From Mobula hypostoma (lineage: Eukaryota), in NCBI RefSeq assembly GCF_963921235.1, contig NC_086097.1, positions 73,720,001-73,784,000 of the forward strand: a stretch of DNA of 64,000 nucleotides, given 5' to 3'. Position 1 is the first letter of the stretch, and every line of letters starts with the position of its first letter. This document shows positions 1-64,000 of the stretch, piece after piece. The position numbers were made by a program, and so were the translations under genes. The notes below the pieces were generated by a model. The model did no database searches. It saw nothing but the letters and a program-made list of their open reading frames with translations, and was not told where the DNA came from.

Positions 1-735
1 TATTACAAAAAACTAAAAAAAATCATTTAAAATAGAGCAAAAATGCCATCCAGTTCATTATCTTTACCTAAATTGTTACTAAAGTAAACTCAATTGATGA
101 TTAGAGTGTTATTTTTTAATGGGCTGGAATTGCAGGGACATGAAAGACAAGATTCTCATTGCTGATTATTTTAACAGTGGAAATCTAGCAGCAACCTCCA
201 GAGTGTACACAACACATGCGGTTAAAAACCAGAGTTACACCTGTGATTTTCTCCTTCTCAGCAAACTGGTTTCAAGAGATTAGTGCACTATAGGGAACTT
301 AATGTGTGGGGAGCAAACAAGATTGCACCCAAAAACTGTGCACAATGAGGGAGGAATACTTATGATATATATATAACCTGTATTTATTTGAGCTCATGCA
401 CAAATGTAAGCTGTTTACTCACTTTAATGATTTCATCATCTTTGTGTCACCACACTGTCACATTGTCAAGTTTGCTAGAAGCTGGCATCAATTCAAGCTA
501 TTTTGCCAGGATGCACTTATTAGGGAAGTGCATAATGGTCATATCTGGAAGTGACTGAGACTGAAATTGAAATATTATCTTAAAAAATGAAAATAACTAA
601 CATTTGTTAAATGATTATGCACAAAAATGTTAAAATTTAAGGTCTAAATCATTGCCATGACAACTAAAATGCAAACATCGCAAAGGAACTGTCTCATTTA
701 AATTGAACAAGAGTTAATTAAGAAAATAACTACAC

Positions 736-1708
736 CATAAGGCAATAAGACATAGGAGCAGAATTAGGCCATTTGGCCCGTCGAGTCTGTTCCACCATTC
801 AATCATGGCTGATCCTATTTTCCCCTCCTCAACCCCTCTGCCTGACCTTTTCCCCACAACCTTCGATGCTATGTCCAATCAAGAACTTATCAAGCTCTGC
901 CTTAAATACACCCAACAACCCGGCCTCCACAGCTGCCTGTGGGAATAAGGTCCACAAATTCACTTCCCTCCGGCTAAAGGAATTTCTCTACATCTGTTTT
1001 CAATGGACACCCCTCTATCCTGAGACTGTGCCCTCTTGTCCTAGACTCTCCCACCATGGGAAACATTCTTTCCACATCTACTCTGTCTAGGCCTTTCAAC
1101 ATTCAAAAAGGTTTCAATGAGATCCCCCCTCATTCTTCTAAATTCCAGTGAGTACTGACCCAGAGCCATCAAAGGTTCCTCGTATGATAACCCTTTCATC
1201 CCCAGAATCATCCTTGTGAACCTCCTCTGAACTCTCTCCAATGCCAGCACATCTTTTCTTAGATGAGGAGCCCAAAACTGTTGACAATACTCAAGGTGAG
1301 GCTTCACCAGTGCCTCATAAAGCCTCAGCATCACATTCCTGCTCTTGTATTCTCGACCTCTTGAAATGAATGCTACCAATGCTACTGTTGCACTTGCCAT
1401 CCTCACCACCAACTCAGCTTGCAAGTTAACGTTTAGGCTGTTCTGCACAACGACTCCCAAGTTCTTTTGCATCTCAGATCTTTGGATTTTCTCCCCATTT
1501 AGAAAATAGTCTGCACATTTATTTCTACTACCAAAGTGCATGACCATGCATTTTCCAACATTGTATTTGATTTGCCACTCTCTTGCCCATTCTCCTAATC
1601 TGTCCAAGTCCTTCTTCAGCCTACCCATTTCCTGAACACTACCTGCCCCTCCACCAATCGTCATATCATCTGCAAACTTGGCACCAAAGCCATCTATTCC
1701 ATTATCTA
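736..1708 (-). mobile_element. 5'-truncated CR1-type LINE (RT C-terminus plus 3' UTR)
   Basis: ORF 1041..1664 has DLDRLGEWA, YCQQFWAPH and LERVQRRFTRM; CR1 3' stem (gaattaggccatttggccc) and short tandem tail. Confidence 0.9.
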
Positions 1709-2189
1709 ATTAAAGCAATGAACTATGTAAGAATGGAATGTTGTCAAGAGGGACTTTAACTTGCACAAAGATTAGCATGTTGTATTTGTTGAAAAGCAAC
1801 ATGACACGTCTGTATTTGGCATGTTATGAGAAATATGGACTGTAGAATGTGTGACTTCCTTAGCCAGCCCATACATTATTGTCGTAGTACAGTGTTAGCT
1901 AATATGATTCCCATACTCTAATCATGCAGCGACTCAGTTCCTGTGAATCAGGGTATGGTGTTCAATGGGTTAAAGTTCAGAATCCCTCCTTTTGAATGGT
2001 CTTGACTTCATTTCTCTAGCCCACGGCACAACCAAGATTTTGCTGATTTTGCTGCCCCGCTTTATGTACCTTCGGAGGAGAGTCAGGTTTTGCCTGAGCT
2101 ATGATGACATCTTAACTTTCCCTTTATTGATTGTCATACTTGAGGTTGGACTTAAACAACAGGTGACTGACCATGGTCGCTAATCCATA

Positions 2190-2571
2190 ATGAAAATAGC
2201 CGAAGCAGATCAAATGAAAAGGAAGTGTAGACAGTCAAGTGTGGAGTATCTGAAATATGGATTTATACCAGCACCAAACAACCAGCAGCAGAAAATTTGT
2301 CTGTTGTGTGAAAATTGATTTTTCAAATGAAGCAATAATATCATCCTTGAACATTTGAAGAGAATACACTTTGATAAAGCAAACAAGAACTTGGTTTATT
2401 TTCAGTCACTTTGTGAGAACTTTCAGGAATGGAAAAACACTCCAAAATATGTTTGCCAGCACTTCACAACAAAATAGAGATAGTTTGTGTGCTTCATACA
2501 TCATTTCATTGCTCATTGTCAAATCTGGAAAGCCCATACAATTGGAAAAGAACTGATTCTGCCAGCAGCGG
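2190..2571 (+). mobile_element. Degenerate hAT (Buster/Charlie-like) transposase N-terminal fragment
   Basis: Translates KRKCRQSSVEYLKYGFIP...CLLCEN...EHLKRIH (BED-finger-like) with stops and frameshifts. Confidence 0.65.
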
Positions 2572-3563
2572 GTGATAAGAGTGGGCTCCCTCACCTCCAA
2601 CCCTCTGACCATCAATACAGGACCCCCTCAGATCTGCGTACTGAGTCCTCTCCTTTACTCCCTGTATACCCATGACTGTGTCGCCACCCACAGCTCCAAT
2701 CTGCTAATTAAATTTGCCGACGACACTACATTGATTGGCCTTATCTCAAACAATAACAAGGTGGCCTTACAGGGAAGAAGTCATCTCTCTGACACAGTGG
2801 TGTCAAGAAAACAACCTCTCCCTCAATGTTGCAAAAACAAAGGCGCTGGTTGTGGATTACAGGAGGGATGGAGGCAGGCTAACCCCTATTGACATCAATG
2901 GATCTGGGGTTGAGAGAGTGAAAAGCTTCAAGTTCCTCAGCATCCACATCACCGAGGACCTCACATGGTCTGTACACACCAGCTGTGTGGTGAAAAGGGG
3001 ACAACAGCGTCTCTTTCACCTCAGACGGTTGAGGAAGTTTGGTATGGGCCCCCAAATCCTAAGAACTTTCTACAGGGGCACAATTGAGAGCATCCTGACT
3101 GGCTGCATCACTGCCTGGTATGGAAACTGTACCTCCCTTAATCGCAGGACTCTGCAGAGAATGGTGTGGACAGCCCAGCGCATTTGTAGTTGTGAACTTG
3201 CCACTGTTTACGACATTTACAAAGACAGGTGTGTAAGAAGGGCCCAAAGAATCATTGGAAACCCAAGTCACCCCAACCACAAACTGTTCCAGCTGCTACC
3301 ATCCAAGAAACAGTACCACAGCATAAAAGCCAGGACCAACAGGTCCCAGGACAGCTCCTTCCACCAAGCCATCAGACTGCTTAATTCATGCTGATGTGAC
3401 TGTATTTCTGTTATATTGACTATCCTGTTGTACATAATATTTATTATAAGTTACTATAATTGCACATTGCACCCTTGAACGGAGATGTAATGTAAGGATT
3501 GTTACTCCTCATGTATTTGAAGGATGTAGGTGATACAGTCAATTCAGTTCAGTTCAGTTCAAT
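2572..3563 (+). mobile_element. 5'-truncated Rex1/Babar-type LINE
   Basis: LSPLLYSLYTHDC...KFADDT, QQRLFHLRRLRKF, ESILTGCITAWYG; (AGTTC)n tail at about 3540-3563. Confidence 0.85.
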
Positions 3564-6465
3564 CTCCAGTTTCCCCTAAGCTTATGGGGCAATTTCTTTA
3601 CAACAATCATCATATTAGCAGGCATGTCCAGCTCACATATGTCCTGCACTTTTTCCTTGGCATTGCAACAGCCTCTAAAAAAGGACTGTCTTCTGACTTG
3701 ATATGCAACCAAGAAAGAACCTTTTCCATGTAGACTGCAGCAACTTTCTGCTCATCACCAAAATGTTCCTGTAATAAAGCTTTGGCCTTTAGGTATCCTT
3801 CCCCCAGGCTGGCTAGCTGGTAACTTTGGACAAGTTCTCTATGGTAACTTTCAGCGAACTGTTCGACTAAATAGAGTCAATCACCATAATCATCAGTCTT
3901 GCCTTCAAAGCTATTCTTGAAAGCTCTCATAAATGAATGATACTGCGATGGGTCACCATTGAAGATTTGAATCTCTCTTTTAAGCAGAGATGCAATGCAT
4001 TGTTGCATCACGAAGCTTGCTATTTCCTTTTGTGTCCTTGTGGCCTCCAGCACTCTATTTACACCACTATCATCTGAAACATGAGTGTCAGCATACTGTA
4101 AATTGATGTCCTCAGAAGCACCGTGTGCTATTAGATACGGCATAGGTTCAGAGTGCCTCCTTGGTGAGGCTGACAATGAACGTGCTAAATGGCCCGTTGG
4201 GGTCCAAACTTGTGGCTCATTAACTTTTGGGGAACATTGACATCGAGTATGTTGGATTTTCTCTGTGCCTTGTAATCATAGGAACTCTCACCATAGAACT
4301 GTCCTGCTGGAGCATGTTTAGCACCTCAGCACTTGAAACGCTTGGCAATTTCACTCTGGCCATCTTGGTTGCAATTTCTTCCTGCCACTTAAGCTACTCC
4401 TAGTTTCTCCAGAGCTGTTTTTCTGTTTCTCCAACACACGTTATCCCTCAATATTTGTTGTCTTGTCCATTGCACAGCTAAATCAGCTTCCATTTTAATA
4501 TGAGCTGAGATAGTATCAGATTCACAGGATGCTGTGCTAGCAATAGAACCTGCTGCACACACGTTAGACTCACTGTCTTCAGGATGCATGTCATCCTAAA
4601 AATCATCAGGTTTATACGTAGTCACAGTATGTCCTGAGGTTTGGTAAGTATTTTCATTTCCTCCAGCAACATTGCATGTTTGTTTCAACCATTGTTCAGC
4701 CTCTGCTGTGACTATATTAATAAGCTTATCAATATTTACATAGCTTTTAGTTTGCTTATCTTGCACTGAGATTGGCATTAAAGACAACAGCAAGTTACGT
4801 TGCTGAGCAACATCTTCAAGAAGATTTTTAAAATCATCTAATTGAGACTGCACTTGCAAGACATCGTGCTCTTCTGGTACAAGGAAACGTTTATTTAGTG
4901 GTATTAAATGGTTCAATTTAATTTCAGAGAATGTATACAGTATTCAGCCTGAAATCCTTACTCTTTGCAAACATCCACAAAGCAGAGAGAAAATTAACCC
5001 AAAGGAATGAATGACAGAAAAATATTAGAACCCCAAAGCCCCCCTCCCATGCAGGAGCAGCAGCAAAGCATCAACCCTTCCCCCTCCTCCCACTTGTTCC
5101 AGCAAAAAGCATCAGTCCCCCCCCCACCACCACCACCCATCATGCAATCAATAGCAAGCCCCCAGAGATCATGATCTGGAGTACATCAAAAACTACTGTT
5201 CATCCCAACACGCCAACATCTCAACAGGCTCTCCCACTAACGAGGGAGAGAGAGAGATATCGCTTCTGCTATAGTGAGAGACGAGGCCAACAGCTCACTG
5301 TTTCAATGTTACAGTCTGCAGTGTTGCTTTTTCAAGTTCCCCAACCTGAGAATCAGAAAACTCTGTCTTTCAATGCTTCAATCTCCCATGATGCTTCAGA
5401 TGGCGACATTGGCAATGGATCATCTTCAGGACTGCACTCCAAAGGCACATGGCTTCCAAGCTGCTTCTGGGGATACCAAAGCACCAGGCTGCTCAGCAAA
5501 CTCTTGAGAGAAAGAATCCACTGCCCATGAAGAACGTAGTCTGAGTGTAGCTGTGGATCACGGGCTCCAACTGGACCCCAGCACCTAGAAAAGGAAAAAT
5601 AAGATATAAGAACCAAAGAATTAAACTATTTCATGGATTAGAAGTTTCCCAGGTCTGCAAAAACCTCTGGCACCATCTTTAGCTCCTCCCACTCCAATCA
5701 TTAATCTTTTTAACAGTTTTATTATAGCCTTTCAAAAGTTGTCAATTCTAGTTGTCAAAGCTTTCCCAGTAAGGTTAATTTCTCTTTTAGTCCTGACTTC
5801 AAAGTCACTGCTCCTAGCTTGACTCATGTTGTCTTCCAAATGCGCAAACCAGACAAAACAACAGCATTCCATTCAGGTGTTGGCAATCATATTATTTCAG
5901 CATTTCAAAAGAATCAAGCATTGAACTCTCAAGCAAACACTGCTATAGAGCTAACGTTCAATGACGACCATTCTGGGCTGTGTTCCAAATCGAAACACAG
6001 AGCATAATCCACAAAACGTTGTTACTTGCCACAGGCTTCTCCACGGTGCTTCTAATTTCAGAGACGCGTCTGAAAGCTGATGTTTGTTTGGTGTAACTGT
6101 CAAAATCTTTTGTTGAGAAAATGTAGCAGCTATGCTAAAAACTAATGCTACTGCTGGCAACCCCCACAGATTGTTATATTTGTCCAATGACTCCAAGGTC
6201 AAAAATCCAAAAACTGTATTCGATGCTTGATTAGCAACTAGCAAACTTACAGTCTTGAAGCAATGAAACTAAGCATAATTAGGCGATCAAAAAAATGATA
6301 TCCATCTGCCCCAGCCCCAAATTGCTCAAAACAAAGCATGAATACGTCACTTATTCCCTTCGCTTTTACCATGTCCCTACTCAGAGGATGAGTTACCATA
6401 ATACACAAAATAAATGTGCAGTACAGAATGCAATGCAGATAGAGAACAGAAGCATGGCTTCTACA
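3564..6465 (-). mobile_element. BEL/Pao LTR retrotransposon relic (5' LTR about 6020-6465 plus decayed gag)
   Basis: KREIQIFNGDPSQYHSFMRAF (Pao gag-like); LTR runs TGTAGAAGC...GGCAAGTAACA on minus; colinear with the copy at 24060-27752. Confidence 0.8.
4911..5695 (-). mobile_element. Non-coding, non-autonomous retroelement inserted in BEL gag
   Basis: Interrupts the alignment with the second BEL copy (ggtattaaat|...|atcattaat); AAGATGGTGCC-type 5' end. Confidence 0.55.
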
Positions 6466-7048
6466 TTATGATAAAGTGTAAATTTGCAATTGGTGCCACC
6501 TCCAGTTTAATTTGGGGATGGGTGGTATTTGAAAGATTATGATGAGCATTTTACCACCGAGCCAGAAAACATTGAACAGTCATTAACTACTGGAACTGGC
6601 ATTTATTCTTATTTTAGTTGTTGTACATTTACCAGTTTTCCCAACATAATGTGTCAATTGGGATGACTCATAATGTATTCTTAGAAGTATTATGTGAATT
6701 TGGTTCCTAAAGTTGTCATAGCTGGGAGTGGTAGTGGGGATAAGCTCCCTACCTAAATGGCGTGCATCTGTAACAGCTTCTGACAACCAAGCCCAACTCT
6801 TGGCCTTCACATGTGGTTTAGCTACTAGGCCCCGCAGAACTGTTTCTACTGACAAGAAAAGGGCAAAGTTGGACAACTGGCACCTCAAAACCAGTTGTTT
6901 CGGGCAGGTGGGGCACGTTAGCCTTGGACAGTAGCCCGCCTAGGAGAAGGAAAACTCTGATTTTAAACCTCCGCTGCCTTGCGGCCATACCCACCCACAG
7001 GAAAGGCTTCGGGAGTAAACCCCGAGGAAGAAATCCGGAGCCAGGGTC

Positions 7049-10000
7049 TGTCTGTCTGTCTGTGTCTTGTTTCATGGCGGTTGGCATCCAGCTTGATGGT
7101 GCATTACCGCCACCCTCTGCTCCGGAATGTGCACTAGACATATAATCTAAATCCCTTCACCCAATCTCGCACGCACGTGCGCACACACACACACACACAA
7201 ACCTACACTTTACCCTCCCATCTTTGACCATCCTAGTACCCTACTCCTGTTTATCTGTCATATCCTATAAAAAACCCCTGTACCCCTTAAGAACGCTAAA
7301 AATACCCGGACCTGTGCTCTCTCACCCATGCCCAGCAACCCTTTTAATGTGAATTCCTGCACCCCCAACTCCCTTAGTTTAATTCTCATCATCCCTCTCT
7401 CTGTATCCCATACTTCCTGTGTTACGTACCCTGTAACTGGGTTGCCAAACCAGCAGAAATGGACCGCTTAGTTGGAGTCTGGATTACTGGAACTGAGAAA
7501 GTTTTATTAAAGAAATAAGTAACACAGTACTCTAATAGTAAGGATATAAATGCAAAAGGTTAGCAATGATAAAACACACGTACACAGAACTAGGATAATA
7601 GGATCAATCAAGCTCTATCGCAGTCTAGGGGTAAAATGATCAGTCTCAAGTGATGCAGAGTTCAGTTCAGTATAGTTCAGTTCGCAGTAATCACTGTTGT
7701 GCCGTTGGGGAGAGAGAGAGAGAGTGCGAATGATGATACTCAAATCGGATTCAAACAGACCTTTGATATTCCTTGCAGTTAGCTTTCGGGCGAGCCCTTT
7801 GTAATGTCTTCTGAGGTCACCGACTGTGACCCCTCCGTTCCGGATACGATCGTTCTTCTGCGGTGAACCTGGCACCCAGGCAAGGGCGGACACACACACC
7901 AGGTTCCCGCCAATCGTACCTTTCCACCCTGTGCGTCTATGGTCGGTCTCACGACCAGACCTCCAAAACTCCCACCAACTTGTTGGGGGGGGGCGCACTT
8001 CCAGGGTCTCGTTATCTCGTGGTGTCGTGGTGTGTCGCTTGCCTTAGCGAACCTGTTCCTGTTATCCCCCTGCTGGGGTATCGCCTGTGCATCAAACTTC
8101 AAACAGTTCAGGTTCAAAGCAAACGGTCTGACAATACTGGGAACTGTGTCTCTTTTCGTTAAACTCTGTCGTCTCTCATATTAGCATTTTGAATGTTTCT
8201 CTCTTTGTCTCTCTTATCAGCATCAATCTTCTGATAACTTGGTCTTTTGTCACACCTGCAACTCAGAACTACATGTTCTACTGACTCCTTTTCCTGACAT
8301 TCCTCACACAATCCTGTCTGGTGTTTCCCTATCATTTTCAATGTTTTGTTTAATGCACAATGCCCCAGTCTTAACCTAGTCCACACAGTCTCCTCTCTTC
8401 TGTTTCCACTACCTGCAACACTTTTTTGTATTTCATATAAATGCCTCCCTTTCCCCTCCCTGTCCCATCTTCCTTGCCATATTTGGTTGACTTCTTCCCA
8501 GATTACACACTTAACCTCTGCTTTACTGATACTAATGTGCATTTCTACATTCTCTTTCTTTAACACCCTCTTTGCCAACTCATCCACCCTCTCATTCCCC
8601 TTCACCCCTACATGTGCTGGAACCCATAGAAATTTGACCTGACCTCTCTGATTTGCAATTCTTGTAACTAACTGAAGGACTTCATAAAGTACATCTTGCC
8701 AGCTGTTTGTGTGAAAAGACCTCAAACTTGCTAGAACTGAGGATGAATCTGAACATATCAATGCTTTGACTTGTCTGGCTTTCTGCACCCATTGCAACGC
8801 AAACAACACTGCCAGCATCTCCACTGTAAACGCCCCTAACTTATTAGATGTTCTTCTGCTGATTCCAATTTCTTTTGCTGGTATAACCACCCCAAACCCT
8901 GTCACTCCTGTTTCAGGTTCCTTCACACCATCCGTATAAATGTGAGTATAATCACTATACTTTTCCATCACGTAACAGTTAAATGCATTTACCAAATCTG
9001 TTTTATATCTTCCTTTCCTTTTTACCTCTAACAAATGCCAGTCTATGTCAGGCCATACAAGCTTCCATGGAGCTACAACCAGATAAACTGCTGAAGGACT
9101 TATCCTTAGATCAAACACTCCACATTCTTTCGCAATATCATTCCCTACCTGACTAAAGGTATCCCTCTGAAACCTCCCATTTTCCCAGCACTCCTGCAAC
9201 ATTCCTTTAGCAGGATGAGAATCATTGTGCCCCTGCAAGTCAGCCCAGTAGTTTGCCACCAGTTGCATCCTTCTTAGTTCCAAAGGCATTATTCCCATTT
9301 CTACCGGTAGGGCTGATCCTGGTGACGTTTTAAAAGCCCCACTGCACACTCTCAAATCACATCCAGTTTCCTTATAAGAGACCAAGCTGCTGATCCATAT
9401 GCTATGTTTCCATAGTCCAACACAGATCTCACTAAGGCCACATAAATTCTCTTCAACGCTGAACAATGTGCTCCCCATTCCCTACCAGTCAAACATCTCA
9501 TCACATTTATTACTTTCTTACATTTCTCCTCAACTTTCCTGATATGGTCTGCCCATGTTAATCGTTAATCAAATATAACTCCCAGAAATTTAAATGATCC
9601 AACCCTTTCTAATTCAATCCCATACATCCTTAACTTCTTCCCTACCTCAATTCTTTTCCTGGTAAAAAATACAGTTTGAGTTTTTTCTACTGAAAATCTA
9701 CATCCCCAATCATAACCCCACTCCACCACTTTATCAATTGCTTCTTGTAGTTTCCTGATTATATGCTCCATGTTCCTGCCTCTTTTCCACAAGGCCCCAT
9801 CATCCGCAAACAGTGACCTACCTATATCCACTGGTACCTTTGTGAAGACATCATTAATCATAATGATGAAAAGTAATGGGCTAAGCACACTACCCTGAGG
9901 TGGGCCATTTCCCCTAAGTACTGTTTTGATAATTCTGACCCAATCCGAACTTGAATTTTTCTACCAAACAAAAAATCTTTAATCCAAATAAAAACTCTCC

Positions 10001-12218
10001 CACCAACCCCCATCTTGTGCAGTTTAATTAATAATCCTTCCTTCCACATCATATCATAGGTTTTTTCAATGTCAAAAAATAATGCAACTACCGATTCTTT
10101 ATTTGCCTGGGCCTTCCTTCTTTCAGTCTCTAACCTTATCACTGAGCCCATGGAATTCCTTCCCTTTCTAAAACCACTCTGATAAGTTGCCAGCATTCCC
10201 CTCTTCTCAAGCTCATACGATAACCTTTCTGTTATCATCCTTTCCATTATCTTACATATATTTGATGTTAATGCAATTGGTCTGTAGCTAGTGGGTTTTG
10301 ACAGATCCTTGCCAGGTTTCCTTATTGGAATTACTACTGCTTCTTTCCATGCACTTGGTAATCTTCCCTCCTCCCACACTCTGTTATAAAAATGCAGCAA
10401 CTTCGACAGTGCTCCTTCTCCTAGATTTTTTAGCATCACAGAGCATATCAGATCTTTCCCTTGGGAGGTTGGTCTCGATCTCTTTATTGCTCTCACCATT
10501 TCTGCTAACGTAAATGGATCATCAATTATATCATCTGTTCCTTCCCTCCTGTTTAACACACCTGGGTGTTGGCTCATTTTTCTTTCCCTTCTCCTTCTCC
10601 CTTCTTCAGACAAATTTTCTGAACTGTGTATCAGTACAAATGACTTGGCCATGATCTCAGCCTTATCCCTACTGGAGACTGCAGTTTCCTCCTCAGATAT
10701 CATTACTGGATATTCCCATTCCCTTCTATCTCTTCCCATCCTCTTAATCATTCCCCATACCTCTCCCACAGGTGTTGTTCTTCCTATTTTGTTGCAAAAA
10801 CTCCTCCAACTTGCCCTTTTAGCTTGATGTATAGTTCTTCTCACCACTGCCTGTGCTTTCTTATATTGAACCAAATGCTGCATATTATGGGTTCTTTTAA
10901 CTAGCCTGAATGCTCTATTTCTGTTTTTTACAGCCTGACAACATTCCTCTGTCCTCCATGGTACCAGTTTCCTATGCATCCTATTTTTACTCCTAGGTAT
11001 AGATCCTTCTGCTGCCATAATAATTGCTGAAGTCACCTGACTGTTTAATTCATCTACATTTCCAGAAATATCAATCTTTGTCAATGTCTCTTCACTCTTA
11101 TTTCTTGAATTTTATTCTCCCGTCTCATAACCTCACACCCACTATATGCTACATTATGAGCTCCTCCGCAATTGCAGCATTTTGGTTGAACTCCTGTTCC
11201 GCACTTTCCATATTCATGATCACCCCCACAACTAGCACATCTCCTCTGCCTTTTACAGTTTTTAGCCACGTGTCCAAACCTTTGACAATTATAGCAACTC
11301 AGTGGCTTTGGCACATACACCCTTACTGGGTAACTCATGAAACCCAGGAACAGCTTCCTTGGCACTCTTTCTTCTTCAAATTCAATCAATACTGATTCAC
11401 TTTCCTTTTTCACTCCCTCCTTTGTTGTTTTCAGTCTTTGAACATTCATTACTTTCCCTCCTTTGATATTCCTCTTTAACTCCTCCATATTTATACTCAT
11501 TGGTATCCCCGTGATCACTCCTTTACGACCACTATTTTGTGCTCCCACCCTCCCAGTGTATTCCACCTTGCATTTTCCTATCTCTTTCAGCTTGAGTGCT
11601 TTCTCAAGTTGTTCCTCATTCGCACATCTTACCAATAAGTTGTCATCATTAAGGACTTTTGCAAATACTATTTCCTCTATCTTATTTGCCAGAGTTGTTG
11701 TTAGCACAAATGGGTTAATTTTCTTCATATGTCCTTGGGGCTTCTCATTAAACCTAATTATGACAACACCTCCTCTCTGAACTTGTACATCTTCCTCACT
11801 TTCAGAGCTCTCTCCACTGTCATTTCTTATTCTTTTATTCCCTTTGTCTCGGTTTTCATTCATCCGTCTCCTCATTCCCTTTATTTCTCCCTTCACAATA
11901 ATCCATCTCTCCCCAGCTGCCTACCTCTGATCCCAAGTCCCTATCCCGCTCCTTCTCCACTTTCTTTCCCTCAACCCCGCCTCTCATCTTGTCCGCCATT
12001 ACCGGACCCACACGACCCCCTCCCAGCAATTTCCGTTCCTTTCCCACTCTCTTTCCCTCAACAGGTTCCAAACCACATTCACGCATCAAGCAAAACACAG
12101 CCAGCCTCCCCTCCCTCCAACTAAACCTCCAAAGTTCCCCACCCGCTGATTCCTGGCCGTGCCCCTGTTCCAGTGCTTGGGAACTCTACAAGTCGGTCTC
12201 CATGGCAGCAACGTTGCG
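7049..12218 (-). mobile_element. Nimb/I-clade LINE: ORF1 (CCHC knuckles), RT, RNase H, C-terminal CCHC; APE endonuclease missing
   Basis: ORF1 CYNCQRFGHVAKNC; RT YRPIALTS, QSGFRKG, LFADD; RNase H YTDG..CSDS..WVPAHVGVKGNERVD; (CAGA)n tail; TSD GGAGCC(A/G)GGGTC at 7037-7048 and 12219-12230. Confidence 0.9.
7420..8254 (-). mobile_element. Gypsy (Gmr1-related) solo LTR, 835 bp
   Basis: TG...CA ends; 4-bp TSD CCTG (7416-7419, 8255-8258); shares blocks (aactgaactgaact, ttacccctagact, ccatttctgctggtt) with the LTR at 59229-61084. Confidence 0.85.
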
Positions 12219-13767
12219 GGAGCCGGGGTCCCTAAGACAGTTTGATGTTGTTTACAACTTCACTCTGGCACCCTCTGTGACGACACTGGTGCCAAGCTGT
12301 ATCGGCGTTTGCCCTTCCCTTGGACTACATTAGTGACGTGGATAGGGCGAACCCGCAGCATGGGCAAGAGCCGGTTCTTCAAATCTTCCCGCCCAGGCTT
12401 GCGCCATAGAGTGGACACAGTCCACCAGAGACGCAAACCCATGATCCCTAGGATCGACGGCTGCCTACCTACCGTTATGTGAATTTGCAAATGCTGTCAA
12501 TGCTTCAATGTATTGGGTATGCCAATATATACCACATACTTCAAAATCTTTACGAATGTCAGACATTCACGTAGATCCAGAACAAATGTTCTTTCTTGAA
12601 CGAAGTTCATTATTGCAATCCAGCTACAGTAGAATCGCTATTCTCAAATCGCTATTCTCAAGGAGGCAATGATCCTGCCCACCACATTTTGAACCAAATC
12701 ATTTGTGCAAACGCAATCACCATGACCTAGTAAATTATATCAAGTCTCACATATCAAGCTGTACTATTCTATGTTCTATGTTATGCCAATCTTGCCGTTT
12801 CAGGAGTTATCTCTATGCCTGCACCTGACAAAACTACGTATTAAAAATGCATTGTTTGTGCGAGTATACTTCATATTGTCTTAAATGTAATAATGATCCC
12901 AATATTTTTAATAACGTCCACGAAAAGACTATTACAGATCAACGAGGGTCTTGTCAGACAATATGAGATAGTTTAAGTTCATGCAGTAATATATACTTTA
13001 TGTGCGAAAATGTAGGTTATGTCTCTCTCCTGTGAATTGGACATAACCTTGTTATTTGCATAATACTTTACCTGCTATGAGACATACACAAACTTTATAT
13101 TTCCACCCTAACTCTTGATAAAAAACGGGACATTTTAAAAGGGGCTCGTTTTGCAGTAACTTTATTCCCAATGTATGGTGTTGCTAGAACCGCAACAGAA
13201 GTTTTAACATGCTGCTGCAACTTTAGAAAAGAGAAGCAATTGTACTGCTGGTGCCTTACGGGGAGTGAAAACAGAAATGGTTGCAATGCGCAAATGTTTC
13301 TTCAAGGCCATATGGGATTAAATCTTTTCTTAGCAGTTAAGGGGCTAACATGTGCAGTTATAGGCAATAAGTGTTATAGTTACATACATGACGAAGCTGC
13401 TAAACTGCATCAATATGATTTCTTTTAATGGATAAAATCAAAGCTCGGAAACTGGGATTACTCAGTACTATGAGTTATATTTACTCTGGTGTGCCTTATC
13501 ATAACTTAAGTCATAGTTACTAAAGGCCTTCATTAATAAGGCTCCGAAACGTATACGAGTGTACGTACTCATAGTGTACTGACTCGAAGGACAACCGTAA
13601 GGATGACCATCTGACTATGACATCACTGTATGAATGACCTTTGATGTTTGCCTGATGGTGTAAGTTTTCGGTTGTTTTACAAGCGACATAGATACAAGTT
13701 TTTCCGCCCCTGAATTTTCAGATGTTTCTAAATTATTCTAAGTATATGATTTGGGACGGGGAGGGGA

Positions 13768-14175
13768 TGTTGTTGGATTAGAGTTATTTTTCTTGTAGTT
13801 TAACATTCTTTATGTTTGCTTATATTTTATATAATCACATTTGTGTAATTGCTTAGTGAATTTTCAGAAATTGTAGGATAGCTATTTCTGTGTTTTCTAT
13901 AAGTTTAGCTACAACCTGTGTCACACGACTGAACCTAGGTTACGTCTTATCAATGGTGTTGTGTTCTTGTCTTTCTAGTCTGAGCTAGCTTTTAGAATAA
14001 AACAACCTCCACTTCTTTGTTCTCTCCCTCCCTTTGTTCATTTTTTTCTTCCTTCTTTACCGATTAAGTTGGTCACTGTTATGAATACCTAATAAAACGT
14101 CAGTAACCAGCAAGTTTTATGCCTCATTCTTGACTTCTGAAGAAGCACTGGATCATACCATCTCCAGATCCAACA
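13768..14175 (+). mobile_element. ERV 3' LTR preceded by a polypurine tract
   Basis: PPT gggacggggagggga at 13753-13767; TGTTGGAT (13771) and ATCCAACA (14168-14175) form an 8-bp inverted terminus; AATAAA at 13996 and 14091. Confidence 0.75.
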
Positions 14176-15699
14176 CGATGTACCTGTTCAACTGTCTTTT
14201 AAAAGTTGCCGTGTCTGCCTCAACCACCACCCCTGGCAGCTGATTTGATATAGATACTACAGTTAGTGTAAAAAAATGCCCCTCAAGTCCCAATTAGATC
14301 TCTCCCCTCTCATCTTAAAACTACACCGGCTTGTTCTTGATTCTCCAACTCTATCTATGCTCCTCATGATTTTATACACCTCTATATTACTACCCCTCAG
14401 TCCCTAAAGTCATGGCGGCATCCGTGTATATCATTTCTGCCCCCTTTCCAGTTTACTATCAACTTTCCTATAATAGGGTGACCAATACTGAACACAATAT
14501 TCCAAATGTGGCCTCACCAGTATCAAACACCTTCTCTACAGTAATGCAAACTATCCCCAAGACTTACCCATATACTTTTTCTACTTCCAAAGGCTTCATG
14601 TCTTTCTCCATGGTGAAAACAGAAGTGGACACACATCCCACAGGTGCAGTCCCCAGGGACACTGAGTCTTCCTGATCACCCACATCCTGCAGGAAGAGCA
14701 TACCACTGCCTTAACTGCCATTCCGAATACACCTAGAATAAAAAGGAAATTCAAAGAACTTTATCTGTGCTTCTGCTGCTGAAGTATGAAATCCAAAGCC
14801 TCCTTATTTACCAAACACTGGCCCACTCTTACAATGGCTGCTCTGCTAGAACCGGTTTTTCTTGATTGATGTCACACAATTAACTTATGAGAAGTTCTTT
14901 TCCAAAAACATCTATTTGCCTATCAGAAAGGCTCTTTTTCTTTAAGGTTCCCGCTGCTGCTCTGCTTCCTGCCTCTTAAAAACTTGAAATGAGCACAGTA
15001 ATGGCTACTTTTAAAGCTTCCCTTAAGTCTACAGCATTCACTGTGCACAATAAGGACTTTAAATTGAGGGGACACTCTGCACTGCAGAACCCTTGATTAA
15101 CACATTGGCACTATTTTTTGTCAATAATTTCAGGTTGATGTTGCTTCTGCCATTTACAGTTCAATGAGGCTAATCTTGTGCTTCTCTATGTCCTGTGTAC
15201 CTCACTTCCACTCGGCATGGAAACAGGCTCTTCAGTTCAACTCGAGTTCGTCACATCTGCCTGTGTTTTATCCATACCCTCTCAACCCATCTGATCCATG
15301 TACTTGATCAAAGATGGTTTTCATATGTTACTAATGTGCCCGCCTCAATCACTATTTCTGGCAGCTTATTCTAAGTATCAACCCCCTTTGTACAAAGAAG
15401 CTGCTCCTGATGTCCCTTTTAAGCATCTCACCTCTGATCTTAAACCTATGCCCTCTTATTTTTATACCTTCATTCTGGGAAAAAAGTCTATGTGCTTTCA
15501 CCCTGTCTACGACCCCTCAATTTCGTATGCTCAAGGGAATAAAGTACTAGTACAACCTCTCCTTGTAACTCAGGCCCCATACAGTTAAATCCTTATTGGA
15601 TTGTTTCTAGCTTAATCACATCTTCCTTATATCTCTACACAATACTCCAAATGCGGGCTCACCATTGGCTTGTCTCAGTTGTTATTTAACCTCTCCCAG

Positions 15700-15872
15700 T
15701 CTTCACACCATAACAGACTTCTCTACTGTTCTCTCTTCACATTCTCTGCTTCTTAAAACTTGTTTATTTCTAACTTTTCCCAGTTCTGATAGAATGTCAT
15801 CAACCAGAAAAGCTAACTCTGCTCCTTTCTTCACAGATACTGTCTGCACTGCTGTGCATTTCCAGCATCTGT
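15700..15872 (+). mobile_element. Decayed Penelope-type pseudo-LTR fragment with a degenerate hammerhead motif
   Basis: cagtt-ctgataga...gaaaagc-taactc followed by cacagatactg...tttccagcat, resembling the other PLE ends in the window. Confidence 0.5.
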
Positions 15873-16227
15873 AATACTTGCTTTAATTGTTAACTTTGCG
15901 TCTTCACCATAACAAGTGGATATAACCTTACCTTTTTAGAGTCAATGTCCAGATCAGCAGCATCTGAGCAAAGTCAGGAGGGAACTCCCCTTTTATGGAC
16001 ACCATAAAAGCAATTTAAATGAAACATGTGTCTGATTTAGCTGTAATTTCCCAGGAGTGGTGACTTGGCTGGTCACAGGTCTTACTAGCTGTTAAATCCA
16101 CTCTTCCTGAGTGTTTGTTTTGACAAGATCTTCCTTAAAGTTGTCTCTGAACTGACAGCAAGGCCCTGTTCAACATAAGCCCTCAATGTACATTGCACAG
16201 AAATTTTTGGGAATGAAATCATATCCA

Positions 16228-16442
16228 TTACATAGAAACATAGAAAATAGGTGCAGGAGTAGGCCATTCGGCCCTTCAAGCCTGCACCGCCATTTATTAT
16301 GATCATGGCTGATCATCCAACTCAGAACCCTGCACCAGCCTTCCCTCCATACCCCCTGATCCCCGTAGCCACAAGGGCCATATCTAACTCCCTCTTAAAT
16401 ATAGCCAATGAACTGGCCTCAACTGTTTCCTGTGGCAGAGAA
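16228..16442 (-). mobile_element. CR1 LINE 3' end fragment
   Basis: catagaaacatagaaa tail plus ggagtaggccattcggccc stem. Confidence 0.8.
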
Positions 16443-16959
16443 ACAGGAAACAGGAAATTACAAGCTAAACCAAATGACAATAAATAGGATGTTTCTGATA
16501 TTCAATTAAACATATTAAAATTTAAGTGATTACCTAAAATGCAGTAAAATTAACTTATTGAATTAAACAAAAAATAAGTGAGGGAAAAGTGCAAGACACG
16601 TGGGATCAATTTTGGTTGTGTTTTAATTTAAACTTAAATTCTTTCGAAGTTTTATTTGTTTTCCAGTCATGGGATGACTGTGTAAATATGCTGTGCTGCA
16701 TTGTAAAATAAGAATAAATAATAATAAACATTTGAATTACAAAAAAATAGATTAACTGCAACTTCCCCATGCCATTCAAAATGAATGGATTAGCTGAACC
16801 CATCTCCTGGTCTAAACTGGCCCCAAGGTACAAGGGACAGATTTCTCCGTATAAATGATGCAAAGCTGCGGGAAGTTGGTGCCTCATCCCTGTTGGAATG
16901 CAGTCACAATGACAGTGTATTGAGTCCCTTCATTACTAATGCAACTTGGCATTTGTTTT

Positions 16960-18531
16960 GATAAGTCCCTGGGACCTGATGGTCTGCATCCCAGGGTACG
17001 TAAGGAGGTGGCTTTAGAAATCGTGGTAATCATTTTCCAATGTTCTATAGACTCAGGATCAGTTCCTGTGGATTGGAGGGTGGCTAATGTTGTCCCTCTC
17101 TTCAAGAAGGGAGGAAGAGAGAAAACAGGGAATTATAGACTGGTTAGCCTGATGTCAGTGGTGGGAAAGATGCTGGAGTCAATTATAAAAGATGAAATTA
17201 CAACACATCTGGATAGTAGTAACAGGATTGGTCCAAGTCGGCATGGATTTACAAAGGGGAAATCGTGCTTGACTAATCTTCGGGAATTTTTTGAGGATGT
17301 AACTATGAAAATGGACAAGGGAGAGCCAGTGGATGTAGTGTACCTGGACTTTCAGAAAGCCTTTGATAAAGTTCCACATAGGAGATTAGTGGGCAAAATT
17401 AGGGCACATGGCATTGGGGGCAGAGTACTGACGTGGACTGAAAATTGGCTGGCTGACAGAAAACGAAGAGTAGCGATTAACGGGTCCCTTTCGGAATGGC
17501 AGGCAGTGACCAGTGGGGTACCGCAGGGTTCAGTGCTGGGACCGCAGCTGTTTACAATATATATTCATGATTTAGATGAGGGAATTAAAAGTAACATTAG
17601 CAAATTTGCCGATGACACAAAGCTGGGAGGCAGTGTGAAATGTGAGGAGGATGTTATGAGAATGCAGGGTGACTTGGACAGGCTGGGTGAGTGGGCAGAT
17701 GCATGGCAGATGCAGTTTAATGTGGATAAATGTGAGGTTATCCACTTTGGTGGTAAGAACAGGAAGGCAGATTATTATCCAAATGGAGTCAAGTTAGGAA
17801 AAGGGGAAGCACAACGAGATCTAAGTGTTCTTGTACATCAGTAACTGAAAGTAAGCATGCAGGTTCAGCAGGCAGTGAAGAAAGCTAATGGCATGCTGGC
17901 CTTCATAACAGGGGGAATTGAGTATAAGAGCAAAGAGGTCCTTCTGCAGCTGTACAGGGCCCTGGTGAGACCACACCTTGGAGTATTGTGTGCAGTTTTG
18001 GTCTCCAAATTTGAGGAAGAACATTCTTGCTATTGAGGGAGTGCAGTATAGGTTCACAAGGTTAATTCCCGGGGTGGCGGGCCTGTCATATGTCAAAAGA
18101 TTGGAGCGACTGGGCTTGTATACTCAGGAATTTAGAAGGCTGAGAGGGGATCTCATTGAAAAATATAAGATTATTAAGGGATTGGACACGCTGCAGGCAG
18201 GAAGCATGTTTCCACTGATGGGTAAGTCCAGAACCAGAGGCCACAGTTTAAGAATTAGGGGTAGGCCATTTAGAATGGAGTTGAGGAAAAACTTTTTCAC
18301 CCAGAGAGTGGTGGATATATGGAATGCTCTGCCCCAGAAGGCTGTGGAGGCCAAGTCTCTGAATGCTTTCAAGAAAGAGATGGATAGAGCTCTTAAAAGA
18401 TAGCGGAATCAAAGGTTATGGGGATAAGGCAGGAACTGGATACTGATAGTGGATGATCAGCCACGATCACAGTGAATGGCGGTGCTGGCTCGAAGGGCCG
18501 AATGGCCTACTCCTGCACCTATTGTCTATTG
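16960..18531 (+). mobile_element. 5'-truncated CR1 LINE (RT domain plus 3' UTR)
   Basis: ORFs 16939..17844 and 17978..18403: GPDGLHPRV, YLDFQKAFDKVPH, GVPQGSVLGP, KFADDT. Confidence 0.92.
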
Positions 18532-19366
18532 ACTGCTGCACCAACTCATCTATCCATATTCAAATCCATTCTTTGAACCTAGACTCCTCACACAGCTTCG
18601 AGATATGATATCTAATGATGTTCTTTTATTGCTTTCCACTTATATTCCATTTATTCTTCAACCCCACCACTTGTGCCTTCAGGAGAAGTATTTGTATTCA
18701 TCAGTCCTGGAAGGCTCTGACATTTGCACATTAAAATTCTGACTTGTCTCTGGACAGTTATCATGTTGCAGCTATAGCTGTGTGCCATGAATAACCTCAC
18801 ATCCAGTTTAAATGCCTTTGAGTTGATTAAAATCATTGTTTGCTCTCTTGAGTTCTATGAGCACAGGTTAGACCATATATTCATTCAATGTCAGATCTGG
18901 CTGGTCACTAAACAAAAGAAGATTTTTTTTTGTCTTCATTCAAGAATTATTTGATTTGGAATGTAGTAATGCCAAGTTTATACTCAAGTGTCAACATTTC
19001 ATGGAAAGGACTTGAAAAATGCAGTATAATTCTACTTCCCAAAGGAGTGGGAGACTCCCTTCAGGACACTCATTTAAACGGACTGAGCTTACCTGCTTTA
19101 AGTGTATGAAGTTTAAAATCTGGGAATGAACGGTAAGCAATAAAGAGAAAGGGCAAGTTGTTAAATTGATTAATCTAATACAGAAATGTGCAAACAGACA
19201 TCTCTTCAGTCTTGCTTTCAACCCTTTCCAGATTTCATTCACGCCATTTTCATGTATATATTTATCACGATGTTAATTCTGACATTTTGCATGGAGTTCT
19301 ATAAAATTAATTAATTAAGGTCAAATAATATATGCAAGTGGAACAAAACTATTTTTTTTACAAAAG

Positions 19367-19372
19367 TTTATT
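19367..19372 (-). terminator. Probable AQR polyadenylation signal AATAAA
   Basis: First AATAAA after the stop, followed by a U/GU-rich tract (agttttgttcc). Confidence 0.7.
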
Positions 19373-19535
19373 AACATCCAATCAGGTATACCAACTATAT
19401 TGTTAAATCCCACATTACTTCATATAAAACTGTTTACAACAGTATGCTTGTGATTGGTTGATGTTCAATGCATGTACACTAGATTCTTGCACTGAAACCT
19501 TCAGGATAGCAGTCCAAATATTCTGAATAAAATCA

Positions 19536-19739
19536 TCAGCTTTCTTTTTCTTCTTCATCTTCACTGCCCTCACTATCACTGTCCCTGCCAGGATGTTCAG
19601 GCATTTGTCTATGTTCCTCCACTGGAGTCTCTTCAACCTTATTTTCAGGAACAGATTCTTCAATCTCTTCAGCGTTCTCAATGACTGGAACTGGATCAGG
19701 TTCTTTTGTCGACTTAGGGACTGGTGGCAGAAGTACCTG
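19536..19739 (-). CDS. AQR: AQR terminal coding exon (QVLLPPVPK...[15 protein letters not shown])
   Basis: ctgtag/CAG acceptor; open in the expected phase 0; Pro-rich then acidic tail; tandem TGA TGA; poly(A) signal about 165 nt downstream. Confidence 0.85.
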   Translation of the reverse strand, partial: QVLLPPVPKSTKEPDPVPVIENAEEIEESVPENKVEETPVEEHRQMPEHPGRDSDSEGSEDEEEKES

Positions 19740-22700
19740 CTACAGATGGAAAAGGAATTATATTGAATGAATGTTTGCATTATTACAACAATTTTTGGTG
19801 GTTATACTACAATCTTTCTTCACCACAGTTGCTGAAGATTTCAAATTGTGTTTTTATATATTTCAGATTTCCAGCACTTGCATTATTTTGCTTTTACAAT
19901 AATATTAAACTCAACATACAAAAAGATAAGCACTGTCTAACACAGTTTCCCAACTAAATTTTTATATTTACTGCAAAAATGAGAAAAGCTTGAGAATCTG
20001 CCACATGTCAGGTCAAATGCAAGACCAAAAGAGTCAGCTGAATGTTTTAAATATATGCAAATTTTACTGTAGGTTCTTGCCAAAGCATCACTTTCATTAA
20101 ATAGAGAAATAATTAGTATAAAGTAGAAAATTTACATTTTGCTAAGTGCAAACACAATTTCACTTAATTTGATTTCAATTTCATAGGATGAATATTTCAG
20201 TAAACAAATATTTGACAAATGTTAGTTTAACCTTCTACTCTCACTAGTAATATATCCCATCATCTACTTCCAATTTCAATATATCAAAGCTGTTTTGAAT
20301 CAGGTGACTTAATGACTTTTTAATGCTTACCTTCAACATGCTAGAGTAAATCAAGGTGCTCCATAGACTGTTAACAAACACAATTTAACAATGGTCTCTA
20401 TCCAACAAGATGTATTGAGGGAACAATTCTTACATAAAGCACACATACAAATCAACAATAATTTTATAGGGGTATTAATTTTTTCTAGTTTTAAAAAGCC
20501 TGTGAAGTGCTTCCCTCTATATTAATAATCATTTCTACATTTCAAGAATATGGCAGACAACGGCCATATCAGATGGAATTCAATAAAAAATGATCAAACA
20601 TAATACACACCAAAATTCCACAAGACTTCAAAATCAACTTTGAAGATTTGCATGTCTGTTTGAGAAAGCCGAACGCACAAAAGAAAAGAAATCGGCAGAT
20701 TTGGTGCCAAGACAGATTCTAAAGCAGTTGCTTACCTGTCTGTATTGGTGCATACTCTGAATGATGTGCATGTACATATCATAAACAAAGTTTGCCATCT
20801 CTGGCATGTTCTTGATAACTCGCATCAAGTGGGTTGGAACACGGCCATTCTAAACAAAAAAATATTAGCAACCATTGTAACAGTATTACCAAAACATGTC
20901 AAAACTAGTATTAAATCACTACTATACGCCAAAACACTAAAGAGAAAAGATACCCTTCTGTCTGTGGGGAAGTACTCCGATGGGACAATGTGGAGCTGGA
21001 GTGGCCGAGCAGTCAGTTGATTGAAGGCTGGTGTAAGCTCAAAGCAGTTCTGGAAGAGCGATACTCTTGCAAAGATGTACAGTCCAAGCCTGGCTCTTGA
21101 CATTGCAACAACTAACCGACGAACATCTCTAAATAAAAAAGATGAAAACTGTTAAAATACTGATTATTGTAAGAAGGCTTTTCTGCTGCAGCTAAAAAAG
21201 ATATTGAGTTAAACAAAGAATATTTCCATGTAATAATTATGTCACTTCAATAAGGTTCAACTCCCATTTTTTCCCATCAATAGGTGAACATTTTAAGCTG
21301 ACAATTGATGACAATACAGCATACAGTTCATTCATTATTTGAACTGAATATCATTGATAAGTATTTATTGAGCCAGCTGTAGCACTACAGGCAATGCTGA
21401 ATGCACCAGTGTTTCTATGGTAATGGGGGAGACTAAATATGTTTAAAATAGATTTAGATGTTTAAAAATGATTTATATTTGGGTATCAATCATGATTTAC
21501 TATTTAATTAACTGAACAACATGACAAAACCCTGAGATTCTTTTTCCTGTGGACAACTTAGCAGATCTAAGGAACACTAACTGTAAACAGGATCAATGAA
21601 TGACAAACTGTCCAAATGTAAATATAAATAAGTAGCAATAAATAACGAGTATGAAATAACAAGATAAAGTGTCCTTAAAGTGAGACCATCGGTTGTGGGA
21701 ACACTAGAAATAGAAATAGAAGTAGGATGAGTGTAGTTAGATTATGAGAACACTCCGTCCTCGTTTATTGTCATTTAGAAATGCATGCATTAAAAAATGA
21801 TACAATGTTTCTCCAGAATGATATCACAAGAAAACACAGGACAAACCAAGACTAAAACTGACAAAACCACATAATTATAACATGTAACACACATCAAAGT
21901 TGCTGGTGAATGCAGCAGGCCAAGCAGCATCTGTAGGAAGAGGTGCAGTCGACGTTTCAGGCCGAGACCCTTCGTCAGAACGAAGGGTCTCGGCCTGAAA
22001 CGTCGACTGCACCTCTTCCTACAGATGCTGCTTGGCCTGCTGCGTTCACCAGCAACTTTGATGTGTGTTGCTTGAATTTCCAGCATCTGCAGAATTCCTG
22101 TTGTTTTAATTATAACATGTAGTTACAACAGTGCAAAGCAATACCATAATTTGATAAAGAGCAGACCACGGGCACGGTAAAAAAAAGTCTCAAGGTCCCG
22201 ATAGACTCATCATCTCACGCAGGCGGCAGAAGGGAGGAACTCTCCCTGCCATGAACATCCAAGCGCCACCAACTTGCCAATGCAGCACCATTGGAAGCAC
22301 CCGACTGCAGCAGACTCTGAGTCCGTCTGAAAACTTCAAGCCTCCGACACAGCCTCTCTGAGCACCATCCTCTGCCAAGCGCTTCGACCCCGCCCCGGCC
22401 GCTGAGCAACAAGCAAAACCGAGGACTTGGGGCCTTCTCCAGAGATTCTGGACCACACAGTAGCAGCAGCAGCAAAGCAGGCATTTCAAAAGTTTCACCA
22501 GATGTTCCTCCATGCTCTCACATCCGTCTCCATCAAATCGGGATTGTGCACGCCACCCCACTTGACAAATAAGACATCACCACTGGAGTAGCCGCTGTGA
22601 GCTGCGTCGTGTCGCCATCTTCTCCTCCCGCCCTTTAGTTATCCCCTTTTGTTTAAGAGCCTGATGGTTGTGGGGTAGTAACTGCTCTTGAACCTGGTGG

Positions 22701-25700
22701 TGCGAGTCCTGAGGCACTTGTATCTTCTACCTGATGGCAGCAGCGGGAAAAGAGCATGGCCTGGGTGGTGAGGATCTTTGATGATGGTTGCTGCTTTTCT
22801 ACTGCAGCATTTCATGTAGATGTGCTCAATGGTTGGGAGGGCTTTACCCGTGATGTACTGGACCAAATATACTACCTTTTGTAGGATTTTCTGCTCAAGG
22901 GCATTGGTGTTCCCATACCAGGCTATAATACAGCCAGTCAGCACACTTTACACCACGCATTTATAGAAGTTTACCAAAGTTTTTGATGACATGCCAAATC
23001 TCTGCAGACTCCTGAAGAAGTAGAGCTGCTGTGCTTTCATTGCAATTATATTTATATGATGGTTCCAAGACAGGTCCTCTGAGATAATGACACCCAGGAA
23101 TTTAAAGTTACTGAGCTTCTCCCTCTCTGATCCTCCAATGAGTACAGGCTTATAGACCTCTGGTTTCCCTCTCCTGAAGTCTACCATCAGTTCCTTGGTC
23201 TTATCGACAATGAGTGAGAGGTTGTTGTTATTACACCACTCAGCCAAATTTTCTATCTCCCTCCTGTATGCGATTTATCACCACCTTTGATACGGCCCAC
23301 AACAGTAGTGTCATTAACAAACTTGTATACGGTGTTGGAGCTGTACTTAGCCACACAGTCATAGCTGTAACGTGAGTAGAGCAAAGGCTAAGCACAGATC
23401 CCTGTGGTGCTGCTGTGCTCATGGAAATTGCAGAGGAGATGTTTTTGCCATTCTGAATTGACTGGGGTCTGAAAGTGAGGAAATCCAGGATCCAATTGCA
23501 CAAGAGGGTATTGAGGCCCAGGTCGTGGAGCTTACTGATTCGTTTTGAGGCGATGATGTTATTAAATGCTGAGCTGTAATCGATAAAGAGTATCCTGATG
23601 TATGCATCTTTGCTGTCCATATATTCTAGGGTTGTGTGAAGAGCAAATGAGATGGCATCCACTGTAGACCTGTTGCTTTGATAGGCGAACTGGAGCGGAT
23701 CCAAGTTGCCACTCAGACAGGAGCTGATATGCTTCAACACCAGCCTCTCAAAACACTTCATCACTGTGGATGTAAGTGCCATTGCTCGATAGTCATTGAG
23801 GCAGCTCACCACGTGTCAGGATTTCCTTGAAAGCTCAAATTCTGATGTTAAGATTGTATCCTCAAACAAGTTTCTCTCATTAAGAACACTGTAGATACCA
23901 CTAGCAAAACTATAAAGTTTGAGGATATGTTTACACAACCTAACCAAGACAAGATATATGAAAATCACTGTGATTTATATTTCAAAGGTTTTTCCTGTTC
24001 AGAGAAATTATGGATTGTTTTTTTCTGAAAAACGGAAAAAGCAAAAACACCAAGTATGACTGCAGTGGACAATTCTAACTAAACCAACTGCTGCTACTGG
24101 CAACCACCACGGATTTGTTATACTTGTATGGTGCGCTCTCCAGCTCCAATACCAATTGTTCCAAAAGTTGAAGATATGTATTCGATCCTTTCTGAGTAAT
24201 TAGCAAACATACATTCTTGAAGTGATGAAACTTAAGTGTACTTAAGCACATGTATGCGTAACTAAAGACATGACATTCGACAGTCCCCAGCGCAAAATGC
24301 CCCAAACAAAGCACGAATACATAACTTATTCCCATTGCTTTTTCCATGCACCCTCTCACGTGACTAGGTACGATAATAAACGTGCAACAGAGAATACAAT
24401 GCAGATAGAGAACAGATGCATGGCTTCTACATTCCAGCTCTCCAAGTATTATACTATAATAATTATAACTACATGCTACAAAGACATGGGAGACATGAAA
24501 TCTCAACATTCACACAACGGTCCTCTTTCTGGTATGCAGTCTATCCTTGGTTGTCATCTTCGCCTAACAAACCAGCTTGTTCCTCCTGACTGCGTTCAGG
24601 AAAATCTGTCTTGAATTGCTGCTGCCAAAGCTCATTCAAGTTCAAAACTGAAATCCTGTTAACTGTCCGCTCCGGCTGAGTGTAGTCTCTTCCACCACCA
24701 TAGACTCCTTTCAATGGTCTATTAAAAGTCCAACCCAGCCTTGTTCTGATTGCATAGGGTCCATCATTAACACCATGAATCACTTGTAACAGCTCCAATG
24801 CTTTAGACCCATTCACCCCTACCAGTGGCTCAATATCTGAATCAATTTCTGGCAAATAAATATGCTTCAGATGAGACAATTCCTGAAGATCTTTCTGACA
24901 AGGAATGCTTCCTCTGTAGACAGGCATACATTCCTGCGTATAGATATTTCACAATAGTTTTCACTATCTAAGTCAGCCACTTCCAATCCTAAAACAACGT
25001 AGCTACTCACAACCTTCTCTTGATGCATGGTGCGTAAAAGAAAGTGTGTTCATTCTCCTGTCAGATTGAGCTTGTTCATGAGGTTCACTGTGCAGAGCAC
25101 TGCTGTACTTCCTTGATCTAAGAAAGGTTAAGATCGTTACTCTCTTAGACTTCACCTGAACTGCAGTTATAGAATGTTTACAATCATGATCATCAGCCCC
25201 CATAAGGCCATTAGATACCAGGGCGGTACTCGCTGTTGTGCTTGATTCTTTAAAGGCTTACTTCGAATCTGCACTCTTTACTTAGTCCCAGGCTTTACTA
25301 GCTTCACTTTTCACTTTTTAGTAGTGGCAAAATAAATTACTTGAGAATGAATTTGTGATTTAGTCTTGTTCACACATTTGCTTACTGCTGGTGATACAGC
25401 ATCGTGCACATTCCCAAACGCTGGGGGTGTTGTAATCTTTACTTGCCTTTCAATAAAAGCAAAAACTTCAGTGAAAGTAAACTTACGGGTTGTGCCTTTC
25501 TTGCAGTTTACAGACCATCGATCTTTGTTTTTCCCTCAGTTTATGGGACAATTTCTTTATGGCAATCGTATTAGCAGGCATGTCCAGCTCACACATGTAC
25601 TGCAATTCTTCCATGACATTACAACAGTCTCTAGGCAAAAGACTGCAATCCTGAAGAACTTTCACATCTTCAGAATGGATATGTGGGCAATAAAGAGCCT

Positions 25701-28700
25701 TTTTCATGTAGTCTGCAGCAATTTTGTGGTTATCACCAAAATGTCCCTGTAGTAGAGCTTGGGCCTTTATATATCCTTGCTCCGGGCTGGCTCACTGGCA
25801 ACTTTTGACAGCAGGGTAACCTCCAGTGAACTGTTTGAGAAAATAGAGATGGTCACCATAATCATCAGTCTTGCCTTTGATGCTATTCTTGAAAACCCTC
25901 ATAAACAAATGATACTGTGATGGATTGCCATTGAATATATGAATCTCTCTTTTAAGGCACACATGCAATGCATTGTTGTTGCATCACTAAGCTTGCTAGT
26001 TCCTTTTCCATCCTAATGACCTCCAGTGCACTATTTAGATTTTTATAATCTGAAACACAAGAGCCAAACTGTAAAATAATGTCCTCAGAAGCTCCTGTGC
26101 TATTGGATATGGCGTAGGTTCAGAGTGCCTCCTTGGTGCGGGCTGAGAATGAACAAATGTATCCACAGTGACATTGAGTATGTTGGATTTTCTCTGTGTC
26201 ATGTCAACACAGGAACTCTCACCAGAGAACTGTCCTGCTGGTGCATGTTTTGCACCCACAGCACTTGAAGCTCTTAACACTTTAACTCTGGCCATCTTGG
26301 CTGCAATTTCTTCCTGCAACTTAAGCTGCTCCAAAGCACCTTGTGCTACAGGATATGACATAGATCCTTTCTCCAAAGCTGCTCCATCTTTCTCCAAAGC
26401 TGTTCTTCCATCTGCTCCTGGTTTCTCTGAAGCTCTTCCACCATCATCTCCTCATTTCTCCTAGGCTGTTCTTCCTGTTCTTTCAATGCATGTCTATCCC
26501 TTAGTTGTTGTTGCTTTGCTCATAACTTGGCTAAATCAGCCTCCATTTTAATATTTACCAAAGAGCTATCAGATGCACAGGACGCTCTGCTAGCAACAGA
26601 ATGTGCTGCATGCATGTTAGATGCACTGTCTTCAGGGTGTACGTCATTCTTAAAGCCATCAGTTTTATACATAGTCACAGCATGCTCTGAAGTTTGAGAA
26701 ATATTTTCATTTTCTCCAGCAATTTGACCTTCAACATCGCATGCTTGTTTCAACCATTGTTCAGTCTCGGCTGTGACTGTACTAATAAGCTTATCAATAT
26801 TTAAATAGCTTTCAATTTGCTTATCTTGCACTGAGATAGGCATTGCAGACAAGAAGTTATGTTGCTGAGTGACATCTTCATGAAGATTTTTTAATTCATG
26901 CAATTGCGGCTGCACTTCCAAGACATTGTGCTGTCCTGGTATGAGCAAACTTCTAATTAATGGTATTAAATCATTAATGTTAATAATTTTATTATAGCCT
27001 TTTCGAACATTGTCGATTCTAGTCACCAAAGAAAGTTTGATTTCCCTTTAGGTACTGACTTGAAGGTCACTGCTTCCAGCTTGACTCATGTTGTTTTCTA
27101 AGTACAAGAACCAGGCAAAACAACAGCATTCAATTCAGACACTGACAATCAACATATTTCAGCTTTTCAAGAGAACCAACACAGACTTCACAGGCGAACA
27201 CCACTATACAGCTTAGTCTTTGATGACCATTCCGAACTATATTCCAAACTCAAACACACAGAATGAATCAACAAATGGTCCTTACTTGCCACAAGCTGCT
27301 CCAGCCTGTGGTGCTTCTAATTTCACAGACACATTCGAATGCTGATGTTCATTTGCTATAACTATCGAAATCTTTTGTTGACAGAATATAGCAGCCAATT
27401 CTAACCAAACCAATTGCAGCTGCTGGCACCCCCATGCGTTTGTTATACTTGCATGATGCACTCTCCAGCTCCAATAATGATTGTTCCAAAACTCAAAGAT
27501 ATGTACTTGATTTCTTATCAGCAATTAATAAAATACAACCATGAGGCAATGAAGCTCAAGCATACTTAAACGCAAATAAGTGTAACTAAGCTGTCAATTA
27601 AATACATGACACCTGTTGGTCCCCAGCTACAAACTGCCCCAAGCAAAGCATGAATATGTAACTTATTCCCTCTGCTTTTACCATGCCCCCACTCATGTGA
27701 CTAATTACCATAACACAGAATACAATGCCGACAGAGAACAGATGCTCTTACAATGACAAAGGAAGAAAAGGATTAATGGTACAACTGAAATTTGAGATAA
27801 GGGCATTGACAACGTTCTGATAGTATGTTATAGAGTGGAAATATAAGAGTGCGGTCCAATGGATGACTTTTGTGACTGAAACATCACATGCTGACACTGC
27901 AGGAAATAACAACTTAATGCTGAAAAGTTGATGAACAAACTTACACACTGAAGTTTACCAGGAGATATGGAGTCTGAATGGAGCAACAGGAGCTTGGAGA
28001 GCACTTGCCAGTGAAGTCTGAGAATTTATTGCTGGGCTTTCTGAATGTAGTTCATGGAGAGTGGAGATAGGAAGAATAGCTAGTAGAATACTGAAGAGCA
28101 CCTGCTAATTTCACTAGCAGGAAAAAGTGAGGCAAAAGATGGCTGGGAAGTGAATAATTGATCAGATGTAGACAAGAAGTTGGAACAGCATTGAGTCTAC
28201 ACAGGAATCCATACCTCGCATGTAATCTGAGATGATAGCTGAGAGATGGACTGCACTGAACTCAAGACTTAAGTGAGTATTTCAGGCTCTGTGATAAGGG
28301 AGCTTTGGTTCTGCCACTATCTAGCTGAGGAGTTTTGGTTCATCCAGCTTCTAATATCACAAGGACAATACGACCATAAAATTACCCAATTCCTGTTTAT
28401 TATATTAACTTGAAATTCCCTCTCTAAACTTCTATTTAATGCCTAAATCAACAAGATGGCTCACAAATATACCTTATCTTACGAAAGAATGTTTTACAAT
28501 CCTACATCTATTTTAAACATAGTCTACCCTCATTTCAAAAGATCACTGGCAGAAATACTGACAACTCTAGCACTTTCAGCATTGCCTGTAGAACTACAGC
28601 TGCTATGTGAAGAATAATTGTTAGAAGTAAACAAGTTTTCAATTACTTTAAGCAGCATAAAAACAGGTCAAATGACAAAAAAGCTAAATATGAAGAAGGG

Positions 28701-31700
28701 ATCAGCAACTGAAAGTAAATGGAACATTTTTCTATTCCATTCCAGATTGCTGCTGTTTATGCTTATTATCATTTGCCAACAATAGCTTTTTTACTGTTAT
28801 TTCATCATTTGTTATTTTTACTGTTATTTCATCATTTGTTATCTTTTCTGTGTAGTGAAACAAATTTCTTTTTTTCCTGACTTATCATCAGAAATGGTGT
28901 TCAATTTGGACCTTTATTTGATATGAAAGGCAATTCTTGAAGAATGATATAAAGCACGTGAGTTACACTTTACACTATAATTAATGTTCATGTGGAACCA
29001 TATTGTGAAAAAATGAAGAACAAAGTAAATCCACTGAAGGATTTATTTGATTCTAGTGATTGAATTACTTTTATTTACACTTTGTAGGACTTTTAACCTG
29101 CTTTATCAATGTGAATAAATTCTGTAATGCTGGCATCAATTGCGACATCCAGGGAGTTGAAAATGTCATGCCTCACACCATACCTCAGATGTCCAACAGC
29201 TTTAGTTCGTACCAATGAGAGAATAATATAATCATTCTGTTGTCCTTGGAATCTGTCCACTGTGGTCACCTGGAAGGAAGAAAATAGACTCCTCACTTCT
29301 GAGATAACTTGGCTTGGGGGAGTAGAATTGAGGGGGGAAAAAACTTACAGTCACTTAAAGGTTCTCTATTTGAAATTTTTAAATCCTTTCTTAATATTGT
29401 AGACTTTATAAATTAAGTCTCAGTAAAAATAAGAATTTGCAGAAATAAATCTATAAAATGCTCCAAGGAGCATTCCAATTCTGGATCACAAATGACAGCA
29501 GCAGAACAAATTCCACACGTTCCCTGAGAAAATGCAGCCCAAGTGAGCTGACTTTTTCATTCCCAATCCAATACTTAGGTGCTTAAAGAACTTGTTGAGA
29601 TTAATATGATGAATACTTCATACGCATGTTAAAAAAATCTCCCTTTCATTGCAATGCCTTCACAGGCCATCTCTAGTGCAACTCTTAGCAAGGAATTAAC
29701 TAACACTCAGTTATGAGATACTCTCTAATATTCTCTTATTAGCTACTACACTAAAATCTTCAACAAGAGTGACTGAAATTGGGAATTAACAACCAAGGAA
29801 AATTGAATATGCAATTTTCACACACTACATCAGATAATTTCCATCTAATTGATGTTTAGAATCTAGTTGCAAATTATCATTATATGTTACTGCCTCACTG
29901 TAAATCTGTCATGTATCAATGTTTGAAGAGGAATCTTACCTTGCTTGGACGACCTATAAGAGGATTACTACCACAACGTTGATTGATTACATCACGAATC
30001 AAATGCTTCTGACCATTATAGGTTGTCAAGATACTAATTCTCTCTGCAGGATATCCCAGTAGGCGCATGTACATAAAAAGGGCCACTGCATACTCAGCCT
30101 CAGCCAGATTCTGTTAAATGTGAGCAACAATTTGAATTACAGAAAAGCAGGCAATGGATTTGAAACATGATTGCACACGTTTAAACACACACACAAAATT
30201 AATATATTCTTTAAGTTCTTGCATATTACTTCAAAAATATCTGGATGATTTTGGAAATATGCTAATGGAAGATAAATCAGTCAGCAATGTTAGATTGTTA
30301 TTAAGCGAACTATTTACCTGGTAGAAGTATGGATTTGGTTCTGATTCACCAATTCCATTGAAGTCCTCCACATTGATAAGTTGGAAGTCGTACACTAACC
30401 CAGCATTAGCAGCACAAAACTCAGGTAGCGTCTGGACGTGCGGAAGATTACCAAGTTTCTTATAACGCCAGTTATAGAGGTTGCACAAACTTAAAGGAAA
30501 ATAAAGTAGAACATGTAAATAAGACCATAAGACCAACAAACAAAATTAGGCCATTCGGCCCAATCTGTCTGCTGTGCCATTTCATCATGGGTGATTTATT
30601 ATCCCTCCTAACCCCACTATCCTGTCATCCTGTAATCTTTGACACTCTGATTAATCAAGAACTCATCAACCTCCACCTTAAATATACCCAATAACTTGGC
30701 CATTTGTGGCAAAGAATTCCACAGATTCACCACCCTCTGGCTGAAGAAGTATTTCCTCATCTTGGTTCTAAATGGACATCCCTCAATTCTGAGGCTGTGC
30801 CTTCTAGTCCCAGTTTCCTCTCACAATCATAAACATTCTCTCCATATCTGATCTACCCAGATATTTCAATATTTGATAGGCTTCAATGAGATCCCACCCC
30901 CCCCCATTCTTCTAAACTGCAGCAAGTGCAGGCACAAAGCCATATAATGCTCCTGATACATTAACCCTTTCATTCCTGGGATCATTCTCGTGAACTTCCT
31001 CTGGACTTTCTCCAATGCCAGCATATCCTTTCTTAGATAAGGGGCCCAAAACTACTCACAAAACTCCAAGAGTGGTCTGACAAATGCCTCAAAGGCTCAG
31101 TGTTACACCCTTGCTTTTGTATTCTAGTAATCTCAAAATGAACAGTAACATAGCATTTACCTTCCTAACCACCAACTCAACCTGCAAGTTAACCTTCAGA
31201 GAGCCCTACAACGTATGTTTTGTGAGAGTGCAGATGAACAAGAGCGTAAATAGTCAAACCCAGAGGAGATCGAAGTTCTTATTGACAGTTATTTTATTTC
31301 TTTTAAGCAATGAACAAAAAACTGGACTTGGTAGCTTATTATCCATAAAATAGCTTCAGGTTTACTTCCACTTAAAAATTCAGTGCGCACATGTTGTCAT
31401 CACTGGGCAAAAAATTGTACAGCTTAAGATTTTTATACACACCAGTCATTACAAATTAAGAGGGAACATTGCTACTAATGCCTCCAGAATCTCTTCAGCT
31501 ACCTCCTTCAGAACCCTGGGCTGGAGTCTATCTGATTCAGGTGACTTTTCAGTTTCCCAGGCATCTTCTCCTTAGTAATAGCAACGACAATCACTTGTGC
31601 CCCCTGACACTCTTGCACTTCTGGCATTCTGCTAGTTTCTTACACAGTGAGGACTGATGCAAAATACTTATTAAGTCCTTCCACTATTTCTTTGTCCCCT

Positions 31701-34700
31701 ATTACTACCTCTCCAGTGTCAATTTCCAGTGGTTCAATATCCACTCGCCTCTCCTTCACTCCTTAAACAGTATATCTAAAACAACTTTTTGTATCCTCCT
31801 ATATTATTGGTTAGTTTACCTTCATATTCCATCCCTTTTCTCTTTAGTGCTTTTAAGTTGCCTCTGTTGATTTTTAAAAGCTTCCCAATCCTCCACCTTC
31901 CCACGGATTTTTGCTATATTATATTATATGCCCTCTCTTGCTTTTATAGTGTCTTTGACTCCTCTCGTCAGCCATGGTTACCTCATCCTCGCTTTAGAAT
32001 GCCAATTTATTGTTGGGATACATCTTTCCTGTACCTTTTGTATTTCCCTAAGAAACTTCAGCCACTGCTGTTCTGCTGTCATCCCTGCTAGTGTCCCCTT
32101 CCAATCAACTTTGGCCAGCTCCTCTCTCATGCCTCTGTAATTCCCTTTACTCTACTGTAATACTGATAAATCTGATTTTAGCTTCTCTTTCTCAAACTGC
32201 AGGGTGAATTCTATCATTTTATGATTACTGTCTCCTAAGTGTACTTTTACCTTAAGCTTCCTAATCAAATATTGATCAATTCAAAATTGCCGTTCCCCCA
32301 GTGCGCTCAACCACAAGCTGCTCTAAAAAGCCATCTCAAAGGCATTCTAAAAATTCCCTCAGTTGGGATCCAGCACCAACCGGATTTTCCCAATCTACCT
32401 GGATCTTGAAATCTTGCATGATTAGCGCAACATTGCTCTTTTTATGTGCATTTCCTATAGTCTATTGTATTTTGTAACTTATATCCAGGCCACTGATCAG
32501 AGGCCTGTATGTAACTCCCACCAGGGTGTTTTTACCCTTGCATTTTCTTAACTCTACCCTCAAGGGTACTACATCTTCGGATTCTATATCACCTCCTTCT
32601 AAGGATTTGACTTTTTTTTTAACCAACAGAGCCACCACACTCCATCTGCCTACCTGCTATCCTTCTGATACAATGTGTATCCTTGGGTGTTAAGCTCCCA
32701 ACTATGATCTTTCAATCATGACTTGGAGATGGCCACAACATCATTCATGCCAATCCCTAACTGCTCTACAAGATCATCTACCTTATTCCATATATTGTGT
32801 GCATTTAAATTCAGTCATGTATTCATCAGCCTTTTTGATTTTGGCCCCCTGTTACATTTTAATTCATCCCACTGGCTGCAATTTTGCCCTATCATCTGCC
32901 TGTCCTTTCTAACAGACTCCCTACACACTGCATCTACTGTATACCAACTGCCCCATCAAACCTATCACTCTTGTTCCCTTACTCCTGCTTTAAACCCTTC
33001 CCAACAGCTATAGCAAACCTGTCTGCAAGGATATCAGTCCTTCTCGGGCTCAGGTGTAACCCGCCCTTTTTATACAGGTCATACCTTCCCTAGAAGAGAT
33101 CGCAATGGTCCAGAAATCTGAAACTCTGCCCCTTGCACCAATCCTTCAGCCGCACATTCAACTGCCAAATCATCCTATTCTTACCCTCACTGGTACTTGC
33201 CACAGGCAACAATCCAGAAATTACTACCCTGGAAGAGGATCTGCTTTTCAGTTTTCTGCTTAACTCCCTGTATTTTCTCTTTAAGACCTCTTACCTTTTC
33301 ATACCTATGTCATTGCTACCAATATGTACCATGATTCAGGCTGTTCACATCCCCCTTTAGAATGCCATGGACTTGATCCGAGACATGCCTGACCCTGGTA
33401 ACATACTATCCGGTGTCTCTTTCATGCCCACAGAAACTGCTTTTTGTGTGTGTTGTTTCCTCCAATTATGGAATTCTCTATCACTACTGCATTTCTCTTC
33501 CCCTCACTTCCCTTCTGAGCCTCAGAGCCAGACTCCGTGTCAGAGACCCAGTTGCTGAAGCTTCCCCTGGTAGTTTGCACCCCCACTCCACCAACACAGT
33601 ATCGAAAGGGGTATATTTATTATTGAGAGGAATGGCCACAGGGATACCTTGGACTGCCTGGCTATTCCCTTTCCCTCTCCTGACATTCATCAGGGGTGAC
33701 TACCTTCCTATAGCTCCTATTTATTACCTTTGCATTCTCCCATATGAGCTGAAAGTCATTGAACTGCAGCTCCAGTTCCTTAACACGATCACTAGGCTGC
33801 TGCAGCTCAATGCACTTTGTGCAAATGTACTCCTCAGGGAAACTGCAGGTCTCTCAGATTTCCCTCATCTCACACAAGGAACATATCACTACCTCTGGTT
33901 TCCATTCTCAGCTTACTAGCTATGTACTAACAGAAAAAAAACTTGGTAGAATCTTTCCTCCTTAGAACCTCCTACTATGCTTGCCCAAAGCTTGTTGAGT
34001 CAAAGTTGGACCACTCTAATAATGGCTACTCCACTTTCTCCACAATCTCCTTTCTTCTTATTGGCCCCAAAAGTGATCGGCGCCTGCTGAGAAAAAAGGT
34101 AAAAAGTACCCAAGCTCTTTTTAAACCCCGCTCTGCATCACCAATGAACGACTGCTCACGCTGAACAAAATAAATACTATAATAATCCGACATGCTTAAA
34201 TAAATGCATTGCTTTAAACGCAATGCTGTTTCCTGCATCTTCAAAAATCTCATATGGTTTCGAAGAACAGCTGAGTTGGTAACCCCACTATGGGCATTTC
34301 AGTAGATAATCTATTCACCTACTGTACTACAGTATCACAAAATGGGAAAGCTGAATATCAGAAGCACCATTTTTCAGGCCAGATATTAAACTGTGGCTGC
34401 ATCTGCCACTGCAGTGGATGTAAATGATCCTGTGGTACTGCTCGAAGCACACTGTTTTAATTCTCAGTGACCCGGCAACTTCAACAGAGAATATCTAGTT
34501 ATTTGTCCCATTATCCCAAAGTTATGAAATGCAGTTCAAAAAATGCAGGTCCTGCTATCTTTACAAAGGAAGTTTTCTTTGTTTTACCTTGCCCTTGCTC
34601 TGCCCTGCGCATCAAGATCCACAGTTGGAACACCCAAACGAACAAAACGTGTGAACAGGGACTGCTCCATGTTGGAATATTTTTGGAAAGCCATATTCTT

Positions 34701-37700
34701 AATGACAGGTGGAAGCTGGTGGTGATCACCTATCATAATCCAACGCTTCAGTCTACTGAAGCCATCTTCAGGATTCTGTCAAGAGTGCAAATATAGGAAA
34801 TATTTCTAATCCAAGAACTTTGTGAAAATTGGAAGCACTACCCACACAGATAGCATCGAAAGAATCAATATCAATGATTTGCATCTTTGTCATTTAGTAA
34901 TCAGCCAATCTTAAAATACTTATTTTTGCTCATGAAATTAAATGCACTGATGACACCACTTATGAAGTTACAGTCAGGTTAACAACTTAGATTCACATCA
35001 CTAAATTGAATTTGAGAAGTACAAAGATTTTTTGCCTGTAGTGACCAATGCCATTCCCAGCAACTGAGCTTTAGTTGTGGTTACAGTATTTTATTTAATG
35101 ACTTATTACCTGCAGTAGGAGTGGGATAAATGTTTCAATCTCAAGAATCTGTGCTGCTTCTTCCATTAGGATGTTGTCATACTGTCAAAAGATGATAATT
35201 TTTTGAATACACACATTCGAATATAAAAGAAACATCTCTTCATCACGCCCACCAAAAAGCAATTAATTGAAGTATATAAACAAGACTTAGTGATTGCGGG
35301 TCCAATTAAGAGAGCTACATCAGTCCAAATGAGAGAACACATGGTCAACCTGGTTAGCAGCAGAATATCATAATATCAAAGTACTCCTGCATTAGGCATC
35401 AGATTCACATGCAAGGTAAAACTTCCTCTCCTCTACCCTTGTGAGATCCTAATGTACTGCAACATTTAAAAATGCACAGGCTAATTATACAATTCTGATT
35501 TCAAATAGCATTTCTGACAAACTAAGGTAAGCTTTGTGTTTCAAAATTCCAGTGGATTTTATTCTTCAGACAGTGAGTCCAAAATTCAAATTAACAGGCC
35601 ATCATCATTGACCTATTGATCAAATCTGAATTATGTATGGTAACACTGGAAATAAAATTATTGTTTGAAAGGGCATACATATAGGGACACAGATATTCAG
35701 CTTTAAATACAAGGAAACTAAATAAAATAACTTAACATTGAACTTGTAAAAGATTTGGAGGAATGTCACACATTCTGGGAATTTGACAACAGAAAGAGAC
35801 TAAAACTGAAAAAAAAAACACAACATTGAATTGATTTATTAAACTGGAATCAAAGTAGGCCATAAGGGAGTGGCAGAGGAAACTTGATGGGCTGAATAGC
35901 CTAATTCTGCTCCTATGGCTTGTGGTCTATGGTCTAACTCCCAAAATGAATATTTTGTGATGATCTCTTGTTGTTGACAAACAAACCCAAATTTAGTTTC
36001 GTATATATAAGGATATACTATAACATTATTGCACCACTATTTTGAGATCAAATGCATAGGATTACAACCTAAAAATAAATGACATTCTTCGCTGCCTGCT
36101 TTGTATTTAAATTGTAAATTCAAATCTTAACTGCAAATTTAAATTAAAAATATTTGGAAATAATACATTCAGTGAATGCAAGGTTTCATATTTGATCCTT
36201 AAGTACACAAATGATTTTGTACAGGCTTAAAATACTGCATGCTTCATTTATCAAGAGATAAGCAGCTCTAAAATATTTGAGCCTCTTCCAAGAATTACTG
36301 TGTTAAAAGATTCAATTACACTTTACCTTGAAGCCCAACTCTACTAGGTCATGTCGTTTCAGGGCAGCATGAGTACATGTCATGGCAATGATCTTTGCTT
36401 CTTTTACCAATAAATATTTAGATCTGTCCAGTCCACTGCGCAACAGCTCAAAAGCCCGAAATTCCTGCAGAAATGACCAAGAAATCAAATTTAAAAAGGA
36501 ATCAAATTAAAAAGAAAGAAGTATTCCAGAACAATATAATAATTAGGTATGTTAAAAAGACTGCAGAGTTTGAAGCTTAACCACATACTCTACGTATAGA
36601 GATTTCTCAACTTGCAGAGATTGGAAAATGTTTCATCTTTCTTTTGAAGGCATTGTACCTTTTCTGATATTCTAAGAAAAAGAAAGTCCATTGAAATTAC
36701 AGCTTAGACGTGCTGAACTGCTGAAACAATTCTAATCTCATTATTTCTTAAAAGAGTATCCTTATACATATATTACTTCTCTTTGAAAGATGCTCCAGTT
36801 TATCTCAGTGGCAATCTGTGACACAGCATGCCACGTTACATTAAGCTTCTTGGTATGGTTTTCCAAATATGTCCTTGTCTCCAAATACTTCAGTAGAAGC
36901 TGATGCTTAAAATGCACGAACAACTCTACAATACTTTTTCCTGACAGTAAAGGAACTATTTCTATGACTACTCGTTGCATTCTTAGAGGAATCTTTGCTT
37001 TGTCATTTAATACAATTTTCCATTCACAATATAATCTCTTAATCTATCTGTGACCTTCCAGTACATACATTTTATATTTTTTTCATTCCTTATCTACTAT
37101 TTGTTCTATGCATATTCATGGACCTTTATTTAATAACCATTTCTTCCCCCCGGGACTTCAGAAAACTTGACACTTCAATGTTGCGTGGTTGGAGCTCCCA
37201 GCATTTGGGTGAAATGTTAAACTGATCTCTGCTGGATCAGCTAAATACTTAGGATGCTGCTACATTATTTGGTATCAGACTCAGTATTCAGGTGTGGCCT
37301 TGGAGCAAATTGCAAACACGGAACAGAATTTTAATTTAAGCCTAACTTTTCTGTGAACCAAGGGGGGTGACCTCAGATGGAGGGACAGAACAAGATTTGA
37401 GTGTTTGTTCGGACATGGGTGGCAGAATTCAGTTTAGTTCAGTCCAGATTCAGATCAGGGAGAGGGATGGGTTAGGTGACTGAGGAATGCAGTTTATGAT
37501 GCAAACCAAAGCCAATGTTTTCAGTCATTCCAAGATGTATTTCAAGAAATTTTTGCTCGTCTAACACTGCACATTAGCCAAGTAGTCTAACAATTTAGTA
37601 GAATGATAATAGGAAGTAGCTTAGCATCAAGCTGGGCATTGCCAATGTACATGTGGAAAGTAATTCTATGATGTTAAACACAAGAGATTAAGCAAATGCT

Positions 37701-40700
37701 GTAAATCTTGAGGGACACACACAAAATGCTGGACGAACTCAGCAAGTATGGCAGCATTCATGGAAGAGAATAAACAGTTAACATTTCGGGCTAAGACCAT
37801 TCATCAAGGCTGGAAAGGAAGAGGGCAAAAACAGAATAAGAAGGTGGGGGGGGAAGGTGTACATTTGGCAGGTAATAGGTATGACAAGGTGAGAGGGAAG
37901 GTGGGTGGATGGGGGAAGAGATATGAATTAAGAAGCTAGGAGGTGGTAGATAAAAGAAATAAAGAGCTGAAGAAGGAGGAATCTAGTAGGAACAGACAGT
38001 GGACTATGGAAGAAAGGGAAGGAGGAGGAGCACCAGAAGGAGGCGACGGGCAGGTCAGAAAAGAGGGGTGCGAGAGAGTGAACCAGAATGGGGAATGGAA
38101 AAAGAGAGAAGGGGGATTGGGAAGAATTTACTGGATACTAAAAGAAATTGATGTCCATGCCATCAAGGAGGCAACCCAGATGGAATATGAGGTGTTGCTC
38201 CTTGAACCTGAGTGTGGCCTCATTGTGGGATAGAGGAGGCCATGGATTGACATGTCTGAATGGGAATGGGAAGTTGAATTGAAATGGGTGGACACTGGGA
38301 GATCCTGCCTTTTGCAGCGGATGAAGGTAGGTCCCCCAATTTTGCAGACATCCAACACATATTTGAGAACTGGAATGGTCAAGGATAGATCCTTCAGTGA
38401 TAACAAACGAATATTTAAAATACAGGAAAAGCAGTTACTGTAATTGATACAGAGGCTTCAATTGAATTATTGACGAAATAAGCAGGTGAGTAACTTCCTA
38501 CCTAAATGGATGACAGTGGTGAGGCAAGTGAGAAGTTTGTTTAAAATTGTAAAGATATAAGATTACTGCTGCAATAATAATATCAAATGAAAACTCTTCT
38601 CCAGCTTCCAGCTGAGTATGAGCATCGATTTTAACTGACTTTTCGATGACAGACTCTGCCATCTTCATCAGGGATGATGCCTGGGCTTGTCTAGTCCGGT
38701 GATATTTATACCACTGTTGTTAGTCCCTCTTGATTCGTTAATCCTCATCCAATCAGATTTCTGCTGTCCCATCTTGTTTACAATCGAATAATATTAAATC
38801 AGATATAATCAGTGATTTTTTTGTGTCACAGTAATACAGTACGAACTCGGGGGAGAAAACCCATTTGGAGGAACTCAAAGAGATTTTTAGGAAATATGAC
38901 CAGGAGTAATTTGTGGATAGAATATAGACAAGAATACGAAAAAGTGGCCAACACTATCAATATAGGCTTAAAACAGGGATTATTTAAATTTCAAGTTTGC
39001 ATTGGTGGGCTGGAGAAAACAAGTACAACAGCAATGGAAATTGATGAGATAATTTCAGAGTCAAAAAGGCCCATAAAATTCTTGTGATTATTGTGGAAAC
39101 TGAGTTTGAAAGATTTAAGAATGTTATTTACAGTAACATAAAATGAGATGTTATGTTGGCATTCTAGGAATTCTGCACAGCACAACCTGTTTATATTGCT
39201 GTGCCTTCCTTATATTTGAAATTTGAAAATGTCCCCCAAATTATATGGACAAAGTAGAAATGATTTTAGCATCAAACAATAGTGCTGGGTGTCTCTCTCC
39301 TTCACTCATCAGTACTCATGGTTTCTCTTCACAGTAGTTTTCATTCTAATCTGATCAGACAATTAATGATTGGAACAATGTTGTGATTTCATAATTACTA
39401 AAATGACTTGGCAAATAAGAAATAATAAAATCAGCACATTGCAACAAATCTGACATGTAACAAAGAAGTTATGCAATCTCATTTCAGAACATCTTTTTGT
39501 GGATTCATTAATGCTAATTTTAAGTTAAGCAACACCAAAACAAATTACATTTCTATTCATTATGTGACTGGTGAAAATCTGGACAACACATTTAGTTAGT
39601 GAAAATTAAAAGATGATCACTATTCTTAAAAATATGGCCTACCTCCAACTGTGTAAATATTTTATTAATGTGCCTGAAACACCCTTCAGCTATTTCCATA
39701 TCTTCTTCATATGATTGACATTTAAAAATAGGCTGTGGTGCATTGGCAAAGTATTTATGGAATGGAAAATGTTCAGACACTGCTGTAACATCACCAGACT
39801 TTCCACTTTTGGCTTTTACTTTACTAAGATATTCTTCCCAACGAGACATCACCTGAATGAAAACAAAGATAACCGTACTATCATACACGGCTGAAACAAT
39901 CATTAAGAATAGACCTAGTAAAAATTGATTCAAACATTAAAAATTAAATTCTTAATTAAAATATGAATGGTAAATCCTTTAAAATATGATACAGAGATGC
40001 TGAAATCTGGATGAAGATAAAAGGGCTGGAGGATGAGCAGACGTGAAGACACAGGGGCAGAAAGCATTATTAATTGTTTAAATCAAATTTTTATGCAGGA
40101 AATAGTGTAACATTTACAGCCCATTTAAAACAAGTGTGTCATGCAACCAGTCACTGCAATAACGTATAAACAAACGCATGGGGATTACCCGAACATTAAT
40201 CAGAAAATGCATTAAGCACTCGAACAAAAATCAATAATCAGGCCACCGAACACTGAGCATGGATACTATTCTTAAAAATAGGGCCTGATATTTTTAGGTA
40301 ATACAGGTAATACAGCTATGGCTTACCTGATACAGGTAAAAATGTCCAGCTGTTTCACAGGTATACGAGACATCTCCAGGAACCCCAAGACTCTCTTGTA
40401 ATCGCCCTACTTCCCGCAACAACTCAAGTCTCCGAGCCAGCACATAATTCACTCGGCCGTATCTATTATTAACAAGTAAGATTGCTCTAGCTAGGTATAG
40501 AAATCCACACACAATTAAAACTACATATCTGGATTATAATCAAGTACAAATACAGTGCTGCTTGTACACAAGGTAACAAGCAAATGGTAAAACAGAAAAT
40601 AATTTCGCACAAATCTGAGAATTTAAAATTTATAGAGTGCAAAATATAAAATCTAAGATCCACAAAGTCGGAAGCTAGTCAATACATAAAAATCACAGCT

Positions 40701-43700
40701 ATTATTACACACGAACAGTTCTTTCTAAGTAACCAACTTGGCTCAATTACTTTTGCTCTTGACTGCAGATTCAAACTTCACTCCATTGCTCATGTACCTA
40801 ATCTTGGCTGACCTTCCACTATATGTTATTGAGAGAGTGCTGATTGAAGCAGGCATATTCCTTCAGGTAGGAAATTAAACCAGCTGTACAATAGAAAAGT
40901 ATAGAACCAAGAAGCTTTCCAAAGTAAAACATGCATTTTCCTTGTGCTTTGGCCAAAATTCTACTCTTAATCATTACCATTAGAAAGATATTAGGCCACT
41001 GATTCATCTTGACACTACTCATTGACTACTACATACAAAAGGGATGCTATGTTTGCTTTTTTAATATTAACTTCAAATAACTTATCATCTGTAAAGCACC
41101 TATCATGGAATAATTACAGCACAGGAGACTGATCACGTCTGAACCAGTTCTCTGCAAGAGAAACTCATGGGCTCCACTCTCCAGCTCCTTCTCCATAGCC
41201 TTGCACATTTTCTTCACTACGTATTTATCTGATTTTCTGCTGAAATCCACATTGGAATCTATCTATTACATTTGCAGACAATCACCACACTGCATATGTA
41301 TTCTAATATTTCCCGTTATTTTGTAAATGTTATCTCCAGTTCTCAATCCCTCCACCAAAATGAAGTCTCCCACTGTCTACTTTGTCAAGGTTCTCCATTA
41401 TTATATATGCCTCCATCATACCTTTCTTGAGTTTCACTTCTTCAAAGAAAATAACCCCAGCCTCACAATCTGTCCCTTAACTGTAGTCCCCCATCCTAAG
41501 TATCATTTTTGTTATTCTCTTCTGAATCCTCTCAATGCCTCCACATCCTTCCAATTAAGACCTGAGCAAAACTGAACCCAATACTTTAGCTGAGTCCAAA
41601 CTAGAATTTTATAAACATACAACATGACTTGTCTGCTTTATTGTCTTTTTATTGATACACATTCCAGGTACCTCTTCTTCTGCACTTTTTATAAAACAGT
41701 ATCAAGACTGATTCTCCTCATTCTCCTGACAAAATCTATCACCTCATATTTCTCTACATTAAAATTCACTTAAATGATACAAAGCATATTATAAAACAGG
41801 AAACCTTCAATTTCACCAACTACTCAGCAGAACTGTGGGCACAATTGCTTTCTCTAGTTTATGAATTTTATTTTGTATTTGTTGTTATAAAGTACTTCCA
41901 TGCAATCCTGTAAGTTTCAGAGAAAAGTTGTCCCTTTTGTACAGTGGTACCTTGTTTAGTGCCCAAAATGCACTGCCAGGAATGATGAGAGTGTGCTTGG
42001 TGGTAGTATCTATGAAATTGGTACAAAGCCCTATTCTCACTGTTGCTATCTACAGCTGTGTGAGAATCTGGGTGTTAGGAACCTGGTGCTAATCCAGAGA
42101 TGAATTACCTACCCTCGGTGCAAAAACGTTACTTGTGAGTAGTGCTGGGTTGGCTGGGATGAGTGATATGCCCTCTCAGCAGTAAGTGGTACTCAGGGTT
42201 GCATGACAGCAGCACTGTGAGAGAGCTATTGCTGGCTATTAACAACACTGCAAAGATCTCCTTCATCACCACCTCTTGGATGCGAAGAATGCCACTGTCT
42301 TCCCCTCTTTTTGCTTGACTGCACAACTCTCACTAGCCCAGAGGTTTCTGCATGGTAACACGCTCAATGGTAATCACTGACTTTTTGAGGCACATGCAGC
42401 CAAACATGGAGAGCTCCTGCAGAAGGTAGAGTTGCAAGCCAAGTTCTCAACACAGAAACAGGAAGGGCAGGAGTTAGGAATCCAGGTTTCTTGCACAGCA
42501 GTGGGCAGATGTCTATTTTATTAGTCAGAGTTCCATGGTGGGTGGGCTGGAGGACCACAAGCACTATAGTGAAGTAATACTTTGTGAAGCCACAGCAAGC
42601 AGAGTAATAGTGTAGAATACTTCAACTCCTACTTTCGAAGAGCACCATTTTCTAAATATCTATCATGTCCACTCAGCCACAATATTGAGATCTGACAAAC
42701 AGTTATTGAGTGGTTTTGAGAAGTGAAGCTGCAAAATAAACTCTCTCATTTCACAAAGCACTTCTTGTGTGATGTGATGTGTTGCATCTCACAGGCTGCA
42801 GCCTGGAGGCAGAGAACAGCGAAGAATTACATTGCTAGATACGCAGCATAAGTACCCAATGCAACATCAGTTTTAACAACAGTTCAGCAACACCTTTCTT
42901 GCCAAACATTTTCACTGATTACCAGGTATGATATTTGGAGTGTTGTTTTACAAAAAGTAAACCCATCTCAAACTGCCTTTGAGAAAGTACTGAAAAAGTG
43001 GCTACTCGAGAGGCTAAAATCCTTCTACCGAAGGGACCAGTACTTTTGGACAGAAAATTGCATCTCTAGTTCCAGCTACAATGAAGGAATGTTTTCAGCT
43101 GTCCAGTACCTTCACTTAAATGTTTTTCACTGTTTCATTCTTGCTTTATGTGAATAAAAGGTGGTAAAATCACAAAAATGGGCATAAATGATCTGACATA
43201 TTCTGTGAAATCATAGTTAAGGACATCTGATCACCCAATATATATGAGACAACGAGGCAACAAAATTTATGACAAAATCTAAAGTACCAAACATACCACT
43301 AGAGTCTAGAAAACAGAGCTTTACATTGTAAAGTGTAATAACTGAGTACAAGCACTCCCTGGTGCCTTTGAACACCATCATCATCACTTTATTTATTGAG
43401 ACACAGTGCGACCTTCAATAATAGGCCTTTCCAGCCTTTAAGCCGTAAGTTTAATCCTAGCCAAATCACAGAACAATTTACAATGCCTATTTAACCTACC
43501 AACTGGTACATCTTTGGACTGTGGGAAGAAACTCAGGCGGTCACAGAGAGAATGTACAAGCTCCTTATAGGCAGCGGCAGGGTCACTGGTACCGTAAAGC
43601 GTCGTGCTAACCCCTACGCTACCATGCCGCCCCAGGTTTTCTTTTATGTGCAACACAAACCTAACATTTCCCACTTAAATTCTACCTGCCATTTTTGCCC

Positions 43701-46700
43701 ATACACTCAACTTGGTCCAAATCTGCTGAAGCATGAGCCATAAATTCAGCCTTTTTAAAAAAAAAGCAAAAATAAACGAAGACCAGAAAAGCAGTGAAGA
43801 ATTCATAAAAGTACCAACAATATAGCAAGGAATTCAAACAGCAGACACTAACTAAAGATAGTCGCAATATAAACTATCTTATAGGGATAAATTATACTCA
43901 ATAATTAAATATAGTTTAATGCCACTTGTCCTGATTTAATATAGGAACAGATTATTCCTATGACGGCTTTTTTTCCTCATGAAACATTGAATCCATATTT
44001 AATTTACAGTTCTTCACATGAATAAAATGATGTAAATCAATAAGAAAGCCTTTATTAATTTATCTAGACGGTAGAGTAAGAATCAACAAAGATAACAGCA
44101 AAATTTTAAAGACAACACCAAGTAAGCTTTGAATTTATACAACGGATTTGCATTTAAGTCTGCAACATAAGAATATTACTTCACATTTGTACAGAACAAC
44201 TTCAAAGGCCAGTTTCCTAAATCTTAAATCTGATTTTCAGAGGGCATTATTGTATGACTTTGCAGTCTCAATTTCTGTCAGATAGTCTCAGTCTGTTGCA
44301 ACTTTTATTAAATTATAATACTCCAAATTGCTCACCTGCTAAAATCCTTCTCAGTCTCCAGCTCCTCTTCGCCATGACCCAGACGAAGAAGGTGACGCTC
44401 ATCAATGTCAAGAGCCATGATCTTCTCAAACAGCTGGTTCAAAGCCTGTAGATTGACAGCAACAAATGACAGAGTTTTATAGAAGTGAGAATAACTTTTA
44501 AAAAGTCTTAAAACAGCTGCTCCAACTTATGAAAAGAAACTTATTTCTGTAACACTTCCATGCGTTGAGAGAGATCAGTATGGCTTTAGAACAGTGTCAA
44601 TTTTAAATTGTGTATTTTTAGTTATTTGGATAATATGTAAAATTCATTTGCAACAATTTACTTCTGCACAAAATCAGTAAATTGTCTACCTTATAGGAAA
44701 GGAAGATGACAGACTTCTATTTATACACCACCTTTCACAGTTGGGGGTTGTCTTTAAGTGCTTTCCAGTCAATGAAACACTCTGGAATTGTGGTCACTAT
44801 TGAAATGTAAGAAACCAGCAGCTAATCCTGTGGAAGCAACATTCCACAAACAGCAATGGTTTGATAAGTTATAAGACAGTCAGAGCTTCTTTTAAATCCA
44901 CCGAAAGGACAGATGAGAAAGTGTCTCTGGAGACAATCTGAAAATAACTTGCTAAAAATCTTTCATGATTCTCAACATCTTTCACATTAACTGAAAAACA
45001 GACTTGCATGACATCTCTGTTAAAAGCAAAAAGGAATAAGCATTTTGTTTGACTGAGTTCTGTCCTATCGTGACCTTGACTGATCTGTTTTTAGTTCCTC
45101 TGCTCCAACTTTTCATGCTTCGTGGAGGCAAGTTCAACTTATTAAGAGCTTGGAGGTTGCTTAGAATCTCCTTTTTTGGTGTTGGCCATGTATGTCAAAG
45201 CTTAAAGGTTTGTCCAAAGGTGATGAGCTTTGAGAAGATGTGAGTAATATTTTATTGCAGAAATCAAGCTGTTGAGTTAACGATACTGCACAACATGCCT
45301 TTGTTTTTATTTAAATCCAGAATTTATTTAAGAAAACAATGGATGAACGCCCCAGTGACTGTCAGGTAATTGGGAAAAATGACCTACACAATATCTGTCA
45401 TCAGGTACTTAAGTAATTCATATTGTGTCTGAAATAACACCAAAGGCTATACTCGGTAGGTCAACAAATGTGCAGGATGTTTGTGTCAACAAGGTGACAT
45501 GCATTGTTTCTGGTTCAACCATCTACTAATGTGTAAATATAGGAGTAGGAACCTTCTGGAATTAAATTCAGTTTTCCAAAGCCAATGGGTATTGATTACA
45601 TCCATACAACACTGTGCTTAAAGGCAATAATTCCTCCGCAAAAACCTGTAGATTTAATTGTAGTTACAAGAGAAAGTGCGGGTGTTTGAAATCCTGATAA
45701 ACACACACAAAATGCTGGAGGAACTCAGCAGGTCAGGCAGCATCTATGGAGGGAAATGAACAGTCAACATTTTGGGCCTTGCCCCTCTAGAATTGCTGGT
45801 GAAACATGAAGCCTTGATGGCACTTTAAATGGGGAAGACCATGCTAAGAATTATGCCACAAATTACAAGATGGCCCAGTACACTTTCTAAGGACAAGACA
45901 ATTCTTAAATATTTTGATGCAATAGAGTATCGAGAGATTGGGCCAGATTGTACTGACTTCAGCCAATGGTTCTGATGAGACACTAGCATTTTGCCGTTAA
46001 AACTGAAATAAGTTCAATTTTCAGTTTAATTATCATTCAATCATACACGAATACCCATGAATAGAGGCAAATAGAACAGCATTCCTCAGAGGCCAAGATG
46101 CAAAACAGAGTAACAACTGTCATTCTCAGCACAAGGCACACACAGCACATATAAGATAGGAGTGCACATACGGTCACACAAAAAAAAACAATATAGCCAA
46201 AGTCCCTGAGTGCCATGTCCTGTAGATTGACAGTGCACGGATATTGTCCACAAGAACAAGCCTGCAGCAGGCTGATCATCACGCGCTAGTGCAGCCGCAG
46301 ACAATTGCAAACCAGTTTGTCTTCAACCGAGGGGACACTGAAGGGCAGCTCCAACAGAAAGGGCCAGACCCCAACCTAGTAAGGACTCCAGAGAGCCTGC
46401 CGTGCCTCCATTCTCTCCCACCCCTCTTTCGGTGTCTCTCCTCTGGGTGTTGCAACAGATGACCCCTTGGCATGAGGTGCTATTACTGAGACAACACAGC
46501 TCCCCTGCTGTCAGTGTCACCAATTAACCAGACTTGCAGCATTCTAAATTACCAATGTCCAACAGGGTCTTGCAATCACAAGAAAAACATCCAAGACTAT
46601 CACTCGTACTATTTGCTAAACCACACATCGACTCCAACACCTTCCTGGAGCAAGCAGCAACACAGTCCGAAACAACTCCAGCTCCCTCACTATCAAGCGA

Positions 46701-49700
46701 GTCACTAGTGGGGTAGACGCTCAATACTTGATGTCCTTAGTATCCAGCAGTGTCTTGTGACCATAAGAAAGACATAAAAGATGAACAATTACACCACTGG
46801 TTGGATCCAGAGTGGCTGTTGCAACCACACGCACTGCGATCTGAGGAGAATGGTAAGCTGCATGATTATGCATAGCCTCTGTAAGAACACACAAGTTCAG
46901 GAGTTACCCCTTCAACAGAGCAGTTCAGGTCACTCTGCTGGAGTCAAGCCTTGATGAGACAGCCAGGCACTATCCTATGCCAGACCTGACCAGATACTTT
47001 ATCTCAGGCCCCAGTAATTTTGACAGGGATCACAGGGCAAAGGGTGAGAAGGCCAAGGTTATTCTTTAAGAAAATATTTCACTTGTTTGGTTTAATTACA
47101 GGTTTCCCCCGCCATCCGAAGGTAGAGAGTTCCTATGAAACGGTTCGTAAGCTGGAATGTCGTAAAGTGAAGAAGCAATTACCATTTATTTATATGGGAA
47201 AAATTTGTCAGCGTTCGCAGACCCAAAAAATAACTTACCAAATCATGCCAAATAACACATAAAACCTAAAATAACAGTAACATATAGTAAAAGCAGGAAT
47301 GACATGATAAATACAGAGCCTATATAAAGTAGAAATACTTTTCTACAATCATTGCTGCACTGTTCTCCGTAGCGAAAATCTCACGCAAGCGCTCTCGGCA
47401 GAAACACTCTTTCCAGTAACCTTTAAGCTATGAAGCTGCCAAATCATACTAAATAACACATAAAAATACACAGCCTATATAAAGTAGAAATAATGTATGT
47501 GCAGTGTAGTATCACTTACCAGAATCGGGATGATGGCACCGAGCACACTGATGATGGTGTGTTAGGCTGAGTCGTCGGAGGTTAGGGTGGTGCAGTGGTC
47601 CCCAACCTCCAGGCCGCCGACCAATACCGTTCCGTGAAGAATGCAGTGATGCAGCGGTAGCCGGGATGCACCCAGCACATCTTCAAGAAAAAAGCCAAAA
47701 TTAACAAGCTAATTAGTTAGGTGCCGCCTGGCATGTAAATGTCGTCCCAGATCAGAGGCGACACAATCGGCAATCGCCTCTGATCTGAGCTGCCATTTAC
47801 GTGCCAGGCGGCACCTAATTAATTAGCTTGTTTGTTTCGGCTTTTTTCTTAAAGATGTGTTGGGTGCGTCTCAGCTACTGCTGCATTCTCCACGGCCCGA
47901 TATCAGTCCGCGGCCCGGAGGTTGGGACCACAGGGGTGGTGGGACACTGAGGTGTCATCTCATCGTCGTCTGTTTTCATCAGGGCAGGCAGGTCACCTTC
48001 TTCTATGTCTGCCTGCCTCAATGTCGAAGGTCGAGGATCGTCGTCTGCTGTGGCTGATGTGGAAGTCTTGAAAAACGACAGTATGCTTGACTGTTTAGCC
48101 TCGTGCATTTTTCTATCATACAGTTCTTTGTAAGCACTCAAACCATCCTGCAAATATGCCCTAAAGCTAAGTACCCTTTCAAAATTAAAGTCGTACTTTT
48201 CTGCAATAATTGCAGCGAAAATCTCACGTAGTTGCTTCACGTTCAGTTCCTGGACGACTTCTCTTTCGGTCCATTCGCTACTGCATTCGGTTTTGATTGT
48301 TATCCTTTCCTCTTCCAATTGTACCAGCTCTTCATCTATCAGTTCTTGGTCATGGGATGCCAAAACCTCTTCAACATCATCTTCGTCAACTTCCACAAGC
48401 CAAACTCACTTTGTCCTTCCTTTGCTCACCACGATCGAAATGCTTAATTATGTCTAGTTTTACGCTAAATGTAACACCCTTATGAGCTCTTTTAGGCTTT
48501 TCCGATACCTTAGAACTCATCTTGCCAACGGCTGTTCACAGGCACATGCTTAAGCAATGCTGGCTAGAATGCAGTTCCGGGGGAGAAGCTTGGCTGCTCG
48601 GGGCACGCACTGCCTTTTTTTCCGCGCGCTGCCTTTTCTCGTAAGTGAAAACAGGTAACTAATGTAGGTTTTTCGTAACAGCAAGGTTTCGTAAAGCTAA
48701 TGCTCGAAAAGTGGGGGACACCTGTATTTCATTTTCATATTTTTTTTTAAGTTAACAAGACTACCTTGGGAATGCATAAATATCTTGAAACAATGGAATG
48801 GCTATTGCACTTGGTTTTACCTCACTGCAGCATAAGGATTTAAAACTGGCCTCTGATCAATTCATGCCCAGAATACCAATAATTTTTAGTATACTGTCTG
48901 ACAGATAATCACTTTGACAAAAAAAAATTTAAACTTTTTTTTAAATAAGAAGGGAAGTCAGGCGTCAACAGTACCGGGAGGAAGAAATCCAAAATTAATT
49001 AGAAAACATTAAATTTTGCTATCTTAGGAAAGAATTGGATTGACCCAACAAACTTCACTTCAATAAAGGCTACAAACAGGTATTTCTACCTCATAAATTA
49101 TTTAATCTTGACATGAAAAAGAAAAACATATTCTATTTATAATAGAATTGCATAAGTATAAATAAGGCAAACCAATGTATCCTATTCTTTTTCATTTACC
49201 AGTTAATCAAAGGTACTTTTCCAGGATTTTAAACTATACTAATTAAAATCACACATTTAAAATGGTCATCTAAATACTGAAATCACAAGCTTTAAAACAA
49301 TAGGAATGCATGAAAACTGTGTCAAATACTGCCATGTGCTGCTTGCAATCTATTTTTGAATCTAGTTAAATTGTGAGGACAAGCTTTTTCAGTGTTGGTC
49401 ATTAAGGTTGTGGAAAACAGAACCTAAACTTGCTTCCTTGGGAATAACCTTATGTGATAAACTTCCATATTCAGAAACTATAAGCATGGCTAACATGTTG
49501 GGGTACAGAAAAAGTAAAATCTGACTTATGCCACTTAGAACCACTTGTGAAAATCTAAGCATGTTTTTGGGTAGACTGAAATTCACTTATTTTCATATGC
49601 CTGACTGAGGATGCAAGGAACTGTCAATGGATAGTCAAGATGGAAAAGAAAATATTATTATAAGCACATCCACCATCAGCATCCTAGCAAAATAAATGAG

Positions 49701-52700
49701 GTTTTCATTTGAATAAATCAAAACAGGTTACAGCATTTTAAATCAGAAGTAAAATGTTCTCTTAAAGAATTATTTACTTTGTTGGGACAATACGTGAACA
49801 ACTTATAATTAATAAATAACAGCTTTATTGAGGCATGAACTTCATTAAATTTTCTCAAGCTTGACAGCATGTGATTTGAATAAATACATAAATTGCATTT
49901 ATTGTGAAGGTACCTGGTTGGAATGTGTCACAATCAGAGTCCTTTGCTCTGGAAAGTTATGATACAGATTAGAAATTATCTGCACGGCCACATCAGTTTT
50001 TCCTGTACCTGGTGGTCCTACAACCTGAAACGTAGAACAACAAGCAACCATCACAGCAGAATTAACTTGGCCCACAAAATTGGTTAAAATTAGAAAAGTT
50101 TGAATTAGGAAGAGCAAAATGATACCATTGTAAGGCCTGGTTGCATGCCAGCTCGAATTGCTTCTATCTGTGTAGGTGTAAATTGAATTGTGTTTCTGAA
50201 ATTAAAAGATTGAATGCAGATAAAAATGTGCTTATAAACAACATACACATTGTAATCACAAGAAAAAATATCAGTTGGATTTACTAGTTTGCATGTCCTG
50301 TATTCGGGGTCACAACACCCTCAGTGTCCAATATCTCCATTTCTGGATCTTCCACATCTCTTCATAAGATACAGTCATGTCTGCCTTCCACAGCCGTTCT
50401 ATTGCTATCATGTTTCTGAGTTGATGTTCCAATACTCTCAACTGTTGCTAACAAACCCTATTTTTAAACCCAACTGTCCAAAATGCTTCCTTCCACCCAC
50501 TGATAGCTTAGACTTTTTAATACAGTTGAGTGCTGATAAGGTGAATTCCATTTGTCCAAAGTAGTAGCTGACCTTAAACAGGGACGTGACCCTGCTCCCA
50601 GAGGGTTGACATGGTATTTATTCACTGGTTTTCTAACTTTTCCATTTCTCAAACACATTGATTTGTTAAAAATGTATTACATTCCACAATTTAAGAATCA
50701 TAATTATTTAATTGCCAGTATGTGAAACATATCAGAATTGATTAGTTTGATGCCAAGCATAAAACACAAGACAATACAATACGATAAAAGACAAACCATA
50801 ACAGACAACTCAATAGTATCCAATAATTTACAAGATAATAGTGCGAATGGCCATGAGCAGTCAATGATTTTCAAAGGAACAATTAACAAGATATTTTTAA
50901 AAAGACAGGAAGGAACTAACTTGAAGAAAACATTCTACACGGTAAAATAACTGATCAAATATGTTCACTTAGATGGTTGCAAGAAATTTGCAAGTGCTAA
51001 CATTTCTATGAAAGGGAACATAGCCACCACCATTCTCTGACATTGCCAAGCCATTTGGAAACAGTCTAATGTCTCAAACACAGAAGAAAATACAGAAACA
51101 CTGTAATTTCAGATTCCTTATCCATGAGATGAAGTCTTCACACTTCTTTGCTTGCTTCAAAATATAACATTTGTAATATTAAACATCCAATTTGAAATAG
51201 AAGAAAATGAAGTAGAACATTACCGGGAAATGCTAATTTTTAAAAATCAGAACAGTAAAAAATATTTAGTTTGGTATGTTGATGAACATTTAGTTAGAAA
51301 ATGTTAGGGAAGATAACTGTGATTCAGGGATTTACTTTAAAGACGATAGACAAGAAAAAAATATTTTGGTAGGAGTTGTAACAGTCCATTGTAAAAGCTC
51401 TTGGGTTGTTCCACTGCTAATATCTCCATTCAAGTCCCCTGAGGATACAGTTGCCAGTTAGTGAGTGAATCCATACAACAGAAAACCCCACCCCTAGTTT
51501 TCCTTGCCAAGTTAACATTTACCAATCTATCTGCTCGTATTACAGAGGTAGAAGAGACCATTGCAGAGCTCTATGGATATGGAACAGCATTGTTATGCTG
51601 AAAACACCATGTGTTGTCTGGGAATAAATTTATGTAAGCTAAAATTCTAGCAGCTTTAACTAGACAACAGTTGATCAGCACAGCAGTTGGATTCTATCAC
51701 AATCAATAGCCTGATGGAATAAAGTTACAGCTTAACCTTACCATCACGGATGCCAATCTGGTTCAATAAGCAGTGCTGGGCACCTTGTAGGGAGTACTGA
51801 GAAGTGCCCCTAAAATAATTAGTCAACTATGTATAACTATAACACAAGGCTACGTAAATGACGAATAGCAAAAGCAGCATTCTATCAATAGGGGCATGTG
51901 ATTCTACCCTCAATAGATAAAATCTAAAGTTTAATGTTGTCCTTAATTAACTCAGAAGCAATAGGTTAATAAACATCTATATTTGTGAAGATGGTGCTTA
52001 GAATACAAATGCATAAGAGAAAGATGAAGGGATTGTAACTACTTTATGATAAAAGAACTAAATGAATAATTCATCTTGGCTTCCTCCTGAAGTCAGTCTT
52101 CAGCCAATTTGATTTATTCCAGGTCATAAGATGAAGTTCATTATCCTAATGCAGGCGAATAAGATTAGCATACATCCTAGCCATGGGTCAGCATGGATGT
52201 GGTGGGCCAAAGGGCCTGTTTCTGTGCTGTACAACTCTGTGAAATTGATGAGAATACTAGAAACAGCAAAGGCCATAAACCCTGATTTGGTGCTGGCTAC
52301 AATGATGAAATGCCAATAATTCTGTTACAATGGTTACATCACTAGCATCTGTGGCACAGTGTTGCAAAATTTTCTACTGTATGTATCATATGAGCAAATG
52401 CAGGACAACTGGTCAGTCATTGTCGCATCAACCTACCCTTAACATCAACCAATGTATTGATTGAAGCTACTGACAACAGTGTTTTCAGATAGCACTAAGT
52501 TATCATTAACCAGTTTGGACTTCCCCCAGGAGTCTTTGGTTCCAAACTTCATTACAGCTTAGATCCAAACACAAACATACAGATGAATTCCAGAGGTGAG
52601 GCACATGAATGACCTGAATATTAAGACAGCATGCATCCTTCCCTTTCATGTCTACTGGCTTTAATTTTGCAAGGGAATCAAATCAAGGAACCCTTGCAAA

Positions 52701-55284
52701 ATTAAAGCCAGTGGACGTGAGAGGGAAAGATAACCACAAATGCAGTTATAAAAAGTGGTAAAGAAGATTATTAGAGGATAATTGTGCAGGAGTTCAAGGA
52801 TATGTCATTGGCCCAACAACCTTTGGTTGTTTCATCAATGACTCTCATTTGAACTTTATTGTAAATGTGGACGCAGTGTTCAGCTCTTACTGCAACTCTC
52901 TAGGCAAGAGACATCTTGTCCACAGGCATCAACTCTTGGACAAATTTAGATTTCTGCTATGAAGTGGCAAGCAAGCGTTATAACTCAAGAATCAGGCAAC
53001 TGATCATGTCCATCTGGCAAGTCTGTTTGGCTCCCCATTCCCCCATCTGGGATCACCAAAAATCAGAAAGTTTATAGGACTTACCACAAAATAGTCACTC
53101 AGAGATAAAACATTCTGCAGAGTCTCTCCCAACTTTTAAGTCTTTCCACTATCTACAAGGCACAAATCAGGAGGATCCCAGAAAACTTCCCACTTGCCTG
53201 GATGACAACAGGTAAAATACTCACCAAACCCCAATAATCAGTGTAAAGCTAAATGTTACACTGGAATCTCATCCAGCACGTTCAATGATTATTTTCTATG
53301 TTCCAATGGACTGTGGCTTCAGTGTGTGGCTGCGTGAACTAAGAGACAAACTAAAGTGAACATTGCCAAAGAGACTTTACTCACCTGGCTTGTATAGAAC
53401 TGTACAGGTAACATTTCCTCATCACTGTGTTAAAAAACTTTTTACTCTCGATCCATAATCAACACATACATTGCAGTGACTTAAGGCAACAGCTCAACAA
53501 CACATACGAGGAGTGATTGATAGGTTCGTGGCCTAAGGTAGAAGGAGCCAATTTTCGAAAACCTAGCACATTTATTTTTCAACATAGTCGCCTCCTACAT
53601 TTACACACTTAGTCCAACAGTCGTGGAGCATACAGATCCCTTCTTTGTAGAAGTCGGCATCTTGGACCTCCACAAAGTGATCTACAGCAGGGGTGATTGA
53701 TAAGTTTGTGGCCTAAGGTAGAAGGAGATGAGTTCTTAACTTCAAACTTACTGCACAATCACTCAAAGAGTTGAACTGCATGTGCATGTAACGAGAGCTG
53801 TATAACTCATCTCCTTCTACCTTAGGCCATGAACTTATCAATCACCCCTGGTGTGGACCACTTTCTGGAGGTCCATGACGCCGACTTCTACAAAGAAGGG
53901 ATCTGTATGCTCCACGACCGCTGGACTAAGTATGTAAATGTAGGAGGGGACTATGTTGAAAAATAAATGTGCTAGGTTTTCTAAAATTGACTCCTTCTAC
54001 CTTAGGCCACAAAATTATCAATCACCCCTCATATTTAAGAGGAATTAGAGAAAGGCAAGACATGTTGGCGTTGCCAGCAATGCAAAACGCTCAAGAATAC
54101 AAAGTAGGAAATTAGGGCATTGTGTGTAGCTTTTAGCACTCAGTTATCCTGAAGTTAGTGGAACCATGATAAAAGGTACAAAGCTTCTTCTCAAGATAGA
54201 TTGAGCAGATTTAGATTTTTCTCTCTGGAGAGAAAAGAAAAAGATGAAACAACTGGGATGTTGAACATCGTGCACAATTTTGAAATGAAATGCTGATGAC
54301 ATTTTTAGATTCATTATAATAAATAAAAGGAGAAAATTTACAAACAATATTTTCATATTTGGAGTTGATACAACTTACTTAGGGCAGAACAGTTGGATCA
54401 GCACAACAACAAAACTTTAAAAGATCAAACTGAATAGGATTTTAGGGGAAAAAAGACAAAGGTATGGGCATGGAAAAAAACAGCAGAGACAGGGAAGTGA
54501 GGAGCTGGCACAGGGTAACGGCACCCATTTATATAAATGAAAATGAGAATTAATGAACAAGTCTAGCAGTAAGTTTAGTAATAAAAAGAGCTCAATGAAG
54601 CTACCATATAAATAAATTAGCTAAATTAAGATTGTAAATTTCATGACCTTTACCTCTTGGGTTGATTGTAGGGGTAAGGTCCTCTATTTGGAATTACATG
54701 AGGTTCAACTGTAAGTGTCTGATTCTCCTCTGTCTCATCACCACCACTCTCTCCTTTTCGTTTTTTCCCTTTACCAGTCTGTACCGAAAATGTGATCCTG
54801 CAGTTTCAGGAGAAAAATATTCATATTTTTCCTTAAAAGATTATGACATATTTTCACTTACTGGATAATTATTCTGCATTAGCTTTTATGATGCATAATT
54901 CCTGCAGGCTGATATGGCAAGACCACAACAAAATACTGACAATTAGAGGAAACTCTGGAGATTTTAATATTTATATTTGCAAAAGAACTTTATACTTATG
55001 CAAAGATTTCTCATTTTAAAATATTTCAAACTATAATTTTACCTGAAGGGAGGTTTCTGCAGAGCAGAGCTTTCTACCGTAGATTTAATTGTACACCCAG
55101 GAAAACTAGCTTTCAGGTGATCCATTGAGAAGAAGGTGTCATTAAAGTCCAGCGAGACAATCTGATTTGGCATTTTAGAATAATGAGCACTTCCTGGATC
55201 TCCATATCCAAGGATAATGTCATGAAGCCAGTCAGGAACGACACACTCTGTGTTCATTAGGTGCCGGATAGTCTCAAGCACTGC
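19536..55284 (-). CDS. AQR: AQR / Aquarius RNA helicase (intron-binding spliceosomal SF1 helicase), 3' 16 coding exons; 5' part outside window
   Basis: Spliced translation runs [22 protein letters not shown]...[11 protein letters not shown] (Walker A)...ILMEEAAQ (motif II)...GDHHQLPP...[11 protein letters not shown]...[11 protein letters not shown]...EEEKES*. All 15 introns are GT..AG and phases join in frame. Recognised as AQR from the protein sequence. Confidence 0.97.
20736..20849 (-). CDS. AQR: AQR exon, 114 bp ([23 protein letters not shown]...HQYRQ)
   Basis: gtttag acceptor, gtaagc donor. Confidence 0.93.
20954..21128 (-). CDS. AQR: AQR exon, 175 bp ([19 protein letters not shown]...PTDRR; motif VI)
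   Basis: atttag acceptor, gtatct donor; followed by a 104-bp intron. Confidence 0.95.
21887..22106. mobile_element. 220-bp Penelope-derived palindromic mini-element with a hammerhead core
   Basis: 90-bp inverted arms (21886-21975 and 21980-22069, 1 mismatch); 15-bp TSD TAATTATAACATGTA at 21872-21886 and 22107-22121. Confidence 0.85.
21946..21981 (-). ncRNA. Minimal type I hammerhead ribozyme motif (PLE type)
   Basis: GUU-CUGACGA-AGG(GUCUCGG)CCU-GAAAC-GUC/GACUG on the minus strand. Confidence 0.7.
24060..27752 (-). mobile_element. Internally deleted BEL/Pao element: 5' LTR (about 27280-27752), gag/protease-region remnants, PPT, partial 3' LTR (about 24060-24431)
   Basis: Direct repeats at both ends; GGAGAGCTGGAA|TGTAGAAGC PPT-LTR junction; [11 protein letters not shown]ao motif. 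Confidence 0.8.
28788..28841. repeat. 27-bp tandem duplication
   Basis: tttttactgttatttcatcatttgtta occurs twice in tandem. Confidence 0.85.
29184..29269 (-). CDS. AQR: AQR exon, 86 bp ([29 protein letters not shown])
   Basis: ttccag acceptor, gtatgg donor. Confidence 0.96.
29940..30110 (-). CDS. AQR: AQR exon, 171 bp ([21 protein letters not shown]...GRPSK)
   Basis: taacag acceptor, gtaaga donor. Confidence 0.95.
30318..30489 (-). CDS. AQR: AQR exon, 172 bp ([10 protein letters not shown]...EPNPYFYQ)
   Basis: tttaag (AAG-type) acceptor, gtaaat donor; phase consistent. Confidence 0.94.
30520..34160 (-). mobile_element. Decayed CR1 LINE (3' end 30520-31210; ORF1/ORF2 5' remnants 31480-34160)
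   Basis: CR1 3' stem and tail; ORF1-like [17 protein letters not shown]; many stops; middle missing. Confidence 0.7.
34345..34480 (+). mobile_element. Ancient Deu-domain SINE remnant (SacSINE1/AmnSINE1-like)
   Basis: agatattaaactgtggctgcatctgcc...gtggatgtaaatgatcctgtggtactgctcgaag resembles the Deu core from memory. Confidence 0.55.
34588..34775 (-). CDS. AQR: AQR exon, 188 bp ([23 protein letters not shown]...QGRARA)
   Basis: tgacag acceptor, gtaaaa donor. Confidence 0.96.
35110..35181 (-). CDS. AQR: AQR exon, 72 bp ([24 protein letters not shown]; motif II)
   Basis: tgacag acceptor, gtaata donor. Confidence 0.96.
36327..36464 (-). CDS. AQR: AQR exon, 138 bp ([19 protein letters not shown]...ELGFK)
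   Basis: ctgcag acceptor, gtaaag donor. Confidence 0.96.
37678..38330 (-). mobile_element. Penelope-like element 3' fragment (GIY-YIG C-terminal region plus pseudo-LTR with a decayed hammerhead)
   Basis: [25 protein letters not shown]; minus-strand ttgatga-atggtcttagccc-gaaatgtt-aactg at about 37776-37810. Confidence 0.75.
38595..38790 (-). mobile_element. Second Penelope-type terminal fragment with a hammerhead core
   Basis: CUGAUGA-A-GAUGGC(AGAGUCU)GUCAUC-GAAA-AGUC on minus at 38637-38671. Confidence 0.6.
39643..39852 (-). CDS. AQR: AQR exon, 210 bp (VMSRWEEYL...KIFTQLE)
   Basis: attcag acceptor, gtaggc donor. Confidence 0.95.
40327..40462 (-). CDS. AQR: AQR exon, 136 bp ([11 protein letters not shown]...HFYLYQ)
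   Basis: aatag acceptor, gtaagc donor. Confidence 0.95.
43375..43632 (-). mobile_element. tRNA-derived SINE (V-SINE/HE1-like), decayed
   Basis: gggcggcatggtagcgtaggggttagc head; cccacagtccaaagatgt central motif; AATAAA plus (GAT)n tail. Confidence 0.65.
44336..44445 (-). CDS. AQR: AQR exon, 110 bp ([37 protein letters not shown])
   Basis: ctacag acceptor, gtgagc donor. Confidence 0.96.
44712..44920 (-). mobile_element. Ancient Deu-type SINE 3' remnant
   Basis: tatttatacaccacctttcac...gtcactattgaaatgtaagaaa...ccacaaacagcaatg resembles SacSINE1-type 3' ends. Confidence 0.5.
45685..45785 (-). mobile_element. Penelope pseudo-LTR fragment (same family as 21887, 37678 and 55622)
   Basis: acacacaaaatgctggaggaactcagcaggtcaggcagcatctatgg...cagtcaacatttt. 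Confidence 0.7.
47099..48724 (-). mobile_element. Pogo/Tigger-type DNA transposon, internally deleted
   Basis: TA|CAGGT(T/G)TCCCC inverted termini with TA flanks; ORF 47875..48396 is Tigger C-terminal-like with a PIP-box-like KQSSILSFF. Confidence 0.85.
47593..47933. mobile_element. Palindromic hAT MITE nested in the Tigger element
   Basis: CAGTGGTCCCCAACC terminus; long internal palindrome; 8-bp TSD GGGTGGTG at 47585-47592 and 47934-47941. Confidence 0.85.
49914..50024 (-). CDS. AQR: AQR exon, 111 bp ([11 protein letters not shown]...THSNQ; Walker A)
   Basis: tttcag acceptor, gtacct donor. Confidence 0.96.
50126..50195 (-). CDS. AQR: AQR exon, 70 bp ([24 protein letters not shown] motif)
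   Basis: tttcag acceptor, gtatca donor; followed by a 101-bp intron. Confidence 0.95.
52639..52727. repeat. 37-bp inverted repeat with a 15-nt spacer
   Basis: 52639-52675 vs 52691-52727, 3 mismatches. Confidence 0.85.
53507..54031. mobile_element. Mariner-derived foldback MITE with 228-bp arms
   Basis: TA flanks; arms 53507-53734 and 53804-54031; arms encode mariner C-terminus [27 protein letters not shown]. Confidence 0.88.
54654..54797 (-). CDS. AQR: AQR exon, 144 bp ([14 protein letters not shown]...PYPYNQPKR)
   Basis: ctgcag acceptor, gtaaag donor; phase 2 to phase 2. Confidence 0.95.
55043..55284 (-). CDS. AQR: AQR exon, 242 bp (AVLETIRH...QKPPFR)
   Basis: tttccag acceptor, gtaaaa donor; matches ORF 55039..55281. 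Confidence 0.95.
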
Positions 55285-55621
55285 CTGGAAATGAAATACA
55301 TTTTTTTTATGAAGTCACTCTAAACAAAAGCCACCACATGAAATATAAAGGAAATACTTGCTTAAAGTTGAGACCTAACCATCGATCTAACATGACTAAG
55401 TGGGAAAGCATAGAGTTATACTTACAACATCTGTAAATAATGTGGTAATTCCAGAGACTATTAATACTGTTATAAACACTGAGCTTTTCTTTAAATTTTA
55501 CAAGTTTTGGGGTCTAATTATTTATGAAAGAAAAGGAAACGAAAGTCATGATTTCTTTGATGACAACGGAAACCGTGAATATGATCAGGTGAAATCTTCA
55601 AGATAAACCAGGCTAAATATA

Positions 55622-55720
55622 AGTCCTGATGAAGGGTCTCGGCCTGAAACGTCAACTGTGCTTCTTCCTATACATGCTGTCTGGCCTGCTGCATTCCACC
55701 AGCATTTTGTGTGTGTTGCT
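55622..55720 (+). mobile_element. Penelope pseudo-LTR fragment with hammerhead core CUGAUGA...GAAAC-GUC
   Basis: agtc-CTGATGA-aggGTCTCGGcct-GAAAC-GTC-aact at 55622-55657. Confidence 0.75.
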
Positions 55721-56339
55721 TAAATATTGTTAGTTTACAGGGAAAGTGCACAGGCAAAGAGAATATGAGAATAGAATGGAAGTTAACATAAAACGGAGCC
55801 CAAAAATCATCCATAATTATGGGAATATTAAGTAGATGGTGAGTGGCACATTGGGAGCTACAAGGGACAAAGTAGATGACATTTGGTCAAAGGCACCAAG
55901 CAAGACTAGAATACCCAACAGAGTGAGTAAACTCCTCCTGTGTCTAAACAAATTAGTGACCCAGAGAAATTTAGGCTGCAGTGGTCTGCCTTTCAAAGTT
56001 AAAACAATTAACTTATTTTTTTTTAACAATTACTTTTACACATTATCCCTATTAAATGGCTAAACATTATAAGGCATTTTATGTGAGAAGTATCCAAGAA
56101 AATTATACCTGGAGGAATAAGAGGATACTAGAGCAGTAAACAAAACCTTAAGTTAAAAAGTTTTAAGAAGTGGCATAACAGATAGCAGGAAGATAGAGAA
56201 GTCTAAGAAAGGAATTACAGAGCTTAAGGCCATGGAGACTGGAAGTATGACCACAGACGATGATTTCTGGGATGAAAGATTATGAGGAATAGGAAGGAAA
56301 ATGGTGCCGAGACCAAGATCAGATCTGTCATGATCTTAA

Positions 56340-56975
56340 AGAAGAAATGAACAGACAAAACTTTGAAAGATTAGGGTGTTGAAGACTAAGGGAATTGTTA
56401 AGATATCCCTGAAGGGATGTAGCCCTGATTGTTGATAGAGGCAACAGATGATATCACTGGGGCCTTGACAATTACCTTTGTGTGCTCTATAGCCATGGGC
56501 AAGATCCTGGAGGACTGGTGACAAGCTAATGTTACTCCATTACTCAAGAGGAGAAACAGGGATAATCTTGGAAGCTATTCGCTGGTGCATCTCACGTCAG
56601 CGGTGGGGAAGTTGTTAGAGAGGATTCTTAGAGATAGAATTTATTAGCAACCGGAAACCCATGACTTGACAGTCAGCTCAGTTTTGTACAAGGCAAGTTG
56701 TGTCTTACTAACTTGATTGAGATTTTTGAAAAGATGACATAGGTGAGAGATGAAGGTGGAGCTATGAATGTTGTCTACAAAGAATTTTGTAAGGCATTTG
56801 CTAAGTCCCTTATGGGAGGCTCATCTAAAAAATTAAAATGCAAGAGATCCATAGTGAATAGACCATTTGAATTCAGAGTTAACTTCCTGTAAAAGACAGA
56901 GTGTACTAGTCAATGGTATTTATTCTGACTGGAGATGCGTGACTCATGGTGTTCTACAGGGACTTCCGCTGTTTG
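56340..56975 (+). mobile_element. Decayed CR1 RT fragment
   Basis: Nucleotide similarity to 16960-17550 (gctaatgttactccattactcaag, tgtcttactaacttgattgag). Confidence 0.65.
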
Positions 56976-58718
56976 TAAAAAAACACTCAGTAGACACTTA
57001 ATTAGGTAAACCTGTACATCTGCCTATTTATGCAAATATCTAATTAGCCAATCATGACGAACAGCATACACTGCAATGTTAATTTGGACATCAAGGCATC
57101 TACTTAAGTGATTAAAATCAAGGATGGGAGCAGACATTTTGAAAAGTTGTCGGGCTCAAAGGAGATGCAATACCATGAGGGAACTGGAAAATAACGATAA
57201 GACTACGACTACTACTTAGTTGGATGCCAATGGAGGTCAGCCAAAATGCAGTGGAAGTCGAATCTATAAGCAATGATGACACGAAGGATAAAAGAAGTGG
57301 ATGAACCAAGGCATAGGCAGAAACGGGCAGTCCAAATGATAACATGGATAAATGACTCGAAACTCATCTCAGGTTTAAGTACAACACAAATGTCAGGATC
57401 AGTCTGGTTCAGATCCACAGTAGGTCACAAGCCTTGTGGTCAACATGAGCTTGATGAGGTATGATGGGAAAGATGCAAGTTCAGAGCAAGGGCAGAGATA
57501 AACCTTACAAAATTTTGCCTAACTGGCTTGGAAAACAGCAAAGGCAGTTGCTGAGAGTCCTTAGGTGCAATGATGTACCCATGCGTTCTTCATAGTTATT
57601 ACTGAAACTGGAGATGCAGCAGAGAGAACAATGTGATGGAATGAGATAACTTGCAAGATGAAAAACAGAGATCTTGTAGTCCTAAAGATGCTGGATCCCA
57701 AAAAAGCACTTTATGCGGTTTAGCCAGATCTGCTAATCCAATTATCTATCATCATTTAAGTCTATATTTAAGTGCTTGAACTCAAGAAGACAAAGTCAAA
57801 AACTGTAAATACCAGGGATTGTGTGTTTTAAGGAGACTGACTGAAATTCAAAGCGGGTGCATAATTAGATAGGTAGCTGCAGAAATGTTGCCCAAATGGA
57901 GATATAAAGACATGCACAGTAAAACTCACATATTCTAGCATCCAATTATTTAGAAATCCTGATCGTCCGATATCTGGCTAACTTATTAAGCAGACATAGG
58001 AGCAAGGGGCCTTGAGTGCAAATACTATGTCCAGCCAGAACCAGCAGAATGGAAACGGCCAAGGCCAAGGTCTGGACTGTGGGACAGTTATGTGGCTTGA
58101 GCTGGGTGTTGGGGGTCTACAAGGACACAATAAACTCACCATTAAATATTATGAAAATGAAGGTTGGTTCAATCTTAAATAAGTTAACAAAATAAAACAC
58201 AAAAATCTAGGTTTTGTTCAGAAGGAATACATGTCACTTTTTAATTTTATATTCAATGAACCATTAAATCCAAACAACCATTAAATTAATTTACTTTGGA
58301 GACCAAAAATGCTTTATGAAATGAAGAAGCTTTAAATGACAAGAGCTTTGTGACTTCTGTTGATTTTTCTTCTGCCCTTTTATTCTGAACCTCAATTTCT
58401 TGTTGATCTCTCCTGCTCTGAGTGTAGAAGGTTAGAGACCAAGTGATTAAGAAATGCTTATACCTTTCATACTGACAAACATGTGATGCTCCAAGATAGT
58501 CATTTTTTGTTTCATTTTCAAGCAGGAAGTTGAGCAATATTTGAGCAATGCAAAGTTCATCATCCCCCCTCTAGTAATTACAAAGAACACACTCTTTCTT
58601 ACAGAACTCTCTTGAACCACTGGCAATATATAATTAAATGGCTCACTTGCCATTTGAGAAACATACATACAGATTCTAAACTGAAGTCACATAAGAGAAA
58701 AACAATCACAGGAATGTA

Positions 58719-59228
58719 CTGTGGTGCTAGAAAGTATATGAACCTCGTAGAATTTTCTCTATTTCTGCATAAATATTACCTAAGTGTGATCATATCATCA
58801 TAAAAGTCCTAAAACTAGATAAAGAAAACCCAATTAAATAAATAACACAAAAAAAATTATATTTGTTCATTTATTTGTTGAGAAAAGTTATCCACTATTA
58901 CATGTATTTGTTGGAAAAAAATATGTGAACCTTTGCTTTCAGTAACTAGTGTAACCCCCTTGTACAGCAGTAACTTCAATCAAACATTTCTGGTAACTAT
59001 TGATCAGTCCTGCACATCTGCTTGGAGGAATTTGAGACCATTCCTCCATATAAAACTGTTTCAGTTCATCAATATTTCTGGGATACCTTGCATGAACAGT
59101 CCTCTTCGGCTCATGGCACAGAATCTCAATTAGGTTAAGATCTGGACTCTGACTTGGCCATTTCAAAACATGAATTTTCTTCTTTTTAAACCATTCTGTT
59201 GTTGATTTACTCTTCTGTTTCTGATCAT
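58719..59228 (-). mobile_element. Tc1-like transposon 3' end, interrupted by the Gypsy element
   Basis: TA|CTGTGGTGCTAGAAAGTATATGAACC terminus with an inner repeat at about 58915-58932; ORF WPSQSPDLNLIE...GGYTSY. Confidence 0.85.
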
Positions 59229-62200
59229 TGTGACTGGGTCCTGAATTACCCCTATGAACTGTGCTTTTGAAAAGAGAGAGTTGTTCAACAGCAGATACCT
59301 AGTTAAAAAGAGAGAGAGAGAAAGAAAGAGAGAGAGAGGCGAAGATTGCTCACAGTTTGTTTATACTTTTTACAAGGACATTAGCAGTTTCCAAGTTCTT
59401 ACAGAGAGAGAAGGGAGGAGCTGCTTGATGGACAGCTAGTATTCAGCACGGTGAGATACATAGAAGGTTAGCTGTTAGACCTACAGACACATGGTTTTGG
59501 ACACTGAATGAGCTTTGTTGTACCCACAGAAAAGGTGGGTTTTGGAGGATCGATCGGTGGCTCTCACAGTGTGAAAGGGGTGTGACCGGTGGGGAGTTAT
59601 TCGTGTGTCCAACCCTCGCCTGGGTTGATAATTCCAGCACAGAAGAACGATCCCCTTTGTTGTGGTCACAGTCAGTGATTTCTAAAGGATTACGGAGGAC
59701 AACGGGAAGATCGACGGCGTCAGCTCACCTGAAGACTCAAATCTCTCCCTCTCTGTCTCTCTCCATCACTACTTAACTACTTGGTATCATGGATTCTTGA
59801 TTACCTGACTGGCAGACCACAGTACGTGTGCTTGCAACACTGTGTGTCCGACAGAGTGATCAGCAGATGGGGCTCCACAGAGGACTGTCTTGTCTCCCTT
59901 TCTCTTCATCATTTACACCTCGGACTTCAACTACTGCACAGAGTCTTGTCATCTTCAGAAGTTTTCTGATGACTCTGCCATAGTTGGATGCATTAGCAAG
60001 GGAGATGAGGTTGAGTACAGGGCTATGGTAGGAAACTTTGTCATATGGTGTGAGCAGAATTATCTGCAGCTTAATGTGAAAAAGACTAAGGAGCTGGTGG
60101 TAGACCTGAGGAGAGCTAAGGTACCGGTGATTCCTGTTTCCATCCAGGGGGTCAGTGTGGACATGGTGGAGGATTACAAATACCTGGGGATACGAATTGA
60201 CAATAAACTGGACTGGTCAAAGAACACTGAGGCTGTCTACAAGAAGGGTCAGAGCCGTCTCTATTTCCTGAGGAGACTGAGGACCTTTAACATCTGCCGG
60301 ACAATGCTGAGGATGTTCTACGAGTCTGTGGTGGCCAGTGCTATCATGTTTGCTGTTGTGTGCTGGGGCAGCAGGCTGAGGGTAGCAGACACCAACAGAA
60401 TCAACAAACTCATTCGTAAGGCCAGTGATGTTGTGGGTTGGAACTGAACTCTCTCACTGTGGTGTCTGAAAAGAGGATGCTGTCTAAGTTGCATGCCATC
60501 TTGGTCAATGTCTCCCATCCACTACATAATGTACTGGGTGGGCACAGGAGTACATTCAGCCAGAGACTCATTCCTCCGAGATGCAGCACAGAGCATCATA
60601 GGAAGTCATTCCTGCCTGTGGCCATCAAACTTTACAACTCCTCCCTTGGAGGGTCAGACACCCTGAATTGATAGGCTGGTCCTGGACTTATTTCAAAATT
60701 TACTGGCATAATTTACATATTACTATTTAACTATTTGTGGTTCTATTACTATTTATTATTTATGGTGCAACTGTAATGAAAACCAATTTCCCCGGGATCA
60801 ATAAAGTATGACTATGACTATAACTAACTCAATACCACAAACTGAACTGAACTTTACTCATTTTCGTAAGACTATCTATTTACCCCTAGACTTGAAGAGG
60901 CTTGGTTTTTATATACATTTCCACATTTACTTATATAAAATCATTGCTAACCTGTTTTATATATCTAATTTTATACTACTGTATTGCGTAGTTACTAATA
61001 AATACCATTAGTTAATAGCAATACTGGACTCCAAAGTGTTTTCCATTTCTGCTGGTTCTTTAACCCGTCACGGGGTATGTGACAAAATTGGGGCCTACGT
61101 CCGAGATATGAACAAATTGGTTGGAGGGCTTGTTTGAGTTGATTGGGGAGAATCACTTTTGATTTGCTTGTGTGGAAAAACAGCAGACATGGTTGTTCCG
61201 GATTTTCTGGCAGGGCCAGACCCTGTGGTTTTGAAGAGAGCTAAAAAGGAAGAGTTGCGGAAAATTGTTGAGGAACTGGAACTTAAGATGGTAAAGAAGG
61301 GTATGACTAAGGTAGAAATTCAGAGAAAAATAGTTGACTATTTTATTTCGATGAAGCAATTTACGGAGGATGTATTGAAAATGTTCGTGGAAGGTAAACC
61401 TACTGAAGCTTCAGTTGGCAAAATTAAAAATGGAGCATGAATTGCGATTAAAATTGTTCGAGGTGGAAGAGGCTGATAAGCAGAGAGATTTTGAGAGGGA
61501 GATATTGCGGCAAGGAGGTCAAGTGCCACGCCGTGGTACTGAACAGGCAGCACCGTTTAATGTGAGCCAAGAAATTATGTTGGTACCTCCATTTGAGGAA
61601 ACAGAAGTCGATAGGTATTTCCTACATTTTGAAAAAGTGGCCATATATTGGAAGTGGCCGAGAGATCATTGGGCTGTCCTGTTACAGAGTATGATTAAGG
61701 GGAAGGCTCGACGAGCGTATTGGGCGTTGTCTGTTGCAGACGCAAATGATTAATGATGTAGTGAAAGGTGCTGTACTTAAAGTTTACGAGTTGGTCCCGG
61801 AGACATACAGGCAAAGGTTCCGAAATTTGAGGAAGCCTTGGGACTGCACGTATTTAGAGTTTGCCCGTGAGATGCAGATGTACTTTGAATGCTGGTGTAC
61901 CTCGAAAAGGGCAAGTGAGGATATTGACAACCTAAAAGAGTTGATATTGATTGAACAGTTTAAAGACTGCGTCCCTGATGGTAAAAGGACATCTTAGATG
62001 AGAAAGAGGCAGCGACACTGTCAGACTCTGCTAGGTTAGCAGACGAATATGCCTTAACTCATAAGGTTAGGTTTTTTCCGAAGAGGAGCTACCAAAAGGG
62101 TAATAGAGATAATCCACCGGCTAAACCAGAAAGTAAGCCAGGAACTAGAGACAAAAGTAAGGAGGAAGGAAAGCAGTTGGGGGAAAATTTCCCAGTTTCA

Positions 62201-64000
62201 AGTGTTACTTTTGTGGGAAACCTGGTCATGTGGTGTCCAATTGTCTTGCTATGAAAAGGGAAAAATGAAAAGAGAAAGAGAAAACCCCAAATGCCTGTGT
62301 TCAGACGGTTAAAACACCACTGAAGAAGGAGGGGTCTGACTGTGTTCAAGAGGGGCTCAAGAGATTTATTTCAAATGGGTTTGTGTCTGTGAAGGAGGGG
62401 TCAACCCCAGTTCCAATGAGAATCTGGAGAGATACTGGAGCTTTTCAGTCACTGATATTAAAGAGTGTTTTGGAATTTGGTGCTGAGACGGAGACTGGTG
62501 AAGTGAATATTATCAAAGGTATTGGAAAGGGGACTGAGGCTGTGCCTTTGCATAAGACAGTTTTGAAATGCGGTTTGGTATCCAGACCAGTCACAATAGG
62601 GGTACGATCTGAACTACCGATAGACAATGTTGATGTCTTACTCTGTAATGACCTTGCAGGTGGAAATGTTTACCCAGCAGTTCAGCTCACAAGTAAGCCT
62701 GCTGTTGCTGAGGACCCGCCCATAGATGCTGATGTGTATCCTGTCGACAAAGTCTGCTAATGCTAATGTTGATTTATCCAAGACTTTCCTACCGTCCCTA
62801 TATCAACAGGACTTAGAGGGTAGTAAGGCTGGGGACAGTAAGGAGGGTGAGAAAGACTTGTCCTTATGAAGAAAGGAATTTATAGAGGAACAAAATAAGG
62901 ATCCTGAAATTGTGGCTTTAAAAGAGACAGCTCTCTCTGAGGATGAAATTCAGAAAGAGACAGTGGGATATTACCTTAAAGATGGGGTGTTGATGAGGAA
63001 GTGGAGACCAGCCACTGTGCCTGCAAGTGAGGATTGGGCTATTGTGCATCAGGCAGTGGTTCCAAAGGTTTACAAGGGTGAAATTTTAAACCTGGCCCAC
63101 AAGATGCCTTTAGGGGGACATTTTGGAGTAAAGAAGACAGTGCAGAGGATTATGAGGGAATTTTATTGGCCTAACGTGAGGAAAGATATTGTCAATTACT
63201 GCAGAGGGTGTCATACCACTTCGGCTGATACCTGCTTTTGGTGAACCATTTTCCAGGGTCATAGTGGATTGTGTAGGCCCATTGCCAAAGACTGCAGTTG
63301 GTCATCAGTACTTGTTAACAATTATGTGTGCTGCATCTAGGTTCCCTGAAGCCGTGCCTCTCAGAAACATCCAGGCCAAGATTGTGGTAAAGGCACTCAG
63401 CAAGTTTTTCGTACTGGTAAGTTTACCAAAAGAAATTCAATCTGACCAGGGTAGTAACTTTACTTCGAGAACATTCCAGCAAATAGTTTCTGATCTGGAA
63501 GCTAAACAAATTGTGTCATCTGCCTACCACCAGGAGTCTCAAGGGGCTTTGGAGCGGTTTCATTCCACTTTAAAGACCATGATTAAAACCTACTGTTATG
63601 AGAATGACAGGGACTGGGATGAAGGGATGCACTTATTACTTTTTGCCGTGAGAGACACCATTCAAGAGGCCCTGGGGTTCAGCCTGTTTGAGCTCATTTT
63701 CGGCCATAGGCCCAAAGGACGTCTGACCTTCCTCAGGGAGCAACGGTCTAACCCAAAAGTGTGTGTCAGCATGTTAGATTATGTTTTGAAATTTTGCGGA
63801 AGACTTAATAAAGCTTGAGACCTTGCCAAGAAAAATCTGCAAAACTCCCAAATTAAAATATAACATTGGTTTGATAAGAGAGTGAGGGAGCAGGTGTTCG
63901 AGGTTGGAGATAAGGTGCTGGTGCTGTTCTTCTTGGTGACCAACCCCCTCCAAACACAATTCCATGGACCATACCACATAATTAAGAAATCTGATTCTTT
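59229..64000 (+). mobile_element. Gmr1-clade Gypsy LTR retrotransposon: 5' LTR 59229-61084, PBS, gag (ATG 61189), protease, integrase; runs off the window; decayed
   Basis: LTR TG...CA; PBS tggggcctacgtccgagat (tRNA-Pro-like); SCAN-like ELVPETYRQRFR; CYFCGKPGHVVSNC; RDTGA; HHCC, DCVGPLP, DQGSNF, ERFH and GPY. Confidence 0.9.
59780..60821 (+). mobile_element. 5'-truncated Rex1/Babar-type LINE inserted in the Gypsy 5' LTR
   Basis: SPFLFIIYTSDF, KFSDDS, QSRLYFLRRLRTF; AATAAA plus (TATGAC)n tail; candidate TSD AACTA. Confidence 0.85.

What the first reader, a model, noticed from the sequence alone, without database searches (positions are those of the whole stretch)
6590..14175. Reconstructable class I retroviral env plus PPT and LTR, hidden by 5.8 kb of insertions
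Seen: removing 6703-12474 and one TSD copy joins GMTHNVFLEVLCEF to ANAVNASMYWVCQYIP in frame. Downstream are NWT.PCY, DKKR|DILKGARFAVTLFPMYGVAR (13117 on), a heptad AATLEKRSNCTAGALRGVKTEMVAMR in a shifted frame, LQGHMGLNLFLA (13300) and CAVIGNKCY (13351-13377), then a PPT and a TG..CA LTR. Established: signal peptide, CXXC, furin site, fusion peptide, ISD and CX6CC is the gamma-type Env layout. Inference: an old epsilon-like ERV in a probable chondrichthyan, a group whose ERVs are sparsely described. The ORF track shows only an 85-aa scrap of it.
Basis: partly seen in the sequence, partly recalled or inferred. Interest (0 to 1): 0.7.

Follow-up and report, generated by a model that had tools for sequence, protein, structure and literature searches.

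The report
Dead retroviral envelope split by transposons
This is the broken tail end (envelope gene plus end repeat) of a retrovirus that likely entered a cartilaginous fish's genome long ago and was later split by three jumping genes stacked inside one another; it is real, but an ordinary dead example of a kind already known in these fishes.

Summary
A 13-bp target-site duplication (6690-6702, 12475-12487) brackets a 5.8-kb interruption. The pieces on either side score separately, in exact register, against unbroken fish and shark gamma-type Env proteins (left piece p about 1e-4). The interruption holds three nested elements: a short high-copy repeat, an RNase H-bearing LINE inside it, and a solo LTR inside that. 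A polypurine tract and a 408-bp TG..CA LTR follow; 83-99 contigs per related genome share the LTR's 3' end. Corrections: CXXC reads YWVC, CX6CC reads CX6CY, the furin site and signal peptide are not intact, and there are further breaks. No pol is present, so 'epsilon-like' cannot be tested. A second species shares the locus and the outer insert (1.8% divergent); a third likely shares the integration site (6-8%). Gamma-type Envs are already reported in bulk from cartilaginous fishes, many intact. Verdict: a dead new member of a known kind, useful mainly as a dating marker.

The parts
6468..6689 (+). 5' env remnant: hydrophobic signal-peptide-like stretch (6597-6629, stop at 6615) and the N-x-F-L piece (6672-6689) that precedes the SU cysteine motif in homologs; cut off upstream at about 6467 by a BEL/Pao-like element
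   Evidence: (p=1.4e-4 at fixed register); junction at 6467 from repeats D17; bridged by a contig of organism B (record 17)
6690..6702 (+). Target-site duplication, left copy (13 bp)
   Evidence: left junction bridged by an X1 contig with 0 differences (record 1)
6703..7048 (+). 5' part of the outer inserted element: short, very high-copy, non-coding; RTE-like by recalled terminal features, not tested
   Evidence: summed contig depth about 94,000 at 6754-7030 against 11-15 for single-copy contigs in X1; joints 7020>12230 and 7009>12241 show copies without the inner LINE
7049..12218 (-). Middle insert: LINE with CCHC-knuckle ORF1, RT and RNase H, tetranucleotide tail at 7049-7062, flanked by an 11-of-12 direct repeat (7037-7048, 12219-12230); no endonuclease domain detected in this copy; I-superfamily/Nimb-like by recall
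   Evidence: Pfam zf-CCHC 5e-5, RVT_1 5e-15 and 4e-14, RNase_H 4.5e-15; junctions; translations
7420..8254 (.). Innermost insert: 835-bp TG..CA solo LTR with a 4-bp duplication (7416-7419, 8255-8258)
   Evidence: joint 7415>8255 skipping 839 bases in all 4 runs laid (14, 4, 1 and 5 contigs)
12231..12474 (+). 3' part and short-repeat tail of the outer element
   Evidence: depth and joints; organism B contig 12420-14133 bridges its tail into env
12475..12487 (+). Target-site duplication, right copy
12488..13116 (+). Decayed SU: cysteine-motif position reading YWVC (12511-12522), a middle with no confident frame, and the C-terminal C.G..Y (12985-13026) and NWT.PCY (13029-13094, other frame, stop at 13044) pieces
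   Evidence: HMM 12481-12549 iE 0.009; top-scoring of the sampled six-frame null positions; collinear order
12633..12661 (+). 14-bp tandem duplication inside SU; absent from organism B's contig
12746..12783 (.). 38-bp high-copy microsatellite-like scrap inside SU; skipped by organism E's contig
   Evidence: depth 11,011 against 44.7 in X5; joint 12745>12784 in X12; sequence
13117..13539 (+). Decayed TM: basic KKR (13120-13128), fusion-peptide-like stretch (13150-13182), heptad in another frame (13208-13294), ISD-like stretch (13300-13350), cysteine loop reading CX6CY (13351-13377), membrane anchor (13465-13521); stops at 13426, 13471, 13507
   Evidence: (frame-2 heptad iE 5.3e-5)
13753..13767 (+). 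Polypurine tract (14 of 15 purines)
13768..14175 (+). 3' LTR, 408 bp, TG..CA, AATAAA at 13996 and 14091; start at 13768 or 13771 (8-bp terminal inverted match from 13771)
   Evidence: ends shared by many contigs (99, 88 and 83 at 14147 in three runs), listed pieces ending at 14174-14176, joints skipping a variable middle

Best explanation
The locus is the 3' end (env, polypurine tract, 3' LTR) of a gamma-type-Env retroviral provirus, broken by stops, frame changes and a three-layer transposon insertion, and it is likely a non-functional fossil that integrated in an ancestor of several related fish species. Shown: Env homology on both sides of the insert, the three target-site duplications and their nesting, the multi-copy LTR ends, and shared junctions in organism B. 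Inferred order of events: (1) a retrovirus integrated just downstream of an AQR-like gene, on the opposite strand; (2) a short repeat inserted into the start of SU by target-primed reverse transcription, duplicating 13 bp; (3) a LINE inserted into that repeat; (4) an LTR retrotransposon inserted into the LINE's 3' untranslated end and recombined down to a solo LTR; (5) gag-pol and the 5' LTR were lost next to a BEL/Pao-like element; (6) neutral decay added small duplications, indels and stops, and likely turned both motif cysteines into tyrosine. The ancestral protein would have worked like other gamma-type Envs: cleavage into SU and TM, a labile SU-TM disulfide, and heptad-driven fusion (established for the family, PMC9967133 passages). 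This copy cannot encode that protein.
For: Homology: 9 of 12 phmmer hits are Env-like and 8 of those carry TLV_coat above cut-off. All 6 PDB hits are Env TM or syncytin chains, though weak (E 0.14-1.2). 26 of 30 ESM Atlas hits fall in the TLV_coat set. Pieces not used as the query also match: SU start iE 0.009, frame-2 heptad iE 5.3e-5, left-of-insert piece p=1.4e-4. Six pieces scored separately fall in gene order in 11 of 35 homologs, including the 3 best. SU spacing fits: 510 nt including about 50 later additions, against 155 aa in P0008. Nesting: three duplications and joints showing the LINE without the LTR and the outer repeat without the LINE. The breaks are real: an X1 contig matches 12420-14139 with 0 differences (possibly the source sample), and B's contig differs at only 30 letters and 27 gap letters of 1709. 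Decay of the cysteines: 32 of 35 homologs keep the third TM cysteine and 24 of 35 show the SU motif.
Against: Pfam gave no TLV_coat hit on any window piece (0 of 9 env-region queries). Two word-based protein searches found nothing, and the SU start gave no Atlas hit. The strong HMM score over TM (iE 3e-22) is partly circular, because the homologs were found with that stretch. 3 of 12 phmmer hits were unrelated repeat proteins. No uninterrupted copy was seen in the shown joints. Orthology in organisms E and F rests on one contig bridging the LTR end into a flank that is itself repetitive, and on a 19-letter overlap that is below the tool's threshold. When the insertions happened relative to the loss of gag-pol is not resolved.
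Confidence: 0.9

Rival explanations
1. The env is real, but its viral lineage natively lacked the first SU cysteine and the third TM cysteine, so SU and TM were held together without the usual disulfide; the two tyrosines would be a family trait, not decay.
For: Both halves of the same disulfide system are changed, and to the same residue. No difference row appears at either codon in the shown part, although 13-20 contigs per run cover nearby positions. CXnC subtypes exist among anamniote gamma-type Envs (10.1101/2021.11.23.469661, section 7). 3 of 35 homologs also lack the third TM cysteine.
Against: 86 difference rows were hidden, so the missing rows prove nothing. 32 of 35 homologs keep CX6CC, and the closest ones keep both motifs. 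The copy is heavily decayed throughout, and each change is a single-base transition away from the family residue class.
Confidence: 0.07
2. The locus retains a host function, for example as a transcribed non-coding element or as an LTR-derived polyadenylation or promoter site next to the AQR-like gene.
For: A 315-nt contig covering 12647-12946 with organism B's own five differences occurs in a run guessed to be RNA (X10, depth 6.6). The locus persists in several species.
Against: The tool marks RNA as a guess and contigs give no strand; DNA carry-over or read-through from the neighbouring gene explains it. Divergence is similar in env, LTR and flank (5.7-8.2% to organism E), so no part looks protected. 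The reading frame is destroyed.
Confidence: 0.05
3. The 5' piece is unrelated sequence, and the 13-bp repeat and the motif match are chance.
For: 321 of 63,663 distinct 13-mers recur in this repeat-rich window. The match left of the insert is only about six residues long.
Against: The repeat sits exactly at both edges of a high-copy element. The piece matches only at the register fixed by the repeat (p=1.4e-4, 7e-5 and 5e-5 for 6, 8 and 10 residues) and scores negative at every other register tried.
Confidence: 0.02

Closest known systems
Anamniote gamma-type Envs annotated 'ERV group PABLB member 1 Env-like': Huso huso KAK6479265.1 (P0008), Heptranchias perlo (P0031), Alligator sinensis XP_025067643.1 (P0004), Esox lucius (P0002/P0014), Stegostoma tigrinum XP_048383747.2 (P0012)
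   Same: Same order and spacing of the N-x-F-L piece, SU cysteine-motif region, C.G..Y, W.G.CY, F.P.YG fusion stretch, heptad, ISD, cysteine loop and anchor; P0008 and P0031 give the highest summed piece scores; 24-50% identity per piece.
   Different: Those are open frames, and most keep both cysteine motifs. This copy is interrupted, frameshifted and lacks both motif cysteines. No tree was built, so the clade (such as Env-C.1 of 10.1101/2021.11.23.469661) is not assigned.
Syncytin-like Env candidates of chondrichthyans (bioRxiv 10.64898/2026.05.06.723177)
   Same: Gamma-type layout in a probable cartilaginous fish; gag absent; shared location between related species.
   Different: Those were selected as ORFs of 400 aa or more with signal peptide, furin site and CX6CC, and some are expressed. 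This locus fails all those filters and has no pol nearby.
CmiERV lineages II and III of the elephant shark (PMC4422223), epsilon-like by Pol
   Same: LTR-bounded, env-bearing ERVs of cartilaginous fishes, tens of millions of years old by that paper's estimate.
   Different: Their classification rests on Pol, which is missing here; no sequence comparison with CmiERVs was made.

Membership tests
Gamma-type (class I) retroviral Env | ISD directly followed by a cysteine loop in TM | tested here: met
   13300-13377 aligns to the ISD and loop of syncytin-1 and of 35 homologs, local scores 64-98
Gamma-type (class I) retroviral Env | Third cysteine of CX6CC | tested here: not met
   Window reads CX6CY; present in 32 of 35 homologs, so likely lost by decay. 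This lowers 'intact member', not 'descends from'.
Gamma-type (class I) retroviral Env | CXXC in SU | tested here: not met
   Window reads YWVC at the homologous position; present in 24 of 35 homologs
Gamma-type (class I) retroviral Env | R-X-K/R-R furin site between SU and TM | tested here: inconclusive
   KKR at the homologous position, but it lies at a frame break and the P4 arginine is not readable
Gamma-type (class I) retroviral Env | Fusion peptide, heptad repeat and membrane anchor in TM | tested here: met
   Hydropathy 1.6 (11 aa) and 2.8 (19 aa, with stops); heptad iE 5.3e-5
Gamma-type (class I) retroviral Env | N-terminal signal peptide | tested here: inconclusive
   Hydrophobic stretch 6597-6629 at the expected distance, with a stop and no start codon directly before it; no signal-peptide predictor available
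Gamma-type (class I) retroviral Env | Pfam TLV_coat (PF00429) above cut-off | tested here: not met
   0 of 9 env-region window queries hit it; 8 of 9 Env-like phmmer hits do
Endogenous retrovirus 3' end | env, then PPT, then TG..CA LTR with poly(A) signal | tested here: met
Endogenous retrovirus 3' end | LTR dispersed in many copies | tested here: met
   99, 88 and 83 contigs at 14147 in three runs; pieces end at 14174-14176
Endogenous retrovirus 3' end | Paired 5' LTR, PBS and proviral target-site duplication | tested here: not met
   No second copy of the LTR in the window; the 5' part is missing
Epsilon-like ERV | RT groups with epsilonretroviruses | not testable with these tools
   No retroviral pol found upstream; no assembly held. 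Fish ERV classes rest on RT (PMC9967133 passage).
Co-opted env (syncytin-like) | Intact ORF kept across species | tested here: not met
   Multiple stops, frame changes and insertions; organism B shares the outer insert

The most novel reading that the evidence does not exclude
The copy belongs to an old ERV lineage of rays, with at least a dozen env-bearing copies per genome, whose Env had lost both cysteines that make and break the SU-TM disulfide. That would be a natural non-covalent gamma-type fusogen, and one relative may still be strongly transcribed (a high-depth contig in RNA-guessed run X10 matches 13251-13289).
Probability: 0.07. Interest if true: 0.55.

Novelty: new member of a known kind. 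Interest (0 to 1): 0.25.

Why it matters
As it stands, modestly. It is a clean example of an env that ORF-based and Pfam-based screens miss, and a locus with built-in chronology: provirus, then three nested insertions, then lineage-specific small changes, partly shared across species. That makes it a usable minimum-age marker for ERV invasion of these fishes and for the activity periods of three transposon families. It opens no long-standing question, because gamma-type Envs, including intact and expressed ones, are already catalogued in sharks, skates and rays. Only the low-probability reading (a family-wide loss of the SU-TM disulfide) would interest Env specialists.

Tried and rejected
No assembly was held, so fuller proviruses, LTR pairs and an RT tree could not be sought. 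Pfam on the env-region pieces gave no TLV_coat; one weak DUF6246 hit (E 0.14) was disregarded. Word-based protein searches with the TM piece found nothing among 32 longer and 1 near-length candidates. The ESM Atlas gave no usable hit for the SU start. Rfam gave 0 matches in 6400-14400. No retroviral pol or gag was found between 1 and 6467; the ORFs there are LINE RT pieces and a BEL/Pao-like gag, with DUF1759 only weak on its second copy (E 0.028). No RNA holder was listed as such; this is not evidence either way. A copy without the outer insert was looked for and not seen in the shown rows, and the tables were cut. Organism F's contig reaches only 19 letters into the outer insert, below the bridging threshold. 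P0004's SU-motif match was dropped because it lay in the TM anchor, and P0054 was left out of the homolog set because it lacked TLV_coat. No structure prediction and no tree were run. Literature: 5 searches listed no paper on this locus; I do not claim absence from print. bioRxiv supplements (candidate lists of both preprints) could not be seen and may hold relatives of this family.
Full report
Observation. The 13-mer at 6690-6702 recurs at 12475-12487 and nowhere else in the window. On its own this is weak, since 321 of 63,663 distinct 13-mers recur in this repeat-rich window. The two copies, however, sit at the edges of very high-copy DNA. Four labels need correcting. The SU motif reads YWVC rather than CXXC. 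The TM loop reads CX6CY rather than CX6CC. The basic site lies at a frame break and is not a readable R-X-K/R-R. The hydrophobic 5' stretch (6597-6629) holds a stop and has no start codon directly before it.

Is it Env? Pfam gave no TLV_coat hit on 9 env-region queries, and two word-based searches found nothing. All 6 PDB matches of 13081-13425 were Env TM or syncytin chains, at weak E-values of 0.14-1.2. 26 of 30 ESM Atlas hits fell in the TLV_coat set, best score 0.94, with recognition just under the tool's mark. phmmer over 1.84 billion proteins gave 12 hits: 9 Env-like, 8 of them with TLV_coat above cut-off, and 3 unrelated repeat proteins. Named hits come from pike, sturgeon, alligator, zebra shark and pipefish; a profile search added 27 more, including two further sharks among the top rows. 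A profile of these homologs hits TM at iE 3e-22, but that is partly circular. Pieces that were not the query also match: the heptad in another frame (iE 5.3e-5) and the SU start (iE 0.009). Six pieces, each scored alone, fall in gene order in 11 of 35 homologs, including the three best, of which Huso huso P0008 and Heptranchias perlo P0031 lead.

Does the 5' piece belong? I tested it without joining anything. Against 16 non-redundant homologs anchored on the SU cysteine motif (22 had enough upstream sequence), the six residues before the left repeat copy score 9.3 at the single register fixed by the duplication, p=1.4e-4 among 42,654 six-frame positions. All 12 other registers, both other frames and the insert's own tail score negative; 8 and 10 residues give p=7e-5 and 5e-5. 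The gene was therefore interrupted at this point. An uninterrupted copy was not seen among the joints shown, but 443 joints were hidden.

The interruption is three elements deep. The outer one is a short non-coding repeat of about 590 bp (6703-7048 and 12231-12474), RTE-like by recalled terminal features only. Inside it lies a minus-strand LINE (7049-12218) with CCHC, RT and RNase H domains, flanked by an 11-of-12 direct repeat. Inside the LINE's 3' end lies an 835-bp TG..CA solo LTR with a 4-bp duplication. Contigs that skip the solo LTR occur in all 4 runs laid, and contigs that skip the LINE in 3 of 4, which confirms the order. Env carries further damage: a 14-bp tandem duplication (12633-12661), a 38-bp high-copy scrap (12746-12783), frame changes near 13027, 13115, 13205 and 13293, and stops at 6615, 13044, 13426, 13471 and 13507.

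The 3' end. A 15-nt purine tract (13753-13767) abuts a 408-bp TG..CA segment with AATAAA at 14091 and an 8-bp terminal inverted match if the start is taken at 13771. Its ends are shared widely: 99, 88 and 83 contigs cover 14147 in three runs, listed pieces end at 14174-14176, and joints skip a variable 250-310-base middle. The conserved env pieces are also shared, by 13-20 contigs per run at 12537 and 13327, so the genomes hold a modest family of env-bearing copies. Depth is not copy number, so these are rough counts. No second LTR copy lies in the window. Upstream of 6467 is a minus-strand BEL/Pao-like remnant (DUF1759 weak on its second copy) and then LINE pieces; no retroviral pol was found.

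Context and age. Helicase exons on the minus strand run from about 50150 down to a likely last exon near 19540-19740 (AAA_12). The name AQR comes from earlier notes and recalled motifs. The provirus lies about 5 kb beyond that exon, on the opposite strand. Organism B's contig runs from the outer insert's tail through env into the LTR with 30 differences in 1709 letters and lacks the 14-bp duplication; another bridges the BEL junction. Organism E has contigs over env (42 differences in 510), over the PPT and LTR (29 in 512) and across the LTR end into the flank (27 in 340), and it skips the 38-bp scrap. Organism F has a contig from TM into the LTR (55 in 766). If E is orthologous, about 7% divergence means roughly 16 to 160 million years using the two rates quoted in PMC4422223 (2.2e-9 for mammals, 2.2e-10 assumed for the elephant shark). 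That is a wide bracket and an inference. A contig from a run guessed to be RNA covers 12647-12946 at depth 6.6 with B's five differences; DNA carry-over or read-through cannot be excluded.

Mechanism. The best reading is a dead proviral 3' end, decaying neutrally and serving as a landing site for later transposons. The loss of both motif cysteines is most simply decay, as 32 of 35 homologs keep the third TM cysteine and 24 of 35 show the SU motif. A family-wide loss is not excluded, because the relevant rows may be among the 86 hidden.

Comparison with what is known. In PMC9967133 (passages) the ISD plus CX6CC defines gamma-type Env, many fish ERVs carry it, and fish ERV classes rest on RT. 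In 10.1101/2021.11.23.469661 (passages and section 7) gamma-type Env ERVs occur in 6 cartilaginous fish, over 500 copies in 3, and 79.6% keep CX6CC while the others have CXnCC or CXnC. In 10.64898/2026.05.06.723177 (whole main text) 295 intact candidates are reported from 16 chondrichthyan species, with epsilon-like Pol in the catshark and shared positions between two dogfish. PMC4422223 (part 1 of 2) describes epsilon-like ERVs of the elephant shark. The supplements of both preprints could not be seen and may list relatives. This locus descends from a gamma-type Env, fails the intact-member tests, and cannot be called epsilon-like without pol.

Verdict. Real, carefully spotted and ordinary: a new dead member of a known kind, interest 0.25. 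The scan's sequence look-up found no look-alike note; a similar env-PPT-LTR remnant and two epsilon-like Pol remnants were noted elsewhere in this genome (unchecked).

Noticed in passing
run X10 against window 13251-13289: In a run guessed to be RNA from organism B, contig depth at 13225-13284 is 188.7 against 0-7 over most of env, with loose ends at 13251 and 13289. This may be a strongly represented transcript of a related env copy.
   Followed up: no
window about 11080-11110, minus strand: The inserted LINE runs from the CCHC-knuckle ORF1 almost directly into the pre-RT linker, and no endonuclease domain was detected; likely an internal deletion in this copy.
   Followed up: partly
run X5, joint 12547>13298: One contig of organism B joins the SU start to the ISD region with 20 other letters between, suggesting an internally deleted env copy; organism E shows a similar joint (12541>13310).
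   Followed up: no
window 13768-14175 against runs X5, X12, X13: The LTR family shares its first 60 and last 100 bases across very many copies but has a variable middle, pointing to several subfamilies or related ERVs with common ends.
   Followed up: no
window 3570-6467 and 24177-27727, minus strand: Two diverged copies (70-78% identity) of a BEL/Pao-like element with LTR-like ends; the first is cut at 3570 next to a LINE tail.
   Followed up: partly
window 19540-50150, minus strand: Exons of an AQR-like helicase gene; an AT-rich stretch at about 16460-16830 beside a LINE insertion could be part of a longer 3' untranslated region.
   Followed up: partly
window 53504-54034, 47649-47886, 21881-22074, 52635-52731: Long inverted repeats with arms of 231, 113, 95 and 41 nt; the 21881 one was already noted by the scan as a Penelope-like insertion.
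   Followed up: no
window 63180-63815, plus strand: Integrase core domain (Pfam rve, E 8e-13) of another LTR element at the window's right end.
   Followed up: no

Follow-up and report, generated by a model that had tools for sequence, protein, structure and literature searches.

Insertions of Penelope-like elements (PLEs) carry an inverted, 5′-truncated copy at their 5′ end and a tail of 30–40 bp that is often present at one end only, as described in the accessible text of PMC8557442. In rotifers, PLEs with an inverted pLTR, a 31-bp tail, target duplications of 8–10 bp and palindromes at the head-to-head junctions were reported (PMC3846280, accessible text). The protein of the anole PLE cuts and extends both strands and prefers AT-rich sites. 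Two RNA start sites bound its tail, and insertion takes place without the need for ribozyme cleavage (both in the available portion of PMC11167929). The ribozymes themselves were characterized as minimal hammerheads; single copies showed no cleavage in vitro, and dimers were cleaved weakly (PMC4209133). Another group of elements, the non-LTR retrozymes, was reported from one cartilaginous fish genome, according to the accessible part of the preprint (bioRxiv 10.64898/2026.07.22.740005).

The palindrome analyzed here is found in the devil ray Mobula hypostoma. All positions refer to the window, i.e., the whole stretch of 64,000 nucleotides that was analyzed (contig NC_086097.1, positions 73,720,001 to 73,784,000). 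We consider it highly probable that an abundant PLE inserted once, recently and as a dead end, to give the palindrome. Two severely 5′-truncated pLTR ends were probably joined head-to-head at integration, and the hammerhead of the palindrome is predicted to be inactive.

The locus and the architecture of the palindrome

The splicing gene AQR occupies the minus strand. One of its exons matched human Aquarius with an E value of 3e-31, and an exon scan of the window identified helicase-type exons throughout. The palindrome, 220 bp enclosed by the two target duplications, is intronic. It is flanked by the exon at 29184–29269 and by another that starts near 21086; the palindrome precedes the latter by about 790 nt, on the side of its 3′ splice site. 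Both AQR and the hammerhead core are on the minus strand, as expected from the preliminary description of this DNA, which had assigned the core to the AQR pre-mRNA strand. The insertion is nested inside an older high-copy host repeat (window 21737–22380), and the empty form of this repeat, i.e., the repeat without the insertion, is abundant in both DNA runs, X1 and X2. The unique flank of the locus is identical to organism B over 129 nt and shows 2 differences in 103 nt with respect to organism A.

Other AQR introns include palindromic structures as well. The one at 53504–54034 is 531 bp long, with 87% self-identity and a fold of −390 kcal/mol, and its ends resemble what we take to be a Tc1/mariner-type MITE. 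Another, at 47595–47931, is 337 bp long (79% self-identity, fold of −240 kcal/mol) and is probably an older MITE. Broken reading frames were observed at 8159–11920 (minus), 16924–18403 (plus) and 61379–63818 (plus); their motifs presumably correspond to a LINE-type RT/RNase H fragment, a CR1-type RT fragment and an LTR-type gag/integrase fragment, respectively.

The geometry had been described as two 90-bp arms with one mismatch, a 4-nt loop, a 37-nt tail and a 15-bp target duplication, and all of these elements were confirmed (Table 1). Positions 21886–21975 pair with 21980–22069, and the last base of the left duplication contributes the outermost pair. The sole mismatch, 21911 T versus 22044 G, fits one CpG transition. 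On the AQR strand this mismatch is an A·C pair, a context favored by ADAR. The minus-strand fold reached −196.3 kcal/mol (z = −29.8), and none of 200 shuffled sequences was equally stable.

Table 1. Coordinates of the palindrome, its parts and a related solo copy in the window.
Feature	Position	Strand	Remarks
Left target duplication, 15 bp, AT-rich	21872..21886	+	15/15 identical to the right copy; inside older high-copy host repeat
Inverted pLTR-like copy, tailless	21887..21978	-	From hammerhead C3 (21978) to the proximal 3′ end of the family (21887/21886)
Minimal type-I hammerhead	21948..21981	-	Core 21978-21972, stem II 21970-21959, cleavage site 21951/21950
Head-to-head junction with 4-nt loop	21976..21981 (loop 21976-21979)	.	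A at 21979 differs from the family letter
Forward 5′-truncated pLTR-like copy	21980..22069	+	Begins at hammerhead A6, without C3-U4-G5
One-sided tail, 37 nt	22070..22106	+	Stops at the distal 3′ end of the family
Right target duplication, 15 bp	22107..22121	+	Identical to the left copy
Related solo copy in another AQR intron	55621..55720	+	84.5% identical, tailless, 7-bp duplication

The target duplications are A/T at 13 of their 15 positions, and the 15-mer occurs twice in the whole window. Both copies have a G (21884 and 22119) where the loose-end consensus of the host repeat has an A, which indicates that a local variant was copied and that the pair of 15-mers is a true target duplication. 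The arms share a minority allele at 21923/22032, with the other letter being the majority in the family (71–88%); this finding fits a single source template. The ends, the duplication and the solo arm were also compared with the general features of MITEs. A MITE was ruled out by the asymmetric ends, the 15-bp duplication and the occurrence of the arm as a solo copy.

The hammerhead motif

The minus strand had been said to contain a complete hammerhead core with a predicted cleavage site at 21951/21950 and a stem I of only 3 bp. Both statements hold: C3 is located at 21978, the conserved core nucleotides and the NUH site are present, and the 3-bp stem I includes a G·U pair. Two other details needed correction. 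Stem II exists, but the A–U register originally assigned to it is not the best one, as the published PLE register, with an unpaired base after A9 followed by G·U, G–C, G–C and U·G, is 1.4 kcal/mol better. Likewise, the plus-strand copy, thought to have lost CUGA, does lack C3-U4-G5 but keeps A6 at 21980.

The hammerhead search that had been recommended was run on the 64 kb with a descriptor and produced two matches, the palindrome and the related solo copy (55626). When the minimal-hammerhead descriptor was applied to 100 shuffled sequences, the mean was 0.06 matches, and none of them had a stem I of at least 3 bp. No hammerhead match was obtained with Rfam up to an E value of 5; the minimal motifs are without stem III. 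In the window, the AQR strand contains a single intact hammerhead core. Stem I has AGUC as its 5′ strand in the copy at 55621–55720 and in the family loose-end consensus, and this native strand would give 4 bp. In the palindrome, the letters of the junction are found instead of AGUC.

Predicted folding agreed with the earlier proposal that the hairpin masks the ribozyme. Positions 21974–21945 were paired with a probability of about 1.0, and the predicted penalty for a hammerhead-compatible fold was 58 kcal/mol in the full element versus 7.6 kcal/mol in the arm alone. Due to the head-to-head layout, the antisense arm comes first in a transcript from either strand. Folds of growing prefixes, which are equilibrium folds and not kinetics, had the duplex already zipped when the cleavage site emerged. 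The idea that the masked ribozyme is functional did not find support, given that transcription reaches the antisense arm before the ribozyme and that stem I has lost its native strand. The loss of this strand, the lack of a dimer partner and the cost of 58 kcal/mol to escape from the duplex led us to predict that the hammerhead in this palindrome is probably inactive. Folding energy alone does not prove inactivity, since the anole PLE ribozyme needed a protein for its activity, as reported in the available portion of PMC11167929.

A role of the hairpin or of the masked ribozyme in AQR expression, be it through editing, small RNA or conditional cleavage, was also considered and is very improbable. 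The core is on the pre-mRNA strand, with a 3′ splice site at a distance of about 790 nt, and the 90-bp duplex could serve as a substrate for ADAR, for which long intronic duplexes of about 90 bp are plausible targets. However, the insertion is of young age and lies inside another repeat, the native stem I was lost and there is no dimer partner on the AQR strand, the Rfam microRNA matches are all under the gathering scores, and other AQR introns contain two longer palindromes. For the last reason, the claim that the element creates a long intronic dsRNA stands only in part: the duplex is predicted, but it is not special among the AQR introns. The effect on AQR is likely that of a passive 90-bp intronic duplex. 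A microRNA precursor was rejected because 0 of 15 Rfam matches reached the gathering score and the best of them rest on pairing alone.

Abundance, 3′ ends and junctions of the family

Contigs were aligned to positions 21480–22380, a stretch of 901 bp that includes the host repeats. Three runs, X1 and X2 (DNA) and X12 (only guessed to be RNA), were chosen among 24 listed as containing the stretch. The aligned contigs numbered 59,666 (X1), 93,809 (X2) and 4,543 (X12). Summed arm depth, which is not a copy number, was in the millions in the DNA runs versus 7–10 on the unique flank. The arm family is plainly very abundant in the contigs of two related organisms.

The 3′ ends of the family are found at two positions. 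Behind 22106 there were 456 (X1), 469 (X2) and 56 (X12) loose ends with mixed flanks, and this position marks the distal 3′ end of the family in the three runs. Five X12 contigs leave the reference at 22068, and the solo copies in the window stop within a few bases of there; 22068 marks the proximal 3′ end, one tail-length upstream of the distal end. The left arm of the palindrome stops at the proximal end and the right arm at the distal end. On the other side, past 21978, the family contigs carry different, native letters, with 293 (X1), 401 (X2) and 57 (X12) loose ends. Family depth in X1 was 4.6 versus 4.8 million on either side of the cut site. With no drop at this point, there is no visible sign that cleavage defines the 5′ ends.

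The solo copy at 55621–55720 starts at the native stem I strand and is antisense to AQR; its core is intact, and the first pair of stem I is broken. Two other solo copies, at 45700–45786 and 37703–37791, have the same or related pLTR ends and are tailless and decayed. The repeat is exonized in two annotated Mobula proteins, P0002 and P0003, and the family therefore occurs in devil rays. A protein search with the open frame yielded four candidates, of which only two proved to be related, as exonized fragments; no RT or GIY-YIG frame linked to the family was found among them. A family motif scan detected no loci in viral, metagenome and prokaryote collections, where ray DNA is not expected. Among the openly accessible papers listed by literature searches, none described this family from rays or a palindromic derivative of PLEs; the family may already be catalogued in Repbase or Dfam.

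Both P0002 and P0003 enter the repeat at the same residues, V-S-P-D-E-G. Upstream of 21978 (minus strand), the family consensus has a pyrimidine tract and an AG two bases before stem I. Together, these features suggest that the family ribozyme has at its 5′ edge a splice acceptor, which would be missing from the truncated AQR copy. The candidate acceptor is similar to one reported for the D. virilis Penelope. We tentatively propose, as a possibility about which we remain doubtful, that family cDNAs stop at a fixed 5′ boundary of the RNA at stem I, beside this probable splice acceptor, rather than at the cleavage site.

The preliminary description had presented the palindrome as a distinct retroelement, and the axis junction bears directly on this point. 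At 21979, G accounted for 96% of the depth in X1 and X2 and 100% in X12, with the A of the window reaching at most 4%. Non-G depth at this position was about 0.1% of the summed arm depth, an amount that permits up to about 270 (X1) or 1,200 (X2) single-copy equivalents. G at 21979 was found in 99 (X1), 110 (X2) and 11 (X12) contigs, in some of them 22–34 letters from the contig end. Some of these contigs may extend across the axis of a palindrome in the G form, a situation compatible with a junction present in multiple copies; they can also be short native overhangs. A G at 21979 would make the arms overlap by a 3-nt microhomology (21979–21981).

Among the best 15 of 364 joints, 10 leave 21978 and land at 10 different sites within 22023–22071, in the right arm or the tail, and one further joint slides to 21978; the joints come from short contigs with a shorter side of 18–29 letters, and joints of this kind are often repeat-derived. 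The reference has no sequence upstream of 21978, so the anchoring at this position is partly built in. Where the linking letters are known, the five distinct junctions at 21978 all share 2–3 nt with the native continuation, with a rough chance of 2e-6 calculated on selected rows. The X12 joint 21976–22051, with a start other than 21978, was excluded from this count. Several asymmetric junctions had a summed depth of 50–250 versus the single-copy value of 7–10.

These data can be read in a second way, which we regard as quite unlikely: the palindrome would be a copy of a non-autonomous hairpin family with a shared axis (mostly G at 21979), transcribed whole and inserted anew by PLE proteins. 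In each DNA run, about 100 contigs have the G inside the alignment, some away from their ends. The depths of several asymmetric junctions exceed the single-copy level, and non-autonomous PLE derivatives are known, namely retrozymes and, from the accessible text of PMC8557442, the Chlamys derivatives. Nonetheless, the left end, located at the proximal family end, abuts the duplication as priming at insertion predicts, whereas variable 5′ ends would be expected if entire hairpins were copied. In addition, the junctions are varied, the contigs with G are explicable as native sequence overhanging by a few letters, and a perfect 90-bp duplex would be a poor template. The rarity of the axis letter and the many differing junctions favor a palindrome built during insertion over a hairpin family that copies itself. 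It is correspondingly improbable that a hairpin master arose from a microhomology hotspot at the hammerhead 5′ edge and was copied as a self-antisense, ribozyme-masked mini-retroelement family of rays, of which the AQR copy would have one axis change. Were such a family of self-copying hairpins to exist, it would represent a new type of non-autonomous derivative of PLEs.

Formation of the palindrome and comparison with known systems

Four characteristics of PLE insertions (EN+) are found in the palindrome: a minimal hammerhead, a head-to-head inverted truncated copy, a one-sided tail and AT-rich target duplications. The portrayal of the element as non-coding, young and composed of two inverted PLE-type pLTR ends was supported. 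Its designation as a distinct palindromic retroelement was not, since the layout is that of a standard PLE insertion product, the junctions are varied and the axis letter is rare. The same rarity and variety agree for the most part with a one-off insertion, the outcome named beforehand as the one that would speak against a family, while a multi-copy variant of the junction may exist.

A single insertion could have occurred as follows. The endonuclease of the element would cut both strands of the AT-rich site, 15 nt apart. One target end would prime reverse transcription at the distal start site, generating the arm with the tail, and the other would prime at the proximal site, 37 nt upstream, generating the tailless arm. 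Both cDNAs would stop at the 5′ edge of the hammerhead and be joined there, probably through the 3-nt microhomology. The change from G to A at 21979 would be later or borne by an error. In the AQR pre-mRNA, the antisense arm would be synthesized before the ribozyme and would base-pair with it as the latter is transcribed.

In a different route to the same structure, still a PLE insertion, a single cDNA or an antisense template would yield the inverted arm through fold-back or self-priming. Self-priming on an antisense template was proposed as an explanation in the accessible part of PMC3846280, and it accounts for the identity of the arms, the shared minority allele and the microhomology at the junction. 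However, only the right arm has the tail and only the left arm has C3-U4-G5. Each arm has bases missing from the other, and neither is therefore a simple copy of the other cDNA. Furthermore, the anole PLE protein extends both strands in vitro (PMC11167929, available portion). We find this route unlikely and favor two separately primed cDNAs.

Compared with known systems, the palindrome is most similar to Pen2a_Av of Adineta vaga (PMC3846280) and to the scheme in Figure 2 of PMC8557442, both as far as their accessible text goes. The shared traits are the head-to-head truncated pLTR, the one-sided tail of 30–40 bp, the target duplication and the junction palindrome. Unlike the Pen2a_Av insertion units as presented in that text, it has no ORF, and both copies are cut to about 90–127 nt. 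The duplication is 15 bp in the ray versus 8–10 bp in the rotifer examples given there (PMC3846280).

The reference for the hammerhead was the consensus given in PMC4209133 (supplement file 2). It resembles the minimal PLE hammerheads of that study in its CUGANGA with an unpaired base, stem II, GAAA, loopless palindromic stem III and NUH, and the native stem I of the ray family has 4 bp, as in those motifs. A G·U replaces G10.1–C11.1 of the consensus, a substitution also present in some of the listed fish and frog motifs. In contrast to the published motifs, the stem I 5′ strand consists of junction letters, and the motif is buried in a 90-bp duplex. Terms for cartilaginous fish were absent from the supplement text searched (file 1 was outside the search).

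Like the non-LTR retrozymes, as characterized in the accessible part of the preprint (bioRxiv 10.64898/2026.07.22.740005), the palindrome is short, non-coding, hammerhead-bearing and PLE-derived. In retrozymes, units that each bear a ribozyme are arranged head-to-tail in tandem, whereas the palindrome is head-to-head with one intact core. No tandem array was found over the palindrome and its arms are inverted; a non-LTR retrozyme, as defined in that text, was consequently ruled out.

Poseidon PAc of Anolis (Frangieh et al. 2024), according to the available portion of PMC11167929, is similar in its two 3′ ends, located a tail-length apart downstream of the hammerhead, and in its AT-rich target. 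The lack of a family depth drop at the cleavage site is also like PAc and is consistent with an uncleaved RNA template. As a clean, minimal instance of a PLE insertion signature that is already known, the palindrome changes little. The clustering of junctions at the outer edge of the ribozyme, rather than at the cut site, adds one data point on PLE integration, and the presence of a tailed and a tailless arm within one target duplication matches the two start sites of reverse transcription observed in vitro.
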